The notes under the pieces: model-generated
What the model was told of the DNA's origin: nothing
What the model saw: the letters and a program-made list of their open reading frames with translations, nothing else
The model's database searches: none
From: Minisyncoccota bacterium
Lineage (GTDB): Bacteria; Patescibacteriota; Minisyncoccia; UBA6257; GWB1-50-10
Length of the DNA: 64,000 bases
Direction: 5' to 3'
Assembly (NCBI GenBank): GCA_041917695.1
Contig: JAYRXE010000037.1
Location: 370,582 to 434,581 of the forward strand
Translations under genes and position numbers: made by a program
In this document: in pieces, positions 1 through 64,000 of the stretch
How positions within the stretch are numbered: the first letter of the stretch is position 1
Layout: each line of letters starts with the position of its first letter

Positions 1-970
1 AGAACTTGCAATCGCATTCTGCATCAATGGGATCTTCGCTCCCGCGCCATGCGCCCGATACGTTCACCCATCCGTGGTGAGTCCACGCGCGTTCATTCCG
101 CGCGTGCCGTGTCGGGATGATGCAGTCAAAGGTATCAACGCCCTGCTCGACGCCGTCAAAGATATCCTGAATCCTGCCGATTCCCAAAAGATGGCGGGGT
201 TTCTCGGAAGGAAGGTGCGGAATGGTCCAGGCGAGGACTTGAATCATCTCGTCTCGCCCGTGTCCGAGCGATCCGCCGATGCCGAACCCGTCAAAAGGAT
301 GCGACGCGACGAAGCGCGCGCTTGCTACGCGCAAGTCTTCATACGTGCCACCCTGGACGATGCCGTAGAGCAATTGGTTCTCATTCTTACTCTGAAGGGA
401 TTTCAATTCCCAGCTGTTTGTAAGTTCGAGCGATGCTTTGGTGTAGTCTTTGTCATGCAAGGGCGACGTGCATTCGTCCAGCACAAATGCGATATCCGAA
501 CCGAGCCGGTTCTGTACCGCCATGGACTTTTCGGGCGTCAGAAATCCTTTAAAATCCTTTTCTTTGTCATTGAAAAGAATGCCTTCACGCGTTATCTCGA
601 CCATGCTTTGGCCGTGCGCATTTCGTTCCATGCCCGGGAAGGCGATCTTCCCGCCTCCGTGAGTCCGCGCAATTCCCAATGAGAGCGCCTGGAATCCCCC
701 GCTGTCGGTCATGATGCAACCGTTCCATCCCATATGCCCGTGCAATCCGGGGAAATGTTCATCTTCTCCATGCATGGGCCACAAATGGTAGGTGTTGCAA
801 ATGACCATTTGGGTTTTCGTGGATTCCAAGTCGCGCGCGGAAAGCAACTTTACCTCGCCGTAGGTGCCTACGATGACATACGCAGGGGTTTTCACCACCG
901 TCCCGTTCGGCAACGTAAGCGTGCCCGTGCGCGCCCGCGATGCGGAGTCTGTGTTTTCAATATGAAACAT
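1..970 (-). CDS. tgt: queuine tRNA-ribosyltransferase (tRNA-guanine transglycosylase), C-terminally truncated by window edge
   Basis: Reverse-strand translation from ATG at 970 gives MFHIENTDSASRARTGTLTLPNGTVVKTPAYV...VICNTYHLW...DCIIPTRHARN...ECDCKF, the characteristic Tgt N-terminus, substrate pocket and start of the CxCxxC zinc site. It runs off the window, so it is absent from the ORF track. Confidence 0.9.
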   Translation of the reverse strand, partial: MFHIENTDSASRARTGTLTLPNGTVVKTPAYVIVGTYGEVKLLSARDLESTKTQMVICNTYHLWPMHGEDEHFPGLHGHMGWNGCIMTDSGGFQALSLGIARTHGGGKIAFPGMERNAHGQSMVEITREGILFNDKEKDFKGFLTPEKSMAVQNRLGSDIAFVLDECTSPLHDKDYTKASLELTNSWELKSLQSKNENQLLYGIVQGGTYEDLRVASARFVASHPFDGFGIGGSLGHGRDEMIQVLAWTIPHLPSEKPRHLLGIGRIQDIFDGVEQGVDTFDCIIPTRHARNERAWTHHGWVNVSGAWRGSEDPIDAECDCKF

Positions 971-1042
971 GGGTTCCTTTCTCTTATAAATTAGTTCAAA
1001 AAACTGAACCCTATCCTAGCGGAACCCGGCGCAAATGGCAAT

Positions 1043-1783
1043 TTATTTTTCGAACACGCGCGCATCGCGCCGATACGCGCAATAGTCGCAGGCATCCGCG
1101 GATTCCGGCACGGGGCCGTCGAGGCATTTTTTGAGTTCGATGATGGTCGGTTCCACCCAGTTGTCCTTACCCTCCGAAGGGATGACGCAGACCTCGAACT
1201 CGAGCTTGCCGTCGAAGGCGGCGCGATCGGCGCGACCCGTGCAGTAGACGAAATAGCCCGTGTCGGAAACCGTTAAACCGTTGTTGCGCAGGAGCCATTG
1301 GTAGACCTCCATTTGCCGCCGGTACTGGTCGCGGAACGATGTTTGGTCGAGGCTGCGCACCACCTCCGCTTTCGCCGTCGCCTTGTAATCGACGACCATG
1401 TATTCTTTTTTTGAATTGATCCACAAGTCGTCGATGGCGCCGAAAACAAGCAGGTTCGTCGGGCGGTGCAAAAATTGCACGCCGGTGAAGTTCGCGCGCC
1501 ATTCGTTCAAATTCGCGTGGGGGGCGGGAATGGCGTCCACGCCGTAGGCCTCCATGAGCGGATGCTTCTTTCCCTTCGCGCGGAGAACGTCGAATTCCTG
1601 CTTCAAAAGCGCGTCCACGGCGGCATTCAGCGTGAACGGGGGTCCCGACGGACGCGAAACGCCAAGCCGGCGGTCGAAATAAAAGCACCGCGGACATTCC
1701 CGGAACAGTTCAATTTTGGTACGGCTTATCTTGAACGGCGTCTCCCCGCCGGGAACATAGAGATTGCGTGCGCGCGGAGACAT
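1043..1783 (-). CDS. PD-(D/E)XK nuclease family protein with 4-Cys cluster (Cas4/RecB-nuclease-domain-like), standalone
   Basis: N-terminal CPRCFYF plus C-terminal CLDGPVPESADACDYCAY cysteines, typical of Fe-S nucleases of the Cas4/AddB type. IDDLW ... MVVDYKATAK fits the D..(D/E)xK motif arrangement. Confidence 0.6.
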   Translation of the reverse strand: MSPRARNLYVPGGETPFKISRTKIELFRECPRCFYFDRRLGVSRPSGPPFTLNAAVDALLKQEFDVLRAKGKKHPLMEAYGVDAIPAPHANLNEWRANFTGVQFLHRPTNLLVFGAIDDLWINSKKEYMVVDYKATAKAEVVRSLDQTSFRDQYRRQMEVYQWLLRNNGLTVSDTGYFVYCTGRADRAAFDGKLEFEVCVIPSEGKDNWVEPTIIELKKCLDGPVPESADACDYCAYRRDARVFEK

Positions 1784-1786
1784 GGA

Positions 1787-2749
1787 TTACCGCTTCGGGG
1801 CGGGCTCGTAGAGGTCGGGATTGATAGCGCGGTCGAAACACACATGGCCGGCACCGTGGTCCCAGCTCTCTTCGCGGAAACCGTACGAAACCGGCTTCGC
1901 TGTCGAATTCCCAAATTGCGCCTCGGTTGAAAAGTCCGCGCAGACGGCGAATTGCAATTCCCCTTTCTTCTCATACGCATAGGCTGAGCCGGTCTCCGGG
2001 TCCGCCGGGACGACAAATCCCGCGGCGGTGTTTTCGATCATTGAAAGGTTTTCCGGCAACGTACGCGTGTTCACCCAGTAATTGACGATTTGCGACTGAA
2101 TCATCTGGAGGTCCTGTACGCGCCGCTCGTCGAATTTTTGCATCCGTCCCGTCTTCGGAGAGCCCACGGTGAGCGTTCCGGCGACCAGCGCAATGAGGAC
2201 GACGAGTGAAATGCCGTACGTCCAATACGGACGAAATGCGGACTTCTCGCCCTTTTGCTCGTGCTTCAGCTCGGTAAAGTAGTACCCGAACACGGAACCG
2301 GCCGCAAAGAAAACAGCCAAAACCTTCAGGAAGAATCGAAGCGTCGTATCGCCTTCGAGGAAGCGGTACAGGAGAGTCACGACGTCGCCTATCACGATGA
2401 GCGCCGCGGCAAAGAGCGTGAAATACACGAGCCACCGGCGAATCTTTGATTCGCGCCGTTCAGGTTCGCGGGCATATTCCCGCTTCAAAAAGCGCATCGT
2501 AAAAAGGTAGGCCGGGAAAACGACGACGAGTGTTGCAATCGCGCCGCGCATGGCGCCGTACGCGGCTTGCGCCGCATACGCATAGTCCGTCGCATCCGGC
2601 AAAACGACGTTGATGTATTGGAAAATGAGCGTCAGGAAGCTGACGGCCGAGCCGTACAGCGTCACGATGGACAAGAGGTGCAGGAAGAAATCCCGCGGAG
2701 ATGTTCGATATGTTTTGTGTTCCATAGATTTATTTTTGTGCTTTCTCAA
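1787..2749 (-). CDS. DUF5671-type integral membrane protein
   Basis: Several hydrophobic helices in the N-terminal half followed by a soluble C-terminal domain. The architecture and motifs resemble DUF5671 proteins common in CPR genomes. Confidence 0.55.
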   Translation of the reverse strand: MRKHKNKSMEHKTYRTSPRDFFLHLLSIVTLYGSAVSFLTLIFQYINVVLPDATDYAYAAQAAYGAMRGAIATLVVVFPAYLFTMRFLKREYAREPERRESKIRRWLVYFTLFAAALIVIGDVVTLLYRFLEGDTTLRFFLKVLAVFFAAGSVFGYYFTELKHEQKGEKSAFRPYWTYGISLVVLIALVAGTLTVGSPKTGRMQKFDERRVQDLQMIQSQIVNYWVNTRTLPENLSMIENTAAGFVVPADPETGSAYAYEKKGELQFAVCADFSTEAQFGNSTAKPVSYGFREESWDHGAGHVCFDRAINPDLYEPAPKR

Positions 2750-3335
2750 CTCCGTATTTTTCGACGAGGGTGTTTACGAAGTCCCAATTGAGAACCTTGA
2801 AAAAGGCTTCGACGTATGCCTTCCGGTTCGTTCCATGGTCCATGAAATATGCGTGCTCGTAGACGTCGAGCGCGACGAGTGGAGAGCAATTCCAGACGGC
2901 TCCGACATTTTGCGCGTCCGCACCGTAGGTGTGCAGATGCCCGTCGGACCAGTCAAAAGCGAGCACCGCCCACCCGCGTGAGGAAAGGGCCGTGGCGGTA
3001 AAATCATCCTTCCACGCGTCAAACGAGCCGAAATCCTTTTCAATCATGGTCCGTATCGCTTTTCCGCATTCCCCGGTGCCGCCGAGCAGGGCGAAATAAA
3101 GCTCGTGAAGCTTCATGCCGTTCACCGCGAAGGTTTCCTGGCGCTTCAACTCGCCTATTTCACTGTACACGCCGTTTGCGGCAGATTTGTCGGCGCCGGC
3201 GATCTTTTCCTGTATCTCATTCGTCTTTTTCACATAGCCTTCATACAGCTTTTGGTGTTCGGCGAGCGACGTGAGACTCATGCCTTCGAGGTCTTTCGAG
3301 ATGGGAAGGGGTTTGGGCGTATAAGGGGTTTTCAT
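2730..3335 (-). CDS. superoxide dismutase (Fe/Mn family)
   Basis: LPISKDLEGMSLTSLAEHQKLYEGYV, HELYFALLGG, WAVLAFDW, DVYEHAYFMDHGTNRKAYVEAFFKVLNWDFV are the conserved Fe/Mn-SOD metal-ligand and signature segments. The start is placed at the internal ATG (MKTPYT); the longer ORF up to 3416 is also possible. Confidence 0.85.
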   Translation of the reverse strand: MKTPYTPKPLPISKDLEGMSLTSLAEHQKLYEGYVKKTNEIQEKIAGADKSAANGVYSEIGELKRQETFAVNGMKLHELYFALLGGTGECGKAIRTMIEKDFGSFDAWKDDFTATALSSRGWAVLAFDWSDGHLHTYGADAQNVGAVWNCSPLVALDVYEHAYFMDHGTNRKAYVEAFFKVLNWDFVNTLVEKYGVEKAQK

Positions 3336-3473
3336 GGCGTTTGGATAACGTTTTTGCGACCTTTTCATGATAACACAGGGAAAAGCCTTCCCTTCCCGCC
3401 CTCCCGTAATCTTCACGAGTCTTTATACGTCTTATACGGTAAAGGTCGACCAAAAACGATACGATTGCACACT

Positions 3474-4325
3474 ATGAAAAAGAAATTATTGATCGGAGGA
3501 TTGGCAGCGATAATGCTCGCCGGATCGCTTGTCGTTGTAAGCGTTGTAGGAGCTACGGAGAATTCCGTCGGTGCTGCTGACCAGAGAAAGCCGATGCGTT
3601 CGGCAATGTCCGTAGACGCGAACGGGTCGGTAACCTTGCGGGGGCAGATCGTTTCCATCCCGCCCACCGCCGGACCGCAGGAGACCCCCGTGGTCGTCGT
3701 TGCGGGCTGGTTCGGGAACTACTCCGTGAACGTGTTGAACGCGAAGATCATGGACGCCAAAGGCGATGCGCGCTCCCGCGCGGATCTCCGGATTGGCGAC
3801 TGGCTCACGGTTCGCGGAACGGCTTCTCTTACCGGGATGGCCATCACCGCCACATCGGTGAAAGACCACTCGCTTCCCGTCCCTCAGCCGACACCGCAAA
3901 AGCACGCGAAAGGCTGGGCTTCCGATATCGACTACAAAAACCGCACGTTTCTCCTTCATACCGAGAAGAATGAGACCATTCGCGTCGCCCTTGATGCGAA
4001 TGCCCAGATAGTGATTTCCGGTACCGCTCCGCAAAACGCGCCCGGATTCGACGGCTTGAAGGAAAAAGCAGCGGTTGAGGTGTGGGGATACTACGACCCG
4101 AACATCGATGCCGCCATTCCCCTCTTCCATGCGTCAAAGCTCATGATCCATTGGAACACGCCTGCTCTTTTCCCTGCGGCCGTTCAGAGCTTCTTCGCGG
4201 ACGTCCGTTCGGCGATGAAGTATGACGACGATGGAACGCGGAAGGATAGCGACAAGGATGCGCGCGTAGACTCCCGCGCAGAAGTGAAAACCGAAATAAA
4301 GACGTTCAAAACGATCAGCCGGTAA
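3474..4325 (+). CDS. secreted hypothetical protein (DUF5666-like beta-rich domain)
   Basis: MKKKLLIGGLAAIMLAGSLVVVSVVGA signal peptide. The ORF-track start at 3105 overlaps the SOD gene antisense, so the start was moved to ATG 3474. A hairpin plus T-run terminator follows at 4337-4369. Confidence 0.5.
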   Translation: MKKKLLIGGLAAIMLAGSLVVVSVVGATENSVGAADQRKPMRSAMSVDANGSVTLRGQIVSIPPTAGPQETPVVVVAGWFGNYSVNVLNAKIMDAKGDARSRADLRIGDWLTVRGTASLTGMAITATSVKDHSLPVPQPTPQKHAKGWASDIDYKNRTFLLHTEKNETIRVALDANAQIVISGTAPQNAPGFDGLKEKAAVEVWGYYDPNIDAAIPLFHASKLMIHWNTPALFPAAVQSFFADVRSAMKYDDDGTRKDSDKDARVDSRAEVKTEIKTFKTISR

Positions 4326-4336
4326 TCGCTTCCTCA

Positions 4337-4369
4337 AAACCTCCCCTCGAAGGGAGGTTTTGTTTTATT
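4337..4369 (+). terminator. rho-independent terminator
   Basis: aaacctccc-ctcgaa-gggaggttt stem-loop followed by tgttttatt. Confidence 0.6.
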
Positions 4370-4432
4370 GACAAAGTTGCAGATTAATTTTATTTTTACC
4401 CCAGCTATAAACTTTAAAAAACGAGGTGATAA

Positions 4433-5140
4433 TTGCTGAAAAAAATGTTTTTTGCGCTCCTTCTCGCGGTATGCATCTTTTCGACAGAGAAGCAGGGCTT
4501 CTCACAACAGAAATACGTGAAATTCAGGCCCGTCACGCTCACTCTGAGCGGCAACCAGGAACTCGGCGCAGAGACGCCTGACGGCGCTTCAAAAGTACAC
4601 CCCCGAAGCGTTAATTTTTTCCTGGGGTACTCCGTTTTCAAGGAAGGGAACGCCGGATTTTTCGGAACCGGCTCGTATGCGGACGGTTATTTCTTTGGAG
4701 CAGGCGGTGTGAAGACGGAATTCGATTTGACCGAAAGCCTGATTGGCGAAGAGATGGGCGATGTCATTGCCCGCGTTCTCTTTGCCGTGGGCGGCGGATT
4801 CCGAACTAAGGCGGTCGGCAAAGATAAAATAGTGTGGTTCGTGAAAGCGATTGCCAAAAATCCCAAATGGGAACTTGACGGCACGTTCTACGGAACAACT
4901 AAGAACGTCTCTTTCGTCATCCGGTGCGGCATGTATGCCTGGAAAATACTGCGCATCGGACTTGAAGCTCAAAAATACGAGCGCACGACGAGCGTTGCCG
5001 GACTGTTTGCGGAAGGCATCATTCCGCTCGATAAATATGTCGGGGCGCGCGTAGGCGCGAGCATCGGCGCGCAGGTGCAAGATCAGATGCGCTTCCACTG
5101 GGTTCCAGGAATTCACCTGGGCCTCTCAGCGCAGTTTTAA
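4433..5140 (+). CDS. hypothetical secreted protein
   Basis: N-terminal hydrophobic signal-like segment MFFALLLAVCIFS and Gly-rich beta-like repeats. A TTGACA element at 4366-4371 lies upstream. No recognisable family. Confidence 0.4.
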   Translation: MLKKMFFALLLAVCIFSTEKQGFSQQKYVKFRPVTLTLSGNQELGAETPDGASKVHPRSVNFFLGYSVFKEGNAGFFGTGSYADGYFFGAGGVKTEFDLTESLIGEEMGDVIARVLFAVGGGFRTKAVGKDKIVWFVKAIAKNPKWELDGTFYGTTKNVSFVIRCGMYAWKILRIGLEAQKYERTTSVAGLFAEGIIPLDKYVGARVGASIGAQVQDQMRFHWVPGIHLGLSAQF

Positions 5141-5144
5141 ACTC

Positions 5145-5172
5145 AATCCCGCTTTGCGGGATTTTTATTTTG
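5145..5172. terminator. bidirectional hairpin terminator between convergent genes
   Basis: aatcccg-ctttg-cgggatt stem followed by tttattttg. It sits between the + gene stop (5140) and the obg stop (5165). Confidence 0.55.
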
Positions 5173-6127
5173 CCTCCTTAATCTTGTTTAGAATCTTCCG
5201 CACCCCATTCAAGCTTTCCATATCATGGATGGAAATCGCAACGGCGCTTTTATTGATGGCCCGCAATGATTTGAGCTTTTCCCCCGCGTCTTTTTCGCCC
5301 ACCGCATCGGTCTTTGAAAGAAAGAGATATTCCGGCTTCGCCGCGAGATCTTCGCTGTAATTCTTGAGCTCGCGCCTCACTGTTTCGTAATCGCGTGCGG
5401 GATCGTCCGATTCGGCTGAAACCAAGTGGAAAATGATGCGCGTGCGCTCAATGTGCCTCAGGAATTTAATTCCCAATCCCCGCCCTTCGGACGAGCCTTC
5501 AATGAGGCCGGGAATATCCGCAAGGATAAGCTCGTAATAGGCGCCTAAGTGCGGCTCAAGCGTTGTAAAAGCGTAGTTCCCCACCTTGCTTTTTGAATTA
5601 GTGAGCTCATTTAAGAGGCTTGATTTGCCGGCGTTGGGAAGACCGACAAATCCCACGTCGGCGATAAGCTTGAGCTCAAGCCGTATGGTGGCGGATTCGC
5701 CGGGAATGCCCGGCTGCGCTTGTTTGGGCGACGTGTTTGTCGCCGACCTGAAATGAAAATTTCCCCGCCCGCCGATGCCGCCCCGCGCGAGCGGAATGCG
5801 TTCTCCTACGCGCGTCACCTCCTCCCGCGAACCCGTATCAAGATTCCACACCACGGTTCCGACCGGTACGGGAAGAACCAAATCCTCCCCGTCCGCGCCG
5901 TCCCGAAATTGGCCCCGACCGTCCTCGCCGTTTTGGGCTTTAAAATCCTTTTTATGCCGGAAGGGCAGAAGGGCGCCGAGGTCCGAAACTCCTTCTACAT
6001 ACACGCTTCCGCCCTTCCCTCCCGAAGCGCCGGAAGGCCCCAAACTCATGAGGTTCGTGTTAAAGGCGACCGCGCCTTTGCCTCCGTTCCCGGCGGAGAC
6101 TCGAATTGTGACGTCGTCTACAAGCAT
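5165..6127 (-). CDS. obg: GTPase Obg (short form without C-terminal TGS/OCT domain)
   Basis: MLVDDVTIRVSAGNGGKGAVAFN Obg-fold N-terminus with Gly-rich repeats, then the G-domain GLPNAGKSSLL (G1), DIPGLIEGS (G3) and SKTD (G4). Confidence 0.9.
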   Translation of the reverse strand: MLVDDVTIRVSAGNGGKGAVAFNTNLMSLGPSGASGGKGGSVYVEGVSDLGALLPFRHKKDFKAQNGEDGRGQFRDGADGEDLVLPVPVGTVVWNLDTGSREEVTRVGERIPLARGGIGGRGNFHFRSATNTSPKQAQPGIPGESATIRLELKLIADVGFVGLPNAGKSSLLNELTNSKSKVGNYAFTTLEPHLGAYYELILADIPGLIEGSSEGRGLGIKFLRHIERTRIIFHLVSAESDDPARDYETVRRELKNYSEDLAAKPEYLFLSKTDAVGEKDAGEKLKSLRAINKSAVAISIHDMESLNGVRKILNKIKEAK

Positions 6128-6224
6128 AGATACGGTTCCATTAAAGCACGCGAAACGGGCGAAGGCTATCTTCGTGCATTAATCTAACGGGTATCGAATT
6201 CGACAATTTTCGCCTGACGACGCT

Positions 6225-6662
6225 TTAGTGGAAAAAAAGGTTCTTGCGCAACACTTCGAGCACGCGCCCCTGCATGCCTAAAAATCGCCCGAACATGATG
6301 CCCCCTAAAAGCGCGAAGCTCGTCGCGACAATGGAACCGTCGTGCACAAAATATTCGGTGATGCGCTGCTTGAATATCTCGAAGACGATATAGAGCGCGA
6401 TAAAAGCGATGCTCGTCGCGTCCAAATGGGCGTTCACCTGCCGGGCGTCCTTGTCCCATGAAATCGCCAGCATTCGCGAGGTGAGGGCGCCGACGCCGAC
6501 GCCAACCACGAGTCCGATGACCGGATAAAAAATGGGAACGTCATCGACGAGCACTTGGTGCACCGCATACGCGACGATGCCGAAGGCGACAAGGAAATAG
6601 ATAATAAGCCGTACCCGAAGTTTCAGGCTTACGTAGTCCGGCACCTCGATATTTTCCGGCAT
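6225..6662 (-). CDS. small integral membrane protein, hypothetical
   Basis: Four predicted TM helices; no recognisable family. Confidence 0.45.
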   Translation of the reverse strand: MPENIEVPDYVSLKLRVRLIIYFLVAFGIVAYAVHQVLVDDVPIFYPVIGLVVGVGVGALTSRMLAISWDKDARQVNAHLDATSIAFIALYIVFEIFKQRITEYFVHDGSIVATSFALLGGIMFGRFLGMQGRVLEVLRKNLFFH

Positions 6663-6665
6663 GGA

Positions 6666-7088
6666 TTAATGGGATTCCGCAAGGATTTCGACGCTATCGA
6701 CGCGCATCACGCCCCGGACGTCGTATATCCGCCCCAAATTCGAAGAAATGGCCTCGATCGGCACGTAGAGTCCCGTAAAACGCACGCGAGACGCTTCGCT
6801 TATCTCATCCATCGTTTCCGGAGGAACCGCGGCGAGGTCCAGAGCGAAATATATTCCCTCATCCGTACGTACGCCGAAAGCGCATTCAAGCGTATGGGGC
6901 ATGCCAGGACCTCCCCGCTGCGGCAGACAGGTCGGCACGCCTTCAATCGATTCGGTGCGATAAACACTTTCGGGAGTGACGCGCGGAGCTTGCGGCTCGA
7001 ATGCGCGAGTGGAAATAAGGTATCCGGCGCCAACCAAAAAAAGGGCGCCGAGAAGCATCGAGAAATTTTGGAAATTTTTTGTGTTCAT
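6666..7088 (-). CDS. hypothetical secreted protein
   Basis: N-terminal signal/TM segment MLLGALFLVGAGYLIS; no family recognised. Confidence 0.45.
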   Translation of the reverse strand: MNTKNFQNFSMLLGALFLVGAGYLISTRAFEPQAPRVTPESVYRTESIEGVPTCLPQRGGPGMPHTLECAFGVRTDEGIYFALDLAAVPPETMDEISEASRVRFTGLYVPIEAISSNLGRIYDVRGVMRVDSVEILAESH

Positions 7089-7094
7089 ATGGCG

Positions 7095-7559
7095 TTAGGC
7101 ACGAGCTTCCCCGATTCCTCTAATAGCCCCGTTCCCTAGCTCAAAAAGATTTCTGTGGAACGCGATAGCTTCTTCCGCAACGGCCGCGAGGGCAGAGATA
7201 TTGTTTTTGACTGCCCCGGCGCGGACAAGTTCCCAATGCACAATGGCGGCGCCTTCGAAGAACCCGGCCCATTCCAAATGTTCGGCGGCATCGTCCCATC
7301 GGTCGGCAAGATACATGTCCCGCATGGCGCGAAGCTTCTCGCCGGTCGCTTTTATCTTCGCATTGAACGGCTCCTTCGCCTCAAGCGGAACCGCCGCTTC
7401 GAGCGCCGCATATTGGTTTTCAAATCCGGCAAGAAGCTCTTTGTACGTCTCATCGCCGAAAGTAAGCCTCAAGGCATTTACGCCTTTTTCGAACGTTTCC
7501 TTGCCGACAAGGGCGAATGCCCCCACTTCACCGGATTTCTTGCCTAAAAAATCATTCAT
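7095..7559 (-). CDS. hypothetical protein
   Basis: The ORF is trimmed to internal ATG (MNDFLGKK) to avoid overlapping the divergent exonuclease gene. Helical, no family recognised. Confidence 0.4.
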   Translation of the reverse strand: MNDFLGKKSGEVGAFALVGKETFEKGVNALRLTFGDETYKELLAGFENQYAALEAAVPLEAKEPFNAKIKATGEKLRAMRDMYLADRWDDAAEHLEWAGFFEGAAIVHWELVRAGAVKNNISALAAVAEEAIAFHRNLFELGNGAIRGIGEARA

Positions 7560-7649
7560 AGTGGTTATGAGTATACCATGCGTTCTCATATATTTAGCCC
7601 TCCTCCAATGGGTTCGAAGTGGTGTAAAATGGTACCACCTGAAACCCGT

Positions 7650-9056
7650 ATGAAAGCCCTTTCCGGCCATAATTTCGCCATCGTGGACGTCGAAACGACG
7701 GGCACGAACGCCGTGTACAACCGCATTATTGAAATCGGTATTGTCCGCGTGGAAGACGGAAAAGTTACCAAAACTTTCAGCTCGCTCATAAATCCCGATA
7801 CCTACCTCTCCCCTTTCATCACGGGGATTACCGGAATCACGGACACGGACCTTTTTGACGCCCCGCGGTTTGAAGATATCGCTGAGGAAATCGAAGAACT
7901 CTTAGACGGCTGTATCCTTGTCGCGCATAATGCCGCGTTCGACTATGGTTTCGTGCGACGCGAGCTTGAGCGCGCTGAACGGAGCTTCACTGGGCGGCGG
8001 CTCTGCACCGTACGCCTCTCTCGCAAACTCTTTCCCGAGCATCGTTATCACAGCCTCGATCACCTCGTTGAGCGCTTCGGGTTTACCGTAGAGCGCCGAC
8101 ACCGCGCCCTGGATGACGCGATGCTGCTCGTCGAATTTTTCAAAAAATCCGAAAAGCTTCTCGGGTCCGCCCGCGTGAAAAAAGCAATTGCCAAAATGCT
8201 GAAGTTCCCTTCCCTTCCTTCCTATATTCCCGAATCGCAAGTCGCCGGGCTTCCGGCCGCTCCCGGCGTCTACATCTTCCGGGACGAGAACGGCACCCCT
8301 CTCTACGTCGGTAAAAGCGTGTCGGTGCGCGACCGCGTACTCGGCCATTTTTCCAACGCAGCGCGTTCAGGAAGAGAACGCCACATGCTTGAAGAGACGC
8401 GAGATGTCGAATGCGTCCGTACGACCGGCGAATTCAGCGCCTTGATGCTTGAATGCCGCATGATCCAAGAGCTTCAGCCCATCTATAACGTGATGGCGAA
8501 GCGGACGAAAAAACTCCTTATCGGGGAAATTGCTGAGGGCGCCGGCGGCTATCAGACGGTCGTACTCAAGAATTTCGAGCATATTTCGGATATTGATCCT
8601 GAAAAATTCATCGGTCTTTTCCGCTCACGCAAACAATTCGAGGAGCGAATGCGAGCGCTTGCGGATGACGCGCGTCTCTGCCCCAAACTCCTCGGCCTCG
8701 AAAAGACTGCCCGCGCCTGTTTTGCCCACCAGCTAAAAAAGTGCCCTGGAGCCTGCATTGGCAAGGAAAAGCCTGAGAAATACAATCGACGCTTCGCAAA
8801 GTCGTTTGATGAATTCATGGTGCGCCGCTGGCCATATCGGGGTCCTGTCCATCTTATTGAACAGACCGCGCATGGCAGCGGCTCCTACTTTGTCGTTGAT
8901 AACTGGGTGCTTTCCGAATACGGAACCTTCGAGGACGACGCGATGGATTCAACAGAAGTTTCCGAAAAAGCCTTCAACCTAGAAACCTACAAGCTCCTTG
9001 CCACCTGCCTTACGAACCCGAAGCGTTTTCACGTACGGATAGAGTTCAAACGCTAA
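7650..9056 (+). CDS. DnaQ-like 3'-5' exonuclease (DEDDh) fused to GIY-YIG nuclease domain
   Basis: FAIVDVETTGT (Exo I), LVAHNAAFDYGF (Exo II), HRALDDAM (Exo III). Then PGVYIFRDENGTPLYVGKS...RV..H is a GIY-YIG core. Start set at ATG 7650 (MKALSGHNF). Confidence 0.8.
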   Translation: MKALSGHNFAIVDVETTGTNAVYNRIIEIGIVRVEDGKVTKTFSSLINPDTYLSPFITGITGITDTDLFDAPRFEDIAEEIEELLDGCILVAHNAAFDYGFVRRELERAERSFTGRRLCTVRLSRKLFPEHRYHSLDHLVERFGFTVERRHRALDDAMLLVEFFKKSEKLLGSARVKKAIAKMLKFPSLPSYIPESQVAGLPAAPGVYIFRDENGTPLYVGKSVSVRDRVLGHFSNAARSGRERHMLEETRDVECVRTTGEFSALMLECRMIQELQPIYNVMAKRTKKLLIGEIAEGAGGYQTVVLKNFEHISDIDPEKFIGLFRSRKQFEERMRALADDARLCPKLLGLEKTARACFAHQLKKCPGACIGKEKPEKYNRRFAKSFDEFMVRRWPYRGPVHLIEQTAHGSGSYFVVDNWVLSEYGTFEDDAMDSTEVSEKAFNLETYKLLATCLTNPKRFHVRIEFKR

Positions 9057-9071
9057 ATTTATACAAAATAA

Positions 9072-9097
9072 AAAGCCGGTTTAAGCCGGCTTATTTA
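9072..9097. terminator. hairpin terminator (bidirectional)
   Basis: aagccgg-tttaag-ccggctt followed by tattt on + and preceded by an A-run, so it is usable on the minus strand too. Confidence 0.6.
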
Positions 9098-9413
9098 AAT
9101 AATTACAGGCAGTCTCTCATCTGATTTTCGCTCGTTGCGCAGTATCGGGCGTAGCTTCACCCTGGGGCGGCTCTTCAATCCCATCCGCAATACGGAAATC
9201 CACCTAGAAAGATTCCCTCCGGGATCGCATCATTGCCTCCTGCGAGCATGTCCGAGTTACCCCACATACCTTGATTAGGATGTGATAACCTTCGACCCAG
9301 GCGATAAATTCGAGTACGACTTATCTTTAACCTGTTAGCCTGTTAAATATAATTTGTTAAAGCCTATATTCGGAAATAAAGCCCCCGCGACTCTATTCCT
9401 ATCTAAGAAGCAT

Positions 9414-9439
9414 GTCGAGATATGCTCGAGATATGCTCG
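9414..9439. repeat. 11-bp tandem duplication (tcgagatatgc x2.3) inside ORF-free AT-rich region
   Basis: Exact direct repeat seen in sequence: gtcgagatatgctcgagatatgctcgac. Confidence 0.7.
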
Positions 9440-9669
9440 ACCTCCTCTAGACATCACTGATGCATCTTCTCGGGATGAAGAGGGAAAATGGGTTTCCAAT
9501 CTTTAATCCTTTTCATCTGTCAGTAGACGGACTAGCCTCCCATTCAGAATTATCACGTAGTACAAGGCAGGGATTTAGCGCTTTCATTCATTCAGGCTTT
9601 ATGGCCAATTGCCGAACGTGAAAGTACTAAAGGCAACATACCTCCGTTGTGGCAATCATGTCAACAGAT

Positions 9670-10125
9670 TTATTTAAGTTCGAGAACGGTCTTAAAATTC
9701 CCTCGAAAACCGGGGTTTTCAGCATCCCCTTCCTCAATATCCCCCTTCTTCACGACAAGCTTCCCATTTTCCTTAAATACGCCGAGCTCCGAACCACCCC
9801 CGGCAAACCAGCAGATTGCGCCGGAAAGCTCTCCTTCGGAAAGGCCCCATGCGGACGCGGCGATTTCAAAACAGGAACCTTCGTATTCCCCGAGCGGATA
9901 TGTCTTCCCATTGGTTTCGAGAATAACTCTCGTGTGCGGAACCGGCCCCGCACGCTCGGTGTCCTCGAATTTCCACGCATATTCCCGGGCATCGTCTGCC
10001 GTGAATGTTGACGTAGGCGTCCCGGTTTCGCTCGTCGGTGCGGAAGCGGGGCGGTTCATGGACGTGATGAAGACTGCGGCGCCGATTGCGAGCACCGCCA
10101 AAGCTCCGATAAGGATTTTGCTCAT
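9670..10125 (-). CDS. hypothetical secreted protein
   Basis: MSKILIGALAVLAIGAAVFITS signal anchor, then a Thr/Ser-rich linker; no family recognised. The + ORFs 9647-10132 are antisense artefacts. Confidence 0.5.
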   Translation of the reverse strand: MSKILIGALAVLAIGAAVFITSMNRPASAPTSETGTPTSTFTADDAREYAWKFEDTERAGPVPHTRVILETNGKTYPLGEYEGSCFEIAASAWGLSEGELSGAICWFAGGGSELGVFKENGKLVVKKGDIEEGDAENPGFRGNFKTVLELK

Positions 10126-10184
10126 AGGTTAATCATAGCAAAGAAAAAGAGGCTTAGAGCCTCTTTCCGTTTTTTGGTGCGATA

Positions 10185-10580
10185 TTACTTTGCATTCGGA
10201 TCTGTCTGGTGAACTCCAAAGGTGTTTCCCTCCGTATCGAGGAAATATCCCTGCCATGCCATCCCTACCAGAGCGTATTTGGGCATTGCAACTTTTCCTC
10301 CCGCTTCTTCGATCTTTTTTGCTATTTCATCGAAATTGTCTACCTGCACGGTGCAGACAAACGCATTCGCTCCCTGTTCCGGCTTTGGCGCGGGACAGGG
10401 CCTCACCAAAAGACCGCCGTTGATGCCCGGCTCGGTGCTCCCTTTTTCCGCAGTCATCACCATCCAATAGGGATTCTCTCCCCATTTCTCGAACGACCAG
10501 CCGAACACGTCGGTATAAAACTTCATCGCGCGCTCGGTGTTTTCCGCCTGTATCTCAAAATGGACAATTCTGTTTTTCAT
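10185..10580 (-). CDS. VOC family protein (glyoxalase/bleomycin-resistance fold)
   Basis: MKNRIVHFEIQAENTERAMKFYTDVFGW...GGKVAMP...GNTFGVHQ is a typical ~130-aa single-module VOC protein. Confidence 0.8.
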   Translation of the reverse strand: MKNRIVHFEIQAENTERAMKFYTDVFGWSFEKWGENPYWMVMTAEKGSTEPGINGGLLVRPCPAPKPEQGANAFVCTVQVDNFDEIAKKIEEAGGKVAMPKYALVGMAWQGYFLDTEGNTFGVHQTDPNAK

Positions 10581-10611
10581 ATTGGTATTCCTCTCATACT
10601 ACCACATCCGC

Positions 10612-11727
10612 CTACGCGTCCTTTCCGATGGCTTCCGAAACGTTTGAAAATCCGTCTTTTTTAAGAAGTCGGGGAAGCTCCGCATTGATGGACGCGACAA
10701 GTTGGGGGCCTTCGTAGATGAGCCCCGTGATGAGCTGAACTGCCGTTGCGCCCAGGCGTATTTTTTTATACGCGTCTTCCGCGTTAAATACTCCTCCGCA
10801 ACCGATAACGACGAGCCGTTTCCCATATTCGCGATATGCCAACCGGATAAGTTCATTCGAACGCTCCTCTGTCGGTTTGCCGCTGAAATTCCCTTTTGGA
10901 TACCGCGCAACTTCTTTCGGATCGAGAGACGGGTGATTCCTATCCTTCTGAAGATTGCCGAAGATCACTCCTGACACGGGAAACTCGATGACCGCCGTAA
11001 GCATTCCGCGAACTTCTTCATCGGACTTATCTATCGGCATTTTAATAAAAAGCGGCCGAGAGAGATTCAACGCAGTTACTTTCTTAAGAAGTTCACTCAA
11101 GTGAAGTGGCTCATAAAACTCAACGCTCCCGTGCAAATTCGGGCAACTGATATTCAGCTCGTAATACGCGAACGGAACGGTGGAAATCTCCGCTTCTTTG
11201 AATGCCGAAAGAATGTCCTCGACTGCTTCGTTTTGGGTCATCCCCTCTTTATTGGTCTTTCCGACGCTCAAGCCTACGGGGAAGTCAAAACGGCTAAGTT
11301 TTAGGCGGGTAAGGATGGCGCGAATCCCGGGGTTCTTGAATCCCTTGTTCACCATAAGCGATCGGGATTTCACCAGCCGTCCGAGGCGTGGCGGCTCGTT
11401 TCCCTCATAGGGATTGTTAGTAATAGTCCCAATAGTCTCGAATCCAAAGCCAAGGGCGGGCAAAAACTGGGTGAGGCGTGCTTCATAGTCGAATCCGGCG
11501 GCGAGCCCGATGGGGCTGGCAAAATGAACGCCGCAGATTTCCTGCTCCAAGCTTTTTGCAGGGCGTCCAAAGAGAGCCTTAAAAATAGTTTTCCGCAGGC
11601 GGCTTTTGCCGAGCATTTCTCCCACCGCCGTCATCCGTTCGTGGATTTTCTCTGAGTTCGTAAGAAAAAGAACCGGACGCAAAAACCGGTAGAGATCGTT
11701 GCACGCAGATAGGAAAAGCCTTCTCAT
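10612..11727 (-). CDS. pyrD: dihydroorotate dehydrogenase (quinone), class 2
   Basis: ASPIGLAAGFD, NKGFKN, GLSVGKTN, ELNISCPN, IFGNLQKDR, GKP, IGCGGV are the hallmark PyrD class-2 motifs, with an N-terminal membrane-association extension. Confidence 0.9.
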   Translation of the reverse strand: MRRLFLSACNDLYRFLRPVLFLTNSEKIHERMTAVGEMLGKSRLRKTIFKALFGRPAKSLEQEICGVHFASPIGLAAGFDYEARLTQFLPALGFGFETIGTITNNPYEGNEPPRLGRLVKSRSLMVNKGFKNPGIRAILTRLKLSRFDFPVGLSVGKTNKEGMTQNEAVEDILSAFKEAEISTVPFAYYELNISCPNLHGSVEFYEPLHLSELLKKVTALNLSRPLFIKMPIDKSDEEVRGMLTAVIEFPVSGVIFGNLQKDRNHPSLDPKEVARYPKGNFSGKPTEERSNELIRLAYREYGKRLVVIGCGGVFNAEDAYKKIRLGATAVQLITGLIYEGPQLVASINAELPRLLKKDGFSNVSEAIGKDA

Positions 11728-11757
11728 GGAACGCCTATAGTATACACCCGCCGGGCT

Positions 11758-12183
11758 TTATGACGTCCAGATTTTTTTGCCGTCAGGCGTTTTCCAATCG
11801 GTAAAGCGCCACCAAGTCGGCACGAATTTAAAATAGACCGTCTCGGGATCTTTCGGATGCTCCTCCTTATCCGGGAATTTTCCGAAATATGTCTTTTCGA
11901 AAAGGCCTTCTTCGGCCTCAGCCACCACGCTCGCCTCTCCGTCCATTTGAAGCGTTTTCATATTGCTTTCATCGGAACCGATCACGAATGACGCCCGTGT
12001 TTTTTCCTTGCCGAAAAGCGGTTCGCATTTCCGGTAATTCCGATCAGTTTCGAAGTAAAAAACGAGCGGTTCCTCCGTATGGGCGAAATGAATGGTCGCA
12101 CCATGCGGCGAGCCATCAAGCATTTCGACGGCGAGCACGCCCACCCGCTGGCTTTTGATATATTCCAGTATGTTTTCTTGCAT
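11758..12183 (-). CDS. pyridoxamine 5'-phosphate oxidase family (FMN-binding split-barrel) protein
   Basis: MQENILEYIKSQRVGVLAV...GATIHFA... is a PNPOx-like general stress protein 26 type N-terminus, ~140 aa. Confidence 0.65.
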   Translation of the reverse strand: MQENILEYIKSQRVGVLAVEMLDGSPHGATIHFAHTEEPLVFYFETDRNYRKCEPLFGKEKTRASFVIGSDESNMKTLQMDGEASVVAEAEEGLFEKTYFGKFPDKEEHPKDPETVYFKFVPTWWRFTDWKTPDGKKIWTS

Positions 12184-12197
12184 GCTCTTCTTATACC

Positions 12198-12614
12198 CTA
12201 TTCCGACACAAGCTCAAGGGTGTCCGCTTGAAGTGTTGACCCTTCGGAGAACGTGCCGTAGGCTCGAATCTTTTTTCCGATCAAATCTTGCACGGCATTG
12301 CTTATCCGAAAGGTGAGCAGCATCGAAAAGACGTTCCCATAGACGGCTCCGGGCGTTTCGATATCCAAAAAGAACCTGCCTCCATCTTGCCGGAGATGCC
12401 CCACGTATGATTCCGCGGTGTTCGGGCAGGGAGAAAACCTGCACTCAGGGCCCGCACGCCCCACTCCGGAACCGTCGGGACACAGGAGAGCTTCTTCAGT
12501 GCACCCGTGTGAAGGCGGGTTTGGTTTCACCGGCGAAAACCCTCCAAACTCCATGGTAAGAAATGCCGCCACTACAACTGCGATACCGACACCAAGTTTT
12601 ACATTTTCAGACAT
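12198..12614 (-). CDS. hypothetical membrane-anchored Cys-containing protein
   Basis: N-terminal TM (GVGIAVVVAAFL) and five Cys in the soluble part; no family recognised. Confidence 0.4.
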   Translation of the reverse strand: MSENVKLGVGIAVVVAAFLTMEFGGFSPVKPNPPSHGCTEEALLCPDGSGVGRAGPECRFSPCPNTAESYVGHLRQDGGRFFLDIETPGAVYGNVFSMLLTFRISNAVQDLIGKKIRAYGTFSEGSTLQADTLELVSE

Positions 12615-12616
12615 AG

Positions 12617-13033
12617 TTAAAAAGCCATAAGAAAGGCTCCGAGGGCGACCATAAGCGCACCAACCGCTTTTTGCCAGGTCATCGCCTCGCTCAAGAAGAG
12701 CACGGCAAGAATGAAGGCGAAGATGACGCTCGTACGATCGATGGCCACGACTCCCGTCACGGTGCCCGACTTCACCGCAAAAAAGTAAAAAAGCCAGGAG
12801 AGCGCACCGGCGATGCCGGAGAGCGCGATAAAGGTAAGCGCCTTGCTATTGAGATTTTGCATAAAAGAAAATTTTCCCAAGCCCCATGAGACGGCGACTA
12901 GAAACACCGCCATCACTATGGCGCGAAGCGCCGTGGCAAGCGTGGAATCAATCCCCTTCAGGCCGATCTTCCCAAATACGGCAACGAGCGCCGCAAATAC
13001 CGCCGAAAGGAGGGCATAAATACTCCAGTGCAT
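12617..13033 (-). CDS. EamA-like (DMT superfamily) transporter, single 4-TM module
   Basis: Hydrophobic 4-5 helix protein resembling a half-size EamA domain. Start moved to internal ATG 13033 (MHWSIYALLSA). Confidence 0.5.
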   Translation of the reverse strand: MHWSIYALLSAVFAALVAVFGKIGLKGIDSTLATALRAIVMAVFLVAVSWGLGKFSFMQNLNSKALTFIALSGIAGALSWLFYFFAVKSGTVTGVVAIDRTSVIFAFILAVLFLSEAMTWQKAVGALMVALGAFLMAF

Positions 13034-13034
13034 A

Positions 13035-13199
13035 TTACATCTGAAGGAATCCGAAAAGATTGTACATAAGCATCGCCGGCCAAATGAGAGCCTTCCCAAT
13101 CCCCACAACCCCAGCCCAAAAACCGATAGCATGCTGGAGATAGTAGATTCCCGCACCGATAACTCCCAAGCCGTATACCATGCCAGAACCTTTATTCAT
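13035..13199 (-). CDS. possible 54-aa two-helix membrane peptide immediately upstream of EamA gene
   Basis: Own translation: MNKGSGMVYGLGVIGAGIYYLQHAIGFWAGVVGIGKALIWPAMLMYNLFGFLQM. Below the ORF-track size cutoff. Could alternatively be the frameshifted N-terminal half of a full-length EamA. Confidence 0.25.
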   Translation of the reverse strand: MNKGSGMVYGLGVIGAGIYYLQHAIGFWAGVVGIGKALIWPAMLMYNLFGFLQM

Positions 13200-13314
13200 G
13201 CTTTTATTTTAGCAGGTCGGCACTTCATTTCCCTTTTCAAATACGAATTGACGCCTCTCGGTGAACTATGATAAAGCTAGTGTAGAATTTATTAACTTAA
13301 AAAGGAGGTGGAAT

Positions 13315-13782
13315 ATGACTGAAGGAATGACTGCAGAATATGTTTTGGAAACCCCAAAAAAATTATATGAATTCTTGAAAGGCAAGTTTGGAGCAACGGG
13401 GAAAATCTCAAAATTTACTGATAGAAGTAAACGTGAATGGGTTTTTCAGGATATAAAGTTTCCCAAGGCCGGTGATCGAGCTATGGATGAGTTGACATGC
13501 TTTATTGGACTCTCGCCTAATGCGCCAATTGATGAAGGCTACGAATTCAAGTTATGGCAAAGGGCCCCTGATGACACCACTCTTGGAATAAGTGAATCAT
13601 TGTCTCTGATTTACGTAAAAAGCCAAGTAAAGGATATCGTTGGGCCAGTTTCTAATCTAAGCATGCTCATTCGCGCAGAGATTTTTATTCCTGGATTGAG
13701 TAATTACTCCTCTCTCATTACGGTCCTCATTGCGATAAACGAATTTCTGCTTCAAAGCAGTGAAAAGTCCCTTGCTAGTTAA
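13315..13782 (+). CDS. hypothetical protein in AT-rich segment
   Basis: Canonical RBS aaaaggaggtggaat before ATG 13315 (MTEGMTAEYV). Low GC relative to flanks. Hairpin terminator follows. Confidence 0.5.
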   Translation: MTEGMTAEYVLETPKKLYEFLKGKFGATGKISKFTDRSKREWVFQDIKFPKAGDRAMDELTCFIGLSPNAPIDEGYEFKLWQRAPDDTTLGISESLSLIYVKSQVKDIVGPVSNLSMLIRAEIFIPGLSNYSSLITVLIAINEFLLQSSEKSLAS

Positions 13783-13806
13783 CCCGCCAATGGCGGGTTT
13801 ATTTTT
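13783..13806 (+). terminator. rho-independent terminator
   Basis: cccgcca-a-tggcggg followed by tttattttt. Confidence 0.7.
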
Positions 13807-13891
13807 GGCAATATTAATTTGCAATTTTTGACATACTTCTCCTTTTAATGCATGATACGCTTAGAATTATTAACCTATATAGGAGGCTTAT

Positions 13892-14062
13892 ATGCTTCTA
13901 CTCCAGTATTTTCTGTTATTCCTGCCGCAAGACTTAACTGAGGGAGACTTCATTTTTCTTGAAAAAGTCTGCGGGACCATGCTTGGCCTTTTTGTACTAT
14001 TTATTATTTTTATGGCGCTGGCCAGCCGCGGGGAAGATCCGCGAGATACCGATTGGGATTAG
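13892..14062 (+). CDS. small hydrophobic peptide (56 aa), hypothetical
   Basis: Perfect RBS aggaggcttat then ATG. Own translation: MLLLQYFLLFLPQDLTEGDFIFLEKVCGTMLGLFVLFIIFMALASRGEDPRDTDWD. A TTGACA element lies 60 bp upstream. Confidence 0.3.
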   Translation: MLLLQYFLLFLPQDLTEGDFIFLEKVCGTMLGLFVLFIIFMALASRGEDPRDTDWD

Positions 14063-14090
14063 TTTTCTTACATTAGGGCTTCGGCCCTAT

Positions 14091-14549
14091 TTATTTTTCC
14101 ATGAAAGCCTTCCAATCGATCTTCCAGCTCCCCCGCTGAACCATCTTGTCATTCGTCTCACTCGCAAACTTCGGGTAAATGTGGAGATGGAAATGCGCTA
14201 GCGAGGGCTTCGCCCTGCCGTCGTATCTCGATCGCCATGCGAAGAAAAACTGGTCGCCAAAACGCGATGAAGCGCTCACAATCCCCTTTGCCCGATAATG
14301 AGTTTCGATATGCTTTATTGCCAATTTAAGCTCGCTAAGCTCGGCAGCTCTCAATTCCGTGAATTCCGTTACATGGCGCTTACTCACCAATAGCGTGTGA
14401 TATTTCCGATACGGGAAGGCCGCAAAATACCATCCCCAATGTCTGAATTTTTTGATGAGGAGCGAATCCCTGTCACTGCAGAAAGCGCAGACCCCCTTGA
14501 GGCTTTTTAAATGCTTAGCGTATTCCTTCCGAGGTAAGGGATGTTTCAT
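14091..14549 (-). CDS. HIT family protein (histidine triad hydrolase/transferase)
   Basis: HFHLHIYP histidine-triad motif near the C-terminus and CAFC N-terminal zinc-like motif. Confidence 0.75.
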   Translation of the reverse strand: MKHPLPRKEYAKHLKSLKGVCAFCSDRDSLLIKKFRHWGWYFAAFPYRKYHTLLVSKRHVTEFTELRAAELSELKLAIKHIETHYRAKGIVSASSRFGDQFFFAWRSRYDGRAKPSLAHFHLHIYPKFASETNDKMVQRGSWKIDWKAFMEK

Positions 14550-14644
14550 GGAGCTCCAATTCTTCCATATTTAGATTCTATACTTTCCTCCGTGGCCATG
14601 AAATCCCCGCCCTTCGCATTGCCACGTTTTGCTAATATAAAATT

Positions 14645-15133
14645 ATGGAACGCAAGGCGGGCTTTTTCCGAAACTTCGTATTTGGGGTTGAAGATAGCTT
14701 AGTCTCTACCGTCGGCCTCCTTTCCGGCGTTGCCGCGGCGGGCACCAGCGCGTGGACAACGTTCACCACCGGCGTTATCCTCATCTTCGTCGAAGCATTC
14801 TCTATGGCGATCGGAAGCTATCTTTCCGAAAATTCCGCGCAAGAGTTTGTTGAGCATAGGCAGGAACCTCTCGGCCAATCAGTGCCTAATTCGCTCATCA
14901 TGTTCTTTTCGTATTTTATTTCGGGATTCGTCCCGCTTTTCCCGTACCTCTTTTTTGACGCTTCCCGCGCCCTGCCTATTTCAGTCGGCGCGTCGCTCAT
15001 TGCCTTGCTTGCCCTCGGTTTCGGAAGTGCAAGGCTTTCCAAGACAAGCGTTTGGAAGGGCGTGTTGCGCATGATGCTTCTTGGCGGAACCGCCATTGCC
15101 CTCGGCATCAGCGTAGGACTTATTTTAAAGTAA
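14645..15133 (+). CDS. VIT1/CCC1 family (DUF125) membrane protein
   Basis: FGVEDSLVSTVGLLSGVAAAG signature of the VIT1/CCC1 iron/manganese transporter family, followed by TM helices. Confidence 0.65.
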   Translation: MERKAGFFRNFVFGVEDSLVSTVGLLSGVAAAGTSAWTTFTTGVILIFVEAFSMAIGSYLSENSAQEFVEHRQEPLGQSVPNSLIMFFSYFISGFVPLFPYLFFDASRALPISVGASLIALLALGFGSARLSKTSVWKGVLRMMLLGGTAIALGISVGLILK

Positions 15134-15281
15134 GCTCCCACTGAGAGTCAGTTTCAAACTCTCCATCTCTCTAGAATTGGGCACAAATCATCTACTCAAT
15201 GGCTTGTTTGACGCATCAAAAAAATGCGCCTATGGTTTTAAATAGAATTTCTACAAATTTAACAACTTTTTGGAGGTGGAA

Positions 15282-15710
15282 ATGAAACACTCAACAAAAG
15301 AGCTTTTAGTTGCAATTGTTGCAGTTATTGCAGGTGGAATCGGATTATCACTCTTTGCTTTAAACTATCCCCGTCCCCTTGGTGTAGGCACCATTATCGC
15401 ATTTGTGATTTGCATCGCCGTGCTCGGATGGTGCATGTATAAAATGGAAAAATTAGTATATAGCGAAGGAGAGGTAAGGAAGGAAAATTCGAAAAAAGAC
15501 TCACAGGATGGAAGTGACAAAAAATTGCCTCAGCTTAGAAATTTCTTAAGGAAAGTTCAACAGGCATTCTGCAAACACAATTATGAATTAGCAGAACCAA
15601 TGGATTGGCCTGTATTTGAAGAAGGAACTTCCTATAATCTTATTAGGAAACACGCCTGCTCTCATTGCGGGCATGAGGCTTATCTCGGAACCGGCTGGAT
15701 ATTAGGATAA
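15282..15710 (+). CDS. hypothetical membrane protein with C-terminal CxxC...CxHC pattern
   Basis: RBS ggaggtgga then ATG 15282 (MKHSTKEL). Two TM helices, then a soluble tail with CKHN...CSHCGHE. Confidence 0.4.
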   Translation: MKHSTKELLVAIVAVIAGGIGLSLFALNYPRPLGVGTIIAFVICIAVLGWCMYKMEKLVYSEGEVRKENSKKDSQDGSDKKLPQLRNFLRKVQQAFCKHNYELAEPMDWPVFEEGTSYNLIRKHACSHCGHEAYLGTGWILG

Positions 15711-15799
15711 TTTTTCAAAAATCACCCCATGCAGGGTGATTTTTATTTGCCCACCTTTCCAATTGGAATAGAAATTCTAAGGCCGCTATAATTGAAACG

Positions 15800-16327
15800 A
15801 TGTATGGAAGACTCAGCGATATTTTGAGGAAGATATCGCCTTATTTGAAGAAGGAGGACAGGATAATAGATATCGGCTGCGGTAGCTGCGAAGTCTGTAA
15901 GCATCTGCAGAATGATGGATACGCCGTTACCCCCGTCGATGTCAAAAATAGGAGCTTTTTTCGAAATATAAAGCCGATCATCTATGACGGGAAGAAATTG
16001 CCATTTCCCGACAATTCCTTCGATGTATCGCTCCTCATAACGGTTTTGCACCACACTCAAGATCCCGTGGCGGTTTTAAGCGAGGCGAAACGCGTTTCGA
16101 AGCGCATTATCGTAATGGAAGATCTTTACCAAGGTAAGGCTCAAAAGTACCTGACCTTTGCAATGGACAGCATTCTTAACCTTGAGTTCTTTGGCCATCC
16201 GCATACGAATATGACCAAGGAGGAATGGGAGCATCTTTTCAAGGAATTGAAATTAACAAAGAAAAGTGAAAATATACACGATTTCTGGAAATTCTTTACG
16301 AGCGGCACTTTCTATCTTGTTAAGTAG
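15800..16327 (+). CDS. class I SAM-dependent methyltransferase
   Basis: IIDIGCGSCE (motif I), PFPDNSFDVSLL (post I/II), LSEAKRVSKRIIV (motif III). Confidence 0.75.
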   Translation: MYGRLSDILRKISPYLKKEDRIIDIGCGSCEVCKHLQNDGYAVTPVDVKNRSFFRNIKPIIYDGKKLPFPDNSFDVSLLITVLHHTQDPVAVLSEAKRVSKRIIVMEDLYQGKAQKYLTFAMDSILNLEFFGHPHTNMTKEEWEHLFKELKLTKKSENIHDFWKFFTSGTFYLVK

Positions 16328-16365
16328 ATGAATAAATAGGCAAGCCGGTGAGCTTGCCTATAAAA

Positions 16366-17583
16366 CTAGTTTTCCTGGGTCGCGGAAACCATTTCCCGCC
16401 TTTCTTTCTCGACACTTCTTTTATACGAATGGTAGCTCCATATACCGACAATGAGGGAGAGACCTCCCAGCATAATCAGCGCACTCAGCAAATCCGAGCG
16501 CTGCAAGAGGAACCCGAACCCTGCCATCCCAACTATCGCCACCAAGCTGGACGATGATGACTGCACCGAAAGGACGGTTGCACGGATATCGCTCTGAATA
16601 TGTCGGTTCACGTAGTCACCCACGAACGGGCGCATAAATCCGCGGCTTACGTTTTGTATCAGCACGAGGTACGCGAAAGGCCATATAGGCACAAGCCCCA
16701 TCAGAAGGATCGGCACGGCCACGCAGAGAATCAGGCCAAGCACGCTTCTCCGCTCCCCGATAAGGGCTTCTAGCTTGTAAGCATAGTGGCTGAAAAACCA
16801 CGCCACGATGTTTAACAGGAAGAAAATGACGCCATATTGGTAGATCGCGATGCCAACAAACTCAAAATACGGATTGTACGTAAAGAACCATAGCTTTGAG
16901 GTGGTGCCGATAAGGGCCGCGAATCCCAACATCCACCGCACCGCCCTAGAGCGAAATGCGAATGTGGCGCCCCGTTTCAAGGTTTCGAGCTGCCGCTGCA
17001 CGGAATAATGCTCAACCCGCGCCGGCTCTTTCCAGAAGAACGTAGCAACAAGCGGCACAAGGGTAAACGGCAGACTAAGGTACAGCGGAAGCCGGAGGCT
17101 GATATCTGCCAGGAAACCGGTCGCAAGCGAACAGAACGCAATAAGGAACATCCGCAGTCCGATAGCCTTCCCCTCTATCCTTTTGTATTCGTTTTCCCTC
17201 TTCGCTTCCTTCAGCGTATCGTAGAGAAACGCAGAATCTGCCCCCGACTGCATTGAGAAACCGACAGCCCAGAGAATATTGCCGATCCACGCTTCAAGCG
17301 GATTCGCCATCGTTGCAAAAAAGTAGATACTCCCCAAAAGGAAGACTCTCCCAATGCTGATTGTCTTCTTTCTTCCCAAAATGTCGGCTAATGCGCCCAT
17401 CGGTATTTCAAGGCACACCAGTACCCCAATCACCACCGATTCCATGAGGTAGATCTCAGCCAGCGACATAAAGGCCAGTTTTTGAAGAGATGTGATGAGA
17501 ATGGGGCCCCAAAAAAGCGGCTCGTTAAAAATCGCATACAGCTGGTACAGCAGGATATTTCGTTTGTATTCGGTGTCTTTCAT
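16366..17583 (-). CDS. MFS transporter
   Basis: 12 predicted TM helices and GRKKTISIGR between TM2 and TM3, an MFS motif-A-like loop. Confidence 0.8.
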   Translation of the reverse strand: MKDTEYKRNILLYQLYAIFNEPLFWGPILITSLQKLAFMSLAEIYLMESVVIGVLVCLEIPMGALADILGRKKTISIGRVFLLGSIYFFATMANPLEAWIGNILWAVGFSMQSGADSAFLYDTLKEAKRENEYKRIEGKAIGLRMFLIAFCSLATGFLADISLRLPLYLSLPFTLVPLVATFFWKEPARVEHYSVQRQLETLKRGATFAFRSRAVRWMLGFAALIGTTSKLWFFTYNPYFEFVGIAIYQYGVIFFLLNIVAWFFSHYAYKLEALIGERRSVLGLILCVAVPILLMGLVPIWPFAYLVLIQNVSRGFMRPFVGDYVNRHIQSDIRATVLSVQSSSSSLVAIVGMAGFGFLLQRSDLLSALIMLGGLSLIVGIWSYHSYKRSVEKERREMVSATQEN

Positions 17584-17621
17584 TGCTGAAATCCTTTCTT
17601 ATTAAGTTGTTAAATAATTTT

Positions 17622-17659
17622 CTGAATAAAAAACCTCGGCTTTCTATCCAGCCGAGGTT
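17622..17659 (-). terminator. rho-independent terminator (minus strand) after kinase/GNAT operon
   Basis: On minus strand: aacctcggct-ggatagaa-agccgaggtt followed by ttttttatt. Confidence 0.65.
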
Positions 17660-17986
17660 TCTCTAAGTGATTTTTCGTATTGTTTAAGCGGTCCTACAAA
17701 AATCACGGCTGAATACAAAGCGATTGGTGTGATTCGTCCAAATGGAAAAAGACACCCCAAGTTTCGGCGTTGCGTAGCACGTATTCATGTGATTTTTGTT
17801 CAACTCTTTCATGCGTATATGATACATATATTGTGCATTTTGTCAATTTTTTTCGGCTTCTGAACTCTGCATTACTTGGCTGAGCATCTGGAATGGCCAA
17901 GCGAGGAAAAAGTGCAAAAACTACTATTCAAGAATGGTGGTTTTTCTATCGAGGGTTAGATACTTCACCCTAATAACTTCTTAATC

Positions 17987-18997
17987 TCAAAGAAGGGAAA
18001 AATGGAGTCTCTCTATGAACTCTTCTTTATGACTATCCAAATAGACCATATTCCTTATAGAGGGCGGATAGGTGAGATCTGAACGAAAATCGTGCTCCTC
18101 ATAATGCGCTCGTTCCCGCCATACGGAAAACATTTTAAAAAAAACAGCTTCTACTCCTTTGCGCAATTCTTCTTTTTCGAAAGGATATTCTTCAAAGTAT
18201 GCCTTCGCAAAAATAGCCGCTTGCTCAAAACCTTCTTCCGTATACGCATACTCAAAGCAAGAGATATAGAGCGATCGGGCAAATTCATACATTCGCGGCA
18301 TGGGGCCGGACATATCAAGGTCAAAAATGGCAGAGATGCTCATGTTTTCTTTGAAAAACATATTTGAGGGATGATAATCCCCGTGGCCAAGCGTCAATTT
18401 TTCGAATGTGAGCTGCTTGATATCTTCAGCGTGCTTCAAAACCATCTTCTTTTTTAAGGCAAGTCCTTCCTCCGCGATGTGGTCGTATTCCGTTTTAGAA
18501 GCAAGGTGGGAAATTTTCAAAAGAAAGCGGTCGATATCGGCAATCAACTTATCTGGAGAAGGTGAGAGAAAATAAGTAGAAACATCTGCATAAGACCCCT
18601 TAATGCCGTCTTTTGTAAGAAGATGCATCTTTGCAAGCATCTCCCCCATATTTCTCAGAGCATCCCTTGGAGCTTTCCCGAAGTCAAAACTCTGGCCACT
18701 TACAAAGGGATACAGGACATACGCCGCCCCTTCCTGAAACACATGCGATGCGTCGTCTCTTGTCCGAATCGGAGTGAGCACAGGAATGCCGTGGGAGCAA
18801 AAATATTCCTCGACCCTTTTTATGGATTCTATTCTTCCCCCTCCGGATGCCCTGTGCATTTTTAAAAAATAAAAGCCACCAGACGTTTCTATTTTCCAAT
18901 TCTTGCTAGACATCCCAATAGGAATCAGGGAGATCCTCAAAACATCTCCGATATTCCATTCACGAAGAATTTTTATGATTGCGGAGTCAGTCATCAA
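17987..18997 (-). CDS. phosphotransferase-family kinase (APH/homoserine-kinase-II/choline-kinase fold)
   Basis: LGHGDYHPSNMFF is the HGDxxxxN catalytic loop, and FDLDMSG is the D-x-D/E metal site. The substrate cannot be assigned from sequence. Confidence 0.75.
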   Translation of the reverse strand: MMTDSAIIKILREWNIGDVLRISLIPIGMSSKNWKIETSGGFYFLKMHRASGGGRIESIKRVEEYFCSHGIPVLTPIRTRDDASHVFQEGAAYVLYPFVSGQSFDFGKAPRDALRNMGEMLAKMHLLTKDGIKGSYADVSTYFLSPSPDKLIADIDRFLLKISHLASKTEYDHIAEEGLALKKKMVLKHAEDIKQLTFEKLTLGHGDYHPSNMFFKENMSISAIFDLDMSGPMPRMYEFARSLYISCFEYAYTEEGFEQAAIFAKAYFEEYPFEKEELRKGVEAVFFKMFSVWRERAHYEEHDFRSDLTYPPSIRNMVYLDSHKEEFIERLHFSLL

Positions 18998-19457
18998 TCC
19001 CTTTCAAATTATTTTCAAAAATCTTGCAAAAACCGCCAGATTCATCCCTCGTCTCTCGGCGAATTTTCCACCCTCGTTTCCCGAGAAATTTTTCTATCAG
19101 CGGATTATCCGTGCATACTAAAACAATTTTCTCCCCTCTTTTCCTAAGATACTCCATCCGTTTTTCGTAAAACTCACGATAAATGCCTTGCTCGCGGTAT
19201 TCCGGGAGAACCACCGCATCCGCAAGCCACGGCAGGCCATTGTCTATCTCGTCAGGACTTGCCACACGAGTTATTGCCCCAAATCCTGCAAGCTTTTCAC
19301 CTTCAAAACACCCGATGATATATTCGGATTCTTTGAGTTCATCCCACGCGTTCACGGGGTACTCAAGTCCCCAAGAATGCTCATGGATGATGTCCGCACA
19401 CCGTTTTGCAAGCGGATTGGTCGTTTTTATTTTCCGATACTCAAGCCTCGTGTTCAT
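18987..19457 (-). CDS. GNAT family N-acetyltransferase
   Basis: ~156 aa with a GNAT motif A-like region. Overlaps the kinase gene by 11 nt, so an operon is likely. Confidence 0.7.
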   Translation of the reverse strand: MNTRLEYRKIKTTNPLAKRCADIIHEHSWGLEYPVNAWDELKESEYIIGCFEGEKLAGFGAITRVASPDEIDNGLPWLADAVVLPEYREQGIYREFYEKRMEYLRKRGEKIVLVCTDNPLIEKFLGKRGWKIRRETRDESGGFCKIFENNLKGIDD

Positions 19458-19496
19458 AAGATCTTTTTGACCCTGGGGTACATACGCAGCATATTT

Positions 19497-20195
19497 TTAC
19501 CCGTTGTGGTCTGCTGGCAAATCAATATCCTTAATTCTGTTCGCAACGTTCGTCTCATGAATAATCTCTACCCACATCACTTTCGGGGAAGGGAGCGTGA
19601 CAATTTCAAGTCCTGCCCCAAGGATCTTAGAGTGATTATACTGGAGAATAGTATAATCACGAGAAGCTATCATTGAAAGGAAATGGTTGTCTTTTCTAAG
19701 ATAGGCATATCGTTTACCGGCCTTTTCATCCAACTTTTCACCCTTTTCAAAGGTTAAAACACATTTGCGAAGATTGCCTTTCGCGTACCCCTGAACGATA
19801 TCTACATATTTTGAATTTAAAATATCATCGTTATCAATCCTAGATGTAATGAACCACTCATTGTCATATTTGTTTTCAGAGACAAAACTGGCGAAATCAA
19901 AAAATTCGTTATCATCAAAATATAAGTCAATAAACATGTACACCTCCTTCAATGTCCGGATTCTTTCTTTAAAGACTTCAGGGGTCTGCTTGTGGAAAAG
20001 TATTATCCATTGGAAATTCTGGGATGTCTGGCTCTGAAGCGAAGGAATCGTGTATTGCTCAAAAAGACGGAAGCGCTCCGATAAATAATCTGGATCCAAG
20101 ATTAAATCCATTGGATTGCGTTCTGGATCTCTCGGACTACAACCAAATTTTTTCCGTATATTAAATCTGGTTAATACAAAATGTTTATATTCCAT
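19497..20195 (-). CDS. putative glycosyltransferase (rhamnosyltransferase-like family)
   Basis: N-terminal HFVLTRFNIR and ITSRIDNDDIL resemble the Rhamno_transf/GT-A-like family. The assignment is tentative. Confidence 0.4.
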   Translation of the reverse strand: MEYKHFVLTRFNIRKKFGCSPRDPERNPMDLILDPDYLSERFRLFEQYTIPSLQSQTSQNFQWIILFHKQTPEVFKERIRTLKEVYMFIDLYFDDNEFFDFASFVSENKYDNEWFITSRIDNDDILNSKYVDIVQGYAKGNLRKCVLTFEKGEKLDEKAGKRYAYLRKDNHFLSMIASRDYTILQYNHSKILGAGLEIVTLPSPKVMWVEIIHETNVANRIKDIDLPADHNG

Positions 20196-20235
20196 GGTAA
20201 AAATGAAACTTGTTCGAATGCTGGGGTACCCTCTT

Positions 20236-20763
20236 TCATATGCGTGAATGGTTGGTCATATTTTGCCGCCGCAAAAGCTTTAAGGCCATTTTGTGAGAAT
20301 CATCTGAGTAGGTAGATTGAACGCATTCCTCGATAACATACGTGAAAAATCCCGCATCAAAGGCATCAAAGGCCGTAGCGAGCACGCAATCCTCAGTATC
20401 TAATCCTACGATATGCACCTCCCTTATTTTCTTACTTTTCAAAAAAGCGGTCAGCTTCTTATTCCCTTGGAAGGCCGACCTCGTATCCTTTTGAACCTTG
20501 AAGGACTTATAGGGCTTTAGAGCCGTGGCAATGGACTCCACGGTCTCTGTATACCTTCCTTTCGGGCAAATCCATTTCTGCTGTTTTTTCCACAGGGAAC
20601 CCTTTTCGGCGTGAAAATTCACCTCAACATACGCATCGTATTTTACCGAATCTAGAAGTTTTAAAATATTCTTAACGATATAACCATTCCCTCTATTCAA
20701 GAATGAATCTTGTACATCCACGACAATAAGAGCCTTTTTGCGAGAATTTTCGGAAAATTTCAT
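20236..20763 (-). CDS. isochorismatase-family cysteine hydrolase
   Basis: ALIVVDVQ (catalytic Asp), K.., VHIVGLDTEDCVLATAFDAFDAGF (catalytic Cys) form the D-K-C triad arrangement. Confidence 0.8.
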   Translation of the reverse strand: MKFSENSRKKALIVVDVQDSFLNRGNGYIVKNILKLLDSVKYDAYVEVNFHAEKGSLWKKQQKWICPKGRYTETVESIATALKPYKSFKVQKDTRSAFQGNKKLTAFLKSKKIREVHIVGLDTEDCVLATAFDAFDAGFFTYVIEECVQSTYSDDSHKMALKLLRRQNMTNHSRI

Positions 20764-20804
20764 GTTGGCTCTTAATTCTTCATTATCTTACGAGATTGAT
20801 ATGA

Positions 20805-21608
20805 TTATTTCCTATCATCATCAAATAATTCATAGAAGGCAACAACGCTGAAAGGGCCCACAAAGCCCACAAAGAATAACTCTTCCCAGGGTATAGGATT
20901 GAACCCGAAAAAATTGATGGGCGGAAGAAAATAAACCCCAGTAAATACCCATTGGTTGAGAAATGTTGCGGTAATTTCAAAGAAAAAAGTGATGGCGAAA
21001 AAGTACGCTACAAGAGATAATGCTCGACGAAGAAACTGCGGAAAATGCCACAGAAAAATTAACGTGGGAAGAGCGAAGAAAACAGTTCCAAGAATCAAAT
21101 AAGTGTATGGCCCCTCCCACACAAAAAGATGCTTCCCACCTGATGCAAGAATCAAGAAAAAGGCGCTTAATACGAATAATGCAATAGAAATGAAATACCA
21201 GAGGCGCTTATCCGCCAATTCACGCTTCCCTTTATCGAGCATGATTTCATAGCCGACAACGAGCGTGAAGACGCCGCTCGCCATCCAGAAAAAATCCTCG
21301 ATGGGAATAACTCCGAGAAACCTCGATGGAAAAAGGCTATACGGCACATACCATACGCCGCTTGTGGTACCGATATAATCGATGATAATGGCAAAAGGTA
21401 ATGAAATGATGAACGTAAAGATTGCTCCTTTCGCTACTTGCCACAGCCGTCCAAAACGGAGGATTAAATAAATTCCTGGGAGGCTATAAAACAGGAAAAT
21501 AGAAAGAATATACGGGGCGTGAAATACAAGGGACACTAAGGAGCTTAAGAAAGGTAAAAGCGCCAACACGAAAAAATCGTATACGCTTAGACGCTTCAAA
21601 ATCTCCAT
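20805..21608 (-). CDS. integral membrane protein, hypothetical
   Basis: 7-8 TM helices, aromatic-rich; no confident family. Confidence 0.45.
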   Translation of the reverse strand: MEILKRLSVYDFFVLALLPFLSSLVSLVFHAPYILSIFLFYSLPGIYLILRFGRLWQVAKGAIFTFIISLPFAIIIDYIGTTSGVWYVPYSLFPSRFLGVIPIEDFFWMASGVFTLVVGYEIMLDKGKRELADKRLWYFISIALFVLSAFFLILASGGKHLFVWEGPYTYLILGTVFFALPTLIFLWHFPQFLRRALSLVAYFFAITFFFEITATFLNQWVFTGVYFLPPINFFGFNPIPWEELFFVGFVGPFSVVAFYELFDDDRK

Positions 21609-21680
21609 GCCTTTATTCTATGAGTAAAAGAAAATGGAGGAAAGCGACCCTCCTCGGGCGCGAGAACTCAGCTCGACTTG

Positions 21681-21695
21681 GCTGGGGAGCAGGGA
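21681..21695. repeat. 15-bp duplicate of tRNA-Gln 3' end (gctggggagcaggga)
   Basis: Identical to 21846-21860, which is the 3' acceptor/T-stem of the tRNA. It is followed by an 82-bp unrelated insert and then ttcgaatcccc, a diverged T-loop-like segment. Confidence 0.7.
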
Positions 21696-21846
21696 AATCT
21701 TACGTCGCTTCGCTCCCTGAAACCCAGCGGTTTCAGGGCATCCGCTACGGGAAAACTCCCGTTTCCCCGACCCCCTTCCCGTTCGAATCCCCTCTATTCC
21801 ACATCAAAGCAGAAACACCGGCATAAAGCTGGCGTTTCTGTTTTTG

Positions 21847-21917
21847 CTGGGGAGCAGGGATTCGAACCCCAATACTCGCCTCCAAAGGGCGATGTCCTAC
21901 CATTAGACGACTCCCCA
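21847..21917 (-). tRNA. tRNA-Gln (anticodon TTG)
   Basis: Reverse complement folds as a cloverleaf: acceptor TGGGGAG/CTCCCCA (7 bp), D-arm GTCT-AATGGTA-GGAC, anticodon arm TCGCC-CTTTGGA-GGCGA (U33, anticodon UUG), T-arm with TTCGAAT loop, discriminator G. CCA is not encoded. Confidence 0.7.
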
Positions 21918-21987
21918 ATTAATCTAAATGTAATAAACTTTTTTCTCTAAAACTGGGGGAAAATTAGACCTGCCTGCGCAGGCAAGC

Positions 21988-22000
21988 GACTCCCCAATTA
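21988..22000. repeat. 13-bp duplicate of tRNA-Gln 5' end (gactccccaatta) within a GC hairpin
   Basis: Identical to 21909-21921. Embedded in ggggg-aaaattagacctgcctgcgcaggcaagcgac-tcccc, a minihelix-like hairpin. Confidence 0.65.
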
Positions 22001-22033
22001 CGTCTGTAATTGTACCCTCCGCTTCCGGTTTCG

Positions 22034-22062
22034 CAAATAAAAAGCCCCACTATGGGGGCTTT
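22034..22062 (-). terminator. rho-independent terminator (minus strand) downstream of peptide ORF
   Basis: Minus strand: aaagcccc-catagt-ggggcttt followed by ttatttgcg. Also hairpin plus T-run on the + strand. Confidence 0.7.
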
Positions 22063-22082
22063 GATTTTTACCTGTATGACGG

Positions 22083-22223
22083 TTACTTCCTCTTGTAACA
22101 GTTGTCGCACGGCTGTGAGAAACAGCTGTCACCCTCTTCGCACTGAGCGCCAACCATCGGATTAACCTTCAGGTCGCTCTTTGCGTTCGAGTCTTTCACT
22201 ATGGAGAGAATCTCGGGTTTCAA
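22083..22223 (-). CDS. Cys-rich precursor-like peptide (46 aa) downstream of radical-SAM/SPASM gene
   Basis: aaaggaggtga RBS 8 nt before TTG. Own translation: (M)KPEILSIVKDSNAKSDLKVNPMVGAQCEEGDSCFSQPCDNCYKRK, with 4 Cys in the C-terminal 15 residues. It lies 33 nt after the maturase stop. Below the ORF-track cutoff. Confidence 0.5.
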   Translation of the reverse strand: MKPEILSIVKDSNAKSDLKVNPMVGAQCEEGDSCFSQPCDNCYKRK

Positions 22224-22256
22224 TGAAATCACCTCCTTTCTTTTCCGTATTGGTGA

Positions 22257-23558
22257 TTAAAGCGCTGATTCAACAATACCCCTTTGGGATAAAATCCGCA
22301 AAAAGGCCTCTGCGTCTTCCCGCTCTATGGGAAATGCCTGTGCCATCGTATCGGTGCTGAATGTTTTCTCATCCATCATGTATTGCACCAGACGCATCGC
22401 ATCATTATTCAGAAGCGCGGATCCGCCAGAGACGAATACCACTCCCCCAAATTCTTCATCGCGCACGCGAACGCCGTTCGCAAGCTTGAATTCGCCAGGC
22501 GGCGTATCAGCATTTCTCGCTATCTTCTGCGGCAAGACGATGTCATAGGGACCACTCATGAAAGGGTCATTTCCATGGATATCTCCCAGATATTTCGCTT
22601 CCATTCTGCACCCGGCGCTGCACATCTCTATGTAATCACATGCATCGCAAGCGGGCGGAATATATACGCCCGCGCGCCAGTCTTCCATACTCTCCCATGC
22701 CTTTAAGAGACCATCCTGAAACACGTTGCCGTATACCATATCGGCGCGGGAACAGGGACGGACATCCCCATTAGAACCGATGGTGCAGCTCGTAACGCCG
22801 GCACCGCAGTTCCTGCGTGCAAAGACATGATACTTGCCCACATCGCCAATCAAGCAGAGCGGATAGCATTCCAACACATCAACGGCAATTCCCAATTCTT
22901 TCTGAATGTCCGTAAGCATCGCCATGCTTTTGCGCACCTCTTCTACGGTTAGAATCTCCTTATCAAAGTTGCGGCTATTCAGCGCCGGCGAAGCTTTCGT
23001 TGCGCAAAATCCATCAATGCCGTGCTTTACAAGCACTTCTGCCGTTTCCCTAAGATACGAGAAATTGCGCTTGCTGAGCACCATATTCGTACTCACCAAA
23101 AAACCAGCATGGACAGCAATGTCGATTCCTCTCATGGTACGCGCCCATGCGCCCTTTCGCCCCGCAATTTCATCATGCACCGCTTCGTTTCCGCATAAGA
23201 CAGAAACAAGCATTTTCCTCAATCCTGCATTCCATAAGGCCTGCGCGATCGGTTCGGTAAGGAGCGCCACATTCGAGTTGAGGCCTACTTCGATTCCCGC
23301 CTTATCCAATTCAGCGATGGCAGGAGGAAGCATAGACCAGTAAATAAGGGGTTCGCCGCCGGTAATGGTAACCGATGAAACCTGGAGCGAAATAAGATCG
23401 CGTACGATTTGCATCAGCTCGTCTTCCGTAAGGCGCGAGAGGACTTTCGGCCCGCTCTTTTCCCGCCAGTGGTTATAGCAATGGAAACAATCCATATTGC
23501 AGGCTTCGGTGATTTCCACCTGGACCGACAAGGGGCCCTTTAACTTCCGGTACTTCAT
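22257..23558 (-). CDS. radical SAM / SPASM-domain peptide-modifying enzyme
   Basis: EITEACNMDCFHCYN is the CxxxCxxC radical-SAM cluster motif. GGEPL SAM-binding segment. C-terminal CGAGVTSC...PACDACDYIEMCSAGC is the SPASM auxiliary-cluster pattern. Confidence 0.85.
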   Translation of the reverse strand: MKYRKLKGPLSVQVEITEACNMDCFHCYNHWREKSGPKVLSRLTEDELMQIVRDLISLQVSSVTITGGEPLIYWSMLPPAIAELDKAGIEVGLNSNVALLTEPIAQALWNAGLRKMLVSVLCGNEAVHDEIAGRKGAWARTMRGIDIAVHAGFLVSTNMVLSKRNFSYLRETAEVLVKHGIDGFCATKASPALNSRNFDKEILTVEEVRKSMAMLTDIQKELGIAVDVLECYPLCLIGDVGKYHVFARRNCGAGVTSCTIGSNGDVRPCSRADMVYGNVFQDGLLKAWESMEDWRAGVYIPPACDACDYIEMCSAGCRMEAKYLGDIHGNDPFMSGPYDIVLPQKIARNADTPPGEFKLANGVRVRDEEFGGVVFVSGGSALLNNDAMRLVQYMMDEKTFSTDTMAQAFPIEREDAEAFLRILSQRGIVESAL

Positions 23559-23673
23559 AAAAACCTCCGTATTAAATTAGTAGTTTACTGCCCATACCAT
23601 ACAAATATTTCAGAATCCCGTCAATCATCCCCTTCCCAAATAAAAATAGCAGATCCGTATCGGCATCTGCTAT

Positions 23674-26316
23674 TTATTGTTTTTCATATATCCCTTCGTT
23701 TATCCACCATTCATTTATGTCTTTGTACGCGATAAGCCGCGGATACTCCTCCACAAAATCGGGCGGCATTTTAAAACGCACCCGTTCCGTGAACTGCATC
23801 TCGTCCAGCCATTTGAGGGTCTTTTGCTTCGCAAATTTTCCCCCCGCATCTACGTCAAAGCCAATGCATACGTTTTCACGAACGCTCAATGCATGCTGGA
23901 GGGCAAGATAGTTAAACGTGCCTCCAAATGCTCCTGTGTCCGTGTGTTCAAGCTGAATCATCGTTAGGGCGTCTATAACCGCTTCCATAAGGTTAAAGTC
24001 CTTATAGCGAGGTCCTGTAGCCAATGCATCAGCATTCCACATGCCTTGCGGCACGCCGCTTAAGTGAACTAAGGTCTTGCGGTGCCGCATTTCCTTAGGA
24101 CAGTTTTTCCGCACATCACGCCCGTAAAAGCTCGTGATCCTTCCCCCGCTAAATCCGAGAGGGAAAACCAACTTGTTTCGCAAGACGAGATACGGCAAAC
24201 CATCTTTGGTAGCCACATCGCTCAAAGACTTCCCACGCCGTTTTAGAAGCGGGAAAAGCCCTTGGGTTTCACGCAAACTCCCATTGAAATTCACCAAACC
24301 GTAATGCACCAATTCATCGAACTCAAAAAGATCCAATAATGTTTCAATCGCATCATTGCTGCAGAATCCTGCTCCGTATGCGCGCGCCAGTTCTGGATCA
24401 AGCCGCCGTTCGTTTTCGAGATATTCCTTTCCCGGACTATCCTTGAAGAAAACTTGGAAGACTTGTTGCATCAGCGTCATCGCTTTCACATGAAAAGCCG
24501 GGATTTTTTCCAAGCTTTCAAGGGAATTGATGCGTTGCCTTCGCAAAACATCTATGCGCACCTCAGGGGGCATGGATTCATATGCAAAGGGCATCCACGT
24601 ATCGCACACATAGCACCGAGCATAGCCACGCCTCATGAAAAGCATCATGGAGGGGTTTTTATCCTCATGCCACGGCAGGACGCACTGGATGAAACCGCCG
24701 CGCTCCATACTGAAATGGCGTGTCCGTATATCCCCTTCTTCCAAGGCATGGAAGAACGCATCGAGATGGAAACGGTACGGCGAGTGCCGTCCGCTTGCCG
24801 TTTCGACCCGTACTTTCTCAACGATTTTTGCTTCATCAAGAAAGATCCGCTGGGACTTGATAACTTCCGCTATCTCATCATGCGGATGCAACGAGGTTGA
24901 TTGGACATCAATCAGCGTTTCATTAACACAGAGGGAACCATTCTGGCCGTTCTGCTTCCCATTTTTCCCATTCTTCCCTTTTTTGAGATGGATGAGTTCC
25001 TGGATGGCATTGCTGATGGCATTTCCCCGATCGCGAATCAAGGCTTTGGTCTGACTGTAGCCGTAGCGGCTTCCAATCGTCTCCATAAATACCTCGTGCT
25101 GTTCAGGGCCATCGACGTGAATGCGGTATTCAACCGGGGCAATACTGGGGAAAAAATACACCAGTTTCGCATCAGTGAATTTCACGTTTCCGTTCCAGAT
25201 GTCTTTCTGCTTATGCATGAGCGCATAATCCAGGTTTGCGAGAGCGATGTACTTCTTGAGCTGCACCTTATGCTCCGCAATAGGCTCTCCATTGATTTCA
25301 GTCGGCAGGATCACATGACGCGCATGCAAGCCATCACCCGTTGCAAATTTGAATTCATAGAATTCAACGTCAACGCGGGCTCCATGAAAAATCCTTTCCA
25401 GTTCGGAAAGAACCTGATTCAAGGAGTGAAACGTCATCTTTTGGAGGCTATTTACCTGGAGACGCTGTTTTTCCGTAGGAGTTTTACCCCCTATGGCAGT
25501 CACTAAAATCAAATCCATACGCCATCCTCCCAACCCATAGTGGTATGAAAGAATGGGTATCTCCCTCAGACCGCCATGGAGGCCGATCTTTTGGACGTAT
25601 GAAATGATCGTCGCAAGCGTCATCACCGTCAGGGTGAGATAGTACTGGAAATCAGAATGGTGTTGCTTCCGCTCCAGAAGGGCGCGGCCCGATTCGCCAA
25701 TAAGCGGCATGAGAAGCTTAAAGAGTGCACGGAATTTATTCCTATCCAGTTTCAGATAGTTTCTTTCCCAGTTCTTCCTTCCCAGCTGGCGAGCGAGAAA
25801 CTTCCATTTCTTTTTCACCTGTCGTGCAAAATCACGGGTAATACGGGGAATAGAGACAAAGCCTGATTCGAAAAGTGGCTGAGGAGCCGGAAATAGCGAT
25901 AGCTCCTCACACGTTTTTTGCTTATCTCCAACCTGACCGGTGAGTATCCTCTGGGCAGCAGCGTGTAAAAACACCCCGAACCCTCGAATATACTCCTCGT
26001 TATTCCCTGATTCTTCTTCAAACTGCCTGCGCAATGAAGCAAGTGAACGAGTATATCGGCCATCTTTCATATCAACCGACGTGATTCTTTGCTTTTCCGC
26101 GGGAGGGTGCGCTTTATGAATCTCATAGAGCTTCCCTACCGCTTCTTCGAGGCTTCGAGCAATCCGGCACTGGACCAAGATTCGCGCGAAACCCATCACA
26201 TCCGCTGGTGCGCGTTCGATCCATACCTTGAAGGCATGGTCGTCCTTATAGCGCTCAGTAAGCGCTAGAAGATCACCATAGGGAGTGAGCGTTGCATTGT
26301 TGAATAATGAGCTCAT
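23674..26316 (-). CDS. 880-aa fusion: unknown ~540-aa N-terminal region + DnaG-type primase core (CHC2 zinc finger + TOPRIM), no C-terminal helicase-binding domain
   Basis: CVLPWHEDKNPSMMLFMRRGYARCYVCDTW is a CHC2 primase zinc finger. LMEAVIDAL (TOPRIM Glu) and CIGFDVDAGGKFA (TOPRIM DxD) lie ~260 aa downstream, the same spacing as DnaG. Low-complexity linker KGKNGKNGKQNGQNG. The N-terminal 540 aa has no motif I can assign. Confidence 0.7.
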   Translation of the reverse strand: MSSLFNNATLTPYGDLLALTERYKDDHAFKVWIERAPADVMGFARILVQCRIARSLEEAVGKLYEIHKAHPPAEKQRITSVDMKDGRYTRSLASLRRQFEEESGNNEEYIRGFGVFLHAAAQRILTGQVGDKQKTCEELSLFPAPQPLFESGFVSIPRITRDFARQVKKKWKFLARQLGRKNWERNYLKLDRNKFRALFKLLMPLIGESGRALLERKQHHSDFQYYLTLTVMTLATIISYVQKIGLHGGLREIPILSYHYGLGGWRMDLILVTAIGGKTPTEKQRLQVNSLQKMTFHSLNQVLSELERIFHGARVDVEFYEFKFATGDGLHARHVILPTEINGEPIAEHKVQLKKYIALANLDYALMHKQKDIWNGNVKFTDAKLVYFFPSIAPVEYRIHVDGPEQHEVFMETIGSRYGYSQTKALIRDRGNAISNAIQELIHLKKGKNGKNGKQNGQNGSLCVNETLIDVQSTSLHPHDEIAEVIKSQRIFLDEAKIVEKVRVETASGRHSPYRFHLDAFFHALEEGDIRTRHFSMERGGFIQCVLPWHEDKNPSMMLFMRRGYARCYVCDTWMPFAYESMPPEVRIDVLRRQRINSLESLEKIPAFHVKAMTLMQQVFQVFFKDSPGKEYLENERRLDPELARAYGAGFCSNDAIETLLDLFEFDELVHYGLVNFNGSLRETQGLFPLLKRRGKSLSDVATKDGLPYLVLRNKLVFPLGFSGGRITSFYGRDVRKNCPKEMRHRKTLVHLSGVPQGMWNADALATGPRYKDFNLMEAVIDALTMIQLEHTDTGAFGGTFNYLALQHALSVRENVCIGFDVDAGGKFAKQKTLKWLDEMQFTERVRFKMPPDFVEEYPRLIAYKDINEWWINEGIYEKQ

Positions 26317-26487
26317 TCTTTTTCCTTTCAGATATATGGAATTTTTTGCTTGGGCACTATGCCCCAGCTGCTACAGATTTTTTATCACGTAGCTGGAGAG
26401 GGGTCAATTTGAAAAAATGCGTTTTTCGTGTCGTGAACTTGATATAATAAAAGGGAGGAAAGGTCGAAAAACTGACCGATTAAACAC

Positions 26488-26700
26488 ATGAAGCTCCACA
26501 CGATCGCCTTCGTTCTCCTTGTTATCGGAGGCTTGAACTGGCTTCTTCTTGCGCTTACGGGATGGGAGGTCGGGATGCTCTTTGGCGGCATGACTGCCAT
26601 GGTTTCCCGCATCATCTACATCCTTGTCGGCCTCTCTGCTATCTACGAGGTCGCGATGCACAAGAAGATCTGTCGCGAATGCGCGAAAAGCGCAATGTAA
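26488..26700 (+). CDS. DUF378 family small membrane protein
   Basis: VIGGLNWLLLALTGWEV...FGG... is a two-TM DUF378-like signature. A gggagg RBS region lies upstream. Confidence 0.65.
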   Translation: MKLHTIAFVLLVIGGLNWLLLALTGWEVGMLFGGMTAMVSRIIYILVGLSAIYEVAMHKKICRECAKSAM

Positions 26701-26721
26701 GACGGACTCACGTCTTCACCA

Positions 26722-26746
26722 AAATCCCGCCCACGCGGGATTTTTA
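26722..26746 (+). terminator. rho-independent terminator
   Basis: aaaatcccgcc-cac-gcgggattttt. Confidence 0.7.
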
Positions 26747-26822
26747 ATTGACAAAGCAGCTTTGAAGTCCTACGGTAGGCATAGCTTAAAAACATAATTT
26801 TAAATTTAAAAAAGGAGCCTAT

Positions 26823-27665
26823 ATGCTTTCTGCTGAAGCAATTGCAAACGGAACCAAATGCATCAATGAATATATCGCCAAAAAACTCTCAGACTGGAAA
26901 GTAAAGCGCTATATCTTGGGAATCCATTGCAGCATTGTCGTGGCGTACCGCCTCGTTGATGCAAAGAATCACATCTTCAGGGGAATGATCGTAAACCACC
27001 AAAATCTTGATGGGAAAGTATTTTATGAACAGGAATTCACATCCTCTCATGAGAAATACGACCAAAACTGGGAAAATTTTTGGACGGATGCGGTTGAATT
27101 CTATCTTTTCGAAGAACAGGGCAAGATCCTGATACTTGAGGCTAAGCGCGAGCGCGAGAGGCCTAAATTCGTCAGTTTCGAAATGACCCCTGAATTATCT
27201 GTAAGCGGCATTTCCCTCTTTCCCGATAAATTGCCCATTGGAAATACCATAGGAGAGATCCATGACCCCGTCACGAGGCTCATACGCAGCAATTCCGACA
27301 GATATCTCGGCATCCACCTCACGAGAAACACCTTTTGCGTACTGGATATTGATACATGGAAACTGATCACCTCCCTCATTACCGAACCCGATGAAATCCC
27401 TATGGTTAATGATTTTCAGCTTTTCTTCGGAAAAAACGAGAAGCTCGCCGTAGTGGTAGTGAATGTCCAGCATGAAATGGCGGCGCATTGCCGCCAAAGG
27501 CTCGATATTTCATACAAGGGCGGATTCCTGAACCACAGTTACCTGGGGAATTCGGGAATCAAGTCATACCAGGGCAGACTCGATGGGGATAAATTCACCC
27601 TCACGGTCGAAACAGCGAGAGCGGGGACGGCAGTAATGCATTACGATCTTACCGAGAAAGATTAA
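26823..27665 (+). CDS. hypothetical protein
   Basis: RBS aaaaaggagcc then ATG. No recognisable family. A TTGACA element at 26748-26753 lies upstream. Confidence 0.45.
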   Translation: MLSAEAIANGTKCINEYIAKKLSDWKVKRYILGIHCSIVVAYRLVDAKNHIFRGMIVNHQNLDGKVFYEQEFTSSHEKYDQNWENFWTDAVEFYLFEEQGKILILEAKRERERPKFVSFEMTPELSVSGISLFPDKLPIGNTIGEIHDPVTRLIRSNSDRYLGIHLTRNTFCVLDIDTWKLITSLITEPDEIPMVNDFQLFFGKNEKLAVVVVNVQHEMAAHCRQRLDISYKGGFLNHSYLGNSGIKSYQGRLDGDKFTLTVETARAGTAVMHYDLTEKD

Positions 27666-27739
27666 TCCAAAAGGGGCGCATGCCCCTTTTTATTTTCCTT
27701 CGGCAACCGGTTTTTTTAGGCTATACTGACTGCACAGAG

Positions 27740-28879
27740 ATGCTTCGTTCCCTCTTCAGGAAAATCCGGAAAAGCCGCTTCGCCTACGAGCCGCTCATCG
27801 AAGTGACTATCTTTGCCGACCGGATACTCCACAATCTCCATGCGTTTCGGGAGAAATACGGCATCGCTGTCGCTCCCGTCTTGAAAAGCAACGCCTACGG
27901 CCACGGCTTGAAGGAAGTGGGCGCCATTCTAAAAGACGAGCCGCTCCCCTTTCTCTGCGTCGATTCGTACCATGAAGCGCTGTCCCTCCGGAACGAAAAC
28001 GTCGCAACGCCCATACTTATCCTCGCCTATACGTCACTCAAAAATATTCTCGCTTCGAAACTACCTCACGTTTCTTTCGCAATTATAAGCCTTGAGGAAC
28101 TTACCCTCCTTTCGTCCGAACTCCAGAAAACACGGAGCTTCCATTTGGAAATAGATACCGGCATGCATCGCCATGGCATTCGCGCAAGCGAGCTTCACAC
28201 GGCACGGGACCTTCTTTTGAAAAATCCCCATATCCGCCTTGAAGGCATTTATTCCCATTTTGCCGATGCGGGCAATCCGGATGCCGTGACGACCCATGAG
28301 CAGATACGTGCCTGGCATGAAGCGAAAAAACGCTTCACTGCCGACCTCTTTCCCCATCTTCGCTATTATCATCTTGCGGCGACCGCCGGAAGCTTCTATT
28401 CGAAAGAAATCGAGGCTAATGTCATGCGCCTCGGGCTTGGTTTATATGGCGGAAACGCCCACCAGAACGAGGATTTAAAGCTTCTCCCCGCACTCCGGCT
28501 TGAGACGGTCATCTCGTCGCTTTCTGCCGTGCATGCCGGCGAACGAATCGGCTATGGCGGAACCTACGAAGCTCCTGAGACTAAACAGATTGCCACCATT
28601 CCCATGGGGTATAACGAGGGAATCGATCGGCGGCTTTCGAATAAAGGCATCGTTACCGTGCGGGGAATTCCCTGCCCTATCCTCGGACGGGTTAGCATGA
28701 ATATTTCGACGATAGACGTTTCGGGAGTGCCCCAGCCCCGTCTGGGCGAGCGCGTCGTCGTTATTTCCGAAAATGCGTCAGATCCAAACTCGGCAGAGTA
28801 CATTGCCCATGCCTCGAACGTAATTCCCTACGAAACACTCGTGCATCTTCCCGCTTCCCTTCGCCGTACCGTCCGTTAA
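27740..28879 (+). CDS. alr: alanine racemase
   Basis: APVLKSNAYGHG (PLP-Lys motif), TGMHRHG, SMNISTIDVS. Start moved to ATG 27740 (MLRSLF). Confidence 0.85.
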   Translation: MLRSLFRKIRKSRFAYEPLIEVTIFADRILHNLHAFREKYGIAVAPVLKSNAYGHGLKEVGAILKDEPLPFLCVDSYHEALSLRNENVATPILILAYTSLKNILASKLPHVSFAIISLEELTLLSSELQKTRSFHLEIDTGMHRHGIRASELHTARDLLLKNPHIRLEGIYSHFADAGNPDAVTTHEQIRAWHEAKKRFTADLFPHLRYYHLAATAGSFYSKEIEANVMRLGLGLYGGNAHQNEDLKLLPALRLETVISSLSAVHAGERIGYGGTYEAPETKQIATIPMGYNEGIDRRLSNKGIVTVRGIPCPILGRVSMNISTIDVSGVPQPRLGERVVVISENASDPNSAEYIAHASNVIPYETLVHLPASLRRTVR

Positions 28880-29640
28880 TCGCGAGTAATGACCCGGGGC
28901 ATTACCACTTTCTGCTCCCCTGCCACGCCGGGAGCCACCTGATATTTGGGAAAATAGAACATGACCGCCTGATCGGTAAAGGTGAAATTCTCAAAATTCT
29001 CAATAGTGGGCTCAGTGCCAGACTCGATCATATCAGTCGGAGCGCCCCCTTCGAAATCGGCGGTCAATTTCGAAATAAGCACCGTACGCGCGTATTTCGA
29101 TATCTTTTGGAGATATCCATCCCCTTCTTCGGGGAACAAATCGGCAAGGGCGATCGGCTTACCCTTCCCAAAATCGTAATTGAAGGTTTTTATCTCTTGG
29201 CGCGTGTTTGCACCGCCTTCAAACGCCTCAAGCCGCAGGATAAAGCTTGCAGAATCCTCGTCGAGCTTTTCGGGCGACCAGGCAATCGAAAAAATGAAGG
29301 GCACGTCGGGAAATTCCTTCTTTGCCTCCCCTTCCGGCGCCGTAGCATTCCGTGCCTGCCAATTCTCCTCCGCGGTTTTTTTGAAATCGGCAATGCGGCC
29401 TGTCACATAGCTTTGGATCTCGCTATTCCACGCGGGGTCCGCCGAATCGAACTGGGGATATTCAGCGCGCAAATCATACAAGCGAGTATTCTCTTTCACC
29501 GAGACGATGCGCATCGGCAGCCCTTCGCGTTTCACCGCTTCCTTCATGCCCTCATCCGATTTGAAATAAGAGGATGAAAACGTGCCAAGGACGAATGCGG
29601 CAACGGCGGCGCCGATGATGATAAGCGGAGTTTTGTTCAT
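28876..29640 (-). CDS. DUF3298/DUF4163 (RsiV-like) domain protein with N-terminal signal anchor
   Basis: MNKTPLIIIGAAVAAFVLG signal anchor. The body resembles the RsiV/PdaC-type DUF4163-DUF3298 pair. Tentative. Confidence 0.5.
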   Translation of the reverse strand: MNKTPLIIIGAAVAAFVLGTFSSSYFKSDEGMKEAVKREGLPMRIVSVKENTRLYDLRAEYPQFDSADPAWNSEIQSYVTGRIADFKKTAEENWQARNATAPEGEAKKEFPDVPFIFSIAWSPEKLDEDSASFILRLEAFEGGANTRQEIKTFNYDFGKGKPIALADLFPEEGDGYLQKISKYARTVLISKLTADFEGGAPTDMIESGTEPTIENFENFTFTDQAVMFYFPKYQVAPGVAGEQKVVMPRVITRD

Positions 29641-29687
29641 ACACTCATTATACCCCTGGGCGGAGCACGGCGCATCGCGTATCATTA

Positions 29688-30647
29688 ATGCATATGGAAC
29701 TTTTCGGGCATTTCGTCGCCGGACATATCGCTCTCACCGCCATTTGGCTTTCAGCGGGTGCCTTGATCCGCGCCGTCAAAAACCTCGCCGCCACCTTCCA
29801 TAAATCGAGCTTTGTCGTATCGTTTCTTGTCTTGGGAACACTTACCTCATTAAGCGAGATCTCGGTCGCCCTTAATTCAACCGCCCTTGAAGTGCCTCAA
29901 GTCTCTGCAGGCAATCTCGTCGGCGCCTCATTTGTCCTGCTTCTTTTTGTTGTTCCGCTCCTTGCCGCGCTCGGAAACGGCATCCGCCTCAAAAAAACCT
30001 TTTCGCGGGGGAATGTGATTCTCGCCCTCCTTACCATCGCGCTCCCCGCCCTCTTCGTGATGGATGGCTCAGTGTCATGGGGTGAAGGAATTGCGGCGAT
30101 CTTCGCCTACGGGGCTTTTTTGGTTTCCATGCTCCGCGAGCAACCGGAAAAGCCAGCCCACATCCCCCGGCGGCGCGGGGCGCTTGTTTTTGACATCCTC
30201 AAAGTCATTATCGGAGCAGTCGTCATCTTCATCGCTGGCCGCATGCTCGTCTCGGAGGTTATCTACTTCGGCGGCATCCTGCATGTGCCGAATTCGCTCA
30301 TCGCGCTTATCGTCCTTTCCATCGGCACAAACATCCCTGAACTTACCATCGCTGCTCGCGCCGTCGTCTCGAAGGAAACTGATATTGCCTTCGGCGATTA
30401 TATCGGTTCGGCTGCGGTAAATACGCTTATCTTCGGTTTCTTGGGGCTCGCAAACCATGGCTTTCTCATTGAATCATCAGTTTTCACGGGTACGGCCATT
30501 CTCACCGTCTGCGGATTCGGCCTTCTCTACGTCTTCGCGAGCTCCAAGGAGACCATCTCCCGCCGCGAGGGTATGATCCTCCTTCTTTTCTATGCGGCAT
30601 TCATCATTTTCCAAACAGCGAATATTGTGACCCTCTCAAGTCGCTGA
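29688..30647 (+). CDS. Ca2+/Na+ antiporter (CaCA family)
   Basis: Two alpha-repeat signatures, GTLTSLSEISVA and GTNIPELTIA (GTSxPEL-like), and 10 TM helices. Confidence 0.8.
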   Translation: MHMELFGHFVAGHIALTAIWLSAGALIRAVKNLAATFHKSSFVVSFLVLGTLTSLSEISVALNSTALEVPQVSAGNLVGASFVLLLFVVPLLAALGNGIRLKKTFSRGNVILALLTIALPALFVMDGSVSWGEGIAAIFAYGAFLVSMLREQPEKPAHIPRRRGALVFDILKVIIGAVVIFIAGRMLVSEVIYFGGILHVPNSLIALIVLSIGTNIPELTIAARAVVSKETDIAFGDYIGSAAVNTLIFGFLGLANHGFLIESSVFTGTAILTVCGFGLLYVFASSKETISRREGMILLLFYAAFIIFQTANIVTLSSR

Positions 30648-30710
30648 TTGACAACCAGCGACTCTCTTTTCATACTGAGCAGACTTAAAAACTAAACATG
30701 GAGAGACAGG

Positions 30711-31094
30711 ATGAAAGCATCAGGGATCACGCTCCAAACAAGGATACCCACCGGCGAAACTCCCGTTCCGGCATTTTGCAGGGATTGCACCTTCGGGCCG
30801 AACGGCGTGCAGAGCTGTGCTCAGCTTCGCAAGCACCTCGAGGAGGATGGCGAAAAACCGTATTCAACATCCCCCAATGAAGTTCCGGAATGTTTTGAGA
30901 ATTCTTCCACCGGCCCGAAACGATTGTGTGCCGTATGCGCGTTCGGACCCAACTATGAAAATAATTGCGCCTATCTTGAATATGGGTACGATATTCCGAT
31001 GGCGGAAAATGGCATCTGCACCGCCTTTTCAGAAAAAACCTTCCACAAGGATTTTGTGCTATACGGAAAGAACACTCCCCACGTTCAGGCTTAA
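30711..31094 (+). CDS. small Cys-rich protein with duplicated CxxCxFGPNx(4-5)C module
   Basis: CRDCTFGPNGVQSC and CAVCAFGPNYENNC repeats; no family recognised. Hairpin terminator at 31110-31137. Confidence 0.45.
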   Translation: MKASGITLQTRIPTGETPVPAFCRDCTFGPNGVQSCAQLRKHLEEDGEKPYSTSPNEVPECFENSSTGPKRLCAVCAFGPNYENNCAYLEYGYDIPMAENGICTAFSEKTFHKDFVLYGKNTPHVQA

Positions 31095-31109
31095 TACGCA
31101 TTCATACTA

Positions 31110-31137
31110 AAACCCCCGCATGGGGGTTTTATTTATT
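31110..31137 (+). terminator. rho-independent terminator
   Basis: aaacccccgca-tgggggtttt followed by atttattt. Confidence 0.7.
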
Positions 31138-32881
31138 TAGTCTTTTTGGCAATGCGCCGCACTTTCTTCTTTGTCGCCTGTTCCGCAGCGGAAAGGCTTT
31201 TTTGGAGCTTCGTCCGTATCCGCTCCTCTTCCCGCGTGAGATCGCGCTTGGTCCGCACGCCATCAAGGGTTTTTACGGCAGACGCTACATCCCGCGCCAC
31301 TCCCTGGAAAATCGTATGGATATCGGTATCCGTATCCTCAAGAATACCCGACGCGTGGCGTTTCAAGACCGCTGCATGCCGGAGGAAACGGTTCACGAGG
31401 AGCGTGAAGAGAAGGAGACAGGCCGCGATAATGATGCCAATCGTAAGATATTGGACCAAACGGCTTCCGAACTTTGCGAGGAACGGCGCGTGGACACCGA
31501 CCGTCACGGCTTCGGTAAGAGCGCTTTCCTCCCCGGCATCGTTTACGGCTTTAAACCGGAACGTGTACGCGCCTTCCCGAAGTTTCTCGCTGAAAACAAA
31601 CGTGAATTTCCCTTCAGTATCCGCAGTCGTGCGCTCGATCTTCAGGTTTTCACCGTTCCAATCCGTATAGGCCTCAATCGCCGCTCCGGGCACCGTTTCG
31701 CCGCGAATGGCGAGGAGCGTATCGGCATACATTTCCTTCGGATAATCCGTAACTTTCGGCGTCGGCAAGCCTTCCGTTTCGAATTCCGCGAATGCCGATG
31801 CGTAATTGCCGGCCTTGTCTACTGCGCGCATCACGAGGACGTGCCGTCCCGGCGAAAGCGAGGGAGTCTCATAGCGGTGGTCGCCGTTGTCGCTCCAGGT
31901 GCTTGTCGCCCCGCCGTCTATCTGGAATTCATAATGATCGATGCCGGAGACGGTATCGGACGCACTCACGAGGAATGCCCTCCGCGAACGCGAGACCGGC
32001 TTCTGCGGATCCTCGACGATGGAAACGGTCGGTTTTTCCGCATCAATCCTGAGCGAGAAATGCTCAAGAGGACCCCATCCGGAGGCCGTACGGGCCTGAG
32101 CGTGGAAATACCATATTCCATTGCTCAAATCGGCTATTTCGCGGGAGGATATCGGCGGTTCGTAAACGCTGGTCGGCGTACTCTTCGGCGACGTATCGGC
32201 AAGAAGCCTCACTGCGGTCGCGCCTCCGGGCAATTCCCACGACAGTTTCGCCACCGTCGATGCGTACCATTTGGACGGATCGGGATGCGTCACTGACGTT
32301 ATTTTCAGAGCGCGGGAAGAAGAAGCCGGCGTGGGAACAGACTCGGTCTTTTTCGGCTCAGGTTCCGCAGGCGCCTCCGTTTCGGGAGTTTGAGAAACCG
32401 CCGTTATGCGTACCGATGCAGGAGCCGTACCCGTCAGAATATTCGTGCCTTGGCCGTCATTCGCAAGAACGCTCGCGTTGGAAAAGCCGATGGTTCCCGA
32501 ACCTGCCGAGCGGGCGCGGAACGTTACCGCCATAATCTTCCCCGCAGAACCGGTATAGCCGGGGTTTAGAACAACGCCTTCAAACTCAGCGGTCCCTCCC
32601 ACATTTGAGTATGACGGGTCTTGCGCCCACAACGAGAATATTGAGCCCGCCTTCGATATGGACGTAACCTGGAAAAGGTCCGCAGGAAATGTGAGAACGC
32701 CCGACGCGGCATTCATTGCCTCAGCGGGCGTTGAGACGAGAACGGAAAGGGTGAACGTATCGCCCACCTCGACAGCTCGAGAAGCGGGAGAAAGACTGAG
32801 CGTCGCAGCGTAAGCGATTGCTATGGGAGAAAAAACTCCCGCAGTTAAAACAAAGACAACTAATACGGCAAAACGATTCAT
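31133..32881 (-). CDS. cell-surface protein with N-terminal cohesin-like domain and C-terminal TM anchor
   Basis: Signal peptide, then LSLSPASRAVEVGDTFTLSVLV...FSNASVLANDGQGTNIL (cohesin-like beta module), a Pro/Thr-rich linker, beta-rich repeats, C-terminal TM (LTIGIIIAACLLLFTLL) and a basic tail. Confidence 0.5.
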   Translation of the reverse strand: MNRFAVLVVFVLTAGVFSPIAIAYAATLSLSPASRAVEVGDTFTLSVLVSTPAEAMNAASGVLTFPADLFQVTSISKAGSIFSLWAQDPSYSNVGGTAEFEGVVLNPGYTGSAGKIMAVTFRARSAGSGTIGFSNASVLANDGQGTNILTGTAPASVRITAVSQTPETEAPAEPEPKKTESVPTPASSSRALKITSVTHPDPSKWYASTVAKLSWELPGGATAVRLLADTSPKSTPTSVYEPPISSREIADLSNGIWYFHAQARTASGWGPLEHFSLRIDAEKPTVSIVEDPQKPVSRSRRAFLVSASDTVSGIDHYEFQIDGGATSTWSDNGDHRYETPSLSPGRHVLVMRAVDKAGNYASAFAEFETEGLPTPKVTDYPKEMYADTLLAIRGETVPGAAIEAYTDWNGENLKIERTTADTEGKFTFVFSEKLREGAYTFRFKAVNDAGEESALTEAVTVGVHAPFLAKFGSRLVQYLTIGIIIAACLLLFTLLVNRFLRHAAVLKRHASGILEDTDTDIHTIFQGVARDVASAVKTLDGVRTKRDLTREEERIRTKLQKSLSAAEQATKKKVRRIAKKTK

Positions 32882-32897
32882 ATCACTCTTAAAAGAA

Positions 32898-33788
32898 TTA
32901 CGTTCGGTTACGCTTTCTTTTTATAGTACCATACCGCACCGCGAAGAATGCGATGATCCCGACGAGCAGTATCCATATGTACGGTGACGCGATAAGGTCA
33001 TCAAAGGCGAGACGCGGGTTTGTTCCCTTTTCAGCCGGTATCACAACCTCCGCGACATTCCCTTCGGCATCGTACGCCTTCAAAACCACGTCCGACGAGC
33101 GCGATTGGTCGTATAAGAGATACGGGCTTTGCGCCTCCGCGCACGGGCGCTTGCCTTCGCACACCTCGAAACGGCTTACGCCTGAATTTTTATCCTGCGC
33201 AACCCAGAGAAGGGCGTACGCCCCTCCGTAGAGATCGCTTTCCCGCACTATCAAAGAGGTGCCTATTTCCGGCGCATCGCGATCCCGAAGAGCCGCCACA
33301 TTGCCTTCCGCGCGCGCATCGTTTTTCACCGCAACAGAAACCGGAGCAAGGTAAAGACCCGTCGGCGTGCCTTTCCCGTCATTTATAAACGCTGCTCCAT
33401 TCTGCAACGACAATTCCCCGGAGGATTCGACGCCCCCCCGCACTACCGTGGAGAAAAGCTTCCCTTCGCTTCCCCGGTATCCTCCCGGTATCACGCCCGA
33501 GAACGAAAGCGCGCCGTCCCGGACGCGCGGATTTTCAACCCACAACGAAACGATGGAATTCCCCGTCGAAATTTGTGAAAAGGAAAGCGATGACGCCGGA
33601 TACGCAAGCGCGCCCTCAAATGCATTTACCCGCTCTCCTTCCGTGTCCAAAAACCACGAAACCTCAATTGACCCGCCGGGCGGAACCTCGACTAGAGCCG
33701 GGACGGAGTACAATCGTGCGGCCTCTGCAGGCAAAGCAAAAAGAGCCGCCCCCGCCAATAAAACCGACATAGAGAATAGCTTGTTCAT
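32898..33788 (-). CDS. cell-surface protein with cohesin-like domain and C-terminal TM anchor (paralog of previous)
   Basis: Signal peptide, then LYSVPALVEVPPGGSIEVSWFLDT...SLQNGAAFINDGKGT (same module as in the neighbouring gene), and a C-terminal TM plus RKRNRT tail. Confidence 0.5.
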   Translation of the reverse strand: MNKLFSMSVLLAGAALFALPAEAARLYSVPALVEVPPGGSIEVSWFLDTEGERVNAFEGALAYPASSLSFSQISTGNSIVSLWVENPRVRDGALSFSGVIPGGYRGSEGKLFSTVVRGGVESSGELSLQNGAAFINDGKGTPTGLYLAPVSVAVKNDARAEGNVAALRDRDAPEIGTSLIVRESDLYGGAYALLWVAQDKNSGVSRFEVCEGKRPCAEAQSPYLLYDQSRSSDVVLKAYDAEGNVAEVVIPAEKGTNPRLAFDDLIASPYIWILLVGIIAFFAVRYGTIKRKRNRT

Positions 33789-33796
33789 TTTCTCCG

Positions 33797-35017
33797 TTAT
33801 CCGGACCAGTTGTACGCCATGATGCTGAAATCGACAAGCGTCACTTTTCCATCGCCGTTCAAATCAACTTTTGCCGGCGGAGCGGAACGCTTGTACCAGT
33901 ATGCCAAGACGGAAAAGTCGATGAGGTTCACCTTCCCATCCCCTGAAACGTCGGACTTCCCCGCCTTCGTGGTTTTTGCCGCCAAGACGGTCTTATCGCC
34001 GACCTTAAACGCGAGCGGGGCACTTTGTTGGCTCACTGCTCCGGAGAGCGCGGATTTTGACCGCGCCGTATGGTCGCCGTCCTCGAGGACGCCGGTATTG
34101 AACGCATACAAGTACACGCCGTCCTTGTCCGCCTTGGCCGTACCAAAATGCTCTTCATCGGAACTCACGGTAAGCGTAATTTGGCTTTCGGGGGCGCTTT
34201 GCCCGAAAAGGGTTATAGTCTCTCCGCGCTTTACCTCAACCTTGTCGGCGCCGATGGTCGGCGCGATAAAAATACCCGAAACTTGCGTCGCCGCCCCCGC
34301 CGTAATGCTGATGGGAAATGTTGATAAGGATGACCGGTATCCGTTCTTGTCTTCGCCGTACACGGAGAAAATATAATTCCCTCCGCTCAAGTTCGATATC
34401 GAAATACTGAACTGGCCGTCGGTTCCCACGCGCGACGAACCCGCCACCGATCCGTCCTTCAAAACGGTGACGTCGCTTCCGGGATACGCCCGCCCGATAA
34501 GGGTAACGCTCGTCGTGGGAGGCGGTACGCTGTTTCCCCCGCTTCCGCCACCTCCTCCTCCACCCCCGCCTCCTCCGCCTCCTCCGCTACCGCCTCCACC
34601 CGTGCTCCCCGCACTCGTCGTTGCGCTTGCCTCATCCGACGACGTGCTCGAACCCGCATCATTGAAAGCGCGCACGCGATAAAAATACGTGGTCGAAGGA
34701 AGGAGTCCTGTTCGGGTGTAGCTCGTGGCATTCGCGGGACGCGAGTCTATTTGCGTGAAAAATCCTCCGCTCCCCACTTTTTCTTCTACGTAAAAACCGT
34801 CTTCGTTGTTCGAATTGTCACTCCAACTCAAATTTATTTGTGACGCGGAAACCGACGTCGCGACAAGCGATGTCGGTTCAAGCGGAAGAACGACGATGCG
34901 AAGCGTGAGCTCGAAACCATCCGAAACCGTCTGGGCATGCGAAAAGAAAGGGAAAGCGAGTCCTATGCAAAACCCAAAAACAAGGAGTAGCGCGTTTTTT
35001 CTGTAAAACGGGCTCAC
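33797..35017 (-). CDS. surface protein: signal anchor, FN3 domain, poly-Gly tract, Ig-like repeats, two C-terminal dockerin repeats
   Basis: FN3: PTSLVATSVSASQINLSWS...YFYRVRAFNDAGSS. (G)n run of ~25 Gly. Dockerin repeats DVSGDGKVNLIDFSVLAYWY and DLNGDGKVTLVDFSIMAYNW. Start set at GTG 35017, just after the upstream gene's stop; the track ORF extends to 35122. Confidence 0.65.
   Translation of the reverse strand: MSPFYRKNALLLVFGFCIGLAFPFFSHAQTVSDGFELTLRIVVLPLEPTSLVATSVSASQINLSWSDNSNNEDGFYVEEKVGSGGFFTQIDSRPANATSYTRTGLLPSTTYFYRVRAFNDAGSSTSSDEASATTSAGSTGGGGSGGGGGGGGGGGGGGSGGNSVPPPTTSVTLIGRAYPGSDVTVLKDGSVAGSSRVGTDGQFSISISNLSGGNYIFSVYGEDKNGYRSSLSTFPISITAGAATQVSGIFIAPTIGADKVEVKRGETITLFGQSAPESQITLTVSSDEEHFGTAKADKDGVYLYAFNTGVLEDGDHTARSKSALSGAVSQQSAPLAFKVGDKTVLAAKTTKAGKSDVSGDGKVNLIDFSVLAYWYKRSAPPAKVDLNGDGKVTLVDFSIMAYNWSG
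34540..34610. repeat. CCN/GGN simple-sequence tract encoding poly-Gly
   Basis: cctcctcctccacccccgcctcctccgcctcctccgctaccgcctccacc on + strand. Confidence 0.8.
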
Positions 35018-35022
35018 GAATC

Positions 35023-35922
35023 CTATTTCTTCACCCGAACGATCCTGAATTTCTTTTTGAGATTTCCCAAGCCGAACCAAACAAGCAGTCCGAACGCCAC
35101 GACGGCAAGCGCTTCCTGCCATGGAAAGGCGAAGAAGGTTATTGTCTTCGTAACCGCTCCGCCGGGCATGGAGGACGTGAGGGTTGCCGTGAGAGGACCA
35201 AAGGCATAACGGCCCGCCACCTGCGCCTCAAAGGTACGCGTGTGGCCGGGAAAAACGATACGCGGCTCTATTGCAACCGATTTTTCGGGATAAAAAGGGC
35301 CTTTAATCGAGATGGAGCTCTCGGGATTGAAATGCGTATTACCCGTGTTTTCAAGTTTTGCCGTAAAAGAAAAGGGTCCGTGCGAAACATACGACGCGGG
35401 GCCAGTGAAAGAATCTATTTTACCGGTCTTTACGGTCGCGCCCGGAACTTCGATGAGCATCACCGTACCGACGCGCCCCGAAATGCCCACTCCCCCGTTC
35501 GGACCTGAAATACCGCGGAAAAGTATGGAACCGTAATGGCCTCCCGGCTCTGCATTTGCGGGAACATTAACCGTAAACGGAATTTGGCGGCGTTCCTGGG
35601 GTCCGAGCGTGAATTCTGTGCGGTCGATGGAAACCCACGAGGAAATGCCGTGCGGTATTTCCATGTCGATAAGATCTATCGAGCCTTCGTCGCCGCCGGC
35701 GATATTCTCGACCTCTGGATGCACGCCGATTGAGAAATCATTCGGATTGATGACGGTAATGGTGTCGGCATACGATTCGCCCTGAGCCACCGTCACATTG
35801 AACTTCACCGGATACAGCGAGATGCCCACCTGGGCGTTGCCAACCCCGGGGAATAAAAGGCACCCACCAAGAAAGAGGGCGCCAAATGATAAAACTGAGA
35901 AAATTCCAACGTGTGATTTCAT
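35023..35922 (-). CDS. secreted beta-rich protein with C-terminal TM anchor, hypothetical
   Basis: Start moved to ATG 35922 (MKSHVGIFSVLSFGALFLGG signal). C-terminal TM ALAVVAFGLLVWFGL plus KKKFRIVRVKK. Confidence 0.5.
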   Translation of the reverse strand: MKSHVGIFSVLSFGALFLGGCLLFPGVGNAQVGISLYPVKFNVTVAQGESYADTITVINPNDFSIGVHPEVENIAGGDEGSIDLIDMEIPHGISSWVSIDRTEFTLGPQERRQIPFTVNVPANAEPGGHYGSILFRGISGPNGGVGISGRVGTVMLIEVPGATVKTGKIDSFTGPASYVSHGPFSFTAKLENTGNTHFNPESSISIKGPFYPEKSVAIEPRIVFPGHTRTFEAQVAGRYAFGPLTATLTSSMPGGAVTKTITFFAFPWQEALAVVAFGLLVWFGLGNLKKKFRIVRVKK

Positions 35923-36005
35923 GTTCCTTAGTAAGAAGGATGATACCCGAATCTCTGCAGTCCGTCGAATCAAAACAACCGCTTTCGCGGCTGTTTTTTT
36001 AGCGA

Positions 36006-36677
36006 TTACGGATTGGTGATAGCGGTCACCGTGATGGTTCCGGTGTAGTTCGTGGCCTGCTGGGTGGCCGGCGCATCGGCACGGACCTTCATGACGACCG
36101 TCTGCGCGGAACCGGAATATGTGCTCGTTGTTGCAACATTCTGGGACGTCGATGTCGGAAATCCTGCGTACTGCGCCCCTGCGGCGCCGTCGGTATCGTT
36201 CGGGCCCCACCACGTCGTGCTATAAAGGCCGGCACCGGTTCCCGTCTGCATGACGCGGAAATGGAGGTTTGAACCGATGAGGTTTGTGGTCGTCGCATTG
36301 CCGTTACCCGTCGCGTTCCACGCGGTGTAATCGGGGAAGGTGATGGTGCCGGACGCAATCGTCGAGGTGACGCTCACGCGGCTGATACGGAGATTCCAAC
36401 CCGTCGCCGAGTTCGTCGAAACCGTCGCGGAAGACGTTGCGGAGACCGCAGAGCCCGGAGTAAGCGACCCGAGGGCGATGGTCGTCGTTGAGAGGCTCAG
36501 GGTAATCGTTTGGTTTACCGTGACGCTAATCGTCTGGTTCGTAGACGTCGAAACCTGCGCCAAGGCGTTCGGCATGAAAATCGAGGCGGGGAGCGAAAAA
36601 GCCCCCATCAAAAGCCCCGCGATGCCGACCACGACCACCGAAAATGCAAACCCTTCCAAAGAGATAAAATCTTTCAT
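36006..36677 (-). CDS. secreted Thr/Ser-rich beta protein, hypothetical (paralog pair A)
   Basis: Signal peptide. Shares ITFPDYTAWN, RADAPATQQATNY and C-terminal TAITNP with the next gene. Confidence 0.5.
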   Translation of the reverse strand: MKDFISLEGFAFSVVVVGIAGLLMGAFSLPASIFMPNALAQVSTSTNQTISVTVNQTITLSLSTTTIALGSLTPGSAVSATSSATVSTNSATGWNLRISRVSVTSTIASGTITFPDYTAWNATGNGNATTTNLIGSNLHFRVMQTGTGAGLYSTTWWGPNDTDGAAGAQYAGFPTSTSQNVATTSTYSGSAQTVVMKVRADAPATQQATNYTGTITVTAITNP

Positions 36678-36731
36678 GGGCTTATTATAACACTTTCACG
36701 TAACGACATGCCTTCTTCCCTTGTGGATAAT

Positions 36732-38075
36732 TTAGGGGTTCGTTATCGCCGTAAACGTGACAGTTCCTGCATAATTCGTCGCTTGCTGGGTCGCCGGCGC
36801 ATCGGCGCGGTATTGCACGGTCGTGACGGTCGTTCCCGAGTTCGATGACGTGGCATTTGCGATGGTTTGCGAGCTCGTCGGCATCCCTGCAAAGATAGCC
36901 GTGCCGTTCGTATCATTCGTCCCCCACCAAATACCGCAATAGCTCGAGTCCGTCCCGGTTTGCCGTACCCTGAAGGAAAAAACCGCTCCCGGGGCCGTTG
37001 AGCCGTTTCCTTGGCCCGCCGTGCATCCGGAGCCCGGATTCCACGCCGTGTAGTCGGGGAACGTAATCGTGGAACTCGCGAGAGTCGAGGTGACGCTCGT
37101 CCGGTTGATCTTCAAACTATAGCCGTTCGTCCCGCCGCTTATCGTGACAGACGCCGTTGTCGTCGCCGTTACCGCTGTGCCCGGCGTAAACGAACCGAGC
37201 GCGACGGTTGAACTTGAAAGCGTGAGGGTAATGGTCGGCGAACCTGCGCCCGAGGAAAGCGTCACCTGCGGATATTGCGAATAAGTGAAATTCGCCGCTG
37301 AGCCTGCATTCGTTACGCGGAAGCAATACGTTGCGGACGAGGTCGCCTGCGCGTTTGCTTGCACCGCATATTCAAGCTCAAGGAATGAATCGCTGGGGAG
37401 CGAAACCGCCGCCGCTTGGCTTCCCGCATCCTTCACGCCGCCGTTTGCCGCGAGAAACGCGTAATTCGAATCCGTCACGCCGCCCGAGCCTACGGAAATA
37501 TTCGTCGTGTTCGCGCCGTCGGTGAGGTTTGCCGTGTTCACCATGCTCCAGTCGGCATTCGTACCGACATCCACCCAGTTTGAGACGGCACTGCAGGTCG
37601 TCACCAGAAATCCGTACTCAAGCCGGAACTGCTGGGTTGAATATCCTTTTATCGTCCCTCCTTCGTTCGAAATCCCGACACGAATGCGTGTCGTGGTTGC
37701 TTTAGCAAAATTCGTGAGCGCCGCGTTCTCAACTCCGCCCGTCGCTGAGGTTGCCGCCGACTCCGAACCGTTGTCGTTCCTGAAATGAAAGCCAGTCTGC
37801 GTATAGTCGGGCTTTACCGGCTGAAAGAGCGCGCGGAGGAAACCAGCGACCGCGCGAAATGTCGTCGATGTTGAAAGTCCCGGAGCGTCAGAAAAACCAT
37901 TCTGCAGTATCCGGAAGGTTGTCGAACTTGAAAAACCCGCGGTCGAACCTATTTCCTGCCGGACAAAAAAATTCGTCGAGGACGCATCAAGCGCGAACGC
38001 GGTGCGGATGCCGAAGAGAAGCGCGGCGCAGAAAAAAAATACTGCACCGAGACGCGCCGAAGTGCGTTTTTTCAT
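36732..38075 (-). CDS. secreted Thr/Ser-rich beta protein, hypothetical (paralog pair B)
   Basis: Signal peptide. Same conserved blocks as 36006-36677 (ITFPDYTAWN ... YRADAPATQQATNYAGTVTFTAITNP). Confidence 0.5.
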   Translation of the reverse strand: MKKRTSARLGAVFFFCAALLFGIRTAFALDASSTNFFVRQEIGSTAGFSSSTTFRILQNGFSDAPGLSTSTTFRAVAGFLRALFQPVKPDYTQTGFHFRNDNGSESAATSATGGVENAALTNFAKATTTRIRVGISNEGGTIKGYSTQQFRLEYGFLVTTCSAVSNWVDVGTNADWSMVNTANLTDGANTTNISVGSGGVTDSNYAFLAANGGVKDAGSQAAAVSLPSDSFLELEYAVQANAQATSSATYCFRVTNAGSAANFTYSQYPQVTLSSGAGSPTITLTLSSSTVALGSFTPGTAVTATTTASVTISGGTNGYSLKINRTSVTSTLASSTITFPDYTAWNPGSGCTAGQGNGSTAPGAVFSFRVRQTGTDSSYCGIWWGTNDTNGTAIFAGMPTSSQTIANATSSNSGTTVTTVQYRADAPATQQATNYAGTVTFTAITNP

Positions 38076-38081
38076 GGAAGT

Positions 38082-38519
38082 CTAGCGGAGATACGAAACG
38101 ATCGGATCATCCGCGTCGAGGAATTTCCAATAGAGCACCATCGAGCGGTTGATGAAAAGAAACGACGTGCGCTTCACCGGCACGAGTTGCGTGGCGCTTT
38201 GGCCGCTCGCAGTACCGGAGAGCGAAAATTCCATCGACGAAGACTGCGTTTCGGATGAAGAAGGCGTGAATTTTTCAAGCACGTACACGTCGCTCAAGCC
38301 CACGACGTCGTCACCCATCCCGCTCAGATGCCCAAAAAGGATTTCGCCGTTCGCAAGCTGTACCGAGGCCCACTCCTTGGGAAGCGGGCTGTGCATGCGC
38401 ACGTAGAGGACGGTACGTTCCGCACCGAGCCAAACGGCGCCGGCAACGATAAGAAACAAGAGGACGAGCACCCACGGGCTTCGCGCCTTTCTTTTTATGC
38501 GGATAATATCTATCGCCAT
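38082..38519 (-). CDS. membrane-anchored hypothetical protein
   Basis: N-terminal TM WVLVLLFLIVAGAVWL; no family. Confidence 0.4.
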   Translation of the reverse strand: MAIDIIRIKRKARSPWVLVLLFLIVAGAVWLGAERTVLYVRMHSPLPKEWASVQLANGEILFGHLSGMGDDVVGLSDVYVLEKFTPSSSETQSSSMEFSLSGTASGQSATQLVPVKRTSFLFINRSMVLYWKFLDADDPIVSYLR

Positions 38520-38525
38520 AGTTGC

Positions 38526-38996
38526 TTATCTTGGATTATACCACGTCCCCTCTTCGCCCTGGTCGGCAAAAAAGTAGTAATATTCCCCGTCGCCGAAATT
38601 CTTGAGTGATTCAGCCGAAAATCCATACTGGAACGCCTTCCCCGATTCGCACGGAAGCGCGCGGTTCACGACGGCACGCGATACATCCTCGCGGTAGTCG
38701 ACCGACGCGGGATATACGAGGAGCGTCGCATAGGTCGCATGGCATCCGTCTTCAAGCACGACGCCTGTTGCCCCGCTTATCTTCCCGTCCGCGTACGCGA
38801 TGCGGCGATAGGTATCGGGAGAAGGCATGTTTCGCAAGACCGGATCGAGTATCGTGCGGGAAGATACAACCTTTTTTACCTCCGCGGTCTCTTCGGATTT
38901 TTTTTCTTTTCCGAAAAAAAACAAATAGCCCCCGGCGAGGATGAGGACGACGCCTAATGCGATGACGCGATAGAGCCGTTTCGAATCCCCTACCAT
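38526..38996 (-). CDS. membrane-anchored hypothetical protein
   Basis: Start moved to ATG 38996 (MVGDSKRLYRVIALGVVLILAGGYLFFF). The upstream part of the track ORF is GC-skewed Arg/His-rich and overlaps the next gene. Confidence 0.4.
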   Translation of the reverse strand: MVGDSKRLYRVIALGVVLILAGGYLFFFGKEKKSEETAEVKKVVSSRTILDPVLRNMPSPDTYRRIAYADGKISGATGVVLEDGCHATYATLLVYPASVDYREDVSRAVVNRALPCESGKAFQYGFSAESLKNFGDGEYYYFFADQGEEGTWYNPR

Positions 38997-39502
38997 TTGC
39001 GCACGACAAGCTCCACCATGATGTCCGAAATGACGTTCCAATAATGCTGCTGGGCAAACTGCCGGGCTTCCTCGGATTTCTTGTCCCACGGCGGATTGAA
39101 GAACACCACCATCTGCGAAACGTCGAAATGCGATTTGATAGGATAATGGTCGAGCTTGTTCGCCGCGCGCCAATCTTTGTTGAAATAGAGCCACGTGGCC
39201 TCCGAGAGCGTCCGCGTGTGCGTGGGATCCTGCCATGCGCGGATGGAGGTGTAATACGGCCCGATGATGGTTACTTTCGCCCCGTCGGCGCAAATGCGCC
39301 AGATTTCGTCCATGAACTTCATGAGGTCATGCGTGTGCTCGGCATAGTGGCTTACGTGGGCTTCTTCCACGGAATTATCTTCAAACGGCGCCCAGGGAAA
39401 TTGTTCCAGGTCCCACACGTAATCGACGCCGGGTCCCGGTGCGATGTCGACTCCCTTGAATCCGGCGCGTTTGTTCTGTCCGCAGGCGATATCGAGCTTC
39501 AT
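38990..39502 (-). CDS. class I SAM-dependent methyltransferase
   Basis: MKLDIACGQNKRAGFKGVDI (motif I LDxxCG) ... ADGAKVTIIGP (motif III-like). Confidence 0.65.
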   Translation of the reverse strand: MKLDIACGQNKRAGFKGVDIAPGPGVDYVWDLEQFPWAPFEDNSVEEAHVSHYAEHTHDLMKFMDEIWRICADGAKVTIIGPYYTSIRAWQDPTHTRTLSEATWLYFNKDWRAANKLDHYPIKSHFDVSQMVVFFNPPWDKKSEEARQFAQQHYWNVISDIMVELVVRKW

Positions 39503-39515
39503 GACGTTAAATAGG

Positions 39516-40505
39516 TTAGTTGTTGATCACGTAATCGTACGCGGCTTTGGAAATTTCCGCCATGAAAGACGCAGCGCGCTTCTCATCTCCGCCGTTCGAA
39601 CCCACGCAGAGAATATAATGCCGGTTCGAAGCATATACGATACCGCAATCGGAGAACGTCTCATCGTTTGCCGCAATACCTATCTTATGTGCGACGGAGA
39701 CCCGCTCCGGGACTCCTGCAACGATCTTGTCATTGAAGCTACTACTCGCCAAATACCCGAGTATCTGTTCGGAATGCTCAGGGGAAACATATGTCGCATT
39801 GTAGAGGGCGAGAAACATGTTCGAGAGCGTCTTTAAATTGATCTTCACGTAAGTGGGCGCGGTATTCTCACCAAACCCTGGCACACCCTCCCCATAGGCC
39901 CACCCAAATTGCGCATATACATCCGCTAACGGGTCGGCGATGCCCGTGTTCATCAAAATGTTCTGCACGGCAATTGCGGCGGTATTATCCGATTGCTCCA
40001 ACATAATCCGTACCAATTCCTCAAGGCTGAAATCGTGGTCAGCTCCATTTTTATATAAATCACCGAAATCCTTATTCAAATCAAGTTCGCTAAGAGTGTA
40101 TCGATCGTTTAAGTGTAACTTTCCCTCCTCAACAGCCTTCATCGCCGACATCGCGAGCGGCACCTTCACGGTGCTTGCCGCAGTGAACTCTTCCCGTTCA
40201 TTCAGGCCCGTCCACGCACCGTTATTGAGATAGAGGAAATAAACATAGGTCTTTTGGGGATACCTCGCCTGTATCTCGGCAAGCGCCTTCCTTAGCGGTC
40301 CGAAATTAATGATGAAATGCTTGTTAAGATTCGACATGACGGTCGGATTGACGAACGCAAGATCTCCGCGCGCATTTTCACGCTCCAAAACATCTTTTGC
40401 CGAATCAGGGCTGTCCTTTTTTCCTGAAAAAGTTTTTCCCAAAACAAAGCTCGCCGTAGCAACGGCTAAAATTATCGGAACCGCGATGAAAATTTTTTTT
40501 ACCAT
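39516..40505 (-). CDS. class A beta-lactamase-like serine hydrolase (secreted)
   Basis: Signal anchor; ASTVK (SxxK), SDN, KIG (KTG-like) in the canonical order and spacing. Confidence 0.7.
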   Translation of the reverse strand: MVKKIFIAVPIILAVATASFVLGKTFSGKKDSPDSAKDVLERENARGDLAFVNPTVMSNLNKHFIINFGPLRKALAEIQARYPQKTYVYFLYLNNGAWTGLNEREEFTAASTVKVPLAMSAMKAVEEGKLHLNDRYTLSELDLNKDFGDLYKNGADHDFSLEELVRIMLEQSDNTAAIAVQNILMNTGIADPLADVYAQFGWAYGEGVPGFGENTAPTYVKINLKTLSNMFLALYNATYVSPEHSEQILGYLASSSFNDKIVAGVPERVSVAHKIGIAANDETFSDCGIVYASNRHYILCVGSNGGDEKRAASFMAEISKAAYDYVINN

Positions 40506-41218
40506 ACGATATCCATTTGCGCGTCGTAATGCCCCACTCTGACACGCGTATCACACGCCACCTTATACCCTAGTTTCCGTATCTTTTCGAAGAAATACAG
40601 GTCTTGCGTATATGCCTTGATGCCCCGTTCGTGGTCCCATTCATTAAACGTCTTAAACCAGGGTTTTTCAATCCGCGTGTCCCTAAAAAGCTCCATTTTG
40701 AAAAGCGTGAAGCCCATCCCAAGCCCATTGCACTCTTGAATTTCCTCCTGCGGCACTTGCGGACGGAAGTTCATCTCACTATCTTTCGGATCGCCATATA
40801 TCATCGGCTGGCCGCCCTCTCCCTTCGTCCAATAGAGACCACCAACGGCGGCGTAGTCGTCGATGTGTTCGTATAATTTGATAAGCCCGTCGGGCGGAGG
40901 GATATTATCCTCTTCCAAGGTAAGCACGTATTTCCATTTGGAAAGCTCGGGGTTTCCCAAAATAGTTTCGATGGTTGAGCTATAGGCCTCCCCAACCTCC
41001 ATGCCGATTGCAAATATCCTCGTGAATTTCTGGTTCATGGGCGCGATCATACCCATCCACGCTTGGGTGACTTTCGCAGGAATCATTCCGCGCGTGGGAA
41101 CGATGCAGACGGTCGAGAGGTCGCGATACCCCTTCCCTTTTTCCAATCGCTCAATGCTCTCCGAAAAATTAGCATTATGAGTCCCTTGGTAGTTTTGGAT
41201 GACGATTTGAGGCTTCAT
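40499..41218 (-). CDS. putative glycosyltransferase-like protein
   Basis: CIVPTRG ... LEEDNIPPPD ... QDLYFFEKIRKLGYKV is loosely GT-A-like. Tentative. Confidence 0.35.
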   Translation of the reverse strand: MKPQIVIQNYQGTHNANFSESIERLEKGKGYRDLSTVCIVPTRGMIPAKVTQAWMGMIAPMNQKFTRIFAIGMEVGEAYSSTIETILGNPELSKWKYVLTLEEDNIPPPDGLIKLYEHIDDYAAVGGLYWTKGEGGQPMIYGDPKDSEMNFRPQVPQEEIQECNGLGMGFTLFKMELFRDTRIEKPWFKTFNEWDHERGIKAYTQDLYFFEKIRKLGYKVACDTRVRVGHYDAQMDIVW

Positions 41219-41233
41219 ATGATATTCATTACT

Positions 41234-42841
41234 TTACCAAACCAAATTGATGTACGGTTTCTGTTGCTGACTCGACCCGCCGGTGCTTGTAATGACGGAT
41301 GTATGCACCGACGCAGGCATGATCGGCGTCAGGAAATCTCCTACGGCGGATGTCGAGGAAAATATACCGTTCAGCCATTGAGAATTCACGTTGAAAGTCG
41401 ATGCGGTGGCAAAATTTCCCGCTGTATTTATAGACCCAGAAAAGCGCGCCACGCTGTTTGCCGGCATGACCGCTACGCTCGACGAGCGGTTCGTTTGCGC
41501 GACCACGAGCCAATACTGACCAGCCGATAACGAGTCTCCTCCATTGGTGTACAACGGTATTTTGCGAATGCCGCTTACGATGGTCGAAATATTGCCAGCG
41601 CTCGAACTTGAGTTTGCATTGCTGTCAGTCCCCCAGTAAAAGCGATGGCTTTGGGCGGTAACACTATTCTGGCTCACTTCATTCCGCCACATGAATGAAG
41701 ACAGGCGGGACAAGGCGGTGCCGCCATTCAAGGTATAAATGCCCACCATATACGCAATCGATTGGGAGCCTGTTCCGGCCACGGTAGCAAAGTTGGCAAT
41801 CATATTTACGCTTCTAAACGTGAGATTCTGCAATACCTGAAGGGGGCCTACATAATAGGACGCAGTGATATTAGTGCCGGCTCCCGTCGCGCCGGTATAT
41901 TGCGAAGAAGTCGCCAAGTAAGCGGGGACATGCGGCCAATGGGAAACAGTTGCTCCTCCCCCGCCAGCGTTTACGCTTGCCGTGATCGTCGAGCCGTTCA
42001 TGCCGAAGGTGACGCCGTTTGAGTTTGAAAAGACGATGTTCCCCGCCGTTACCGGCGCGCCCGCGTTCACCCCGATGCCGGCAATGGTCGTCGAGGAGTT
42101 TGAGATGACATTGATGACGCCGTTTTCGCAAACAAGTGCGCGCGTCAAAGTCGAGTTGTACCACAGGGCGCCGTTATTCGTGCATGCCCCGCCCAAACTG
42201 TCCGCGGTGTTTGCAACGTCAAGTGAGAGTACCGTTTGGCTTCCGGCGCCGATGCCGCTCCCGGTGCCGATCTGCACCTTGGTAGAGGTAGGCGTGCGGA
42301 GAGCCGCGCCGTACACGCTTTCCGCGGTTTGCGCCCAGGCGTTCGACGTTATCTGCTGGCGCGGGGTCAGGTCTTCCCAGCTGCCGGAGCACGTGGAGGT
42401 GACGGTATTCACCGCCACTTGAAGGTACAAAGTCGACGTCGTCAGGAAATCAAGACCCGAGAGATCGTCCATGCGCCCGACCTGGTCGCTAAAGACGCCG
42501 TCCGTAACGGTCGTCGTCGTATTCGTCGGCGTCCCTGCCGGCCATACCTTATTCCCTCCGCTTGCCGCGTCATAAATGGAATAGCGGAAACAATAGAGCG
42601 TGCCGGTTCCTCCGAGCGGGTTCCCCGACGTGTCGGTCAGCCTCCCCTGGTACGAAATAAGGTTCGGCACGCCGGCTGCGGACTGCGCCTCGGGCGGCGC
42701 GAAGATGCGTCCCGCGAGCGAAAGATACAGGAAAAACGTAAAAATACCCTCGAGCGCAACCAAGAAAAGCGCGAAAGCGGCGCCCCTGCGCTTCGTATTG
42801 CGGATTTTCACCCCCTGGATGCTGTCGACGGAAAAACTCAT
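41234..42841 (-). CDS. large Thr/Ser/Gly/Asn-rich surface protein with N-terminal TM anchor
   Basis: TM AAFALFLVALEGIFTFFLYLSLAG, then a low-complexity beta-rich ectodomain. Confidence 0.45.
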   Translation of the reverse strand: MSFSVDSIQGVKIRNTKRRGAAFALFLVALEGIFTFFLYLSLAGRIFAPPEAQSAAGVPNLISYQGRLTDTSGNPLGGTGTLYCFRYSIYDAASGGNKVWPAGTPTNTTTTVTDGVFSDQVGRMDDLSGLDFLTTSTLYLQVAVNTVTSTCSGSWEDLTPRQQITSNAWAQTAESVYGAALRTPTSTKVQIGTGSGIGAGSQTVLSLDVANTADSLGGACTNNGALWYNSTLTRALVCENGVINVISNSSTTIAGIGVNAGAPVTAGNIVFSNSNGVTFGMNGSTITASVNAGGGGATVSHWPHVPAYLATSSQYTGATGAGTNITASYYVGPLQVLQNLTFRSVNMIANFATVAGTGSQSIAYMVGIYTLNGGTALSRLSSFMWRNEVSQNSVTAQSHRFYWGTDSNANSSSSAGNISTIVSGIRKIPLYTNGGDSLSAGQYWLVVAQTNRSSSVAVMPANSVARFSGSINTAGNFATASTFNVNSQWLNGIFSSTSAVGDFLTPIMPASVHTSVITSTGGSSQQQKPYINLVW

Positions 42842-42844
42842 GGA

Positions 42845-43480
42845 TTATTTTTTCAATAAAAGGCCCCGCGCCGTGCGGTGGGTTTCTTGATATGCATTCG
42901 AAAACTCTACCGCAAGCTCGCGTTCCGCGGGAACACGGGACGCGTGAAAATGCGCATTATGATGGAGCGCGAACTCCAAAGGCGCCGTCACTTTCATGAA
43001 ATAGGCATCCACTTCCTTGCCGTCCTTGCGCGCCACGGACCACTGCCACCCGAAATCAAGCAAATGGTCGCCAAACGGCAAAGGCTGGGAAACAGCCGTA
43101 TACTGCTCGCCTATCGGTATGATGTCCTGGGTCTGATAGAAGACTTCGAAATTAAAACCGTAGCCTTGGAATTTCGTACGGCGGTTTTCCGTGAGCCGCG
43201 TGAGAATCCGCGCCGCTTCGGCTGGGAGCGGCGAAGAAGCGGGTTCGCGCGCTTCAAGGTCTTCGAAGCGGATGCGATGTTCCTCGCACGCGATTTGAAG
43301 CCCCAGAGCGGGAAGATCGATGACCTTCATGCGAAGCATCGGATCGTCGGCAAGCTGCATCCCCCGCCCCCGATCGCCCTTGAAAAGCTCAACCAACTCG
43401 CTTGGCTCGGGCACTAACGACACGCCCCGTTCAAAAACGAATATCATGTTTGCCTTGTGGAGCGATTCGGAGCGTATCAT
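42845..43480 (-). CDS. hypothetical protein
   Basis: Soluble, no family recognised. Confidence 0.4.
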   Translation of the reverse strand: MIRSESLHKANMIFVFERGVSLVPEPSELVELFKGDRGRGMQLADDPMLRMKVIDLPALGLQIACEEHRIRFEDLEAREPASSPLPAEAARILTRLTENRRTKFQGYGFNFEVFYQTQDIIPIGEQYTAVSQPLPFGDHLLDFGWQWSVARKDGKEVDAYFMKVTAPLEFALHHNAHFHASRVPAERELAVEFSNAYQETHRTARGLLLKK

Positions 43481-43486
43481 GTTTTT

Positions 43487-44902
43487 CTATTCAGCCTTTA
43501 CGCGGGTCACCTTGATGCCGAACACCTCGTCGCGCGGAATGGTGGGGCCGTTGCCCTGGTCCGCGACGGTAAGGTAATAGACCCCGTCCTCGAGGGTGGG
43601 CGGCACGTCGCGGTCGGTGAATTTCTGCGTGAGCGAACCATTGTGGCATTCAAACGCCTTGTTGAAAAGCGCGAGCGAGGGATCTTTCAGGTATCCGTCC
43701 CGCTCCTTGAACAGAAGCGTTGCCAGATATCCTTTGCGGCAGGCGGATTGCAGTTCAAATGAATGCTCGTCGAGAAGCCGCAAACGCGCATCATCCATCT
43801 TCCGGCCCGCTTCAGCCTTGTACTCCTTCACGTCTTCAGTCGGAAGCCATTGTATGTCTTTGATATTAAGGGACGCGCTGTTTTCGAGGGCAAACGTAAA
43901 ACGCGGAGGGCCTTGGGGCGTCGACGGCGTCGGCGTCGGGTCAACCACTTGTTCGGGAGACGGCTCGACGACATTCGGCTCAACCACCACGTGCATCGCA
44001 TCGTCTATTACGTCGGCCACGGAATTGATGGCGTCGCCGATGACATTCCCCACGTCCGATGCGGCATCAAGGACCGAATCGAGGCCGTCCCGGGCGGCGT
44101 CCATAAATGACTGGTCGTATTCGGCCTCAACCCAAAGTCCGTCCAAGAGGACGGTCGGCGCATCGCCCGTCGGAAGCGACGCAAACTGGAACTGGAGATT
44201 CCGCACGTCGTCCCACGACGCGACGGGAATTTCGATTGAAAAACCGCGCCAATTCGATTCGGCGATCTCCGCAAGCGGCTTCCATTCGGTTCCGCCGTCC
44301 ACCGAAAAGCTCACCGCCATGAATGCGGGGTTCGCGGATACGCCTTGCGTTACCTGGTCTTCGGCGTGAACCTCCGGGACAAAACGAAACGCCGCAGGAG
44401 CGGATGATTCGCTTTGCGGTTCCGCAGGCTTCTCTTGCGGTTGTTCTTGCGGGAGAGCCGGTTCCGCAGGCTTCGGTTCGGGCTCGCGGTTCGGCGCTTC
44501 CTCTCCCTTTTTTTCTTCGTTCAATGTCTCCTGCCACTCGGCTTCGTCCCCGCTCGCCGGAGAATTTTCGGCAAATGAAACATCCCACGAGACATGGAGC
44601 ACGATGCGCGTCGGCGGCGAATGCTTTTCGCCGGGATCGAAATAACCGCAATATATCTGTCCCGTACGGTTATGCAATACGGCGGAATTCGAATCGGAGA
44701 AACCGTCCGATTGGCCCATGCGTTCGGGTTCGCCTGATGCGCCGCCGGGGTTTTCCCAGCCTCCCAGGCACGATGACGGATACGCCACAAGGGACGCCGC
44801 AGAGGCGGCATAACGGTCATTCGTCGTATTCGTCGAAAGGCTGAGCGCCAAAAATACAAATACAAGGACGCCAACGGTCGTATTCTTTAACCAACGTGGC
44901 AT
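43487..44902 (-). CDS. secreted hypothetical protein with Pro/Glu-rich linker
   Basis: Signal anchor VGVLVFVFLALSLS and a PEPKPAEPALPQEQPQEKPAEPQ linker. Confidence 0.45.
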   Translation of the reverse strand: MPRWLKNTTVGVLVFVFLALSLSTNTTNDRYAASAASLVAYPSSCLGGWENPGGASGEPERMGQSDGFSDSNSAVLHNRTGQIYCGYFDPGEKHSPPTRIVLHVSWDVSFAENSPASGDEAEWQETLNEEKKGEEAPNREPEPKPAEPALPQEQPQEKPAEPQSESSAPAAFRFVPEVHAEDQVTQGVSANPAFMAVSFSVDGGTEWKPLAEIAESNWRGFSIEIPVASWDDVRNLQFQFASLPTGDAPTVLLDGLWVEAEYDQSFMDAARDGLDSVLDAASDVGNVIGDAINSVADVIDDAMHVVVEPNVVEPSPEQVVDPTPTPSTPQGPPRFTFALENSASLNIKDIQWLPTEDVKEYKAEAGRKMDDARLRLLDEHSFELQSACRKGYLATLLFKERDGYLKDPSLALFNKAFECHNGSLTQKFTDRDVPPTLEDGVYYLTVADQGNGPTIPRDEVFGIKVTRVKAE

Positions 44903-44969
44903 TGTGCATTTATTTTAGCACACCAAATGAACCTTCACGTTAGAGAAATGTTAATAACTCCCGCGAAGG

Positions 44970-46253
44970 TTATCCGGCAAACGAAAAATAGAAAAAGACG
45001 CCGGCTGCAATCGTCATCAGAACGCCGATTGCGATGCCCCACGCGTTCGAATTCCTTGAATTTGTCCGGCTTCCCATCGTCTTCCGGTCATTGGCAAGCG
45101 CGATAATCATAAAAATGAGGGGCGGAGCGCACAGGCCGTTCAAAACGGCTGAATAATAAAGCATTTTAAAGGGCGGAACGCCGGAGAAATTCACGAGGAG
45201 CCCCAAGAACGTCGCTACGATGATGGCGGTGTAGAACCCCCGCGCTTTTGAAAATGTCTTTCCCAAACCTTCGGACCAGCCGACGGCTTCCGAGAGAGCG
45301 TACGAGGCGGAACCGGCGAGCACGGGTATAGCGAGCAAGCCGGTGCCCACAATGCCAAGCGCAAAGAGGAGGTATGCAAACGGGCCGGCGATAGGCTCGA
45401 GCGCGGCGGCTGCCTGGTCGGCTGTCTCGATGGAGAAGATTCCCTGCGCGTGGAGCGTCGCCGCCGTGGTCGCGATGATGAAGAAGCTCACGAGATTTGA
45501 AAAAACCATGCCGAGCACGGTATCCGCGCGCATATCCCGCAAATCCTGCCGAGTCACTTTCGGGATTCCCTTCCCCATCGCTCGAATCTTTCCCTTCGCG
45601 ACCTCTTCCTCGACTTCTTCATCGGACTGCCAAAAGAACAGATACGGCGAAATCGTCGTGCCGAGAAAAGCCACCACGTTCATGGCAAACTCCTTCGACA
45701 GCACGAACCGTGGCCAGAAGGTGCTCGAAAGAATGACTCCCCAGTCGGCCTTCACGATGAAAAGAACCGCCACGTAGGAGAATAGCGAGAAGGTGAGGTA
45801 TTTGAGGATGCGGGCATAGGTCGGGTACGGGATGTAGATTTGGAGGATGAGAACGACAAACACCGCGGCCCAAAGCCATAGTGCAACGCCCCCGCCGAAG
45901 ACAAGGGAGATCGAAGAGGCTATTGCGCCGAGATCGGCCCCGATATTCACGACGTTTGCCAAAAAAAGAAGGAGAACGGCGACGGAAAGCAACGCCCTCC
46001 CATAGCGCGCCCGAAGGGCTCCCGCGAGCCCCTTCCCGGTCACGAGGCCTATCCGCCCGCACATCTCCTGGATGGCGACCATGAAGGGAACGCTGAAAAA
46101 GGCGAGCCACAGCTGGCGGTAGCCGAAAACCGCCCCGGTCTGGGCGTAGGTCCCGATGCCGGATGGGTCGTCGTCGGCCGCTCCCGTAATGAAGCCTGGG
46201 CCTATTTTCTTAAAAAACCGCTTAAAATCTAGCTTTTTCGCCATTTCCTCCAT
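44970..46253 (-). CDS. mntH: Nramp-family divalent metal cation transporter
   Basis: GPGFITGAADDDPSGIGTY is the Nramp signature (DPGN-like region), with 11 TM helices. Confidence 0.8.
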   Translation of the reverse strand: MEEMAKKLDFKRFFKKIGPGFITGAADDDPSGIGTYAQTGAVFGYRQLWLAFFSVPFMVAIQEMCGRIGLVTGKGLAGALRARYGRALLSVAVLLLFLANVVNIGADLGAIASSISLVFGGGVALWLWAAVFVVLILQIYIPYPTYARILKYLTFSLFSYVAVLFIVKADWGVILSSTFWPRFVLSKEFAMNVVAFLGTTISPYLFFWQSDEEVEEEVAKGKIRAMGKGIPKVTRQDLRDMRADTVLGMVFSNLVSFFIIATTAATLHAQGIFSIETADQAAAALEPIAGPFAYLLFALGIVGTGLLAIPVLAGSASYALSEAVGWSEGLGKTFSKARGFYTAIIVATFLGLLVNFSGVPPFKMLYYSAVLNGLCAPPLIFMIIALANDRKTMGSRTNSRNSNAWGIAIGVLMTIAAGVFFYFSFAG

Positions 46254-46438
46254 TATAGCGGTTCACCCCTGTGGATAACTTTCCGGAAAAACTTGAAAAA
46301 TCGGGAGGGGTATGGTAGGATAATCTTACACCTCGAGAGAGGCGTTTTTTATTGGGATTTTGGTCGGCTGTCGGATTCGGACCTCGAATCGGCCGGCGGA
46401 CCGGGTTCCCTAAATCTCCGAGGAAGTTTAAGAATCTT

Positions 46439-46900
46439 ATGAAAAGACTTTTCATCCTTACGGCGCTCGTCTTTGCCCTCTTTGCGGCTCCGACCTACGC
46501 CGAAAACCCCGATTTTTGCCAATACTCCTTCGAATCGAAGACGGCGGCGGCAAAAGCCGCGGTGACGGAAGAATTGAAGCCGGCGGCCCCCGCGGCCTCG
46601 GCGATTCCCACGTATGTCTGGGTGACGGCCTACTCTTCGGCCGTGGACGAGACTGACGAGGACCCGTTTACAACGGCCTCCATGACCACCGTCCGCGACG
46701 GCATCGTAGCCGCGAACTTCCTCCCCTTCGGGACGAGGATCAAGCTCCCCGGACTCACCGGCGACAAAATCTATGTCGTCGAGGACCGGATGCATTCCCG
46801 CAAATCGAATTACGTGGACGTCTGGATGCCTTCAAAGGCTGAAGCCATGCAGTTCGGCAAGACGAAGACCAAAATCGTCATTGTTGAAATGCCCGCCTAA
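46439..46900 (+). CDS. secreted 3D-domain (MltA-like/cell-wall-binding) protein
   Basis: Signal peptide MKRLFILTALVFALFAAPTYA. C-terminal VAANFLPFGTRIKLPGLTGDKIYVVEDRMHSRKSNYVDVWMP matches the 3D domain with its three Asp. Confidence 0.6.
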   Translation: MKRLFILTALVFALFAAPTYAENPDFCQYSFESKTAAAKAAVTEELKPAAPAASAIPTYVWVTAYSSAVDETDEDPFTTASMTTVRDGIVAANFLPFGTRIKLPGLTGDKIYVVEDRMHSRKSNYVDVWMPSKAEAMQFGKTKTKIVIVEMPA

Positions 46901-46926
46901 CGCTCGAAAGGAATCCTGAAAGTCCA

Positions 46927-46955
46927 AAACGCCCCACAGGGGGCGTTTTGTTTTG
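46927..46955 (+). terminator. rho-independent terminator
   Basis: aaacgcccc-acag-ggggcgttt followed by tgttttg. Confidence 0.7.
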
Positions 46956-46984
46956 CGTGCCGGAAGCTTATACTTAAGGCATCC

Positions 46985-48310
46985 ATGCAGGCGCGGAACA
47001 TCATCAACTTCGAGATTGCCGGCGGCAAGAAACTCCACGGGACCGTGGAAACGAACACCGCGAAGAATTCCGCGGTCGGCCTCCTCTGCGCTTCGCTTTT
47101 GAACGAGGCGGAAACCCTTTTGATAGACATGCCGAAGATCGAAGAGGTCTTCCGGATCATCGAGGTGCTCCATTCAATCGGCGTTTCCGCGGTATGGGAG
47201 GGACAAAACCTCCGCATCCGTCCGCCGAAAAAACTTGCCGTCACAAAAATGGACGTGGACACCGCCATGCGCACGCGGAGCGCCATCATGCTCATCGGTC
47301 CCCTCCTCCATCTTTTCCCCAAATTCCACATCCCCCAGGCGGGCGGGTGCCAGCTGGGAAGCCGGACGGTCGAGCCCCACTTCTTTGCGCTCGAAAACCT
47401 CGGCGTCCATATTAAAACGCTTCCGAAGTCGTACGAGATAACGCGAAAAAGCCTGAAGCGGAACCGGACGGTCATCCTTTACGAAGCGGGCGACACCGTT
47501 ACCGAAAACATCCTTATGGCGGCGGCGAAGGTTCCGGGAAAGACCACTATAAAATTCGCTTCGGCGAACTATCAGGTGCAGGACCTCTGCCGGTTCCTCG
47601 AGCTTTTGGGTGCAAAGGTTGAAGGCATCGGCACGACGACGATGGTGATACGCGGGAATCCGCATATGGCGAAGCCCGTCGAATTCCGCCCGAGCGAAGA
47701 CCCTATCGAATCCATGCTGTTTCTCTCGATCGCGGCGACGACCGGTTCGGAGCTCCTCATCAAGCGTTGCCCAATCGACTTCCTTGAGCTTGAGCTCTTG
47801 AAGCTCAAGAAGATGGGCTTCCGCTATAAGATCGTGCGGGAATACGTCTCGAAAAACGGCTTTACGCGGCTTGCCGACATCCGCACCTATCCGTCGAAAC
47901 TCACCGCGCTCCACGACAAGCTGAGCTCCGGCCCTTTTCCCGACCTGAACATCGACAATCTCCCCTTTTTCGTGCCTATCGCCATCCGAAGCTCGGGAAC
48001 GACGCTTATCCACGACTGGGTGTATGAAAACCGCGCCATCTATTACCTTGAACTCAAGAAGCTGGGCGCAAACATCCTCCTCGCCGATCCGCACCGCGTA
48101 TACGTCGAAGGCCCGTCGCATCTGAAGGGTGCGGAGGTTATCTGCCCGCCCGCGCTTCGCCCCGCCGCCATCATCCTCATCGCCATGCTTGCCGCCGAGG
48201 GAAAATCCACTCTCCGCAACGTCTACTCCATAAACCGCGGCTACGAAGATCTCGCGGCGCGCCTTAAGAAATTAGGCGCGGATATCAAGGTATTGAAATT
48301 GAAGGCATAA
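46985..48310 (+). CDS. murA: UDP-N-acetylglucosamine 1-carboxyvinyltransferase
   Basis: ~440 aa with the MurA fold. The catalytic Cys lies in the QAGGCQLGSRTVEPH loop, and KLGA/RGYE C-terminal blocks are present. Confidence 0.9.
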   Translation: MQARNIINFEIAGGKKLHGTVETNTAKNSAVGLLCASLLNEAETLLIDMPKIEEVFRIIEVLHSIGVSAVWEGQNLRIRPPKKLAVTKMDVDTAMRTRSAIMLIGPLLHLFPKFHIPQAGGCQLGSRTVEPHFFALENLGVHIKTLPKSYEITRKSLKRNRTVILYEAGDTVTENILMAAAKVPGKTTIKFASANYQVQDLCRFLELLGAKVEGIGTTTMVIRGNPHMAKPVEFRPSEDPIESMLFLSIAATTGSELLIKRCPIDFLELELLKLKKMGFRYKIVREYVSKNGFTRLADIRTYPSKLTALHDKLSSGPFPDLNIDNLPFFVPIAIRSSGTTLIHDWVYENRAIYYLELKKLGANILLADPHRVYVEGPSHLKGAEVICPPALRPAAIILIAMLAAEGKSTLRNVYSINRGYEDLAARLKKLGADIKVLKLKA

Positions 48311-48323
48311 ATAAAAACCGCCC

Positions 48324-48725
48324 CTAAGGGCGATTTTTTGATCTCATTTTCCCGAAACGGGGGTTCTTCTTCTTGAGCGCAATCTTCATCCGCTCAAAAT
48401 TAAAGTACCCTCCCCCCATCTTCACCGCATAGTGGATGCTCTTCCGTTCCGCAGTCTTTTCAAGATTCGAGCGGAAACAGAGAAGAACCATGAGGACGTT
48501 TTTTGCGTCTTCTTCGCACGCCGTGAAGAATTTCAGAATATCTTCCCCGTATATGCCGAGCTCGTCGAGCGCGAAGAGGGCGGAATCGGCATAGTCATAA
48601 TCCAAAAGCGCGCTGAGTTTCTGAATCGCATCGAAGCGCTCTTCCGTGAGCCCCATCACCAAATCTTCGCGCGTATGCATGCGCTCCGAAAGATGCCGGG
48701 TCTCAAAACCGCTTTTTTTACCCAC
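48324..48725 (-). CDS. hypothetical protein
   Basis: No family recognised. Confidence 0.4.
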   Translation of the reverse strand: MGKKSGFETRHLSERMHTREDLVMGLTEERFDAIQKLSALLDYDYADSALFALDELGIYGEDILKFFTACEEDAKNVLMVLLCFRSNLEKTAERKSIHYAVKMGGGYFNFERMKIALKKKNPRFGKMRSKNRP

Positions 48726-48762
48726 GTCGCCCTCCTTTCCGGGCTTTGGTTAGTTTCTTGTT

Positions 48763-49974
48763 TCAGCTTAACCTCCTTCGCAAATCCTTCAAGGGCCTGC
48801 TTCGGCGATACCGATGGAAATTGATGGCGAAACGGTGCGCCTCGTCGCGGGCGCGTATAAGCTCGGCTTCGGCGATTCCAGCGGGGATTTTCCCCACAAA
48901 CTCGTTCTTTTTGCGTTCCGGCCCCTTCGCAATGCCGACCACGGGAATGGAAAGCCCCGCCGCTTCGAGTACGGCCTCCACGGCGTTCACTTGGCCCTTC
49001 CCGCCGTCGATGAGCATCACGTGCGGAAGCGGCCAGTCGTTCTTCAGCCTTCGTTCCATCACCTCCTTAAGCATTCCCGTATCGTTCGAACCGCGGATGG
49101 TCTTCACGATAAATTTCCGGTAATCGCTTTTTTTGGGGGAACCATTCTCCAAAACGACCATCACGCCGACCGCGTCCGTTCCAGAGATGTTTGAGATGTC
49201 GTACCCTTCTATCCGCGTGCCGTTCCCTTTCTTTTCGTCCTTCTCTTCCTTGCCGATGAGCGAGGTGTCCTGGATATGCCGGAGGGCGAAGATGCGCTTC
49301 TTCAACTTTCCGGCCTTTTCGAACTGGAGCGCGTCCGATGCCTCCTCCATTTCCCTTTCGAGCCGGCGGATAAGCAGGCGTTTCTTGCCCTTCAAAAACA
49401 TTTTGAGGTTTTTCACCGTCTCTTTGTATTCGGCCTTGTCTACCTCTTGAAAACAGGTGCCCGGACACAACCCCAGCTGAAAATCGAAACAGGGACGCCC
49501 CATTTTCCCGATGGCTTCGGGCGGGTGCGTATTCCAGGGGAAGATCTTCCGCAAAATGCGCATGGCTTCGCGAATCGATGAAGCGGACACGAAGGGTCCG
49601 AAGCGTTCCCCCGCCTGCTCCGCTTTCCCGCGCATGAGAAGCACCCGCGGATACGGATCTTTCGTAATCTCGACGAACAGGAAGCTTTTATCGTCCTTCT
49701 CGCGGATGTTGTACGGAGGTATCTCGCGCTTGATGAGTTCCGCTTCGAGAATCAAGGCTTCCAAGGCCGAGTCGGTTTCGCGGTACTGGATATCCCGGAT
49801 TTCCGAGACCATCTTTTGTATGCGCGCGTCGTGCGGACGCAAAAAATAACTCGACACCCGCCGGCGCAAATTCGCCGCCTTCCCGATATACAAAATGCGC
49901 CCGCGGGCGTCGTACATGATGTAGCACCCGGGCGCATCGGGAAGGTGGCCGTAGAGTTCTTTCGGCCCCTTCAT
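48763..49974 (-). CDS. uvrC: excinuclease ABC subunit C, short form (GIY-YIG + UvrBC + RNase H-like endonuclease; no C-terminal HhH)
   Basis: PGCYIMYDARGRILYIGKAANLRRRV (GIY-YIG), PCFDFQLGLCPGTC (Cys-rich UvrC segment), UVR-like ALQFEKAGKLKKRI, IEGYDISN endonuclease core. Ends ~200 aa before canonical UvrC. Confidence 0.8.
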   Translation of the reverse strand: MKGPKELYGHLPDAPGCYIMYDARGRILYIGKAANLRRRVSSYFLRPHDARIQKMVSEIRDIQYRETDSALEALILEAELIKREIPPYNIREKDDKSFLFVEITKDPYPRVLLMRGKAEQAGERFGPFVSASSIREAMRILRKIFPWNTHPPEAIGKMGRPCFDFQLGLCPGTCFQEVDKAEYKETVKNLKMFLKGKKRLLIRRLEREMEEASDALQFEKAGKLKKRIFALRHIQDTSLIGKEEKDEKKGNGTRIEGYDISNISGTDAVGVMVVLENGSPKKSDYRKFIVKTIRGSNDTGMLKEVMERRLKNDWPLPHVMLIDGGKGQVNAVEAVLEAAGLSIPVVGIAKGPERKKNEFVGKIPAGIAEAELIRARDEAHRFAINFHRYRRSRPLKDLRRRLS

Positions 49975-49977
49975 AGG

Positions 49978-50295
49978 CTAGAGGTACGGCGCGAGCTCGT
50001 CTTTAAAAACGTCTTTCGGCCGGAATCCGATGAAATCCTTCACGACCTGGCCGTTTTTGAAAAGCTTCATGTTCGGCAGGCTCTGGATGCGGTACTGAAC
50101 GGCAAGCTCGAGATTGTCGGGTTCTTCGGTGTTTACCTTCACCACCTTCATTTTTCCCGCAAGCTCCGCATCCATCGCTTCGAGGATGGGCGCCATCATC
50201 CGGCAGGGGCCGCACCACGGCGCCCAAAAATCCACAAGCACCGGAACCGGCGAATCCAAAACCGCTGATTGAAAATCTTTTTTAGTTATATCCAT
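49978..50295 (-). CDS. trxA: thioredoxin
   Basis: VLVDFWAPWCGPCRMMAP active site. Start at internal ATG (MDITKKDF). Confidence 0.85.
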   Translation of the reverse strand: MDITKKDFQSAVLDSPVPVLVDFWAPWCGPCRMMAPILEAMDAELAGKMKVVKVNTEEPDNLELAVQYRIQSLPNMKLFKNGQVVKDFIGFRPKDVFKDELAPYL

Positions 50296-50547
50296 GGCGA
50301 AAAAATTAATACGCTCCGATCGAGGCCTTATAGTAAAGGAAAAGAATGACCCACACAATGCTCGCAAAAATAACCCCTGCGACGAATCCGGAAAGCGACG
50401 ATGCCACTTTCCTGCCTAATTGGAACGGATACCGCCGGGGAGTTTCTACCGAAAAGTCAGATGCTTTTTTCATGGTGATGCAGTGAAACGGCCTTTGTTT
50501 TTCTTCAGTATACCCGCCGCTCCCCGTAAAGAGAAGTCTCCGGAACC

Positions 50548-51546
50548 TTAAAAATCATAATTTATCCCCATCGACGCCTTCGCGCGCGAGAGGACGCCTT
50601 CGGAAACCTTTCTCGCCCGAAGAGTGCCCTTTTTCAGAATTTCGAGTGTTGCCTTCCGGTTTTTTTCGTACTTTGCACGCCTCGCCCGCATCGGCTCGAG
50701 ATGCGATTCCAAAACGCCGATGAGGCGCTTCTTCACCTCGACATCTCCGAGACCGCCCCGCTGATACGCTTTTTTTAAGTTTTCCACTTCGTCTTTCTCC
50801 GCGTCAAACGCGTCGAGATATTCAAAAACGACGTTTCCCTTCACTTTTCCCGGATCGGAAACCTTCACGTGCCCCGGGTCGGTGTACATCATCATGACCT
50901 TCTTCTTCACCTCGTCCGGGGAATCCGAAAGATAGATGCAATTACCGAGGGTTTTCGACATCTTGGCCCCGCCGTCAATCCCGGAAAGGCGGGAAACGGG
51001 TGACAGCATCGCTTCCGCGCGCTTGAACGTTTTTCCGTAGATGCGGTTGAAGCGGTCCGCAATTTCATTCGTTTGCTCTATCATCGGCAATTGGTCGGCG
51101 CCGACGGGAACGAGGTCGGCATCGAAGCCGAGAATATCGGCAGCCTGGCTCACGGGGTACGCCAAAAAACCGGCGGGAACGTTCCGCGCAAAACCTTTTT
51201 CCTTCATTTCATGCTTTACCGTCGGATTCTGCTCGAGGCGCGCCAGGGTCACGAGGTTCAGAAAATACTGGCTGAGTTCCGCAAGGGCGGGAATCTGCGA
51301 TTGTAAAAATATCGTCGTTTTCTTCGGATCAATACCGACGCCGAGATAGTCGCACAGCACCTCGAAGGTGTTTTTCTCGATGTCCGCCCCGCGGTCCGCC
51401 TTGTCGGTAAGCGCCTGCGTGTCCGCAATCATTACGAACTGGGAATGCGTATCCTGGAGCCTCACGCGATTTACAAGCGAGCCCGCATAGTGCCCCAGAT
51501 GGAGCCTCCCTGTCGGCCTGTCGCCGGTAAGAACTGTTTTCTTCAT
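50548..51546 (-). CDS. trpS: tryptophan--tRNA ligase
   Basis: TGDRPTGRLHLGHY (HIGH), KMSKT (KMSKS), and class Ic TrpRS length of 332 aa. Confidence 0.9.
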   Translation of the reverse strand: MKKTVLTGDRPTGRLHLGHYAGSLVNRVRLQDTHSQFVMIADTQALTDKADRGADIEKNTFEVLCDYLGVGIDPKKTTIFLQSQIPALAELSQYFLNLVTLARLEQNPTVKHEMKEKGFARNVPAGFLAYPVSQAADILGFDADLVPVGADQLPMIEQTNEIADRFNRIYGKTFKRAEAMLSPVSRLSGIDGGAKMSKTLGNCIYLSDSPDEVKKKVMMMYTDPGHVKVSDPGKVKGNVVFEYLDAFDAEKDEVENLKKAYQRGGLGDVEVKKRLIGVLESHLEPMRARRAKYEKNRKATLEILKKGTLRARKVSEGVLSRAKASMGINYDF

Positions 51547-51582
51547 GTTTATTCATCATAGCACGGAAAATTGCCATGGTTA

Positions 51583-51611
51583 TTGACATATATCTATATT
51601 AATGCTTAAAT
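51583..51611 (+). promoter_or_regulatory. sigma70-like promoter candidate for 51649 gene
   Basis: ttgaca - 17 nt - ttaaat, then aaaggagg RBS at 51636-51643 and TTG start at 51649. Confidence 0.4.
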
Positions 51612-51648
51612 ATTCCGGCAACTTAACATAACCAAAAGGAGGTTAAAC

Positions 51649-52164
51649 TTGTCTTCAAAATCTTCGAAAAAAAGGATTCTTTTGATCACCAACGGCGTTT
51701 CCCTTTGGAAACCATACGAGGAGGAACTGAAACGTCTCGGATTTGAGGTCGATTTCTGCAGTTCGTTCTGCGATATCAAAACTAAGTGCGCAGAGAATAC
51801 ATACTTCTGCGCCATCATTGATGCCGCCGATCCCTGCTCATTCGTAAGTGCGCCGGGAGTCCTCAAAGACTTCACGGCAAAATACGGACAATGGTCCATG
51901 GGTACGCCCGCTGCAGGCATTCATTTGGCAAAGGCACAGGTACCTTTTCTAAGCTTCGCCCTCATGGACGTGGATATTGACCGCGTACCGGAGGACTTAA
52001 AAGGCTTGGTTTGGATGGGATTAGTGGCGTGCAAGCCGGAACTTACCAGCAGAATATTCAAACTCCTCAAAACCATCCCTGACGGCTCCACAGAGGAAAC
52101 CTTCAAAAGAGTTCTTAAGGGCGCTTCATCAGAAACTCCCATGAGACAGGTAGCAAACAGTTAA
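51649..52164 (+). CDS. hypothetical protein (TTG start)
   Basis: AGGAGG RBS 6 nt upstream of TTG; no family recognised. Confidence 0.45.
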   Translation: MSSKSSKKRILLITNGVSLWKPYEEELKRLGFEVDFCSSFCDIKTKCAENTYFCAIIDAADPCSFVSAPGVLKDFTAKYGQWSMGTPAAGIHLAKAQVPFLSFALMDVDIDRVPEDLKGLVWMGLVACKPELTSRIFKLLKTIPDGSTEETFKRVLKGASSETPMRQVANS

Positions 52165-52189
52165 TTTTAAACCCGGATAATTCCGGGTT

Positions 52190-52636
52190 TTATTTTATCC
52201 TCTTTACGAAGTGAACGAGGATGTCCGATTCTTTAAAACCAGCACTTTTGTGCATTCTCCTGCTTTCAACATTCGTCTGATTCGTATCCGAGCCCATTTC
52301 TGTGCATCCTTTTTCACGCGCCCATTTTTCAGCCTCCTCCATAAGTCTTCGCGCAACGCCTTTGCGGCGATGTTCGGGCTTCACATAGACGCCCTCAAGG
52401 TATCCCACTGGCGACGTCTCCGTGCCTTCGACATAATCCGTGCGCAGGCTTGCGTGAATATATCCCAAGGGAATCCCATCTTCAACGCATACGAAGCAGG
52501 CTGCCGTTTCCGACGTGAGGGCTGTTTTTAGGTAATCATCTCTGAAATCGACTGTATCCGCATGCGGCCATAAAGCGATTGCCATCGCAATCACATCCTT
52601 GAAATCCTTCTCTTCAGCACGGCGATATTCTCTCAT
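52190..52636 (-). CDS. GNAT family N-acetyltransferase (AAC(6')-like size/architecture)
   Basis: VYVKPEHRRKGVARRLMEEAEKWAREKG is GNAT motif A (Q/RxxGxG/A). Confidence 0.75.
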   Translation of the reverse strand: MREYRRAEEKDFKDVIAMAIALWPHADTVDFRDDYLKTALTSETAACFVCVEDGIPLGYIHASLRTDYVEGTETSPVGYLEGVYVKPEHRRKGVARRLMEEAEKWAREKGCTEMGSDTNQTNVESRRMHKSAGFKESDILVHFVKRIK

Positions 52637-52778
52637 TTTTTAAAAGGGTTGTCCGCGAAAAGCGACATGACGCCCAGAGCTATGAAAATGCCGGCATAGA
52701 GCCAATCCCCGTTCGAAAAAGCCTCCAGGAGAGACAAGAGGAAGAAGATTGCAAATACCGCCGTATTTGGTCCTAATT

Positions 52779-53348
52779 TCATCGTATATATACCTTATAC
52801 TGGAAATCCGCCAATAGCACGGTATCCAAATTCCCCGGACAGTCACTTAATCGTTCCGCATTCTCGCCGATATAATGACAAATAGTTTTTGCAGGAACAA
52901 AACCTAAACCCTCAAAAACCCCTCCTTCGGACTTGCTATAAAAATACGTTGATAAGACATAGGCGCCCGCTGAGTCTCCAGCAACCACCTTACCTTCAAA
53001 AAGGTGGCCCAAATTCGGGCACCCTTTCAATACTTCCAGGAGTTTAAGCGTTTTCCCGCCTTGAATATAAATAACGTGGGATTTTTTTATTTGCTCTTCT
53101 AAATTTTCTTTTTGAGCTATTTCATAAATAAAAGACCGGTTCCCAGCATTCCTCTCAAATTGTTCAATTTGTCTCGCTTTCAATCCCTCGTACTCATGTT
53201 CATCTTTTGCAAAATACACAAGGAGAACACGGATTGCGCTCGGAAGATCTTTCAAGATTTCCTGATAAAATTGGTCATTTTGAGCATTGATTTCTCGCGC
53301 AAATCCTCCTTGGAGAATGAATTTAGTTCTCATTTTTCGCCGCTTCAT
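52779..53348 (-). CDS. peptidase S51 (dipeptidase E-like) / class I glutamine amidotransferase-like protein
   Basis: VIYIQGGKT and GDSAGAYVL are the S51 nucleophile Ser motif. Confidence 0.65.
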   Translation of the reverse strand: MKRRKMRTKFILQGGFAREINAQNDQFYQEILKDLPSAIRVLLVYFAKDEHEYEGLKARQIEQFERNAGNRSFIYEIAQKENLEEQIKKSHVIYIQGGKTLKLLEVLKGCPNLGHLFEGKVVAGDSAGAYVLSTYFYSKSEGGVFEGLGFVPAKTICHYIGENAERLSDCPGNLDTVLLADFQYKVYIR

Positions 53349-53865
53349 CCAGTTCCCTGAGCAAGCTCGACTTTCCTTCTCTATAGGCGGGGTAATCGTT
53401 TGGAAACTTCTTATACAGTTCTTCTTTCAAAGAGGAATATTTTTCTGCCCACTCAGGTTTTTTTCTCAAAAAATCCCTAATGCCTAAAAATTGAGAAACC
53501 TTAAAATTCGTGCGATCGCAAACATGTATGTTTTCGGTTTTCCGCCCGTCCGTTAAAACTTTGAAAAAAAGAAGGGTGTTGGGCGCAATATAGTTTTCTC
53601 CATATTGATACCCGAGTTTTCCCATCTTTTCTTTCTCTTCTGAAAAGTCCCCCATCGCATCCACTATCACTAAGACGTCTATAAGCGGCTTTGCGCGCAT
53701 TCCAGGGATTGAGGTGCTTCCGATATGTTCTATAGCTTGCGCTTTACTCCCAAAAACTTTTTCTAACTTTTCTTTTATTTTTTTAAAATCAATAACCCAT
53801 TCAGAATTGTACGGCTCTATCGAGTATGGGCGCTTTTGATTCTTATCTAAATTCATATTTACCAC
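53323..53865 (-). CDS. GrpB family protein (UPF0157, nucleotidyltransferase-like)
   Basis: IEHIGSTSIPGMRAKPLIDVLVIV is the GrpB signature. Confidence 0.75.
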   Translation of the reverse strand: MVNMNLDKNQKRPYSIEPYNSEWVIDFKKIKEKLEKVFGSKAQAIEHIGSTSIPGMRAKPLIDVLVIVDAMGDFSEEKEKMGKLGYQYGENYIAPNTLLFFKVLTDGRKTENIHVCDRTNFKVSQFLGIRDFLRKKPEWAEKYSSLKEELYKKFPNDYPAYREGKSSLLRELDEAAKNEN

Positions 53866-54893
53866 AGTGAAAAATATACTCTCAAAAGAACTGACTTTAC
53901 TCCGTCATCTATCGCGCCGTAGAGATTCACTTCCGAACGGGAATCGTTTTCAGCAAGCAGATACAATGCGCGTTTTTTCGTATCATATGCGGCGACCTTC
54001 ACGGTCCCGATGCATCCGTCATAGCTGCATCCGGAAAAAACGACGAATTTCCGCTTATCGGGAAGCGTTGCGACAACCGTCTTGAATCCCTGCCTCATTT
54101 CAGCCACTTCGAAATTCGGGATAAAGCGCCGTACGAGCGTCAAAAGGCTCGGCTGCTTTTTGAAAACCTCTTCCGGATTTGCCCCATATGTTTTTATAAG
54201 CGCATCCTCTGAACTCATCTCGCCGGAGAACGGGACGCTTCGAAGTTCTTCGTTTATCGGGGTTATCGCGGGTTTTACGGGGTTTATAGGTGCCACGACG
54301 GCAATCTTCTTCTCGCACTTCCCCATCCAAAAATCCGCCGCCTTGCAGGTCTTCCCCGTCGTCAGAAATACGCAATTTCCCGTTTCGCGGGGAGTTTTGT
54401 AGTTCTTGTCGCGGACGGGACGATATTCGCCTCCCATCGTGATACAGTACCGGGCAGCCTCAGTGTACTGGCCCGTGATAAGCGCGCCGTTTTGCGGGCA
54501 TTCTTCGGAAATATACGAATTCACTTCGCACTCCCTGCCGCCCAAAAAAACGCACACCGCATATTCCGCCCCTGCCCCGTTTTTCCGGTATTCGATCTTC
54601 CCGCCGTGGTTCTTGCAATACTCGATCTCCCGGGGAACCTCCGGAAGGGCGAAGATCGTCGACGTGGGAATCGATTCGCCGATTTTTTCCGTTTCTCCTC
54701 CGCACGCTTCTGCTGGGGGTGGGCCTACCGGTTTACCCTCCTTCTGCCACACATTGTCGCGGCACACCCATTTCCCTTCCGGCTTCTGAAAACCGACGAT
54801 TGCGACCGCAGCAATGACGGCAAGAATCACGCCCGCCTGGAGGGCATGTTTTGATTTCAAAAAGCTCATCACCTTGGTGAGCGAAAAAGGCAT
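53859..54893 (-). CDS. secreted protein with two DUF333-like Cys-rich modules
   Basis: YCKNHGGKIEYRKNGAGAEYAVCVFLGGRECEVNSY and YCITMGGEYRPV...GNCVFLTTGKTCKAADFWMGKC. Start set at ATG 54893 (MPFSLTKV). Confidence 0.5.
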   Translation of the reverse strand: MPFSLTKVMSFLKSKHALQAGVILAVIAAVAIVGFQKPEGKWVCRDNVWQKEGKPVGPPPAEACGGETEKIGESIPTSTIFALPEVPREIEYCKNHGGKIEYRKNGAGAEYAVCVFLGGRECEVNSYISEECPQNGALITGQYTEAARYCITMGGEYRPVRDKNYKTPRETGNCVFLTTGKTCKAADFWMGKCEKKIAVVAPINPVKPAITPINEELRSVPFSGEMSSEDALIKTYGANPEEVFKKQPSLLTLVRRFIPNFEVAEMRQGFKTVVATLPDKRKFVVFSGCSYDGCIGTVKVAAYDTKKRALYLLAENDSRSEVNLYGAIDDGVKSVLLRVYFSLW

Positions 54894-54894
54894 C

Positions 54895-55221
54895 TTACCT
54901 ACCCGCGTTGGGATTCTCGCCGAGACACGCCAGGAAGATTGCATTTGCATCCGTCTCGCCTGCGGCAAGCTTCCTGCCGATGCATTCATCCACGCTATTT
55001 TTATACGTTTCTTCCTTCGGCTGTTCACGAGGAGCCTCTGTCTCCACCGTAAAGCCCCCGCCGGTTGACGAACCGTTCACGAGAACGCTCGGCTCCGTAG
55101 TCGTCGCCGCCTCTTCCACTACGGGCGCCTCCACCCGGGCACCCCACCCGGCGCGCCAGGCAAAAAAGAGTCCGCCGAGGACGGCAATGGCAATAATCGA
55201 AAGTATCACTTTGTCCCTCAT
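54895..55221 (-). CDS. small membrane-anchored hypothetical protein
   Basis: Start at ATG 55221 (MRDKVILSIIAIAVLGGLFFAW). Confidence 0.4.
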   Translation of the reverse strand: MRDKVILSIIAIAVLGGLFFAWRAGWGARVEAPVVEEAATTTEPSVLVNGSSTGGGFTVETEAPREQPKEETYKNSVDECIGRKLAAGETDANAIFLACLGENPNAGR

Positions 55222-55401
55222 ATTTTTAGTATATATCCTCGGGAAGTTCCGGGAAAAATACGCGGGGAGAGAAATCAGGCTTTCCAAATTCACGATAACC
55301 TGAAAGAAAGCGGGATATGGCGCGTTTTTTTGCTTCTTCGCTTATTTTTTCTCCGCGCCGTTCGGGAGAACGTTCGGAGGAGAGCGGTATATTTTCTAAT
55401 T

Positions 55402-55722
55402 TCATGTGAGTGAGCCTAATTTTTTGGCGACGTCGCCCGCGGTCCTTGTCACCAATGTTTTCATATCCGGCCGCGAAACGAGGTTTTCGGAGAGAAACGT
55501 ATCGAGTTTCTCATCGTCTCCGCTTTCCACGGCTTCTTCAAACGCTTCCGCTTTTCCATCGGGGAGACATTCGAACATCATGCCGAAAAGCGCGGAAACC
55601 ACTTCTTCCCGCACGCTCAAATCGCTTTTCATGCGGGCAATTTCCGCCTTTGATGCGCCTGGACGGGATGTCGCAAGCGCCGCGGTGGCTATGTCATCAA
55701 TAAATCTGTCGAGAACGCTCAT
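55402..55722 (-). CDS. hypothetical protein
   Basis: Start MSVLDRFIDD. Helical acidic protein. Adjacent to the PspC-domain gene. Confidence 0.4.
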   Translation of the reverse strand: MSVLDRFIDDIATAALATSRPGASKAEIARMKSDLSVREEVVSALFGMMFECLPDGKAEAFEEAVESGDDEKLDTFLSENLVSRPDMKTLVTRTAGDVAKKLGSLT

Positions 55723-55737
55723 GTATGCTCCCAACCG

Positions 55738-56220
55738 CTAACGGCTCTTCCAAACAAGGATGAGCCCGAGCAAAACGAGGAGCGCCGGCAACAGGAATTT
55801 TTCGCGGAAGAATCCCCAGGGGAAAAGCTTGTCGAGGAGCAGCAACACGCCGACAAAGATGAGGACGATGCCCAGCACGTTCATCCGCTCGTCCCGCTTC
55901 AGGCGTTTCGCCTCCTTCACGAGTTCCTTCGCTTTCTCCCCCGTCTCGGCGGCAAACTCCTTCGCATTCTCCTTGCGGTTCCCGGCAACCTCCGTCGCAT
56001 CCTCCTTCACGGCTACCGCAAAAATGAGGTACGAAACGATGCCCAAGCCCGATACAAAGCTTAGGGCAATAAAAACGATTCGGACGATGGCAGGATCAAT
56101 CGCGAAATATTTCGCCAAGCCCCCCGCCACGCCGAAAATGATGCGGTCTTCCCGCGCGCGATAGAGGCGTCGAATATTCGTTTCCGTGGCCTTCTCGTGC
56201 TGATTTTTTTCGTGGTCCAT
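55738..56220 (-). CDS. PspC-domain membrane protein
   Basis: LYRAREDRIIFGVAGGLAKYFAIDPAIVRIVF is the PspC domain, followed by two TM helices. Confidence 0.7.
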   Translation of the reverse strand: MDHEKNQHEKATETNIRRLYRAREDRIIFGVAGGLAKYFAIDPAIVRIVFIALSFVSGLGIVSYLIFAVAVKEDATEVAGNRKENAKEFAAETGEKAKELVKEAKRLKRDERMNVLGIVLIFVGVLLLLDKLFPWGFFREKFLLPALLVLLGLILVWKSR

Positions 56221-56352
56221 ATGAATCCGATTATATGCCCTTTTAACGCTCTCCGAAAGGGGCCCGTGACTCCGTATTTGATTGGCCTTTTGGAGCGCTT
56301 CGTGCTATAACATCAGCAGTTTTTTTAATATTTTAAACTCAAAAGGAACGCG

Positions 56353-56670
56353 ATGGAAATATTCATGCTGCTTCAGGAACTTGCACGAAAGCTCGAGGAA
56401 GAACTGTTGAACCCCAGGTTCAAAAGCGCCTCAAGCCACAGTTTTCAAAACCCGCATTTGCGGATCAAAGTGACACCAACCAAAAAGAACGGCCTCGCCG
56501 CCGGGCTGGGAAACCCCATCATACAAATCAAGGAAATCGGCGAGAAGCGCTATTGCCTGGAAGCGCGGCATCTCAGGGATTATAAAAACTTCCTTCCCGA
56601 TATCAAGAAACTTACCGATGAATGGTGCAAAGAAAAACAATTCATCTTTGATTTCAGGTATATTTCCTGA
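56353..56670 (+). CDS. hypothetical protein
   Basis: No family recognised. Bidirectional hairpin terminator at 56690-56720 (aaaccccgc-gtat-gcggggttt). Confidence 0.4.
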   Translation: MEIFMLLQELARKLEEELLNPRFKSASSHSFQNPHLRIKVTPTKKNGLAAGLGNPIIQIKEIGEKRYCLEARHLRDYKNFLPDIKKLTDEWCKEKQFIFDFRYIS

Positions 56671-56689
56671 CCTGTCCGTTAAAATTTAA

Positions 56690-56720
56690 AACCCCGCGTA
56701 TGCGGGGTTTATTTCTTATT
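56690..56720. terminator. bidirectional rho-independent terminator
   Basis: aaaccccgc-gtat-gcggggttt flanked by an A-run and a T-run. Confidence 0.7.
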
Positions 56721-57038
56721 CTTATCCTTCCCCCACCGCCAGCGGGGTTTTTCCCCTGTACGGTACGCCACGAAGATGAGCACGGCAACGAGTACGAAGG
56801 TTTGCGGCAGGTATTCATAGAGCATTTTCTCCATCGAGTTGAGCGGAGCGAGGCGCAGGTAATTTAAAATCCACAGCGCGATGAAAACGAGAAGCACGAG
56901 CCAGCCTTCCCAGGTCGCCGGATACCAGCCCCAACCGTATTCTTTGGCCCTAAACCAAAAAATTCTTTTTTGGTCGGGCGTCCCCTCCGTGGCGGGATTA
57001 GCCTTAAACCAAAGTTTTTTTTCTTTTTGAGCGCCCAC
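56709..57038 (-). CDS. small membrane protein (WGWYPATWEGW motif), hypothetical
   Basis: Two TM helices; aromatic motif. Confidence 0.4.
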   Translation of the reverse strand: MGAQKEKKLWFKANPATEGTPDQKRIFWFRAKEYGWGWYPATWEGWLVLLVFIALWILNYLRLAPLNSMEKMLYEYLPQTFVLVAVLIFVAYRTGEKPRWRWGKDKNKK

Positions 57039-57635
57039 TTATTTTTTCTCCACCGTCACTTTCTTCATGCTGACGGGCGCAAGCGGCCTGTCGTTTTGGT
57101 CGCGCTCAACGTTTGCGATCGCGTCAACCGTTTCTATGCCGGAAATCACTTTGCCGAAAATGGTGTACTGGTGCGGCAAGGGATAATCCGTTTGCATGAT
57201 GAAAAACTGGCTCCCGTTCGTATCGGGGCCCGCGTTCGCCATCGCCACCACTCCGCGCTTATAGCCGGCGCGCGCCGAATCCGTATCGGGAGAGAGCTCG
57301 TCGGCGAATTGATAGCCCGGGCCGCCCGTGCCGTCGCCCCGCGGATCGCCTCCCTGAATCATGAAGCCTGGAATGACGCGATGGAACGTGAGATTGTCGT
57401 AAAAGCCTTTCTCCGCGAGCGTAACGAAATTGCCGACGGTACGGGGAGCGTCGCCGTCATAGGTCTCGAATACGATCGTGCCGTAATTCGTCTCAATGGT
57501 GACGCGATGCGAAAAATTCGCCGCTTGTGCGATGGGACTGGTTTCGGGAACGGGTTGTGATTGGTTGTTCATATATATGATGATGCCGAGAATGGCCACG
57601 AGAAGAATTGCGCCGACGACGTATAGGTTCTTCAT
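57039..57635 (-). CDS. ppiB: peptidyl-prolyl cis-trans isomerase, cyclophilin type (membrane-anchored)
   Basis: FHRVIPGFMIQGGD, GGPGYQF, FFIMQTD are cyclophilin signatures. N-terminal TM anchor. Confidence 0.85.
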   Translation of the reverse strand: MKNLYVVGAILLVAILGIIIYMNNQSQPVPETSPIAQAANFSHRVTIETNYGTIVFETYDGDAPRTVGNFVTLAEKGFYDNLTFHRVIPGFMIQGGDPRGDGTGGPGYQFADELSPDTDSARAGYKRGVVAMANAGPDTNGSQFFIMQTDYPLPHQYTIFGKVISGIETVDAIANVERDQNDRPLAPVSMKKVTVEKK

Positions 57636-57649
57636 CCATGCATTCTAGC

Positions 57650-57678
57650 ATAAAAAAGCTCCGGCGGGGCCGGAGCTA
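57650..57678 (-). terminator. rho-independent terminator (minus strand)
   Basis: Minus strand: agctccggc-ccc-gccggagct followed by ttttttat. Confidence 0.65.
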
Positions 57679-58167
57679 GTCTTTCATTTCCAAAAACGTC
57701 CATTCTTCCTCCCACTTGAATTTTTCGAATTCGGTGAGGAAGAGGCACGGTACCGCCTTTTCGTTTATTTTCTCCCACGTGAAGGCCAGCGCCGCTCTGC
57801 GGCCGTTTGCCCCGATAAAGATGGCTTCCTCCGTTTCGCAATAGAGCGTGGCAATGGGGACCAAGAGGTTTCCCGCGTACTTTATGAGCGTACCAAGAAA
57901 TTCCGCCGGATGAGCCGGGCGATAGGTGCGCTCTTCCCACTTGGCAAGAATGGTCGGCGTGCTCAAACCGCCGAAATGGACCACATTTGCGCAGACGCCG
58001 TTTTCCTCTTTCGTTTCACGCACCCGAGCGCGGTATTCCTCCGGAAGGGTCTTAAACACTTCGCGCTGTTCAAGGATTTCCGGAGCTATCCTCCATCTTT
58101 TCTTCTTGAAGAAATCCAGGGTCTCCACGAATCTGATGCGCGTAAGTTCCTGCTTTTTGGGACCCAT
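57676..58167 (-). CDS. hypothetical protein
   Basis: No family recognised. Confidence 0.45.
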   Translation of the reverse strand: MGPKKQELTRIRFVETLDFFKKKRWRIAPEILEQREVFKTLPEEYRARVRETKEENGVCANVVHFGGLSTPTILAKWEERTYRPAHPAEFLGTLIKYAGNLLVPIATLYCETEEAIFIGANGRRAALAFTWEKINEKAVPCLFLTEFEKFKWEEEWTFLEMKD

Positions 58168-58280
58168 AGGGGCCTCCTTTCTCGTAATTTACTGCCTTCA
58201 GTATGAAATAAGCCTCCTTGACCCGTCAATAAAAGGAAGGGTAGGATGGAGTCAGATATTAATTAAAAAAGGAGCTCAGG

Positions 58281-58580
58281 ATGAAAATCATCAAAACACT
58301 GGCATGGTTTCTTGCCATCGCCACCGTAACTTTCATGCTCGTTACTTCCGTAAACAGCCTCGCGACCGCCTTTTGGACAAGCGCGCTCCGTATGAACGAA
58401 ACTGTTGCCTATTACTTCACGGCGCTCCAGTTTGCCCGGAGCCTTCTTGAAACCGTCCTTATCGCGGGATATGTCGCCTACTTCTTCATCTGGCGTTTCA
58501 TCGAAATGCCCGCAACCGACGAAGAATGCGGTATCTGCACGGATTATTATTACAAAAGCGAAAGGCGGGTAATCGCATGA
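58281..58580 (+). CDS. small membrane protein, hypothetical
   Basis: RBS aaaaaggagctcagg then ATG. Two or three TM helices, then CGICTDYYYK. Confidence 0.4.
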   Translation: MKIIKTLAWFLAIATVTFMLVTSVNSLATAFWTSALRMNETVAYYFTALQFARSLLETVLIAGYVAYFFIWRFIEMPATDEECGICTDYYYKSERRVIA

Positions 58581-58780
58581 GCGGACCGGGGAGCAGTGCA
58601 TGGCTCAAAAAGGAGTTGAAAAAACTCGAAAGAGACGGAAAAGTTAGAATTTTCACCGATAAAGAAACCGCTGCGATAGCAAAGCGCATCAATGCAGGCA
58701 TTGCGCAGGCAAAGTTGGAATACCGGCGAATAGCTGGGGAATCCGAAAGAGATGCAGCGAAGGTTTTTATCAATTGTTAG
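58577..58780 (+). CDS. small hypothetical protein, translationally coupled (ATGA overlap)
   Basis: ATG 58577 overlaps the stop of the previous gene. Basic helical 67-aa product. Terminator at 58779-58810. Confidence 0.35.
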   Translation: MSGPGSSAWLKKELKKLERDGKVRIFTDKETAAIAKRINAGIAQAKLEYRRIAGESERDAAKVFINC

Positions 58781-58810
58781 CCCCGAATCATTCGGGGCTT
58801 ATTTTTTTAT
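58779..58810 (+). terminator. rho-independent terminator
   Basis: agccccgaat-c-attcggggct followed by tattttttt. Confidence 0.75.
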
Positions 58811-59305
58811 CCAGATATGGGACTTCGTATTCAGAAACGGCAGAATCTCCAAGAGATGCTCCTTTTTCAATGCGATGCATCCGTCGGTCGGTTTCAGCCC
58901 TTCGCGCGCGATATGGATGAAAATCGCGCTCCCCTTCCCCGGCACGGCCGGGGACATGTTGTATCCGACGGAGACGACGATGTCGTATATGTTGTCCGAA
59001 CGCCACATCGTTTCATGGTGTTCGGGGGCCGGCAAAAAAATGTGCTGGTTGTAAAACGGCGATGAGGCGTCGTCGCACCATCCGTCGCACGTCCGGAGCG
59101 CCCGCTTCGGAAGTCCGGTATGTATTTCGGGAATCCGATCCTTCCGCCAAAAAACCTCGCGGAGCGGAAACGCGCCAAGGGGAGTCTTCTTGTCCCCTTC
59201 CGTTTTCGCTTCAGTAACGCCTCCTTCGCCCAAGGCGCACGGATAGTCTTCGCCGTTCATGCGAAGTATTCCGCGGGAGAACACCTCAATATCCATTACG
59301 TCCAT
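58799..59305 (-). CDS. L,D-transpeptidase (YkuD) domain protein
   Basis: GSAIFIHIAREGLKPTDGCIALKKEHLLEIL is the YkuD H...(S/T)xGC catalytic motif. Start set at ATG 59305 (MDVMDIEV); the upstream part of the track ORF overlaps msrB antisense. Confidence 0.7.
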   Translation of the reverse strand: MDVMDIEVFSRGILRMNGEDYPCALGEGGVTEAKTEGDKKTPLGAFPLREVFWRKDRIPEIHTGLPKRALRTCDGWCDDASSPFYNQHIFLPAPEHHETMWRSDNIYDIVVSVGYNMSPAVPGKGSAIFIHIAREGLKPTDGCIALKKEHLLEILPFLNTKSHIWIKK

Positions 59306-59338
59306 TATACCTTCTTTCGAATGCGCTAAAATATATAG

Positions 59339-59707
59339 ATGCAAGAATGGAATGAACTTACACCCGAGGAAGAACGCATCATCGTCCGCAAAGGGACCGA
59401 AGCGCCCGGGAGCGGCGAATACGAAAATTTCTGGGAAACGGGCACCTACGCGTGCCGCCGATGCGAGACTCCGCTCTACCGTTCCGAATCGAAATTCGAC
59501 GCGCGGTGCGGATGGCCGAGCTTCGACGAAGAAATTCCCGGCAGGGTAACGCACGCATTGGACGCCGACGGGGTACGCACCGAGATAACGTGCACGCACT
59601 GCGGCGCGCACCTCGGCCACGTTTTCGAAGGAGAACGATTCACACCGAAAGATACGCGCCATTGCGTGAACTCGCTCTCGCTGAAATTCATCCCCGATAA
59701 GAAATAA
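59339..59707 (+). CDS. msrB: peptide-methionine (R)-S-oxide reductase
   Basis: CRRCETPLYRS...GWPSF...RTEITCTHCGAHLGHVFEGE carries the MsrB zinc CxxC pairs and the catalytic region. Confidence 0.9.
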   Translation: MQEWNELTPEEERIIVRKGTEAPGSGEYENFWETGTYACRRCETPLYRSESKFDARCGWPSFDEEIPGRVTHALDADGVRTEITCTHCGAHLGHVFEGERFTPKDTRHCVNSLSLKFIPDKK

Positions 59708-59709
59708 AA

Positions 59710-59736
59710 AAATCCCGCCAGCGGCGGGATATTTAA
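59710..59736 (+). terminator. rho-independent terminator
   Basis: atcccgcc-agc-ggcgggat followed by atttaatt. Confidence 0.65.
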
Positions 59737-60125
59737 TTGATGGGTGTTTCTGTATATATATTATGGAATTTCTGTGTATGGTAATGTGCGTTTTATAGTG
59801 GGTAACTGGGAGGCTACGAATCAATTCGTATATAGTGAGGTTTGTTAATAAGATTATTTTGGTACGAATTGCTTCGCGAGTTTTTGGGTTTCTGATTTTT
59901 CGAGAAATCGGAAAAAACGTCTTGCATCCTTCCGGTCGTACAGCACTTTTCAGTTACTGGATATAGTATAGCACGCGGGCATTCCAAAGGAATAGAAAAG
60001 CCGCCTTTCCGGGGAGGCGGCTTGAAAGCTCATTTTTCCAGCCTTTTTAAGGCCTCCTATGTGTCGCGCCGGCACTTTTCCACAGTTTTCTGAAAGGACG
60101 CAGACCTCCTGTTCCAACCGGCGCC

Positions 60126-60632
60126 TTACATCTTCCGCGAATCGTACGCCCAGTGTAGCAATGCCTGCCGTTGCCGCGGACGGCAAGTAACGTCCCCTCT
60201 TTTGCAATACTTTTGAAGCTGCGCAATGTGCCGCCGGACAGCTTTCCACCGTCCGATTTGCCACTCGTCATATTCGGGAATACGCCGTCCCATATAATAG
60301 CGGCAATACCACTGGAACCATCCGCGCGGGTCTTCGCTTCGTATCCATCCCCTTCTCCGCCATTCGCTGAGGGGCTGCGAAGCGTTCACGCCGAAATAAT
60401 TACACCGCTTGTCGCGGAACTCGGGAGACAGCTTTGCGCGGGAAAACCACGAGCGCGGAAACTCGTTGCGGCAATCAGTCATGTACTTTCCCCCGAAGAC
60501 GCCGAGTTCAAGCATTTTGCGGGGCGTGAGTTCCGGTTTGAAATCCGCGTGGAAGTTCCGCCCGGCTGGGGCGGTGCACATATAGCGATACCCCGTCTGC
60601 ATACGATCCTCGACGCGGACGAGACGGGGCAT
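60126..60632 (-). CDS. conserved hypothetical protein (Trp/Arg-rich)
   Basis: No family confidently recognised. Minus-strand hairpin terminator at ~59993-60023. Confidence 0.45.
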   Translation of the reverse strand: MPRLVRVEDRMQTGYRYMCTAPAGRNFHADFKPELTPRKMLELGVFGGKYMTDCRNEFPRSWFSRAKLSPEFRDKRCNYFGVNASQPLSEWRRRGWIRSEDPRGWFQWYCRYYMGRRIPEYDEWQIGRWKAVRRHIAQLQKYCKRGDVTCRPRQRQALLHWAYDSRKM

Positions 60633-60633
60633 G

Positions 60634-62436
60634 TTAAGCGGCGCTTTTGGCGCTTCGTTTCGCGCGGGTGCGGTCGACTTCGGTGAGGAATTCCTTTCGC
60701 AGCCGTACGCTTTTCGGCGTCACCTCCAAATACTCGTCTTCGTTCATGATCTCAAGCCCGCGTTCAAGCGTGAGTTCGATGGGCGGCGTGAGCATAATCG
60801 CTTCGTCGGCTCCCTTTGAGCGCATATTTGTCAGCTCCTTCCCTTTGATGGGATTTACCGTCATATCGTCCCCCTTCGACACGTTTCCGATCACCATGCC
60901 CTCGTATACTTCCGTACCCGGCCCGATATACAAGGCTCCCCGTTCCTGCAGGTTCCACAACGAGAACGCCAGGGCTTTCCCGGACGCCATCGAAACCATC
61001 GAACCGACTGAACGCTTCACCACCTCTCCGGCGTGCGGCTTGAAACCGATGACGCGGCTGGAAAGAAGGCCCTCTCCCCGCGTATCAATAATGAATTCAC
61101 CCCGATAGCCGAGGAAACCGCGCGTCGGCATTTCAAAAATAAGGCGGGTCATCGCGCCGTGGGGTTCCATGGCGGAAAGGATGCCTTTGCGCTTCGAGAG
61201 CTTTTCGATGACGACTCCGGAGAACGTCTCCGGCACGTCCACGATGACCTCCTCAAACGGCTCGAGGCGGATACCGCCTTCTTCTTTCATGATGACCTGC
61301 GGCTGGGACACCTGCATTTCATACCCTTCCCGCCGCATGTTTTCGAGCAGGATGGCGATGTGCAGTTCACCGCGCCCGTAGACCTTGTACGAATCGGTGC
61401 CGGCAAAATCCACTTTGAGCCCCACGTTGACCTCGAGCTCCCGTTCCAGGCGCCGCTTCAGTTCGCGCGTCGTGACGAACTTTCCTTCCCGGCCGGCAAA
61501 CGGCGAGTTGTTCACCAAAAAATTCAAAGAAATGGTCGGCTCATCGATGGCAATGGCGGGCAACGGCTCGACATCTTCGCCGCTACCGATGGTTTCGCCG
61601 ATATAAATGTCCGGCAGACCCGCAATCATGACGATATCCCCCGCTTCGGCGGCGGGCGCCTCCTTTCGCTCAAGTCCTTCAAAGGTAAAAATCTTCGTGA
61701 GCTTTCCTTCGCGCATCTCTCCGGTAGCCTTTTTAACAAAAACCTTCGCGCCATTTTCCACCCGGCCCTCGTACACGCGCCCGATTGCCAGGCGCCCCAA
61801 AAAATTATCGTATGCAAGATTGAACGGCTGCATCCGGAACGGGCGCGCGGCGAGTTCGGGCGTCGTCGCCGGAGCGACGTGGCGCATGATCAAATCGAGG
61901 AGCGGCGTTAAATCTTTAGACTCATCGGTGAGCTTCGCCTGGGCGACGCCGGCCTTCCCGATTGCATAGACGTACGGAAAATCCAGCTGTGCGTCGTTCG
62001 CGCCCAGATCCATAAAAAGTTCCAGGACTTTGTCATGCGCCCAGTCGGGACGCGCGGCGGGCTTGTCTATCTTATTGATGACCACGATGGGACGAAGTCC
62101 GAGCTCAAGCGATTTCTTCAAAACGAATTTTGTCTGGGGCATGGGTCCCTCCTGCGCGTCGACGACCAAAAGGACGGAGTCGATGGACCGGAGCACCCGT
62201 TCAACCTCGGAACCGAAATCGGCGTGCCCCGGAGTGTCAACGATGTTGATTTTCGTGCCCTTATAGAAGATGGACGTATTCTTGGAATAAATAGTAATTC
62301 CCCGCTCCCGTTCGAGATCGTTCGAATCCATGCTTACCCCTTCCTTCACCGCTCCCGACTGGCGCATCAAAGCGTCGGTGAGCGCCGTCTTTCCGTGGTC
62401 CACATGGGCGATGATGGCGATATTCCTGATTTCCAT
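60634..62436 (-). CDS. typA: translational GTPase TypA/BipA
   Basis: [22 protein letters not shown] (G1), DTPGHADF (G3), NKIDK (G4), and EF-G-like domains for a total of 600 aa. Start at internal ATG 62436. Confidence 0.9.
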
Positions 62437-62512
62437 AAAAAAATCCCGTGTACGGGAGCCTTCCTCTTGGGCAGAGATTAACACAAAAAATAGCGTGAGG
62501 CAATGCTTCGCC

Positions 62513-63220
62513 CTACCGCTCCATTTCAAGGACGTTCGTGAGGCGCGCCTTTCGCGCAGCCGCGAGGCGCAAGATGACGCCGGCGAGAAGTACGCCGATG
62601 GCATCAAACATCAGGTCATTTGCGGTATCGGTGCCCAGTCCCAGCCGGTTTGAACCGAAGACGAGATCCTCAGCATACTCCTCGATCTCATACAACGCTC
62701 CCGTTGTCATCGCAAGCGCCATGGCAAAGAAAATGGCGATTCGGAGCTTTTCATGAATCGAAAGCGCCCCCTGCCCGCGGGGCATGGCAAAGCTTGAAAC
62801 GATGACGAAAAAGACGATGCACGCAACGCCGCTTGAAAAAAGATGGAGCGCGGAGTCCCACCAAAAGAACCGCTCATAGAGATGGAACATGTCCCCTCCC
62901 GCGTCGAGCGCCAGGGAGAGGGCGGCGAGAACCCACAGCGAGGAGTGGAGCGCCGCACCGCGATGGAGCGCGTAGCGATACGCAATGAATTCCAAAATTC
63001 CCCACACGGCAAGCGCCGTCAAAAAAAGCCCAAGCCACGTGAACTGGATATCGGACCGGATTATCCCCGCCATGTTGAGCGCTTCGAAAACCAGCAACGC
63101 GCCGAAAAAAATGCGAATGGAATTCTTCACCGTCCAAAATGGATGCAATTCCCGCTCAAGAAGCGAGGAGGAAAGGGGGCGTATCGCGCTGGGATCCAGG
63201 AGAGGGAGTTTTGTCCTCAT
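62513..63220 (-). CDS. integral membrane protein, hypothetical
   Basis: 6-7 TM helices; no family. Confidence 0.45.
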   Translation of the reverse strand: MRTKLPLLDPSAIRPLSSSLLERELHPFWTVKNSIRIFFGALLVFEALNMAGIIRSDIQFTWLGLFLTALAVWGILEFIAYRYALHRGAALHSSLWVLAALSLALDAGGDMFHLYERFFWWDSALHLFSSGVACIVFFVIVSSFAMPRGQGALSIHEKLRIAIFFAMALAMTTGALYEIEEYAEDLVFGSNRLGLGTDTANDLMFDAIGVLLAGVILRLAAARKARLTNVLEMER

Positions 63221-63296
63221 GGAATAAAAACGTTTTTTTGAAAATCCGCGTGACACAAATAAAAACCCGCGCGAGCGCGCGGGAATGATGTAAGCA

Positions 63297-63659
63297 TCAT
63301 GCTGCCTTGTTCTTTGCGGATTTCTTCAGAGCCTCCCGCACGGCCGTTACCACGCCTTCCGCCGCCGGTTCACATTTTATAAAGGAGACGGTTTGTTTTT
63401 CAAAAACAGCTTTTTCGCCGTTTACGATGCTGAATGTGAATTCGCTGCCGGGCCTCGCATCCGAAAGATGCCGGGCAATGCGCATACCCGCTTTCTTTCC
63501 GTTTTCCTCCGTGAGATTCCAGCCGCTCATCGCAAATACGTCGGCTTCCCCGTCAACCGCGCGAATACCCGCGAAGAATTCCCTGCTCCCGCGGGGAGCG
63601 CGAGACCCTTCATGGACCGTGCGGATTTCGCTTCCTAAAAAAATAGTTACCGATACCAA
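63297..63659 (-). CDS. hypothetical protein
   Basis: No family recognised. Confidence 0.35.
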   Translation of the reverse strand: MVSVTIFLGSEIRTVHEGSRAPRGSREFFAGIRAVDGEADVFAMSGWNLTEENGKKAGMRIARHLSDARPGSEFTFSIVNGEKAVFEKQTVSFIKCEPAAEGVVTAVREALKKSAKNKAA

Positions 63660-63772
63660 CCTCTCTCCTCCTCTTTTTTAATTTTTACGCTTCAGAAAAA
63701 ATACCTTTTCTGGCACGCACGGTCAAGAATGCAGTTGCCAAAAATGCGGATTTCCGTGAAGATTATCCGGTA

Positions 63773-64000
63773 ATGGCAAACCAGGAAGTCACCTTGCGAT
63801 TCAGCGACGTATCGTTTGAATACGGCGCGCGGAAACCGATCCTCCACGAGGTGAATTTCAGCGTGCGCCGGGGGGCGAAATTCACCCTCATGGGCCAGAA
63901 CGGGGCGGGCAAGACGACGCTTTTCAAGCTCATCACAGGCGAGCTCCAGCCCGAATCCGGAAGCATTTCGTATGCGCCGGGAGCGACCATCGCCGCGGGG
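63773..64000 (+). CDS. ABC transporter ATP-binding protein, N-terminal fragment (continues beyond window)
   Basis: Own translation from ATG 63773: MANQEVTLRFSDVSFEYGARKPILHEVNFSVRRGAKFTLMGQNGAGKTTLFKLITGELQPESGSI, containing Walker A (GQNGAGKTT). No stop within the window. Confidence 0.75.
   Translation, partial: MANQEVTLRFSDVSFEYGARKPILHEVNFSVRRGAKFTLMGQNGAGKTTLFKLITGELQPESGSISYAPGATIAAG

Follow-up and report, generated by a model that had tools for sequence, protein, structure and literature searches.

The window (the whole 64-kb stretch of DNA that was analysed, from an uncultured, Saccharibacteria-like CPR bacterium) carries a single tRNA gene, tRNA-Gln(UUG), as determined by ARAGORN. 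The original prediction had read a tRNA-Gln(TTG) on the minus strand at 21847-21917, and this was borne out by both ARAGORN and Rfam (Table 1). The gene ends in ...CCCCAGCAAAAAC and is followed by CAAAAAC, so that it does not encode its own CCA. No additional tRNA was found on the same contig beyond the window start, and an Rfam search of positions 21000-22600 with E-values up to 10 returned nothing beyond the tRNA. Other candidates here were discarded. A tmRNA or permuted tRNA was ruled out by the negative ARAGORN result and an acceptor stem that is not of the Ala type, and a plus-strand tRNA fragment at 21781-21801 by its missing T-stem. A 68-aa ORF at 21620-21826, called across the tRNA fragments, is probably spurious and was rejected as a real gene.

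Partial copies of the gene's own ends lie on either side of it, a 5' (head) copy upstream and a 3' (tail) copy downstream. The promoter-like site is found 5' of the head copy in the window and directly 5' of the tRNA in the allele of strain L144. Further downstream, the 3' arm of the hairpin at 21636-21655 also pairs with 21704-21716, within the tail unit. The GC content is lower (0.40-0.50) on both sides of tRNA-Gln, from 13 to 28 kb, and this region varies between lineages and strains. A lower-GC segment had been proposed to face the tRNA 3' end (13.2-21.6 kb); its GC content is indeed lower, but this is not confined to the 3' side.

Table 1. Features around the tRNA-Gln gene, listed from upstream to downstream of the gene.
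Feature	Position	Strand	Evidence
Terminator-like hairpin, bidirectional, after the radical SAM gene	22041-22062		sequence
Promoter-like site, TTGCGA-16-TACAAT	22009-22036	minus	consensus match only
79-bp indel (65-bp segment plus one 14-bp repeat), missing in strain L144	21922-22000		L144 alignment
Head copy, TAAT plus tRNA positions 1-10 (TAATTGGGGAGTCG)	21987-22000	minus	exact direct repeat of 21908-21921
GC-rich palindrome, 18 nt (CTTGCCTGCGCAGGCAGG on the minus strand), after tRNA position 10 of the head copy	21969-21986	minus	also found at this position in L114/L127, L105, L130
TCTAAT, tRNA positions 11-16, head copy resuming past the palindrome	21963-21968	minus	sequence; alignment A4
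AT-rich remainder, 41 nt without an ORF, where homologous cassettes have a GIY-YIG ORF	21922-21962	minus	sequence; no GIY-YIG match in the window
tRNA-Gln(UUG), intact	21846-21917	minus	ARAGORN; Rfam RF00005, 59 bits at 21847-21917
Terminator-like hairpin right after the tRNA, start of the tail unit	21806-21844	minus	inverted repeat I3; equivalents in L105, L132, L005
Diverged variable loop, T-stem 5' strand and T-loop (GAATAGAGGGGATTCGAA)	21782-21800	minus	sequence; I6; GAYTCGAA motif common to L105, L132, L005 units
Hairpin-rich insertion, ~85 nt, in the pseudo T-loop	21696-21781	minus	sequence; fold; same-place T-loop insertions in L121, L099
Tail copy, tRNA positions 60-73 plus C (TCCCTGCTCCCCAGC), then CA, giving CCA at 21679-21681	21678-21695	minus	repeat search
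Hairpin with a T-run, shortly before the start (21608) of the 267-aa membrane protein gene	21636-21655	minus	inverted repeat I5

The tail copy and its unit

The 3' repeat GCTGGGGAGCAGGGA occurs at 21681-21695 and 21846-21860. The repetition of the 3'-terminal 15 nt that had been predicted at 21681-21695 is exact, and shuffled sequences give 0.09 matches even at 2 mismatches. If one mismatch is allowed, the repeat grows to 18 nt (21678-21695 versus 21843-21860), and the pair encloses 150 bp. No further copy of the tRNA 3' repeat was found in the 64 kb, even with 2 mismatches. On the minus strand the downstream copy reads TCCCTGCTCCCCAG-CCA, so that, as had been noticed, CCA is encoded by the copy and not by the gene.

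The tail unit spans approximately 165 bp (21678-21845) and runs from the terminator-like hairpin, which stands between the tRNA and the rest of the unit, through a pseudo T-arm with an ~85-nt T-loop insertion to the tRNA tail. The T-loop-like piece (21781-21793) can be read in two ways. In direct orientation, GAATAGAGGGGATTCGAA matches GAGTATTGGGG-TTCGAA of the tRNA; inverted, the piece holds an exact T-arm 11-mer (I6). An 82-bp insert and a diverged T-loop-like piece had been claimed; both are present, with ~85 nt between the piece and the tail copy. The insertion contains GGGGGTCGGGGAAA (21762-21775) and the motif GCGAAGCGA. GGGGGTCGGGGAAA can pair with the tail at 13 of 14 positions, leaving an AGCCA overhang, and the fold has a z-score of only -2.0. 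Folding of tail units from three loci gave no common structure, and with MAFFT the units could be aligned between lineages only in short motifs (GAYTCGAA, GCGAAGCGA).

The tail copy is identical in strains L084 and L003, each of which carries the 3' repeat pair, and a tail is present in all three strains sampled, so no polymorphism is seen on this side. Similar units follow tRNA genes at four other CPR loci (L105, L121, L132 and L005). The window has one unit; L005 has three in tandem, of 142 bp. CCA is missing from the tails of all four loci. As this triplet is not conserved in comparable units, its presence in the downstream copy is probably due to chance, and the earlier suggestion of a tRNA-derived minihelix with CCA is weakened.

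The head copy, the palindrome and the 79-bp indel

The 5' repeat CGACTCCCCAATTA is found at 21908-21921 and 21987-22000, with the pair enclosing 65 bp; its TAAT corresponds to the four bases upstream of the tRNA. The original prediction had placed a 13-nt repeat at 21988-22000, inside a GC hairpin. The repeat is real and one nucleotide longer, at 14 nt; the hairpin is also real, as an 18-nt GC palindrome that the head copy adjoins. Together with TCTAAT beyond the palindrome, this amounts to a partial copy of the gene end, in the same orientation, beside the intact tRNA.

In alignment A4 the partial tRNA-Gln copies of the window, L114, L105 and L130 all have the palindrome inserted where G10 would meet T11, a marker in common with ORF-bearing cassettes. 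By BLAST, the window's palindrome region matches L114/L127 at 22 of 22 nt and over 28 nt at 96% (E = 6e-6). The 9-bp helix is 93% paired, with 2 compensatory pairs. At L105 the palindrome also occurs within the D-stem of a partial tRNA-Leu copy. The family is scattered at non-tRNA sites in other CPR loci as well, and a member of such a dispersed family could have inserted independently at the head copy.

Comparison with a closely related strain revealed an indel boundary at the 5' repeats. In L144, which is 98% identical, positions 1-41 match window positions 21881-21921 and positions 28-16919 match 21987-38889. L144 therefore joins the tRNA straight to the sequence right of the outer 5' repeat, and the missing 79 bp end exactly at the 14-bp repeats. 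This segment was either lost from the sister strain or never gained. The direction of the indel cannot be polarised because the comparison loci are few (5-7) and all distant, with the nearest non-conspecific relative at ~56% Alr identity. In the Alr scan of the genome collection this nearest species was L004 (56% identical), which is good for synteny and too distant to polarise indels; no tRNA-Gln lies near the more similar of the other Alr genes examined, at 55-57% identity (L146-L151). Other anchors were tried and rejected. The nearest non-conspecific homologues of the radical SAM gene are ~53% identical and scattered over Patescibacteria, and the 267-aa gene has a homologue in L086 (72% identical) that lies in another context, without the tRNA and without the leader.

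Recurrence at CPR tRNA genes

We estimate the chance of one exact match of at least 14 nt between a 72-nt gene and a 650-bp spacer at ~3e-4; two such end matches are not chance. End copies, counted at up to 1 mismatch within 500 nt of the tRNA, were found in 11 of 89 distinct CPR tRNA contexts, where ~0.5 were expected.

L114/L127 and L105 carry the full-form cassette, which opens with a partial copy of the tRNA 5' end containing the palindrome, continues with a GIY-YIG ORF of ~80 aa and closes with the intact tRNA. The palindrome is missing from L099 and L121, where head copy and ORF are present, and the ORF is missing from L130, which has the head copy and palindrome. Pfam PF01541 matches three of the ORFs that follow a head copy, those of L114, L105 and L099 (E 1e-14 to 1e-16). 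From these three we built our own GIY-YIG HMM and searched it against 2 Mb of loci. All nine matches (9/9) adjoin a tRNA-Gln gene, and the L121 ORF was matched by this HMM only (E 6e-29). The HMM gave no match in the window, where 41 nt are left in the place of the ORF.

The complete order is seen in L105 and L121, with head, ORF and intact tRNA followed by a tail with a T-loop insertion or a tail copy. The head and inner tRNA of L099 differ in the acceptor stem and T-arm, and the inner one belongs to the L121 type, as would be the case had it arrived with the cassette. Presence and absence were also observed among close relatives, both between L144 and the window and at L096, L122 and L138, where the tRNA is identical to that of L105 and neither module is present. 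The modules are thus accessory. A literature search on GIY-YIG with tRNA in CPR/Patescibacteria, or on COG2827 with tRNA, did not find such cassettes, and the wider GIY-YIG/tRNA cassette family may be undescribed.

Origin of the end copies

On balance, we favor a reading in which a single functional tRNA-Gln gene stands with the decayed remains of two small insertions, of a type recurrent at CPR/Patescibacteria tRNA genes. The fragments in the window would be scars, a real though decayed mobile-DNA footprint, and not island borders. Upstream, the head copy, the palindrome after position 10 and the D-loop bases match the left end of the GIY-YIG cassette seen in other CPR loci; here the ORF would have been lost, with 41 nt remaining. 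In the mechanism we infer, a nuclease gene would have entered the tRNA gene with a replacement tRNA or its 5' part, keeping the function and displacing the old 5' end. Downstream, the ~165-bp unit may be a pseudo 3' third of the tRNA, which could have arisen by the same type of event or by partial tandem duplication, comparable to the E. coli tyrT distal repeats. Since the window holds no trace of a nuclease ORF, its status as a relic depends solely on the head and palindrome architecture, and by its sequence it would be at most an ORF-less relic of a GIY-YIG cassette and not a working member.

Parts of this arrangement are known elsewhere. T4 SegB is a free-standing GIY-YIG homing endonuclease encoded in a tRNA gene cluster; its recognition site includes the conserved T-loop motif, and it spreads with neighbouring tRNA genes by co-conversion (PMC2330249). 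The CPR loci are similar in that SegB lies between tRNA genes and the CPR ORFs directly beside tRNA-Gln, and it is the T-loop in which the pseudo-tails are interrupted. However, SegB is full-size with a DNA-binding part, whereas the CPR ORFs are ~80 aa and comprise the catalytic domain only; the T4 region has no partial tRNA-end copies and no palindrome, and the window has no ORF. Mobile endonuclease ORFs (mORFs) with a duplicated gene end are found in fungal mitochondria (for example Allomyces atp6; Glomus atp6, atp9, cox2 and nad3), where the mORF enters an essential gene and supplies a replacement end, while the native end stays as a displaced pseudo-fragment (PMC3630166). In that case the targets are protein genes with duplicated 3' ends, whereas the CPR loci are bacterial and involve a tRNA gene with its 5' end upstream and its 3' end downstream; in addition, the L099 cassette appears to bring a whole tRNA. 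CPR rRNA genes are known to carry short (<200 bp) non-intron insertions at stem-loops, with occasional GIY-YIG ORFs (PMC11270868). That paper covers rRNA genes only, and tRNA is not mentioned in its text. Those insertions interrupt the working gene itself, whereas here it is the partial copies that carry them and the functional tRNA is left whole.

The fragments could also have formed with no mobile element, by tandem duplication (unequal crossing-over or slippage) and decay of the outer copies through internal deletions, leaving a 5' stub upstream and a 3' third downstream. Duplication and decay is the origin proposed for the 178-bp repeats of E. coli tyrT. On the E. coli genome (NC_000913), we verified that the distal 178-bp repeats of tyrT/tyrV (rttR/tpr region) start right after the tRNA 3' end and that each ends with the last ~19 nt of the tRNA. 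The window has one 165-bp unit and L005 its tandem set, in the same manner, though there is no sequence similarity to the E. coli repeats and the CPR units differ in having a pseudo T-arm whose T-loop holds an insertion. The E. coli locus has no annotated nuclease gene and showed no 5' copy. Duplication fits the minus-strand order of 5' stub, intact gene and 3' third, the diverged variable-loop/T-arm segment that opens the downstream unit, and the three tandem units of L005; the loss of 79 bp in L144 would need only recombination between the 14-bp repeats. It leaves unexplained the identical palindrome at one tRNA position in four lineages, the GIY-YIG ORFs in the stub-to-gene interval of L114, L105, L099 and L121, and the different alleles of stub and inner tRNA in L099, and an exact tail (15-18 nt) beside a diverged pseudo T-arm implies unequal ages. 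We consider it an unlikely account of the locus as a whole.

tRNA-targeted integrative elements and their integrase-less derivatives (CIMEs) leave the stretch from the T-loop to the tRNA 3' end directly repeated, and make tRNA genes hotspots beside variable, lower-GC DNA. The original prediction had interpreted the end duplications as attL/attR scars of integration or excision. A footprint of rearrangement or mobile DNA is upheld by the 79-bp polymorphism in L144; the attL/attR island detail is not, as the repeats enclose just 150 and 65 bp and the palindrome is shared with GIY-YIG cassettes. For the locus to be att scars, tyrosine-recombinase elements at the tRNA 3' and 5' ends would have been mostly deleted later, leaving attL and attR dozens of bases apart as a CIME-like remnant. 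The 15-18-nt identity block does span the T-loop to the 3' end, the usual location of tRNA att cores, and the 13-28 kb flanks are low in GC and variable. Elsewhere in CPR, the tRNA-Gln 3' end is a strain-level breakpoint, with L088 and L140, and L090 and L134, diverging exactly there; in L092 the tRNA is adjoined by a large ORF which, by eye from the sequence, looks serine recombinase-like and which is absent from L134. Conversely, no integrase lies within ~10 kb on either side, as had been stated; Pfam found no integrase, recombinase or transposase among all ORFs at 10.6-27.7 kb, nor in precomputed annotations to 33.5 kb. The proposal that the repeats border the 13-21.6 kb segment fails, because the segment lies outside both pairs and has no third copy at its far end; neither repeat pair delimits the neighbouring accessory genes. 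Unlike a CIME, the window also has a second repeat pair at the 5' end. Four other loci have units of similarly small size, which is unlike random deletion remnants, and the head copy architecture of palindrome and GIY-YIG is unrelated to integrases. When the region and the tRNA 3' end were searched against phage and viral sequences, the matches were unrelated tRNA-Gln genes only, with no attP-like site. The palindrome, at the very position it has in the tRNA-Gln-associated GIY-YIG cassettes of other CPR bacteria, speaks for the relic of a nuclease cassette and against an attL/attR pair, which seems doubtful here.

Very improbable, finally, is a role as functional RNA, in which a minihelix or leader resembling a tRNA and closing with CCA would be processed or charged, or would regulate the downstream membrane protein gene: the pairing of tail and GGGGGTCGGGGAAA with its AGCCA overhang, the position in the 5' region of the 267-aa gene and the unchanged 21600-21749 in three strains favor it, against which stand the tails without CCA at the other loci, the modest fold z-score, the lack of any Rfam family even at E up to 10, the L086 homologue with neither leader nor upstream tRNA, and strains (98-99% identical) that are too close for invariance to signal constraint.

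Extending the reading of decayed insertions beyond the window, we tentatively propose that CPR/Patescibacteria may harbor an undescribed family of miniature GIY-YIG cassettes whose homing sites are tRNA genes (Gln UUG and CUG, with ORF-less relics at Leu and Glu). Such cassettes would bring along a substitute tRNA, or one end of it, so that the host gene stays working, and hairpins inserted at fixed positions (behind G10 and within the T-loop) would disable the displaced heads and tails. The nuclease could use the T-loop and the dispersed GC palindrome as handles, with the window as a decayed copy and L144 as an emptied site. As counterpoints to this and to the reading of decayed insertions itself, the small CPR GIY-YIG proteins consist of a catalytic domain only, with a putative homing role, and the intact inner tRNA would still hold any tRNA-borne target site.

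For the window alone, the finding is an annotation point. More broadly, about one in eight sampled CPR tRNA contexts has its own ends duplicated, and a tiny GIY-YIG gene often separates the copy from the tRNA. If these are homing cassettes that carry their own tRNA, they would provide a route to horizontal tRNA gene replacement in minimal genomes with single-copy tRNAs, and a bacterial counterpart of mitochondrial mobile endonuclease ORFs and T4 SegB. In CPR metagenome bins, they would also cause breaks in assemblies and lead to tRNA pseudogenes being mis-called.

The tRNA-Gln gene and its end repeats

Over the 64 kb, ARAGORN called just one tRNA, a tRNA-Gln(UUG) scoring 59 bits with the Rfam tRNA model, so the gene around which the original prediction was built is present. 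Its 3'-terminal 15 nt are repeated exactly downstream, as had been described; shuffles gave 0.09 matches even at two mismatches, and the repeat grows to 18 nt once one mismatch is accepted. On the minus strand this tail copy reads TCCCTGCTCCCCAG-CCA and the gene itself is followed by CAAAAAC, confirming that CCA is encoded at the copy and absent after the gene. The 5' end is also repeated, over 14 nt rather than the 13 first reported, comprising TAAT and tRNA positions 1–10 on the minus strand.

Features of the window and tail copies downstream of tRNA genes at other loci
Locus	Feature	Position
Window	tRNA-Gln(UUG), minus strand	21846-21917
Window	15-mer GCTGGGGAGCAGGGA, gene 3' end	21846-21860
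Window	Same 15-mer, tail copy	21681-21695
Window	Terminator-like hairpin, first part between gene and tail copy	21806-21844
Window	GAATAGAGGGGATTCGAA, after the hairpin; like tRNA variable loop, T-stem and T-loop	21782-21800
Window	Hairpin-rich stretch, ~85 nt	between GAATAGAGGGGATTCGAA and tail copy
Window	5' repeat CGACTCCCCAATTA, 14 nt	21908-21921 and 21987-22000
Window	18-nt palindrome CTTGCCTGCGCAGGCAGG, next to upstream copy in tRNA direction; sole copy in window	21969-21986
Window	TCTAAT (tRNA positions 11–16) after palindrome, then 41 AT-rich bases, then intact gene	
Window	68-aa ORF (+)	21620-21826
Window	482-aa protein (+)	7608-9056
Window	Radical SAM/SPASM gene	22257-23558
Window	Alanine racemase gene (alr)	27680-28879
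L105	Gln, tail copy 9 nt exact, 11/12	+135
L132	Gln, tail copy 19 nt	+173
L132	Val, tail copy 11/12	+195
L121	Gln(CUG), T-arm tail with insertion	+56
L005	Leu(UAG), three 142-bp units in tandem, each closing with the tRNA's last 16 nt	+129, +271, +413

The 5' repeat pair bounds a real polymorphism. The conspecific strain L144, from another sample and 98% identical to the window over 16.9 kb, passes from within the tRNA directly to CGTCTGTAATTG..., which in the window lies beyond the outer repeat, on its right. L144 1-41 corresponds to window 21881-21921 and L144 28 onward to window 21987 onward; exactly 79 bp are therefore missing, made up of the 65-bp segment and one repeat. In this allele a promoter-like TTGCGA-16-TACAAT (22036-22009) stands immediately before the tRNA. 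Variable presence among relatives, a check suggested at the outset, is seen for the 5' pair, where the indel ends exactly at the repeats, but not for the 3' unit, which is in all conspecific strains sampled (n = 3).

GIY-YIG cassettes upstream of tRNA genes

Comparison loci came from JGI metagenomes scanned for the tRNA's D-arm/anticodon-arm core; the 55 returned belong to diverse CPR lineages and their acceptor stems differ. By short-word BLAST, the 65-bp segment matched L114/L127 at 22/22 nt (E = 6e-6). The L114 sequence, TGCCGGGTCG-[CCTGCCTGCGCAGGCAGG]-TCTAATGGTAGGAC, consists of tRNA-Gln positions 1–25 (a head copy) with the window's palindrome between G10 and T11, followed by an 81-aa ORF, 19 nt and an intact tRNA-Gln. 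L105 has this layout with a longer palindrome loop and an ORF of 80 aa, L121 has a head of positions 1–26, an ORF and an intact tRNA-Gln(CUG), and L099 has a head of positions 1–56 plus an ORF. ORF-less forms occur in L130, with head and palindrome, and at tRNA-Leu(CAG) of L105 (7237-7427), where a 12-nt head copy carries the GC palindrome in the opposite orientation.

The ORFs of L114, L105 and L099 encode GIY-YIG catalytic domains (PF01541, E 1e-14 to 1e-16). An HMM that we built from these three found nine ORFs over 2 Mb of fetched loci, every one beside a tRNA-Gln gene; among the nine is the L121 ORF (E 6e-29), a GIY-YIG candidate by this HMM. At tRNA-Glu of L126 (1180-1400), a 14-nt head copy lies 75 nt upstream, and the ORF downstream of this copy (start ...HYFVYVLRRLKDK) is GIY-YIG-like by eye, with no match to our HMM. 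For the window's 482-aa protein, precomputed Pfam (L153) gives an RNase_T-type exonuclease domain, a UvrC middle domain and, faintly, GIY-YIG; the protein is unrelated to the small tRNA-linked ORFs and likewise has no match to this HMM.

The palindrome arms form a 9-bp helix. Pairing is 93% across five sequences, one of which supplies both of the two compensatory pairs. The same family (CCYGCCYGC...GCRGGCRGG, like a REP-type repeat) also occupies non-tRNA sites at L105 5447, L114 447 and 8651, L120 3263 and L130 14541. The palindrome is a dispersed element and is not specific to the cassette.

The L099 head (TGCGGGG, T-arm CAAGG) and inner tRNA (TGCGGGA, CTAGG) are different alleles, the inner one matching the tRNA of the L121 cassette. 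This is as expected if the inner gene came with the cassette and the head were the displaced native end. The locus (3049-3540) comprises the truncated tRNA-Gln with two T-loop hairpins, a 78-aa GIY-YIG ORF and the intact tRNA-Gln of the other allele; a 14-nt direct repeat, CAAGGTTCTGCGCC, lies on both sides of the ORF-plus-tRNA block. The tRNA of L096, L122 and L138 is identical to the L105 one, yet these loci lack head, ORF and tail. We conclude that window 21922-22000 is probably an ORF-less relic of this GIY-YIG/tRNA cassette type.

Tail units downstream of tRNA genes

The window, L105, L132 (Gln) and L005 share one order: tRNA, terminator-like hairpin, GAYTCGAA, hairpin-rich filler (often including GCGAAGCGA) and tail. 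The GAYTCGAA motif can be read either as a T-loop carrying one additional A or as part of a T-arm in inverted orientation. The L121 tail, ATGGTTC-[two 15-nt hairpins]-GAATCCTAGTCCCGCAGC, is a T-arm with a 30-nt insertion after T-loop C56, and L099 shares this two-hairpin insertion, at the same place. The window tail unit fits this T-loop insertion pattern, as a pseudo T-arm, an ~85-nt insertion and positions 60–73. Because CCA is missing from every other tail, the window's CCA is most simply read as two chance bases after the common C. Folding found no common structure among the tail units (window z-score -2.0).

L121 6540-6925 (minus strand) carries the complete architecture from head to tail, and a separate tRNA-Gln(UUG) 1.3 kb off has no modules. 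The L005 units (19208-19716, a Saccharibacteria MAG) are perfect, each with an inverted copy of the T-arm. They and the other tail units parallel E. coli tyrT/tyrV, where three 178-bp units after tyrV each hold the tRNA 3' end, as we verified on the locus. The window's 68-aa ORF, placed by gene callers in public assemblies, runs across the tail unit but on the other strand. It has no Pfam match and is probably not a gene. Strain L084 has six SNPs in the tail region, clustered at 21750-21830; five of six within this ORF are at first or second codon positions.

Head and/or tail copies (≤1 mismatch in 11–12 nt, ≤500 nt from the tRNA) occur in 11 of 89 distinct CPR tRNA contexts, with ~0.5 expected; the window, L105 and L121 have both. 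Our non-CPR sample, nine contexts, is too small for comparison.

Variable surroundings and origin of the repeats

Beside the radical SAM/SPASM gene lies an 880-aa Toprim-like protein; the other flank of tRNA-Gln encodes a 267-aa membrane protein, an isochorismatase, a glycosyltransferase, GNAT and APH. The best genome match of alr is a Candidatus Saccharibacteria MAG (L004, the closest species; 56% identity), and eight more genes to its right are syntenic. In L004, 49 bp separate tRNA-Gln from alr, where the window has 5.7 kb of genes without L004 counterpart (22257-27665: radical SAM/SPASM, the 880-aa protein, a DUF378 gene and a 280-aa ORF); the 3' side of the tRNA also differs. Radical SAM homologues are from Patescibacteria throughout, the nearest non-conspecific ones ~53% identical, and the sole match of the 880-aa protein is C-terminal. 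These homologues place the window in a CPR bacterium, probably one with ties to Saccharibacteria.

Strain L084 (JGI 3300045395, 98–99% identical) lacks window 19534-20785 (1.25 kb), containing the isochorismatase gene and nearly all of a rhamnosyltransferase-like gene. The match of strain L085 (JGI 3300045394) to the window stops at 22175, where unrelated sequence takes over; this breakpoint beside the tRNA (22127-22175) comes 82 bp after the stop codon of the radical SAM gene. Breaks at or near the tRNA occur in three independent assemblies, those of L084 and L144 falling inside it. The tRNA-Gln gene therefore sits in variable DNA.

This variable DNA is not bounded by the two repeat pairs, which enclose just 150 and 65 bp. 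GC is 0.40–0.50 over 13–28 kb, a stretch that includes the lower-GC segment noted at 13.2–21.6 kb and flanks the tRNA on each side. Reading the repeats as integrase (att) scars keeps some weight, with strain-level breakpoints at the tRNA-Gln 3' end in other CPR lineages and, in L092, an ORF against that end that is large serine recombinase-like by eye only; however, no island-sized interval fits the window repeats, and 10.6–33.5 kb holds no integrase, as originally stated, nor a recombinase or transposase. The L092 ORF (568 aa) ends 3 nt from the tRNA and is missing in L134, which has the same upstream flank; L088 and L140 (99.6% identical) split exactly at the tRNA 3' end.

The repeats, the 79-bp polymorphism, the common head/palindrome/GIY-YIG architecture and the recurring tail units are observed. 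From them we infer a probable cassette origin, in which a nuclease gene would have entered the tRNA gene or sat by it, bringing a replacement copy that displaced the native end. The ORF would then have decayed in the window's lineage; in L144, recombination between the 14-bp repeats may have removed the rest, or its allele may never have been invaded. The tail may have arisen likewise or by partial tandem duplication of the tRNA. Mobile endonuclease ORFs of mitochondria displace gene ends with replacement copies (PMC3630166), and T4 SegB spreads with neighbouring tRNA genes, a T-loop motif lying within its recognition site (PMC2330249). A study of CPR rRNA insertions reported sparse GIY-YIG ORFs in non-intron insertions and did not treat tRNA genes (PMC11270868); our literature search turned up nothing published on CPR GIY-YIG cassettes that carry partial tRNA copies. 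What the window itself holds is a decayed footprint, and the cassette family, a handful of loci, looks like a variant of known endonuclease-cassette biology.

Follow-up and report, generated by a model that had tools for sequence, protein, structure and literature searches.

A radical SAM/SPASM enzyme gene and an adjacent cysteine-rich peptide gene as a putative RiPP cassette of CPR/Patescibacteria

The window analyzed here, a stretch of DNA of 64 kb, carries on its minus strand a gene for a 433-aa radical SAM/SPASM enzyme and, separated from its stop codon by 33 nt (22224..22256), a 46-codon ORF encoding a small Cys-rich peptide (Table 1). A first-pass annotation had described both genes, the two Cys motifs of the enzyme, a strong ribosome-binding site with an 8-nt spacer and a TTG start, a leader-like N-terminus followed by a Cys-rich core, and a strong terminator after the peptide ORF. 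All of these were confirmed. The spacer between AGGAGG and TTG is TGATTTCA, and the terminator hairpin with its T-run has a folding energy of -17.4 kcal/mol (z = -2.5). The peptide product is MKPEILSIVKDSNAKSDLKVNPMVGAQCEEGDSCFSQPCDNCYKRK; residues 1-27 are free of Cys, and all four Cys (28, 34, 39 and 42; C-x5-C-x4-C-x2-C) lie within the last 19 residues. A mechanical ORF list gave a 49-aa GTG-start version of the peptide, whose GTG falls within the Shine-Dalgarno site, and gene calls with the exact 46-aa TTG product exist on two further public-assembly contigs (P0121). The promoter-like site upstream of the enzyme matches the consensus at 9 of 12 positions, and such matches were no more common than in shuffled sequence, so it is weak evidence. 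The host had been suspected to be CPR-like and is a member of the Patescibacteria: the nearest named relatives of the TypA/BipA encoded in the window (73-81% identity) were found in that group. Over its 600 called residues this TypA is identical to P0122, encoded on a contig of 679,953 bp. As had also been reported, no peptidase or exporter adjoins the gene pair. Moreover, HMMs of both peptidase families found at related loci gave no match when run against the 64 kb translated in all six frames, and none of the non-overlapping window ORFs of 90 aa or more contained an HExxH motif. A mobile-element origin was rejected: PHROGs gave only generic primase and radical SAM matches, and the upstream primase-like gene is not kept beside the cassette at other loci.

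Table 1. Coordinates of the features of the gene pair within the window
Feature	Position	Strand	Basis or remark
Radical SAM/SPASM enzyme with C-terminal RRE domain, 433 aa, predicted peptide maturase	22257..23558	-	Pfam, homologues, fold
Radical SAM CX3CX2C motif, C20/C24/C27	23478..23501	-	Invariant, alignment of 31 family members
SPASM region, residues 235-317	22608..22856	-	Seven invariant Cys, family alignment (31 sequences)
C-terminal domain, residues 352-433, RiPP recognition element fold (beta strands, then three helices)	22260..22505	-	
Promoter-like site TTGACG, 17 nt, TATGGT; 38 nt upstream of enzyme start codon	23596..23624	-	Consensus match only
Precursor peptide ORF, 46 codons	22083..22223	-	TTG start at 22223, strong Shine-Dalgarno site
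Shine-Dalgarno AGGAGG, 8 nt upstream of TTG	22232..22237	-	Read from sequence
Leader region, residues 1-27, including P-E-I-L-S-I-V motif	22143..22223	-	N-terminus common to closest loci
Core region, residues 28-46, CEEGDSCFSQPCDNCYKRK, four Cys	22086..22142	-	Motif common to clade peptides
Peptide stop codon	22083..22085	-	Sequence
Intrinsic terminator, stem AAAGCCCC/GGGGCTTT, 6-nt loop, T-run	22034..22062	-	Stem 22041..22062; folding energy

Pfam searches of the enzyme gave Radical_SAM (E = 2e-25), SPASM (E = 9e-7; residues 251-307, 29.5 bits compared to a cut-off of 21.5) and also Fer4_12. The cluster motif is C20-x3-C24-x2-C27 and the distal motif is C304-x2-C307-x5-C313-x3-C317, the latter preceded in the SPASM region by C251-x12-G264-x4-C269. 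When 31 family sequences were aligned, the Cys residues C235, C251, C269, C304, C307, C313 and C317 were found to be invariant. The canonical last SPASM Cys, downstream of the CX3C, is missing in the enzyme, and the upstream C235 is invariant in the alignment instead. The seven-Cys signature of two auxiliary Fe-S clusters is present, with its seventh Cys placed upstream, and the cluster-binding Cys residues are intact. In the AF2 model of the enzyme (pLDDT 91), the fold of the C-terminal domain was recognized by fold comparison as that of a RiPP recognition element (RRE). A search for PqqD by sequence, with profiles of this domain against Pfam and the PDB, gave merely weak winged-helix matches, and the RRE became visible only by fold comparison.

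A total of 530 homologues of the enzyme were found, and among the best 120, all of those with an organism name were Patescibacteria. The best sequence match in the PDB was SkfB (106 bits), followed by PqqE (87 bits), SuiB (77 bits) and anSME (48 bits). By fold, SuiB was the best match (E = 7e-17, TM 0.6, 18% identity) and SkfB the second (E = 4e-16, 19% identity). It had been stated at the outset that grouping of the enzyme with SPASM enzymes outside RiPP biosynthesis would refute its assignment as a RiPP maturase, and this did not occur. An anSME was rejected since its score is below those of SkfB, PqqE and SuiB, no sulfatase was found among the Pfam-scanned window proteins or the conserved neighbor clusters, the peptide has no anSME target motif (C/S-x-P-x-R), and an RRE fold, present in the window enzyme, is not known from anSMEs. 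The 25 best NCBIfam matches to the enzyme were all far under their cut-offs. The top one, NirJ2, scored 116 bits where 500 are required. This match stems from a common SPASM architecture and not from orthology, and no role in the synthesis of heme d1 or heme b was inferred from it. Neither gene could be assigned by the curated families of NCBIfam and Pfam beyond generic domains.

A small Cys/Asp-rich ORF was found to adjoin the orthologous enzyme in 71 of 80 related loci, and five of the nine loci without it were truncated by contig ends. Absence of the small ORF beside orthologous enzymes had been named as the other outcome that would refute the RiPP assignment, and it was not observed. In 66 of the 71 loci the ORF lies downstream on the same strand, in most cases within approximately 200 nt of the aligned enzyme end, and most of the ORFs have strong Shine-Dalgarno sites. 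The window peptide and those of the five closest loci have in common an N-terminal M-x-P-x-[IV]-L-S-[IV], and a C-[FY]-x-x-[PS]-C-[DN] core motif is common to the window peptide and its clade; the relatives with both homologous features have enzymes 46-53% identical to that of the window. Conservation of the TTG start had been raised as a check: relatives keep the position of the start, but the codon used there is ATG or GTG and not TTG. One contig with an enzyme 98% identical (L081) is identical up to peptide codon 16 and then diverges completely; it is uninformative on the core because the divergence begins 48 nt before the contig end. At least 274 matching stretches, from many CPR lineages, were present in a collection with one genome per species.

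Throughout the family, a Cys-free leader was observed to precede a Cys-rich core. The leaders of 72 peptides contained 0% Cys over 2149 residues, and the cores contained 25% Cys and 17% Asp. A leader motif of hydrophobic-x-S/T-hydrophobic-hydrophobic was present in 54 of the 72 peptides, whereas shuffles gave 16 on average and 25 at most. The number of Cys per peptide varied from 3 to 10 or more, and the cores were otherwise hypervariable. Enzyme and peptide co-vary, as leader and core classes track the clades of the enzyme tree; the core classes differ wholly between clades (CDCYDCDYNCEECD, ACYCNCGCACYVTG, CISPxPPLPPPC and others). In one equal-length peptide pair (L015/L018), 17 synonymous and 8 non-synonymous differences were counted over 42 codons, in favor of constraint on the coding sequence; such counts are valid for equal-length pairs only, and ungapped counts of diverged pairs were disregarded. 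Compared to shuffles, the residue directly after a core Cys was enriched in D/E (z = 14.5) and in Y/F/W (z = 9.4). In contrast, CC pairs were almost missing (2 observed compared to 96 expected), and the PapB-type C-x3-D/E spacing was not enriched (z = 1.6). An HExxH metallopeptidase gene was found within 1.3 kb in 67 of the 80 related loci. A layout of only two genes, as in the window and at loci L012, L037 and L051, is therefore less common than one of three genes, as at L002 and L014. Clustering of the neighbors of the related loci revealed no exporter conserved at any locus and no other conserved neighbors besides the peptidases.

We consider it probable that the gene pair is a two-gene RiPP cassette making a thioether-bridged peptide, a member of a family spread across CPR/Patescibacteria. 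The conserved pairing, the affinity of the enzyme to peptide maturases and the RRE fold support the earlier proposal of a RiPP maturase and its precursor. The enzyme and the 46-residue precursor would be transcribed together, a step that is inferred, and the hairpin behind the peptide gene would end the transcript. The C-terminal RRE is then predicted to dock the leader, which is free of Cys, by way of the PEILSIV motif in the N-terminal part of that leader. Cleavage of S-adenosylmethionine at the radical SAM cluster would give a 5'-deoxyadenosyl radical able to abstract hydrogen from a core residue, and a core Cys, positioned by the SPASM auxiliary Fe-S clusters, may form an intramolecular thioether (S-to-C) bridge. 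The four core Cys would permit up to four bridges, and Asp, Glu, Asn or aromatic residues flanking the Cys are the presumed acceptors. In most relatives the leader may be removed by the adjacent HExxH zinc peptidase. Because the window has no peptidase gene, cleavage of its peptide would need a peptidase encoded elsewhere, or may not happen. Thioether cross-linking is the most likely chemistry, inferred only, by analogy with reviewed SPASM enzymes acting on Cys-rich peptides (AlbA, SkfB, CteB, Tte1186, PapB/freyrasin and NxxcB), all of which form S-C bridges; known thioether acceptors include Asp, Glu, Asn and Thr (PMC8326336). Several observations count against this explanation. The enrichment of D/E and Y/F/W directly after Cys, without that of the PapB-type spacing, fits no characterized thioether motif, the window lacks the peptidase kept by 67 of the 80 relatives, no exporter is conserved at any locus, the enzyme lacks the downstream SPASM Cys, and the window core has only four Cys and ends in KRK, in contrast to its acidic relatives.

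Judged by sequence, the window system is outside the SCIFF, PapB and sactipeptide families, as no curated model matches either gene. Its likeness to SCIFF, proposed by the first-pass annotation, holds as an analogy but not as membership. The SCIFF ranthipeptide systems of Clostridia (CteA/CteB and Tte1186a/Tte1186; TIGR03973/TIGR03974) likewise combine a compact SPASM enzyme with a Cys-rich precursor of approximately 45 residues, and we know of no dedicated exporter or protease for them, as for the window pair. However, the NCBIfam library, which presumably includes the SCIFF peptide model TIGR03973, gave no match for the window peptide at E up to 0.1 or for eight related-locus peptides at E up to 1, and the SCIFF maturase model was absent among the 25 best NCBIfam matches to the enzyme. 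CteB (5wgg) scored 39 bits, with an alignment over the N-terminal radical SAM core only. The RRE of CteB is N-terminal and that of the window enzyme C-terminal; the SCIFF core is conserved and the cores of the CPR family are hypervariable and Asp-rich, with an HExxH peptidase added in most relatives. Like the CPR family, SCIFF is widely conserved within one lineage, which has been taken to argue against a simple antibiotic role (PMC8326336).

The PapA/PapB system also has a Cys/Asp-rich core and a SPASM maturase. Its product freyrasin is a ranthipeptide with six Cys-Asp beta-thioethers, and it is proven that Asp and Glu can accept a thioether (PMC9413430, PMC8326336). The window enzyme scored only 65 bits on the PapB model NF047865 compared to a cut-off of 340, and the CPR cores are enriched in C-D/E at +1 instead of the C-x3-D/E spacing of PapB. 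The sactipeptide synthases SkfB and AlbA act on Cys-containing peptides and include the best solved sequence match and second fold match, SkfB, but the scores on the sactipeptide models were low (AlbA 60 bits compared to 850, StsB 59 compared to 625). In sactipeptide synthases the RRE or leader-binding domain is N-terminal, and in sactipeptide cores the donor Cys and the acceptors are in separate hairpin halves, unlike the CPR cores, in which Cys are interleaved with acidic residues. SuiB, the streptide Lys-Trp maturase, is a SPASM enzyme with a leader-binding RRE, but this RRE is N-terminal, the substrate has no Cys and a C-C bond is formed. The proteusin epimerases lack SPASM auxiliary clusters and have long nitrile-hydratase-like precursors, unlike the window system, and none was found among the sequence matches of the enzyme to solved structures. 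They are radical SAM peptide modifiers of the PoyD type with a C-terminal RRE, like the window enzyme (PMC8326336). Lastly, QhpD is a SPASM enzyme that forms Cys-Asp and Cys-Glu thioethers, at the beta or gamma carbon of the acidic residue, in QhpC of quinohemoprotein amine dehydrogenase (PMC8326336). Its substrate is an enzyme subunit, whereas the window substrate is a predicted leader-bearing peptide of a hypervariable-core family; no QHNDH genes were present in the conserved neighborhood.

The same comparisons bear on the other explanations of the gene pair. The one that survives best is a RiPP pair with a modification other than a thioether, such as a C-C or C-O cross-link to the Tyr, Phe or Trp after Cys, epimerization or Cys oxidation. 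This would mean a chemically new RiPP class, and we judge it unlikely while keeping it in view. The enriched C-[D/E] and C-[Y/F/W] at +1 together with the rarity of CC are unlike the known C-x3-D or N-x-x-C, and because this pattern fits no characterized thioether motif, the modification could be other than a thioether. The best fold match, SuiB, forms a Lys-Trp C-C bond, PqqE, second by sequence, forms a Glu-Tyr C-C bond, and the enzyme is under the cut-off of every curated maturase family. On the other side, Cys is the sole constant of the hypervariable cores, which points to Cys as the reacting partner, and some core classes, e.g. CQCVNCQSCDNKCNK, are entirely without aromatic residues. Within the coverage of the review, the SPASM enzymes characterized on Cys-rich peptides all give S-C bridges (PMC8326336).

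It is very improbable that the small protein is a metal or Fe-S partner (metallothionein-like or an electron donor) encoded there by chance rather than a substrate. Metal binding is a property of Cys/Asp-rich sequences spaced as C-x-C and C-x2-C, and radical SAM enzymes require reductants, but a Cys-free leader with a conserved motif joined to a hypervariable core is the pattern of a RiPP and not of a folded partner. Moreover, the RRE fold is a leader-binding module, a peptidase is co-encoded at most loci, and no family of ferredoxins, rubredoxins or metallothioneins was matched in the Pfam and NCBIfam searches. Scarcely any weight was left for a redox-cofactor precursor in the manner of PqqA/PqqE or MftA/MftC, with a peptidase cutting out the residues once they are modified. 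In favor of it, the better sequence matches include PqqE and the mycofactocin maturase, organisms with minimal genomes commonly have the system, and a peptidase is usually adjacent while an exporter is never conserved. However, the enzyme scored 76 bits on the NCBIfam PqqE model (cut-off 381) and 88 on that of the mycofactocin maturase (cut-off 265), PqqB/C and MftD/E/F were not found in the conserved neighborhood, and cofactor precursors keep a near-invariant core whereas the cores here differ wholly between clades. A chance reading frame in the 3' untranslated region, as the TTG start, short length and lack of a family match might suggest, is effectively refuted by the strong Shine-Dalgarno site at ideal distance, the homologous peptides and conserved pairing in relatives, the identical gene calls on two other contigs and the finding that no other ORF on either strand of the window met simple criteria (30-90 aa, strong Shine-Dalgarno site, at least four Cys in the last 25 residues and none earlier).

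The window pair, read as a thioether-forming RiPP pair, is a copy of a modified-peptide system that occurs across CPR/Patescibacteria and has apparently not been described before. No description of it was found in the literature; most subscription journals were not covered, so an earlier description is not excluded. Surveys have repeatedly reported few or no biosynthetic gene clusters in CPR/Patescibacteria, at 'very low levels' (bioRxiv 10.64898/2026.04.17.719132), and the compact cassette, which joins enzyme and peptide and in most cases a peptidase, is found in this tiny-genome lineage reported to be nearly devoid of such pathways. Its retention by reduced genomes suggests a function tied to the CPR lifestyle, a role that remains inferred. 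The system is small enough for heterologous reconstitution, so that both chemistry and role are immediately testable, and the many core classes form a natural library for the substrate tolerance of SPASM enzymes. More tentatively, and with considerable doubt, the family may be a CPR-wide RiPP class of ancient origin that has a chemistry of its own and is missed by current genome-mining rules. Its SPASM enzyme, with the RRE at the C-terminus, would then convert repeated C-[D/E/Y] dipeptides into a densely cross-linked, highly acidic peptide. If so, what is formed could be a cross-link of a new type or a scaffold for metals, and its use would be episymbiotic, for example in host attachment or signaling or in metal acquisition, rather than that of a conventional antibiotic.

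The first-pass annotation had described a radical SAM/SPASM enzyme gene followed by a 46-codon ORF with a TTG start, a ribosome-binding site and a terminator, and this arrangement was confirmed at the minus-strand coordinates listed in the table. A gap of 33 nt separates the enzyme ORF from the peptide ORF, the two being encoded on the same (minus) strand. The peptide product is MKPEILSIVKDSNAKSDLKVNPMVGAQCEEGDSCFSQPCDNCYKRK. A mechanical ORF list gave a 49-aa GTG version, whose GTG falls within the Shine-Dalgarno site, and the exact 46-aa product has been called as a gene on two other contigs in public assemblies (database protein P0121). Over the whole window and both strands, no other ORF of 30-90 aa combined a strong Shine-Dalgarno site with at least four Cys in the last 25 residues and none earlier.

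Features of the enzyme/peptide gene pair and its downstream flank
Feature	Position	Strand	Remarks
Enzyme ORF	23558 to 22257	-	433 aa
Shine-Dalgarno AGGAGG	22232..22237	-	8-nt spacer, then TTG start
Peptide ORF	TTG start 22223, stop codon 22083..22085	-	46 codons
Hairpin + T-run	22041..22062	-	3' of peptide ORF
tRNA-Gln	21846..21917		next feature after hairpin

The enzyme contains Pfam Radical_SAM, SPASM and Fer4_12 domains. All NCBIfam models scored far below their cut-offs, the best being NirJ2 (116 bits versus 500), and PapB reached 65 bits (cut-off 340). There were 530 homologues (E up to 0.001), full-length members mostly being about 430-480 aa; among the best 120, every organism-named one came from CPR/Patescibacteria (Staskawicz-, Pace-, Levy- and Saccharibacteria, WWE3, Vampirococcus). 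In a 31-member alignment C20/C24/C27, seven more Cys (235, 251, 269, 304, 307, 313 and 317) and an R-x-E-x-F-G motif in the C-terminal extension were invariant. The AF2 model was confident (pLDDT 91), and the nearest solved structures by fold were the peptide maturases SuiB and SkfB, followed by BlsE, MoaA, anSME, TigE and PqqE. Sequence profiles ranked SkfB (106 bits), PqqE (87) and SuiB (77) above anSME (48) and CteB (39).

Residues 352-433 of the enzyme, modelled separately (pLDDT 94), form beta strands and then three helices; sequence searches with this domain gave only weak winged-helix matches. By its predicted fold the domain is a RiPP recognition element (RRE), and docking of the leader on it is inferred. 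To our knowledge, characterised SPASM maturases such as CteB and SuiB carry the RRE at the N-terminus, whereas that of the window enzyme is C-terminal. A C-terminal RRE is also reported for proteusin epimerases, but these lack SPASM clusters (PMC8326336).

In a one-genome-per-species scan, 274 stretches encoded a relative of the enzyme and 80 loci were retained. A small Cys-rich ORF adjoined the enzyme in 71 of these (66 downstream on the same strand, mostly within about 200 nt of the enzyme's aligned end, and five upstream), which upholds the proposed conservation of the small ORF. Among the nine loci without one, five were truncated by contig ends and one had a disrupted enzyme gene. The pooled leaders, the N-terminal regions, contained no Cys in 2149 residues, and the pooled cores were 25% Cys and 17% Asp. 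A hydrophobic-x-[S/T-like]-hydrophobic-hydrophobic motif (for example LSIV, GFETIL, GYVSLM, GIVSLL) was present in 54/72 leaders versus a mean of 16 in shuffles. Core classes were distinct, including CDCYDCDYNCEECD, ACYCNCGCACYVTG, CQCVNCQSCDNKCNK and a Pro-rich CISPxPPLPPPCIDRPPPPC type, among others, and the clades of the enzyme tree were mirrored by leader type and core class. Peptides of the window's clade (L001-L005) have a common N-terminus, M-x-P-x-[IV]-L-S-[IV], and their cores share C-[FY]-x-x-[PS]-C-[DN]. Because of this common N-terminus the peptide start position can be taken as conserved, but the codon at that position in these relatives is ATG, not the TTG of the window. In a close pair of loci (L015/L018), 17 synonymous and eight non-synonymous codon differences were found over 42 codons.

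Only one contig, L081, is nearly identical (98% identity in the enzyme); it agrees with the window at every position up to and including peptide codon 16, and diverges completely over its last 48 nt (L081:2962-3009 versus window 22128..22175). Probably the assembly breaks here, where the contig ends; alternatively, the core may have been replaced at strain level. In L008, L011 and L040 (a Levybacteria MAG) the order is enzyme, peptidase, peptide, with the peptide 757-775 nt downstream of the enzyme and a Pro/Cys-rich core (CISPxPPLPPPCIDRPPPPCVGRPPPPCYG) very unlike the acidic cores elsewhere. In about 15/80 loci the enzyme was accompanied by another radical SAM paralogue, which was either full length or only about 325-365 aa long; in L004, L005, L007, L014, L020, L031, L034, L038, L058, L069, L077 and L079 this second gene lay 1-3 kb away from the first. 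Some of these loci also had a second Cys-rich small ORF (L020, ...CSFCECKCDCTYCPCSVCKI; L005, ...NCYCYGPAYPPCCG), which points to tandem or two-enzyme forms of the cassette.

When the proteins encoded around the enzyme were clustered, two further families proved to be conserved. Family c1 (44 loci) had HExxH in 46/47 members and matched no Pfam family. Family c2 (28 loci) had HExxH in 29/29 members, followed by W-L-x-E-G in those sampled, and a representative matched Peptidase_MA_2. The two are weakly related (hhalign probability 81%). One or the other lay within 1.3 kb of the enzyme in 67/80 loci, and enzyme, peptide and peptidase were all present in 62/80. Neither family was detectable in the window. 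About seven loci with adequate flanks likewise lacked the peptidase, indicating that a two-gene form exists as a minority variant. No conserved exporter was found at any of the 80 loci.

Compared with shuffled cores, 71 distinct cores had D/E directly after Cys 197 times versus 93 (z = 14.5) and Y/F/W 67 times versus 26 (z = 9.4), and adjacent CC pairs were nearly missing (2 versus 96); PapB-type C-x3-D/E spacing was not enriched (z = 1.6). These z-scores overstate independence since the sequences are phylogenetically related. Known thioether acceptors are Asp, Glu, Asn and Thr (PMC8326336, PMC9413430). The Cys +1 pattern fits no characterised thioether motif. Thioether formation is our best guess for the modification, inferred only, because Cys is the one constant of the cores and the SPASM enzymes characterised on Cys-rich peptides that are covered by one review (PMC8326336) form S-C bridges. 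That the product is in fact thioether-bridged is close to an even call.

Directly upstream of the cassette lies a gene for an 880-aa protein (23674..26316, minus strand), not conserved beside the cassette elsewhere. Its weak domain matches, a DnaG-like zinc ribbon (residues 545-572) and Toprim (776-849), are confined to the C-terminal third (dnaG 40 bits versus a cut-off of 284; phrog_47 primase, E 1e-10), and the first 540 or so residues had no match. The genes downstream of tRNA-Gln (16366..21608, minus strand) were not conserved beside the cassette either. The first three encode a lycopene-cyclase-domain membrane protein, an isochorismatase-family hydrolase and a putative rhamnosyl transferase; of the next three, judged by translation alone, one resembles a GNAT-type acetyltransferase, one a phosphotransferase and one, a 405-aa membrane protein, an MFS transporter. 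The window also encodes several large family-less proteins and two proteins that are predicted to sit on the surface and contain bacterial Ig-like, fibronectin type III and dockerin domains (31133..32881 and 33797..35122, both minus strand), near which three large ORFs (447, 535 and 471 aa) matched no Pfam family. TypA/BipA (60634..62607, minus strand; listed as 657 aa with a TTG start) exceeds its 600-aa database twins by about 57 residues, and its true start therefore probably lies inside the listed ORF; it is identical to a database protein over the called 600 residues, and its next named relatives are Patescibacteria (73-81% identity). Cassette loci also came from MAGs labelled Gammaproteobacteria (L007, L043, L045, L050, L052, L072), Methanoregula (L051), Saprospiraceae (L037), Rhodospirillaceae (L067), archaeon (L071) and Omnitrophica (L078); these bins may be contaminated or carry a wrong label, or the cassette may really occur outside CPR.

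Independent lines of evidence support the reading of the first-pass annotation as a RiPP maturase and its precursor, and the enzyme and peptide very probably form such a pair. The suggested likeness to SCIFF holds for the way the system works, which resembles SCIFF/ranthipeptide and also sactipeptide systems, but it is a member of neither. Surveys of Patescibacteria have reported few or no BGCs, and no prior description of the system was found in the full-text literature, most subscription journals being outside coverage. No family model covers the system, its RRE is C-terminal and its leader motif is its own. The cores are of the C-[D/E/Y] kind, a gluzincin-like peptidase is the usual partner, and the distribution centres on CPR.

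Follow-up and report, generated by a model that had tools for sequence, protein, structure and literature searches.

The 880-aa protein P0001, encoded at 23674–26316 on the minus strand of the window (the whole 64,000-nucleotide stretch analyzed here, from a Minisyncoccota bacterium), is a predicted RecB/Dna2-like nuclease fused to a stripped-down DnaG-type primase. We see about an even chance that it is an accessory DNA enzyme with two activities, resident in CPR/Patescibacteria chromosomes and uniting an end-processing nuclease with a helicase-independent primase, rather than a canonical replicative DnaG orthologue. The open reading frame is genuine, as an earlier note based on the sequence had held: it runs from ATG through 880 codons to a TAA stop, the plus strand opposite is riddled with stops, and an identical copy of the protein is already present in NCBI and Logan assemblies. 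A terminator-like hairpin (AGCAGAU...AUCUGCU) with a U-run begins inside the stop codon (23637–23675, minus strand). Its computed fold of −16.3 kcal/mol (z −4.1) was equaled in stability by none of 200 shuffles, and the orthologous gene encoding P0002 carries an analogous hairpin. A consensus terminator scan did not pick up the hairpin, probably on account of its internal bulge and long apical region. Upstream, a 171-bp intergenic region (26317–26487) is common to the gene and a divergent DUF378 gene (26488–26700, plus strand); it is the presumed promoter region, and a promoter scan found no consensus promoter in it.

The protein is organized differently from the earlier description, in which a ~540-aa N-terminal module was joined through a low-complexity linker to the primase. 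The N-terminal module is actually about 445 aa long and is followed by a 15-aa linker and then by an 80-aa conserved segment; the boundary is placed near residue 445 because residues 461–540 come after the linker and are co-conserved with the zinc finger. All of the following features lie on the minus strand. The N-terminal helical subdomain (residues 1–104; 26005–26316) comprises six helices, spanning 12–99 in an AF2 model of residues 1–460 (pLDDT 89.6), and bears a near-invariant D82, kept in 94% of 98 members. The nuclease domain proper (residues 105–445; 24982–26004), of the RecB/Dna2/Cas4-like PD-(D/E)xK type with helical insertions, extends from motif I to a long C-terminal helix at 415–445. 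The low-complexity Lys/Gly/Asn/Gln linker, KGKNGKNGKQNGQNG, does exist as had been reported, at residues 446–460 (24937–24981); its pLDDT drops below 50 at 455–460, and stand-alone N-module proteins terminate in about this place. The ensuing segment before the zinc finger (residues 461–540; 24697–24936) is family-specific and contains the conserved residues L468, R490, D494, E500, H517 and G540/G541. Escherichia coli DnaG offers no aligned counterpart to it, the family HMM alignment to that protein beginning at family position 535, and the sole model spanning it, a full-length AlphaFold model from a 2-sequence alignment, was set aside at pLDDT 33.6. The primase core completes the chain, with a CHC2 zinc finger (residues 541–580; 24577–24696), a DnaG RNA-polymerase N-subdomain (residues 581–770; 24007–24576) and a TOPRIM fold (residues 771–880; 23677–24006).

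The earlier note found no family for the N-terminal module and no clear PD-(D/E)xK motif in it. The first statement holds for curated sequence families, since the module matches nothing in Pfam (0 of 54 members, nor any N-terminal fragment of P0001) or NCBIfam (0 of 32), but its fold is RecB/Dna2/Cas4-like. The second is contradicted by the motif set itself, which is complete and comprises the family's most conserved positions. Motif I, G114-V-F-L-H118 (GxxxH; 25963–25977), lies upstream of the rest; G114 and H118 are retained in 100% of 98 full-length members and are invariant in 32 stand-alone or N-module sequences. The remainder of the active site falls within 25249–25563: E252 (97%), the motif II aspartate D268 of RMDLILV (100%), motif III with E321-F-K323 (K323 100%) and then G327-D328 (both 100%), and motif IV, Q352-LKK-Y356 (96% and 100%, respectively). 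Position 321 is an aspartate in 77% of members and a glutamate in P0001 and, according to a motif census, in most of the others. In the AF2 model, these motifs sit on the pattern of strand 266–275, strand 315–324 and helix 347–367, and the module has the restriction-endonuclease-like αβ core fold, with Dna2, AdnAB, MGME1, RecE, Exo5 and Cas4 as its nearest structural neighbors.

At the level of sequence profiles, similarity between the N-module and the RecB family (Dna2, AdnA/AdnB, AddA, RecB, MGME1, Exo5, RecE, Cas4) is undetectable. An hhalign comparison with the nuclease domain of E. coli RecB gave a probability of 0.2, Foldseek of the module against the PDB returned nothing significant, and PDB profile searches produced no true match, those to Jingmen tick virus and ARHGEF7 being dismissed as chance. 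Several features further set the module apart from the family. Unlike other RecB-family nucleases, it has a ~130-aa helical insertion after motif I and a ~40-aa helical insertion between the strands bearing D and (D/E)xK, both seen in the AF2 model. Cas4, AddB and Dna2 hold a four-Cys Fe–S cluster, whereas the nuclease domain of P0001 lacks one, as no cysteine is conserved in the N-module and no alignment column exceeds 15% Cys. Finally, the fusion partner is a primase in P0001 and a helicase in RecB-family nucleases. The module is also encoded alone in other CPR genomes.

The C-terminal ~340 aa were correctly recognized by the earlier note as a DnaG-type primase core without a helicase-binding domain, and the strings quoted in support are found where it placed them: CVLPWHEDKNPSMMLFMRRGYARCYVCDTW at 545–574, LMEAVIDAL at 776–784 and CIGFDVDAGG at 817–826. 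The zinc ligands C545, C568 and C571 (100% conserved) and H550 (89%) pair with CCPFH...CFGCG of E. coli DnaG. Within the RNA-polymerase subdomain (FPL...Y731-G-R733, H745-R-K747), residues Y731, G732, R733, H745 and K747 are 92–97% conserved, and in the TOPRIM fold (E778, D821xD823, D866-I-N868) conservation is 97% at E778, 83% at D821, 94% at D823, 97% at D866 and 89% at N868. The family HMM scores 82.5 bits against E. coli DnaG and covers its residues 34–324, with the CHC2 residues of the two matched to each other, E265 opposite E778 and D309xD311 opposite D821xD823; the RNA-polymerase subdomain aligns to residues 169–324, FPI..GR included. P0001 and DnaG, as represented by E. coli DnaG and TIGR01391, thus share the order of CHC2 finger, RNA-polymerase N-subdomain and TOPRIM, with FPx..GR aligned, at only ~20–25% identity to the E. 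coli protein. Matches in the PDB are to DnaG catalytic cores only, and those in PHROG are to DNA primases. Judged by its residues, all the key ones being present, the core appears divergent yet catalytically intact.

The divergence is plain in the curated models. In P0001, Pfam Toprim_2 matches at 776–849 above its cut-off (E 9e-6), while DNAG_N at 629–740 is sub-threshold (18.1 vs 26 bits), as is Zn_ribbon_DnaG at 545–572; across the family, DNAG_N matches 4 of 54 members at E ≤ 0.01 (best 3e-8) and Zn_ribbon_DnaG 43 of 54. The TIGR01391 match at 610–846 reaches 39.6 bits, below the equivalog cut-off of 283.6. Having Toprim_2 as the best Pfam match was considered as a sign of a mobile-element primase and rejected, since E. 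coli DnaG itself matches Toprim_2 best. The absence of the DnaB-interaction domain is likewise borne out: P0001 stops at the TOPRIM fold and has neither DnaB_bind nor DnaG_DnaB_bind, both of which are detected in the E. coli DnaG control. The primase must therefore act undocked from the replicative helicase. Relative to DnaG, what P0001 alone possesses is the 80-aa segment before the finger and the 445-aa N-terminal nuclease module.

Although first described as an orphan, the protein belongs to a family with 158 cluster representatives at E ≤ 1e-3, recovered by an exhaustive profile search of clusters at 50% identity (1.84 billion representatives). Such a search is needed, the word-indexed kind being uninformative for this family: it returned P0001 itself and one 44% relative, and a 32-sequence profile of the N-module returned 3 proteins. 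Members occur in 16 GTDB genomes, all of them CPR/Patescibacteria MAGs, a count obtained with a degenerate DNA pattern built by hand for DWKFA[VI]GD, a motif that 24% of the family carries. What looked like a pair of copies within a single Yanofskybacteria MAG (L003 and L015) proved to be one gene split between two contig ends, its N-terminal part on one and its C-terminal part on the other, with the same motif. As sampled so far, the family is confined to CPR/Patescibacteria. Across about 100 full-length relatives, both predicted catalytic centers are strictly conserved.

The genomic setting is that of a resident gene. The earlier note had placed the locus outside an rpsU-dnaG-rpoD context, and indeed neither rpsU nor rpoD is nearby in this CPR-type genome. 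It had also proposed tabulating the neighborhoods of homologues; this was done for 26 loci and revealed no recurrent partner gene, the neighbors being housekeeping genes (FtsZ, FtsH, TsaD, L27, GyrA, BipA and NusA among them). Of the RiPP-like neighborhood it described, the radical-SAM/SPASM gene does adjoin in the window, but in no relative examined. A functional link to this downstream gene was therefore rejected, all the more as the terminator intervenes; its PADLOC pVip matches amount to generic radical-SAM similarity. The orthologues P0002, P0009 and P0010 share a single syntenic site across three related genomes. In the window, that site (56221–56352), identified from tblastx synteny and gene tables, lies between pspC (55738–56220, minus strand) and a gene for a 105-aa protein (56353–56670, plus strand), itself the positional orthologue of its counterpart in the related genomes (30% identity, E 6e-5). 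The site is vacant and holds no remnant of the nuclease–primase gene, which has thus relocated to 23674–26316. Inheritance is vertical, with relocation in the clade of the window genome. The suggestion that the protein belongs to a mobile element or a defense system accordingly receives no contextual support from neighbors, repeats, viral contigs or synteny.

The defense variant of that suggestion nonetheless deserves a hearing. The protein could be a single-gene anti-phage or anti-plasmid system, its DnaG-like part sensing or acting on invading ssDNA or replicating DNA and its PD-(D/E)xK domain serving as the effector. The gene does evolve fastest in its neighborhood (44/31% identity vs 72/65% for TrpRS and 64/40% for PspC), the family is rare and patchy across CPR, and the closest pairs between differently labeled CPR lineages (47–49% identity) have no common flanks. 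Furthermore, DnaG-type primase domains occur in the DRT/UG6/UG24/UG29 defense systems (PMC9226505), and P0001 has a weak PADLOC match to RTasDnaG-like (38 bits, 2e-10). UG29, UG6, UG24 and RTasDnaG-like indeed resemble P0001 in that an accessory protein carries a DnaG-type zinc-finger/TOPRIM module with no replicative role (PMC9226505). That match, however, reflects generic DnaG similarity and covers the primase core only. Unlike UG29, UG6 and UG24, P0001 comes without a reverse transcriptase, C–N hydrolase, phosphohydrolase or defense-island context: no reverse transcriptase was found in the protein by Pfam, among the annotated neighbors or among the top recurrent Pfam families, and no other defense gene is adjacent, the neighbors being housekeeping genes. 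Moreover, the syntenic position has been kept over a divergence at which TrpRS is 65–74% identical, which is unusual for defense genes, and the window genome retained the gene after relocation instead of losing it. Defense is on balance an unlikely role.

A replicative role is less probable again. Here the protein would be the sole, lineage-specific replicative primase of its carrier genomes, the N-module standing in for the C-terminal helicase-binding domain. Vertical inheritance, conserved synteny and retention after relocation within one clade agree with this proposal, as does the conservation of all primase catalytic residues, and no second DnaG-like ORF was found either in the window, which is 64 kb of a contig of at least 680 kb, or in related loci totaling 402 kb. 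The rarity of the family makes sole-DnaG status unlikely, however. DnaG is universal and encoded in the rpsU-dnaG-rpoD operon, whereas the P0001 family is rare, patchy and located outside that operon, and its 158 clusters and 16 CPR genomes fall short of the near-universal single-copy presence expected of a replicative DnaG.

Quite improbable, too, is that the gene is the relic or cargo of a mobile-element replication module, an initiator nuclease plus primase that a plasmid or other integrative element left stranded in the chromosome. One clue is a D-x-N motif, mostly with an aromatic middle residue, that follows TOPRIM strand 4 in 88 of 98 members, in place of the D-P-D (EDPD) of E. coli DnaG. 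It resembles, by a positional equivalence judged by eye, the “DaN-” motif described as characteristic of Toprim primases from mobile elements (Iyer et al. 2017; PMC5512222). Only 27 of the 98, however, have an acidic residue at the fourth place of that motif. The G+C content of the gene departs from that of its flanks, in either direction depending on the host, and in the window a distance of 1.7 kb separates it from a tRNA-Gln and a segment of low GC. Against these observations, no integrase, relaxase, Rep, transfer/T4SS cluster or phage gene is annotated in the loci examined, and a search of the gene's surroundings, both in the window and at locus L001, for transposon-like ends, direct repeats or target duplications gave short chance repeats only. 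A motif scan of IMG/VR viral contigs turned up no family member, its matches being non-members, and a tblastn search with the primase half against 72,556 plasmids and 50,697 phages reached 22–24% identity at most. Strong conservation of both catalytic centers also argues that this is no decaying relic. Most improbable of all is that the TOPRIM/zinc-finger half is a second nuclease or DNA-binding module of the OLD-family or RecR type, so that the protein would be a nuclease twice over: TOPRIM folds serve as nucleases too, and the DNAG_N and Zn_ribbon_DnaG matches of P0001 lie under the curated thresholds, but the entire DnaG-specific arrangement is kept (CHC2 finger, RNA-polymerase N-subdomain with FPL...YGR, TOPRIM), as are the alignment to E. 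coli DnaG 34–324 and the exclusive resemblance to DnaG cores and DNA primases noted above.

How, then, might an accessory nuclease–primase work? Given its likeness to Dna2, AdnAB, MGME1, RecE, Exo5 and Cas4, the N-module would be a metal-dependent nuclease of the RecB/Dna2 type that engages DNA ends or ssDNA and trims or resects one strand. The tethered primase could then prime the single strand so exposed with RNA, allowing a polymerase to fill in or restart synthesis. End processing would thereby be coupled to repriming, whether during repair, during replication restart or on incoming ssDNA. More tentatively, the protein may be a CPR-specific, helicase-independent “resect-and-prime” enzyme, whose nuclease exposes ssDNA at breaks, at stalled forks or on imported DNA and whose tethered primase primes it immediately.

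Individual elements of this arrangement have precedents. DnaG-type primases are known docked on DnaB in the replisome, fused to helicases in phages and plasmids, or built into a few defense systems. T7 gp4, P4 alpha, N15/PY54, RP4 TraC1 and R64 Sog are like P0001 in using a DnaG-type primase without a DnaB-binding domain as one module among several, and phage and plasmid primase fusions share a similar D-x-N TOPRIM motif (PMC5512222, PMC4889955). Their partners, however, are helicases (T7 gp4 is a primase–helicase, N15/PY54 a primase–SF2 helicase) or polyvalent-protein modules on mobile elements, whereas the partner in P0001 is an N-terminal nuclease and its gene is chromosomal, with housekeeping neighbors and marginal similarity to plasmid and phage primases. 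A functional analogy is provided by LigD of bacterial NHEJ, which joins an end-trimming nuclease and a primase-type polymerase in one polypeptide devoted to DNA-end repair. The analogy does not extend to homology: the LigD domains are an archaeo-eukaryotic primase-polymerase, a phosphoesterase nuclease and a ligase, none homologous to those of P0001, in which no ligase domain or Ku partner is seen. No published description of a RecB/Dna2-like nuclease combined with a DnaG-type primase was found in the literature, and we know of no bacterial equivalent of a resect-and-prime enzyme.

DNA repair, replication restart and DNA uptake are poorly understood in CPR/Patescibacteria, which are tiny-celled bacteria with minimal genomes. 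If a resect-and-prime enzyme is indeed what these genomes encode, it would offer a one-protein route to repair, to replication restart or to the conversion of taken-up ssDNA into duplex, functionally analogous to Dna2 together with PrimPol or to the nuclease and primase domains of LigD. If the two activities are coupled, the fusion would represent a new way to handle DNA ends or ssDNA. The N-module is in any case a PD-(D/E)xK family invisible to Pfam and NCBIfam, and a new model built for it could annotate about 160 clusters of “hypothetical proteins.”

The N-terminal part of P0001, the window's 880-residue protein, had been described in the earlier note as an unknown module of 540 residues. 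Its motif set and predicted fold make it instead a recognizable nuclease, and one that ends at about residue 445, where a K/G/N linker (residues 446-460) leads into residues 461-540, a conserved, family-specific segment that lies ahead of the zinc finger and is without counterpart in E. coli DnaG. Across 98 aligned full-length members, conservation in the N-terminal part is highest at D82, G114, H118, E252, R266, D268, D/E321, K323, G327, D328, H349, Q352, Y356, and Y387. In sequence order these positions spell out GxxxH, D, (D/E)xK, QxxxY, the signature of RecB-family nucleases. A confident AlphaFold2 model of residues 1-460, based on a 124-sequence alignment (pLDDT 89.6, pTM 0.88), places these motifs as expected: D268 on strand 266-275, the ExK on strand 315-324, and the QxxxY on helix 347-367. 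Structural relatives of the module, with their comparison scores, are Dna2 (10.0), AdnA/AdnB (9.9, 9.4), the Cas4-family ACE1 (8.7), MGME1 (8.2), RecE (7.8), Cas4 SSO0001 (7.6), AddA (7.1), Exo5 (7.0), RecB (6.5), and lambda exonuclease (5.9). Foldseek searches with the model returned weak matches among viral models, all of them PD-(D/E)xK/RecB/Cas4 exonucleases, and no significant match in the PDB; a Cas4-type PHROG family matched marginally, touching the QxxxY helix. Sequence methods detected no link to RecB-type nucleases, and the module falls outside Pfam and NCBIfam models. Its assignment as a RecB-like PD-(D/E)xK nuclease is therefore a solid prediction of fold and motif pattern, not one of curated-family membership. 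Since the module has no conserved cysteine, it is predicted to be without the Fe-S cluster of Cas4 and Dna2. At one Paceibacterota locus (L023), a stand-alone module gene converges, at a distance of 8 bp, with a gene for a 257-residue protein (4371-5141, plus strand) that by eye is Cas4/RecB-like (GTLLHD, LDLK, and YGIQTSAY motifs, C-terminal cysteines), so that two different PD-(D/E)xK nucleases adjoin there. A nuclease of this kind could conceivably serve in defence, with the C-terminal half as a primase-like sensor. The nuclease-primase fusion as such had no match in PADLOC or PHROGs, other than generic primase similarity.

P0001 is encoded by an uninterrupted 880-codon frame (23674-26316, minus strand) in both the ORF list and the translation of the window, while the plus-strand reading has stops throughout; all sequence strings quoted in the earlier note were found at their residue positions. 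Long antisense ORFs of 148-201 aa (24454-25506, plus strand) are artefacts: in all-against-all BLAST, those of the relatives cluster only by shadowing the conserved sense frame. Upstream, a 171-bp spacer precedes a divergent DUF378 gene, according to gene calls and sequence. A hairpin with a U-run begins inside the P0001 stop codon (-16.3 kcal/mol, z = -4.1 by RNA folding), and the gene is therefore probably transcribed alone, separately from the minus-strand radical-SAM/SPASM gene that lies directly downstream at 115 bp. The latter (22257-23558, 433 aa) has its own promoter-like site at 23624-23596, and its product matches PADLOC pVip (viperin) down to 8e-17. Viperins are without SPASM domains, so these matches are probably generic radical-SAM similarity.

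Curated models recognize only the C-terminal part of P0001. Pfam Toprim_2 scores above cut-off (776-849), DNAG_N (629-740) and Zn_ribbon_DnaG (545-572) remain sub-threshold, NCBIfam TIGR01391 (dnaG) reaches 39.6 bits where the curated cut-off is 283.6, and the only PDB matches, all weak, are DnaG catalytic cores. As the E. coli DnaG control showed, a Toprim_2 match does not mark a mobile-element primase. A family HMM aligns with E. coli DnaG at 82.5 bits, pairing the CHC2 ligands and the FPx..GR motif, as well as E265 with E778 and D309xD311 with D821xD823. P0001 ends at the TOPRIM fold and has no C-terminal DnaB-binding domain, while the E. coli control has two. Could the protein nonetheless be the sole, lineage-specific primase of its host? 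No second DnaG-like ORF was found within the 64-kb window or in 402 kb of related loci, as that reading would have it; set beside this are the absent helicase-binding domains and the rarity described below. P0001 is more probably an accessory enzyme resident in some CPR genomes than their replicative DnaG.

The description of P0001 as an orphan did not survive an exhaustive search. A word-indexed search recovered only P0001 itself and one relative, P0002 (44% identical), whereas a HMMER profile of the two N-terminal regions, run against 1.84 billion cluster representatives, yielded 158 proteins at E<=1e-3, 128 of them at E<=1e-10. About 100 have 820-983 residues, a size that fits the fused architecture; about 28 have 430-524 residues, start with Met, and terminate just past the N-module. 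The nuclease module thus also occurs independently, as a stand-alone protein. A scan with the back-translated DWKFA[VI]GD, the family's most conserved octapeptide (carried by 38 of 157 sequences), gave 31 matches in one genome per GTDB species, of which hmmsearch confirmed 17 loci (16 genes), all 17 in Patescibacteria/CPR MAGs (Saccharibacteria, Paceibacterota, Nomurabacteria, Yanofskybacteria, Minisyncoccia, Parcubacteria). The GTDB assemblies that carry the family are JACOZZ01, JAGVPS01, CAYOEB01, CAYJWW01, CAYUDJ01, JBPOIF01, JBEKVQ01, VMER01, CAYSWC01, JBBEDS01, DATBWL01, CAZCTJ01, JBAZXM01, MFVF01, CAYHJY01, and DASZSN01. The same scan added 21 members from JGI metagenomes, and neither of its two IMG/VR matches was a member. 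The family is real, rare, and, as far as sampled, CPR-restricted. Two contigs of one Yanofskybacteria MAG (JACOZZ010000002.1 and JACOZZ010000022.1) overlap at the searched motif; they end and begin within the same family gene, an assembly break rather than two copies. On four short metagenome contigs (L050, L070, L086, L092), the gene appears as two adjacent ORFs, probably through frameshift sequencing errors and not genuine splits.

After strand 4, 88 of 98 members carry D-x-N, in most D-(aromatic)-N, where E. coli DnaG has EDPD. This resembles the 'DaN-' motif reported for mobile-element Toprim primases (Iyer et al. 2017, PMC5512222), a hint of ancestry rather than proof, and a point in favour of reading P0001 as a mobile-element relic. 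Against a relic, no mobile-element genes were seen among annotated neighbours of family loci, and no repeats flank the P0001 gene. Around it in the window lie chromosomal genes of an ordinary kind, such as those for radical SAM/SPASM, tRNA-Gln, DUF378, and alanine racemase. Across 26 loci, Pfam and all-against-all BLAST found no recurring neighbour family; FtsZ, FtsH, TsaD, L27, GyrA, NusA, ComEC, and BipA are among the neighbours. BipA/TypA lies within ~4-6 kb of the family gene in L001, L004, L040 (which carries the stand-alone nuclease), and L045, and is also present in the window (60634-62607), possibly a trace of an older gene order common to Parcubacteria-type genomes. An Avd-like gene (23S_rRNA_IVP/bAvd) 1.8 kb downstream of the orthologue P0010 (L045, 8978-9340, with equivalents in L046 and L047) may signal a nearby diversity-generating retroelement.

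The L001 contig, which encodes P0002, is collinear with window 62.4-45.0 kb and carries the family gene with a ~105-aa gene on one side and pspC on the other; in the window, nothing occupies the corresponding interval (56221-56352). P0002's position is shared by P0009 and by the far more divergent P0010 (31% identity), and the gene tree of all four agrees with that of the flanking genes. The gene has therefore been inherited vertically in this clade and, in the lineage of the window, relocated by ~30 kb. Within its neighbourhood it evolves fastest, its two halves keeping equal pace: identities for the family gene, TrpRS, and PspC are 44%, 72%, and 64% between the window and L001, 31%, 65%, and 40% between the window and L045, and 73%, 96%, and 93% between L001 and L044 (P0009). 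Outside this clade, the closest pairs (47-49% identity) come from MAGs labelled as different CPR phyla and have no flanks in common, which suggests occasional transfer, although the MAG labels may be imprecise.

Elsewhere in the window, a lower-GC segment (12000-22000; 0.41-0.47 vs ~0.55) adjoins tRNA-Gln (21846-21917, minus strand) and encodes an APH-type kinase, GNAT, rhamnosyltransferase-like, isochorismatase, lycopene-cyclase-domain, and MFS proteins; the segment resembles an acquired island, its genes having a GC3 of 0.40-0.48 against ~0.70 for the core. A ~12-kb block (32900-44900) of large secreted or surface proteins, with Big_13, Big_6, fn3, dockerin, and WxL-interacting domains and several without a Pfam match, separates Nramp from a 582-aa Big_13 protein; it is missing from L001, where these two genes are adjacent. 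In a 492-aa protein (7578-9056, plus strand), a DnaQ/RNase_T-type 3'-5' exonuclease domain is joined to a GIY-YIG nuclease domain, and UvrC (48763-49974) is short at 403 aa.

Architecture, invariant catalytic residues in both halves, the stand-alone nuclease, the lack of a helicase-binding domain, and rarity together point to a predicted bifunctional nuclease-primase. That the TOPRIM half is something other than a primase accords with its sub-threshold DNAG_N and Zn_ribbon_DnaG scores but poorly with paired CHC2, FPx..GR, Glu, and DxD residues that are 83-100% conserved within the family. The nearest structural relatives of the N-module all act on DNA ends or single strands, from which we infer that the nuclease would trim or resect a DNA strand and the primase would then prime the single strand laid bare, whether in repair, in restart, or in the handling of imported ssDNA. 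Each domain belongs to a known kind. Literature searches turned up no fusion of the two in which the nuclease precedes a helicase-independent DnaG-type primase. P0001 is less mysterious than first thought, since its 'unknown' domain is a recognizable nuclease, and it represents an undescribed, readily testable enzyme architecture confined, as far as sampled, to the CPR.
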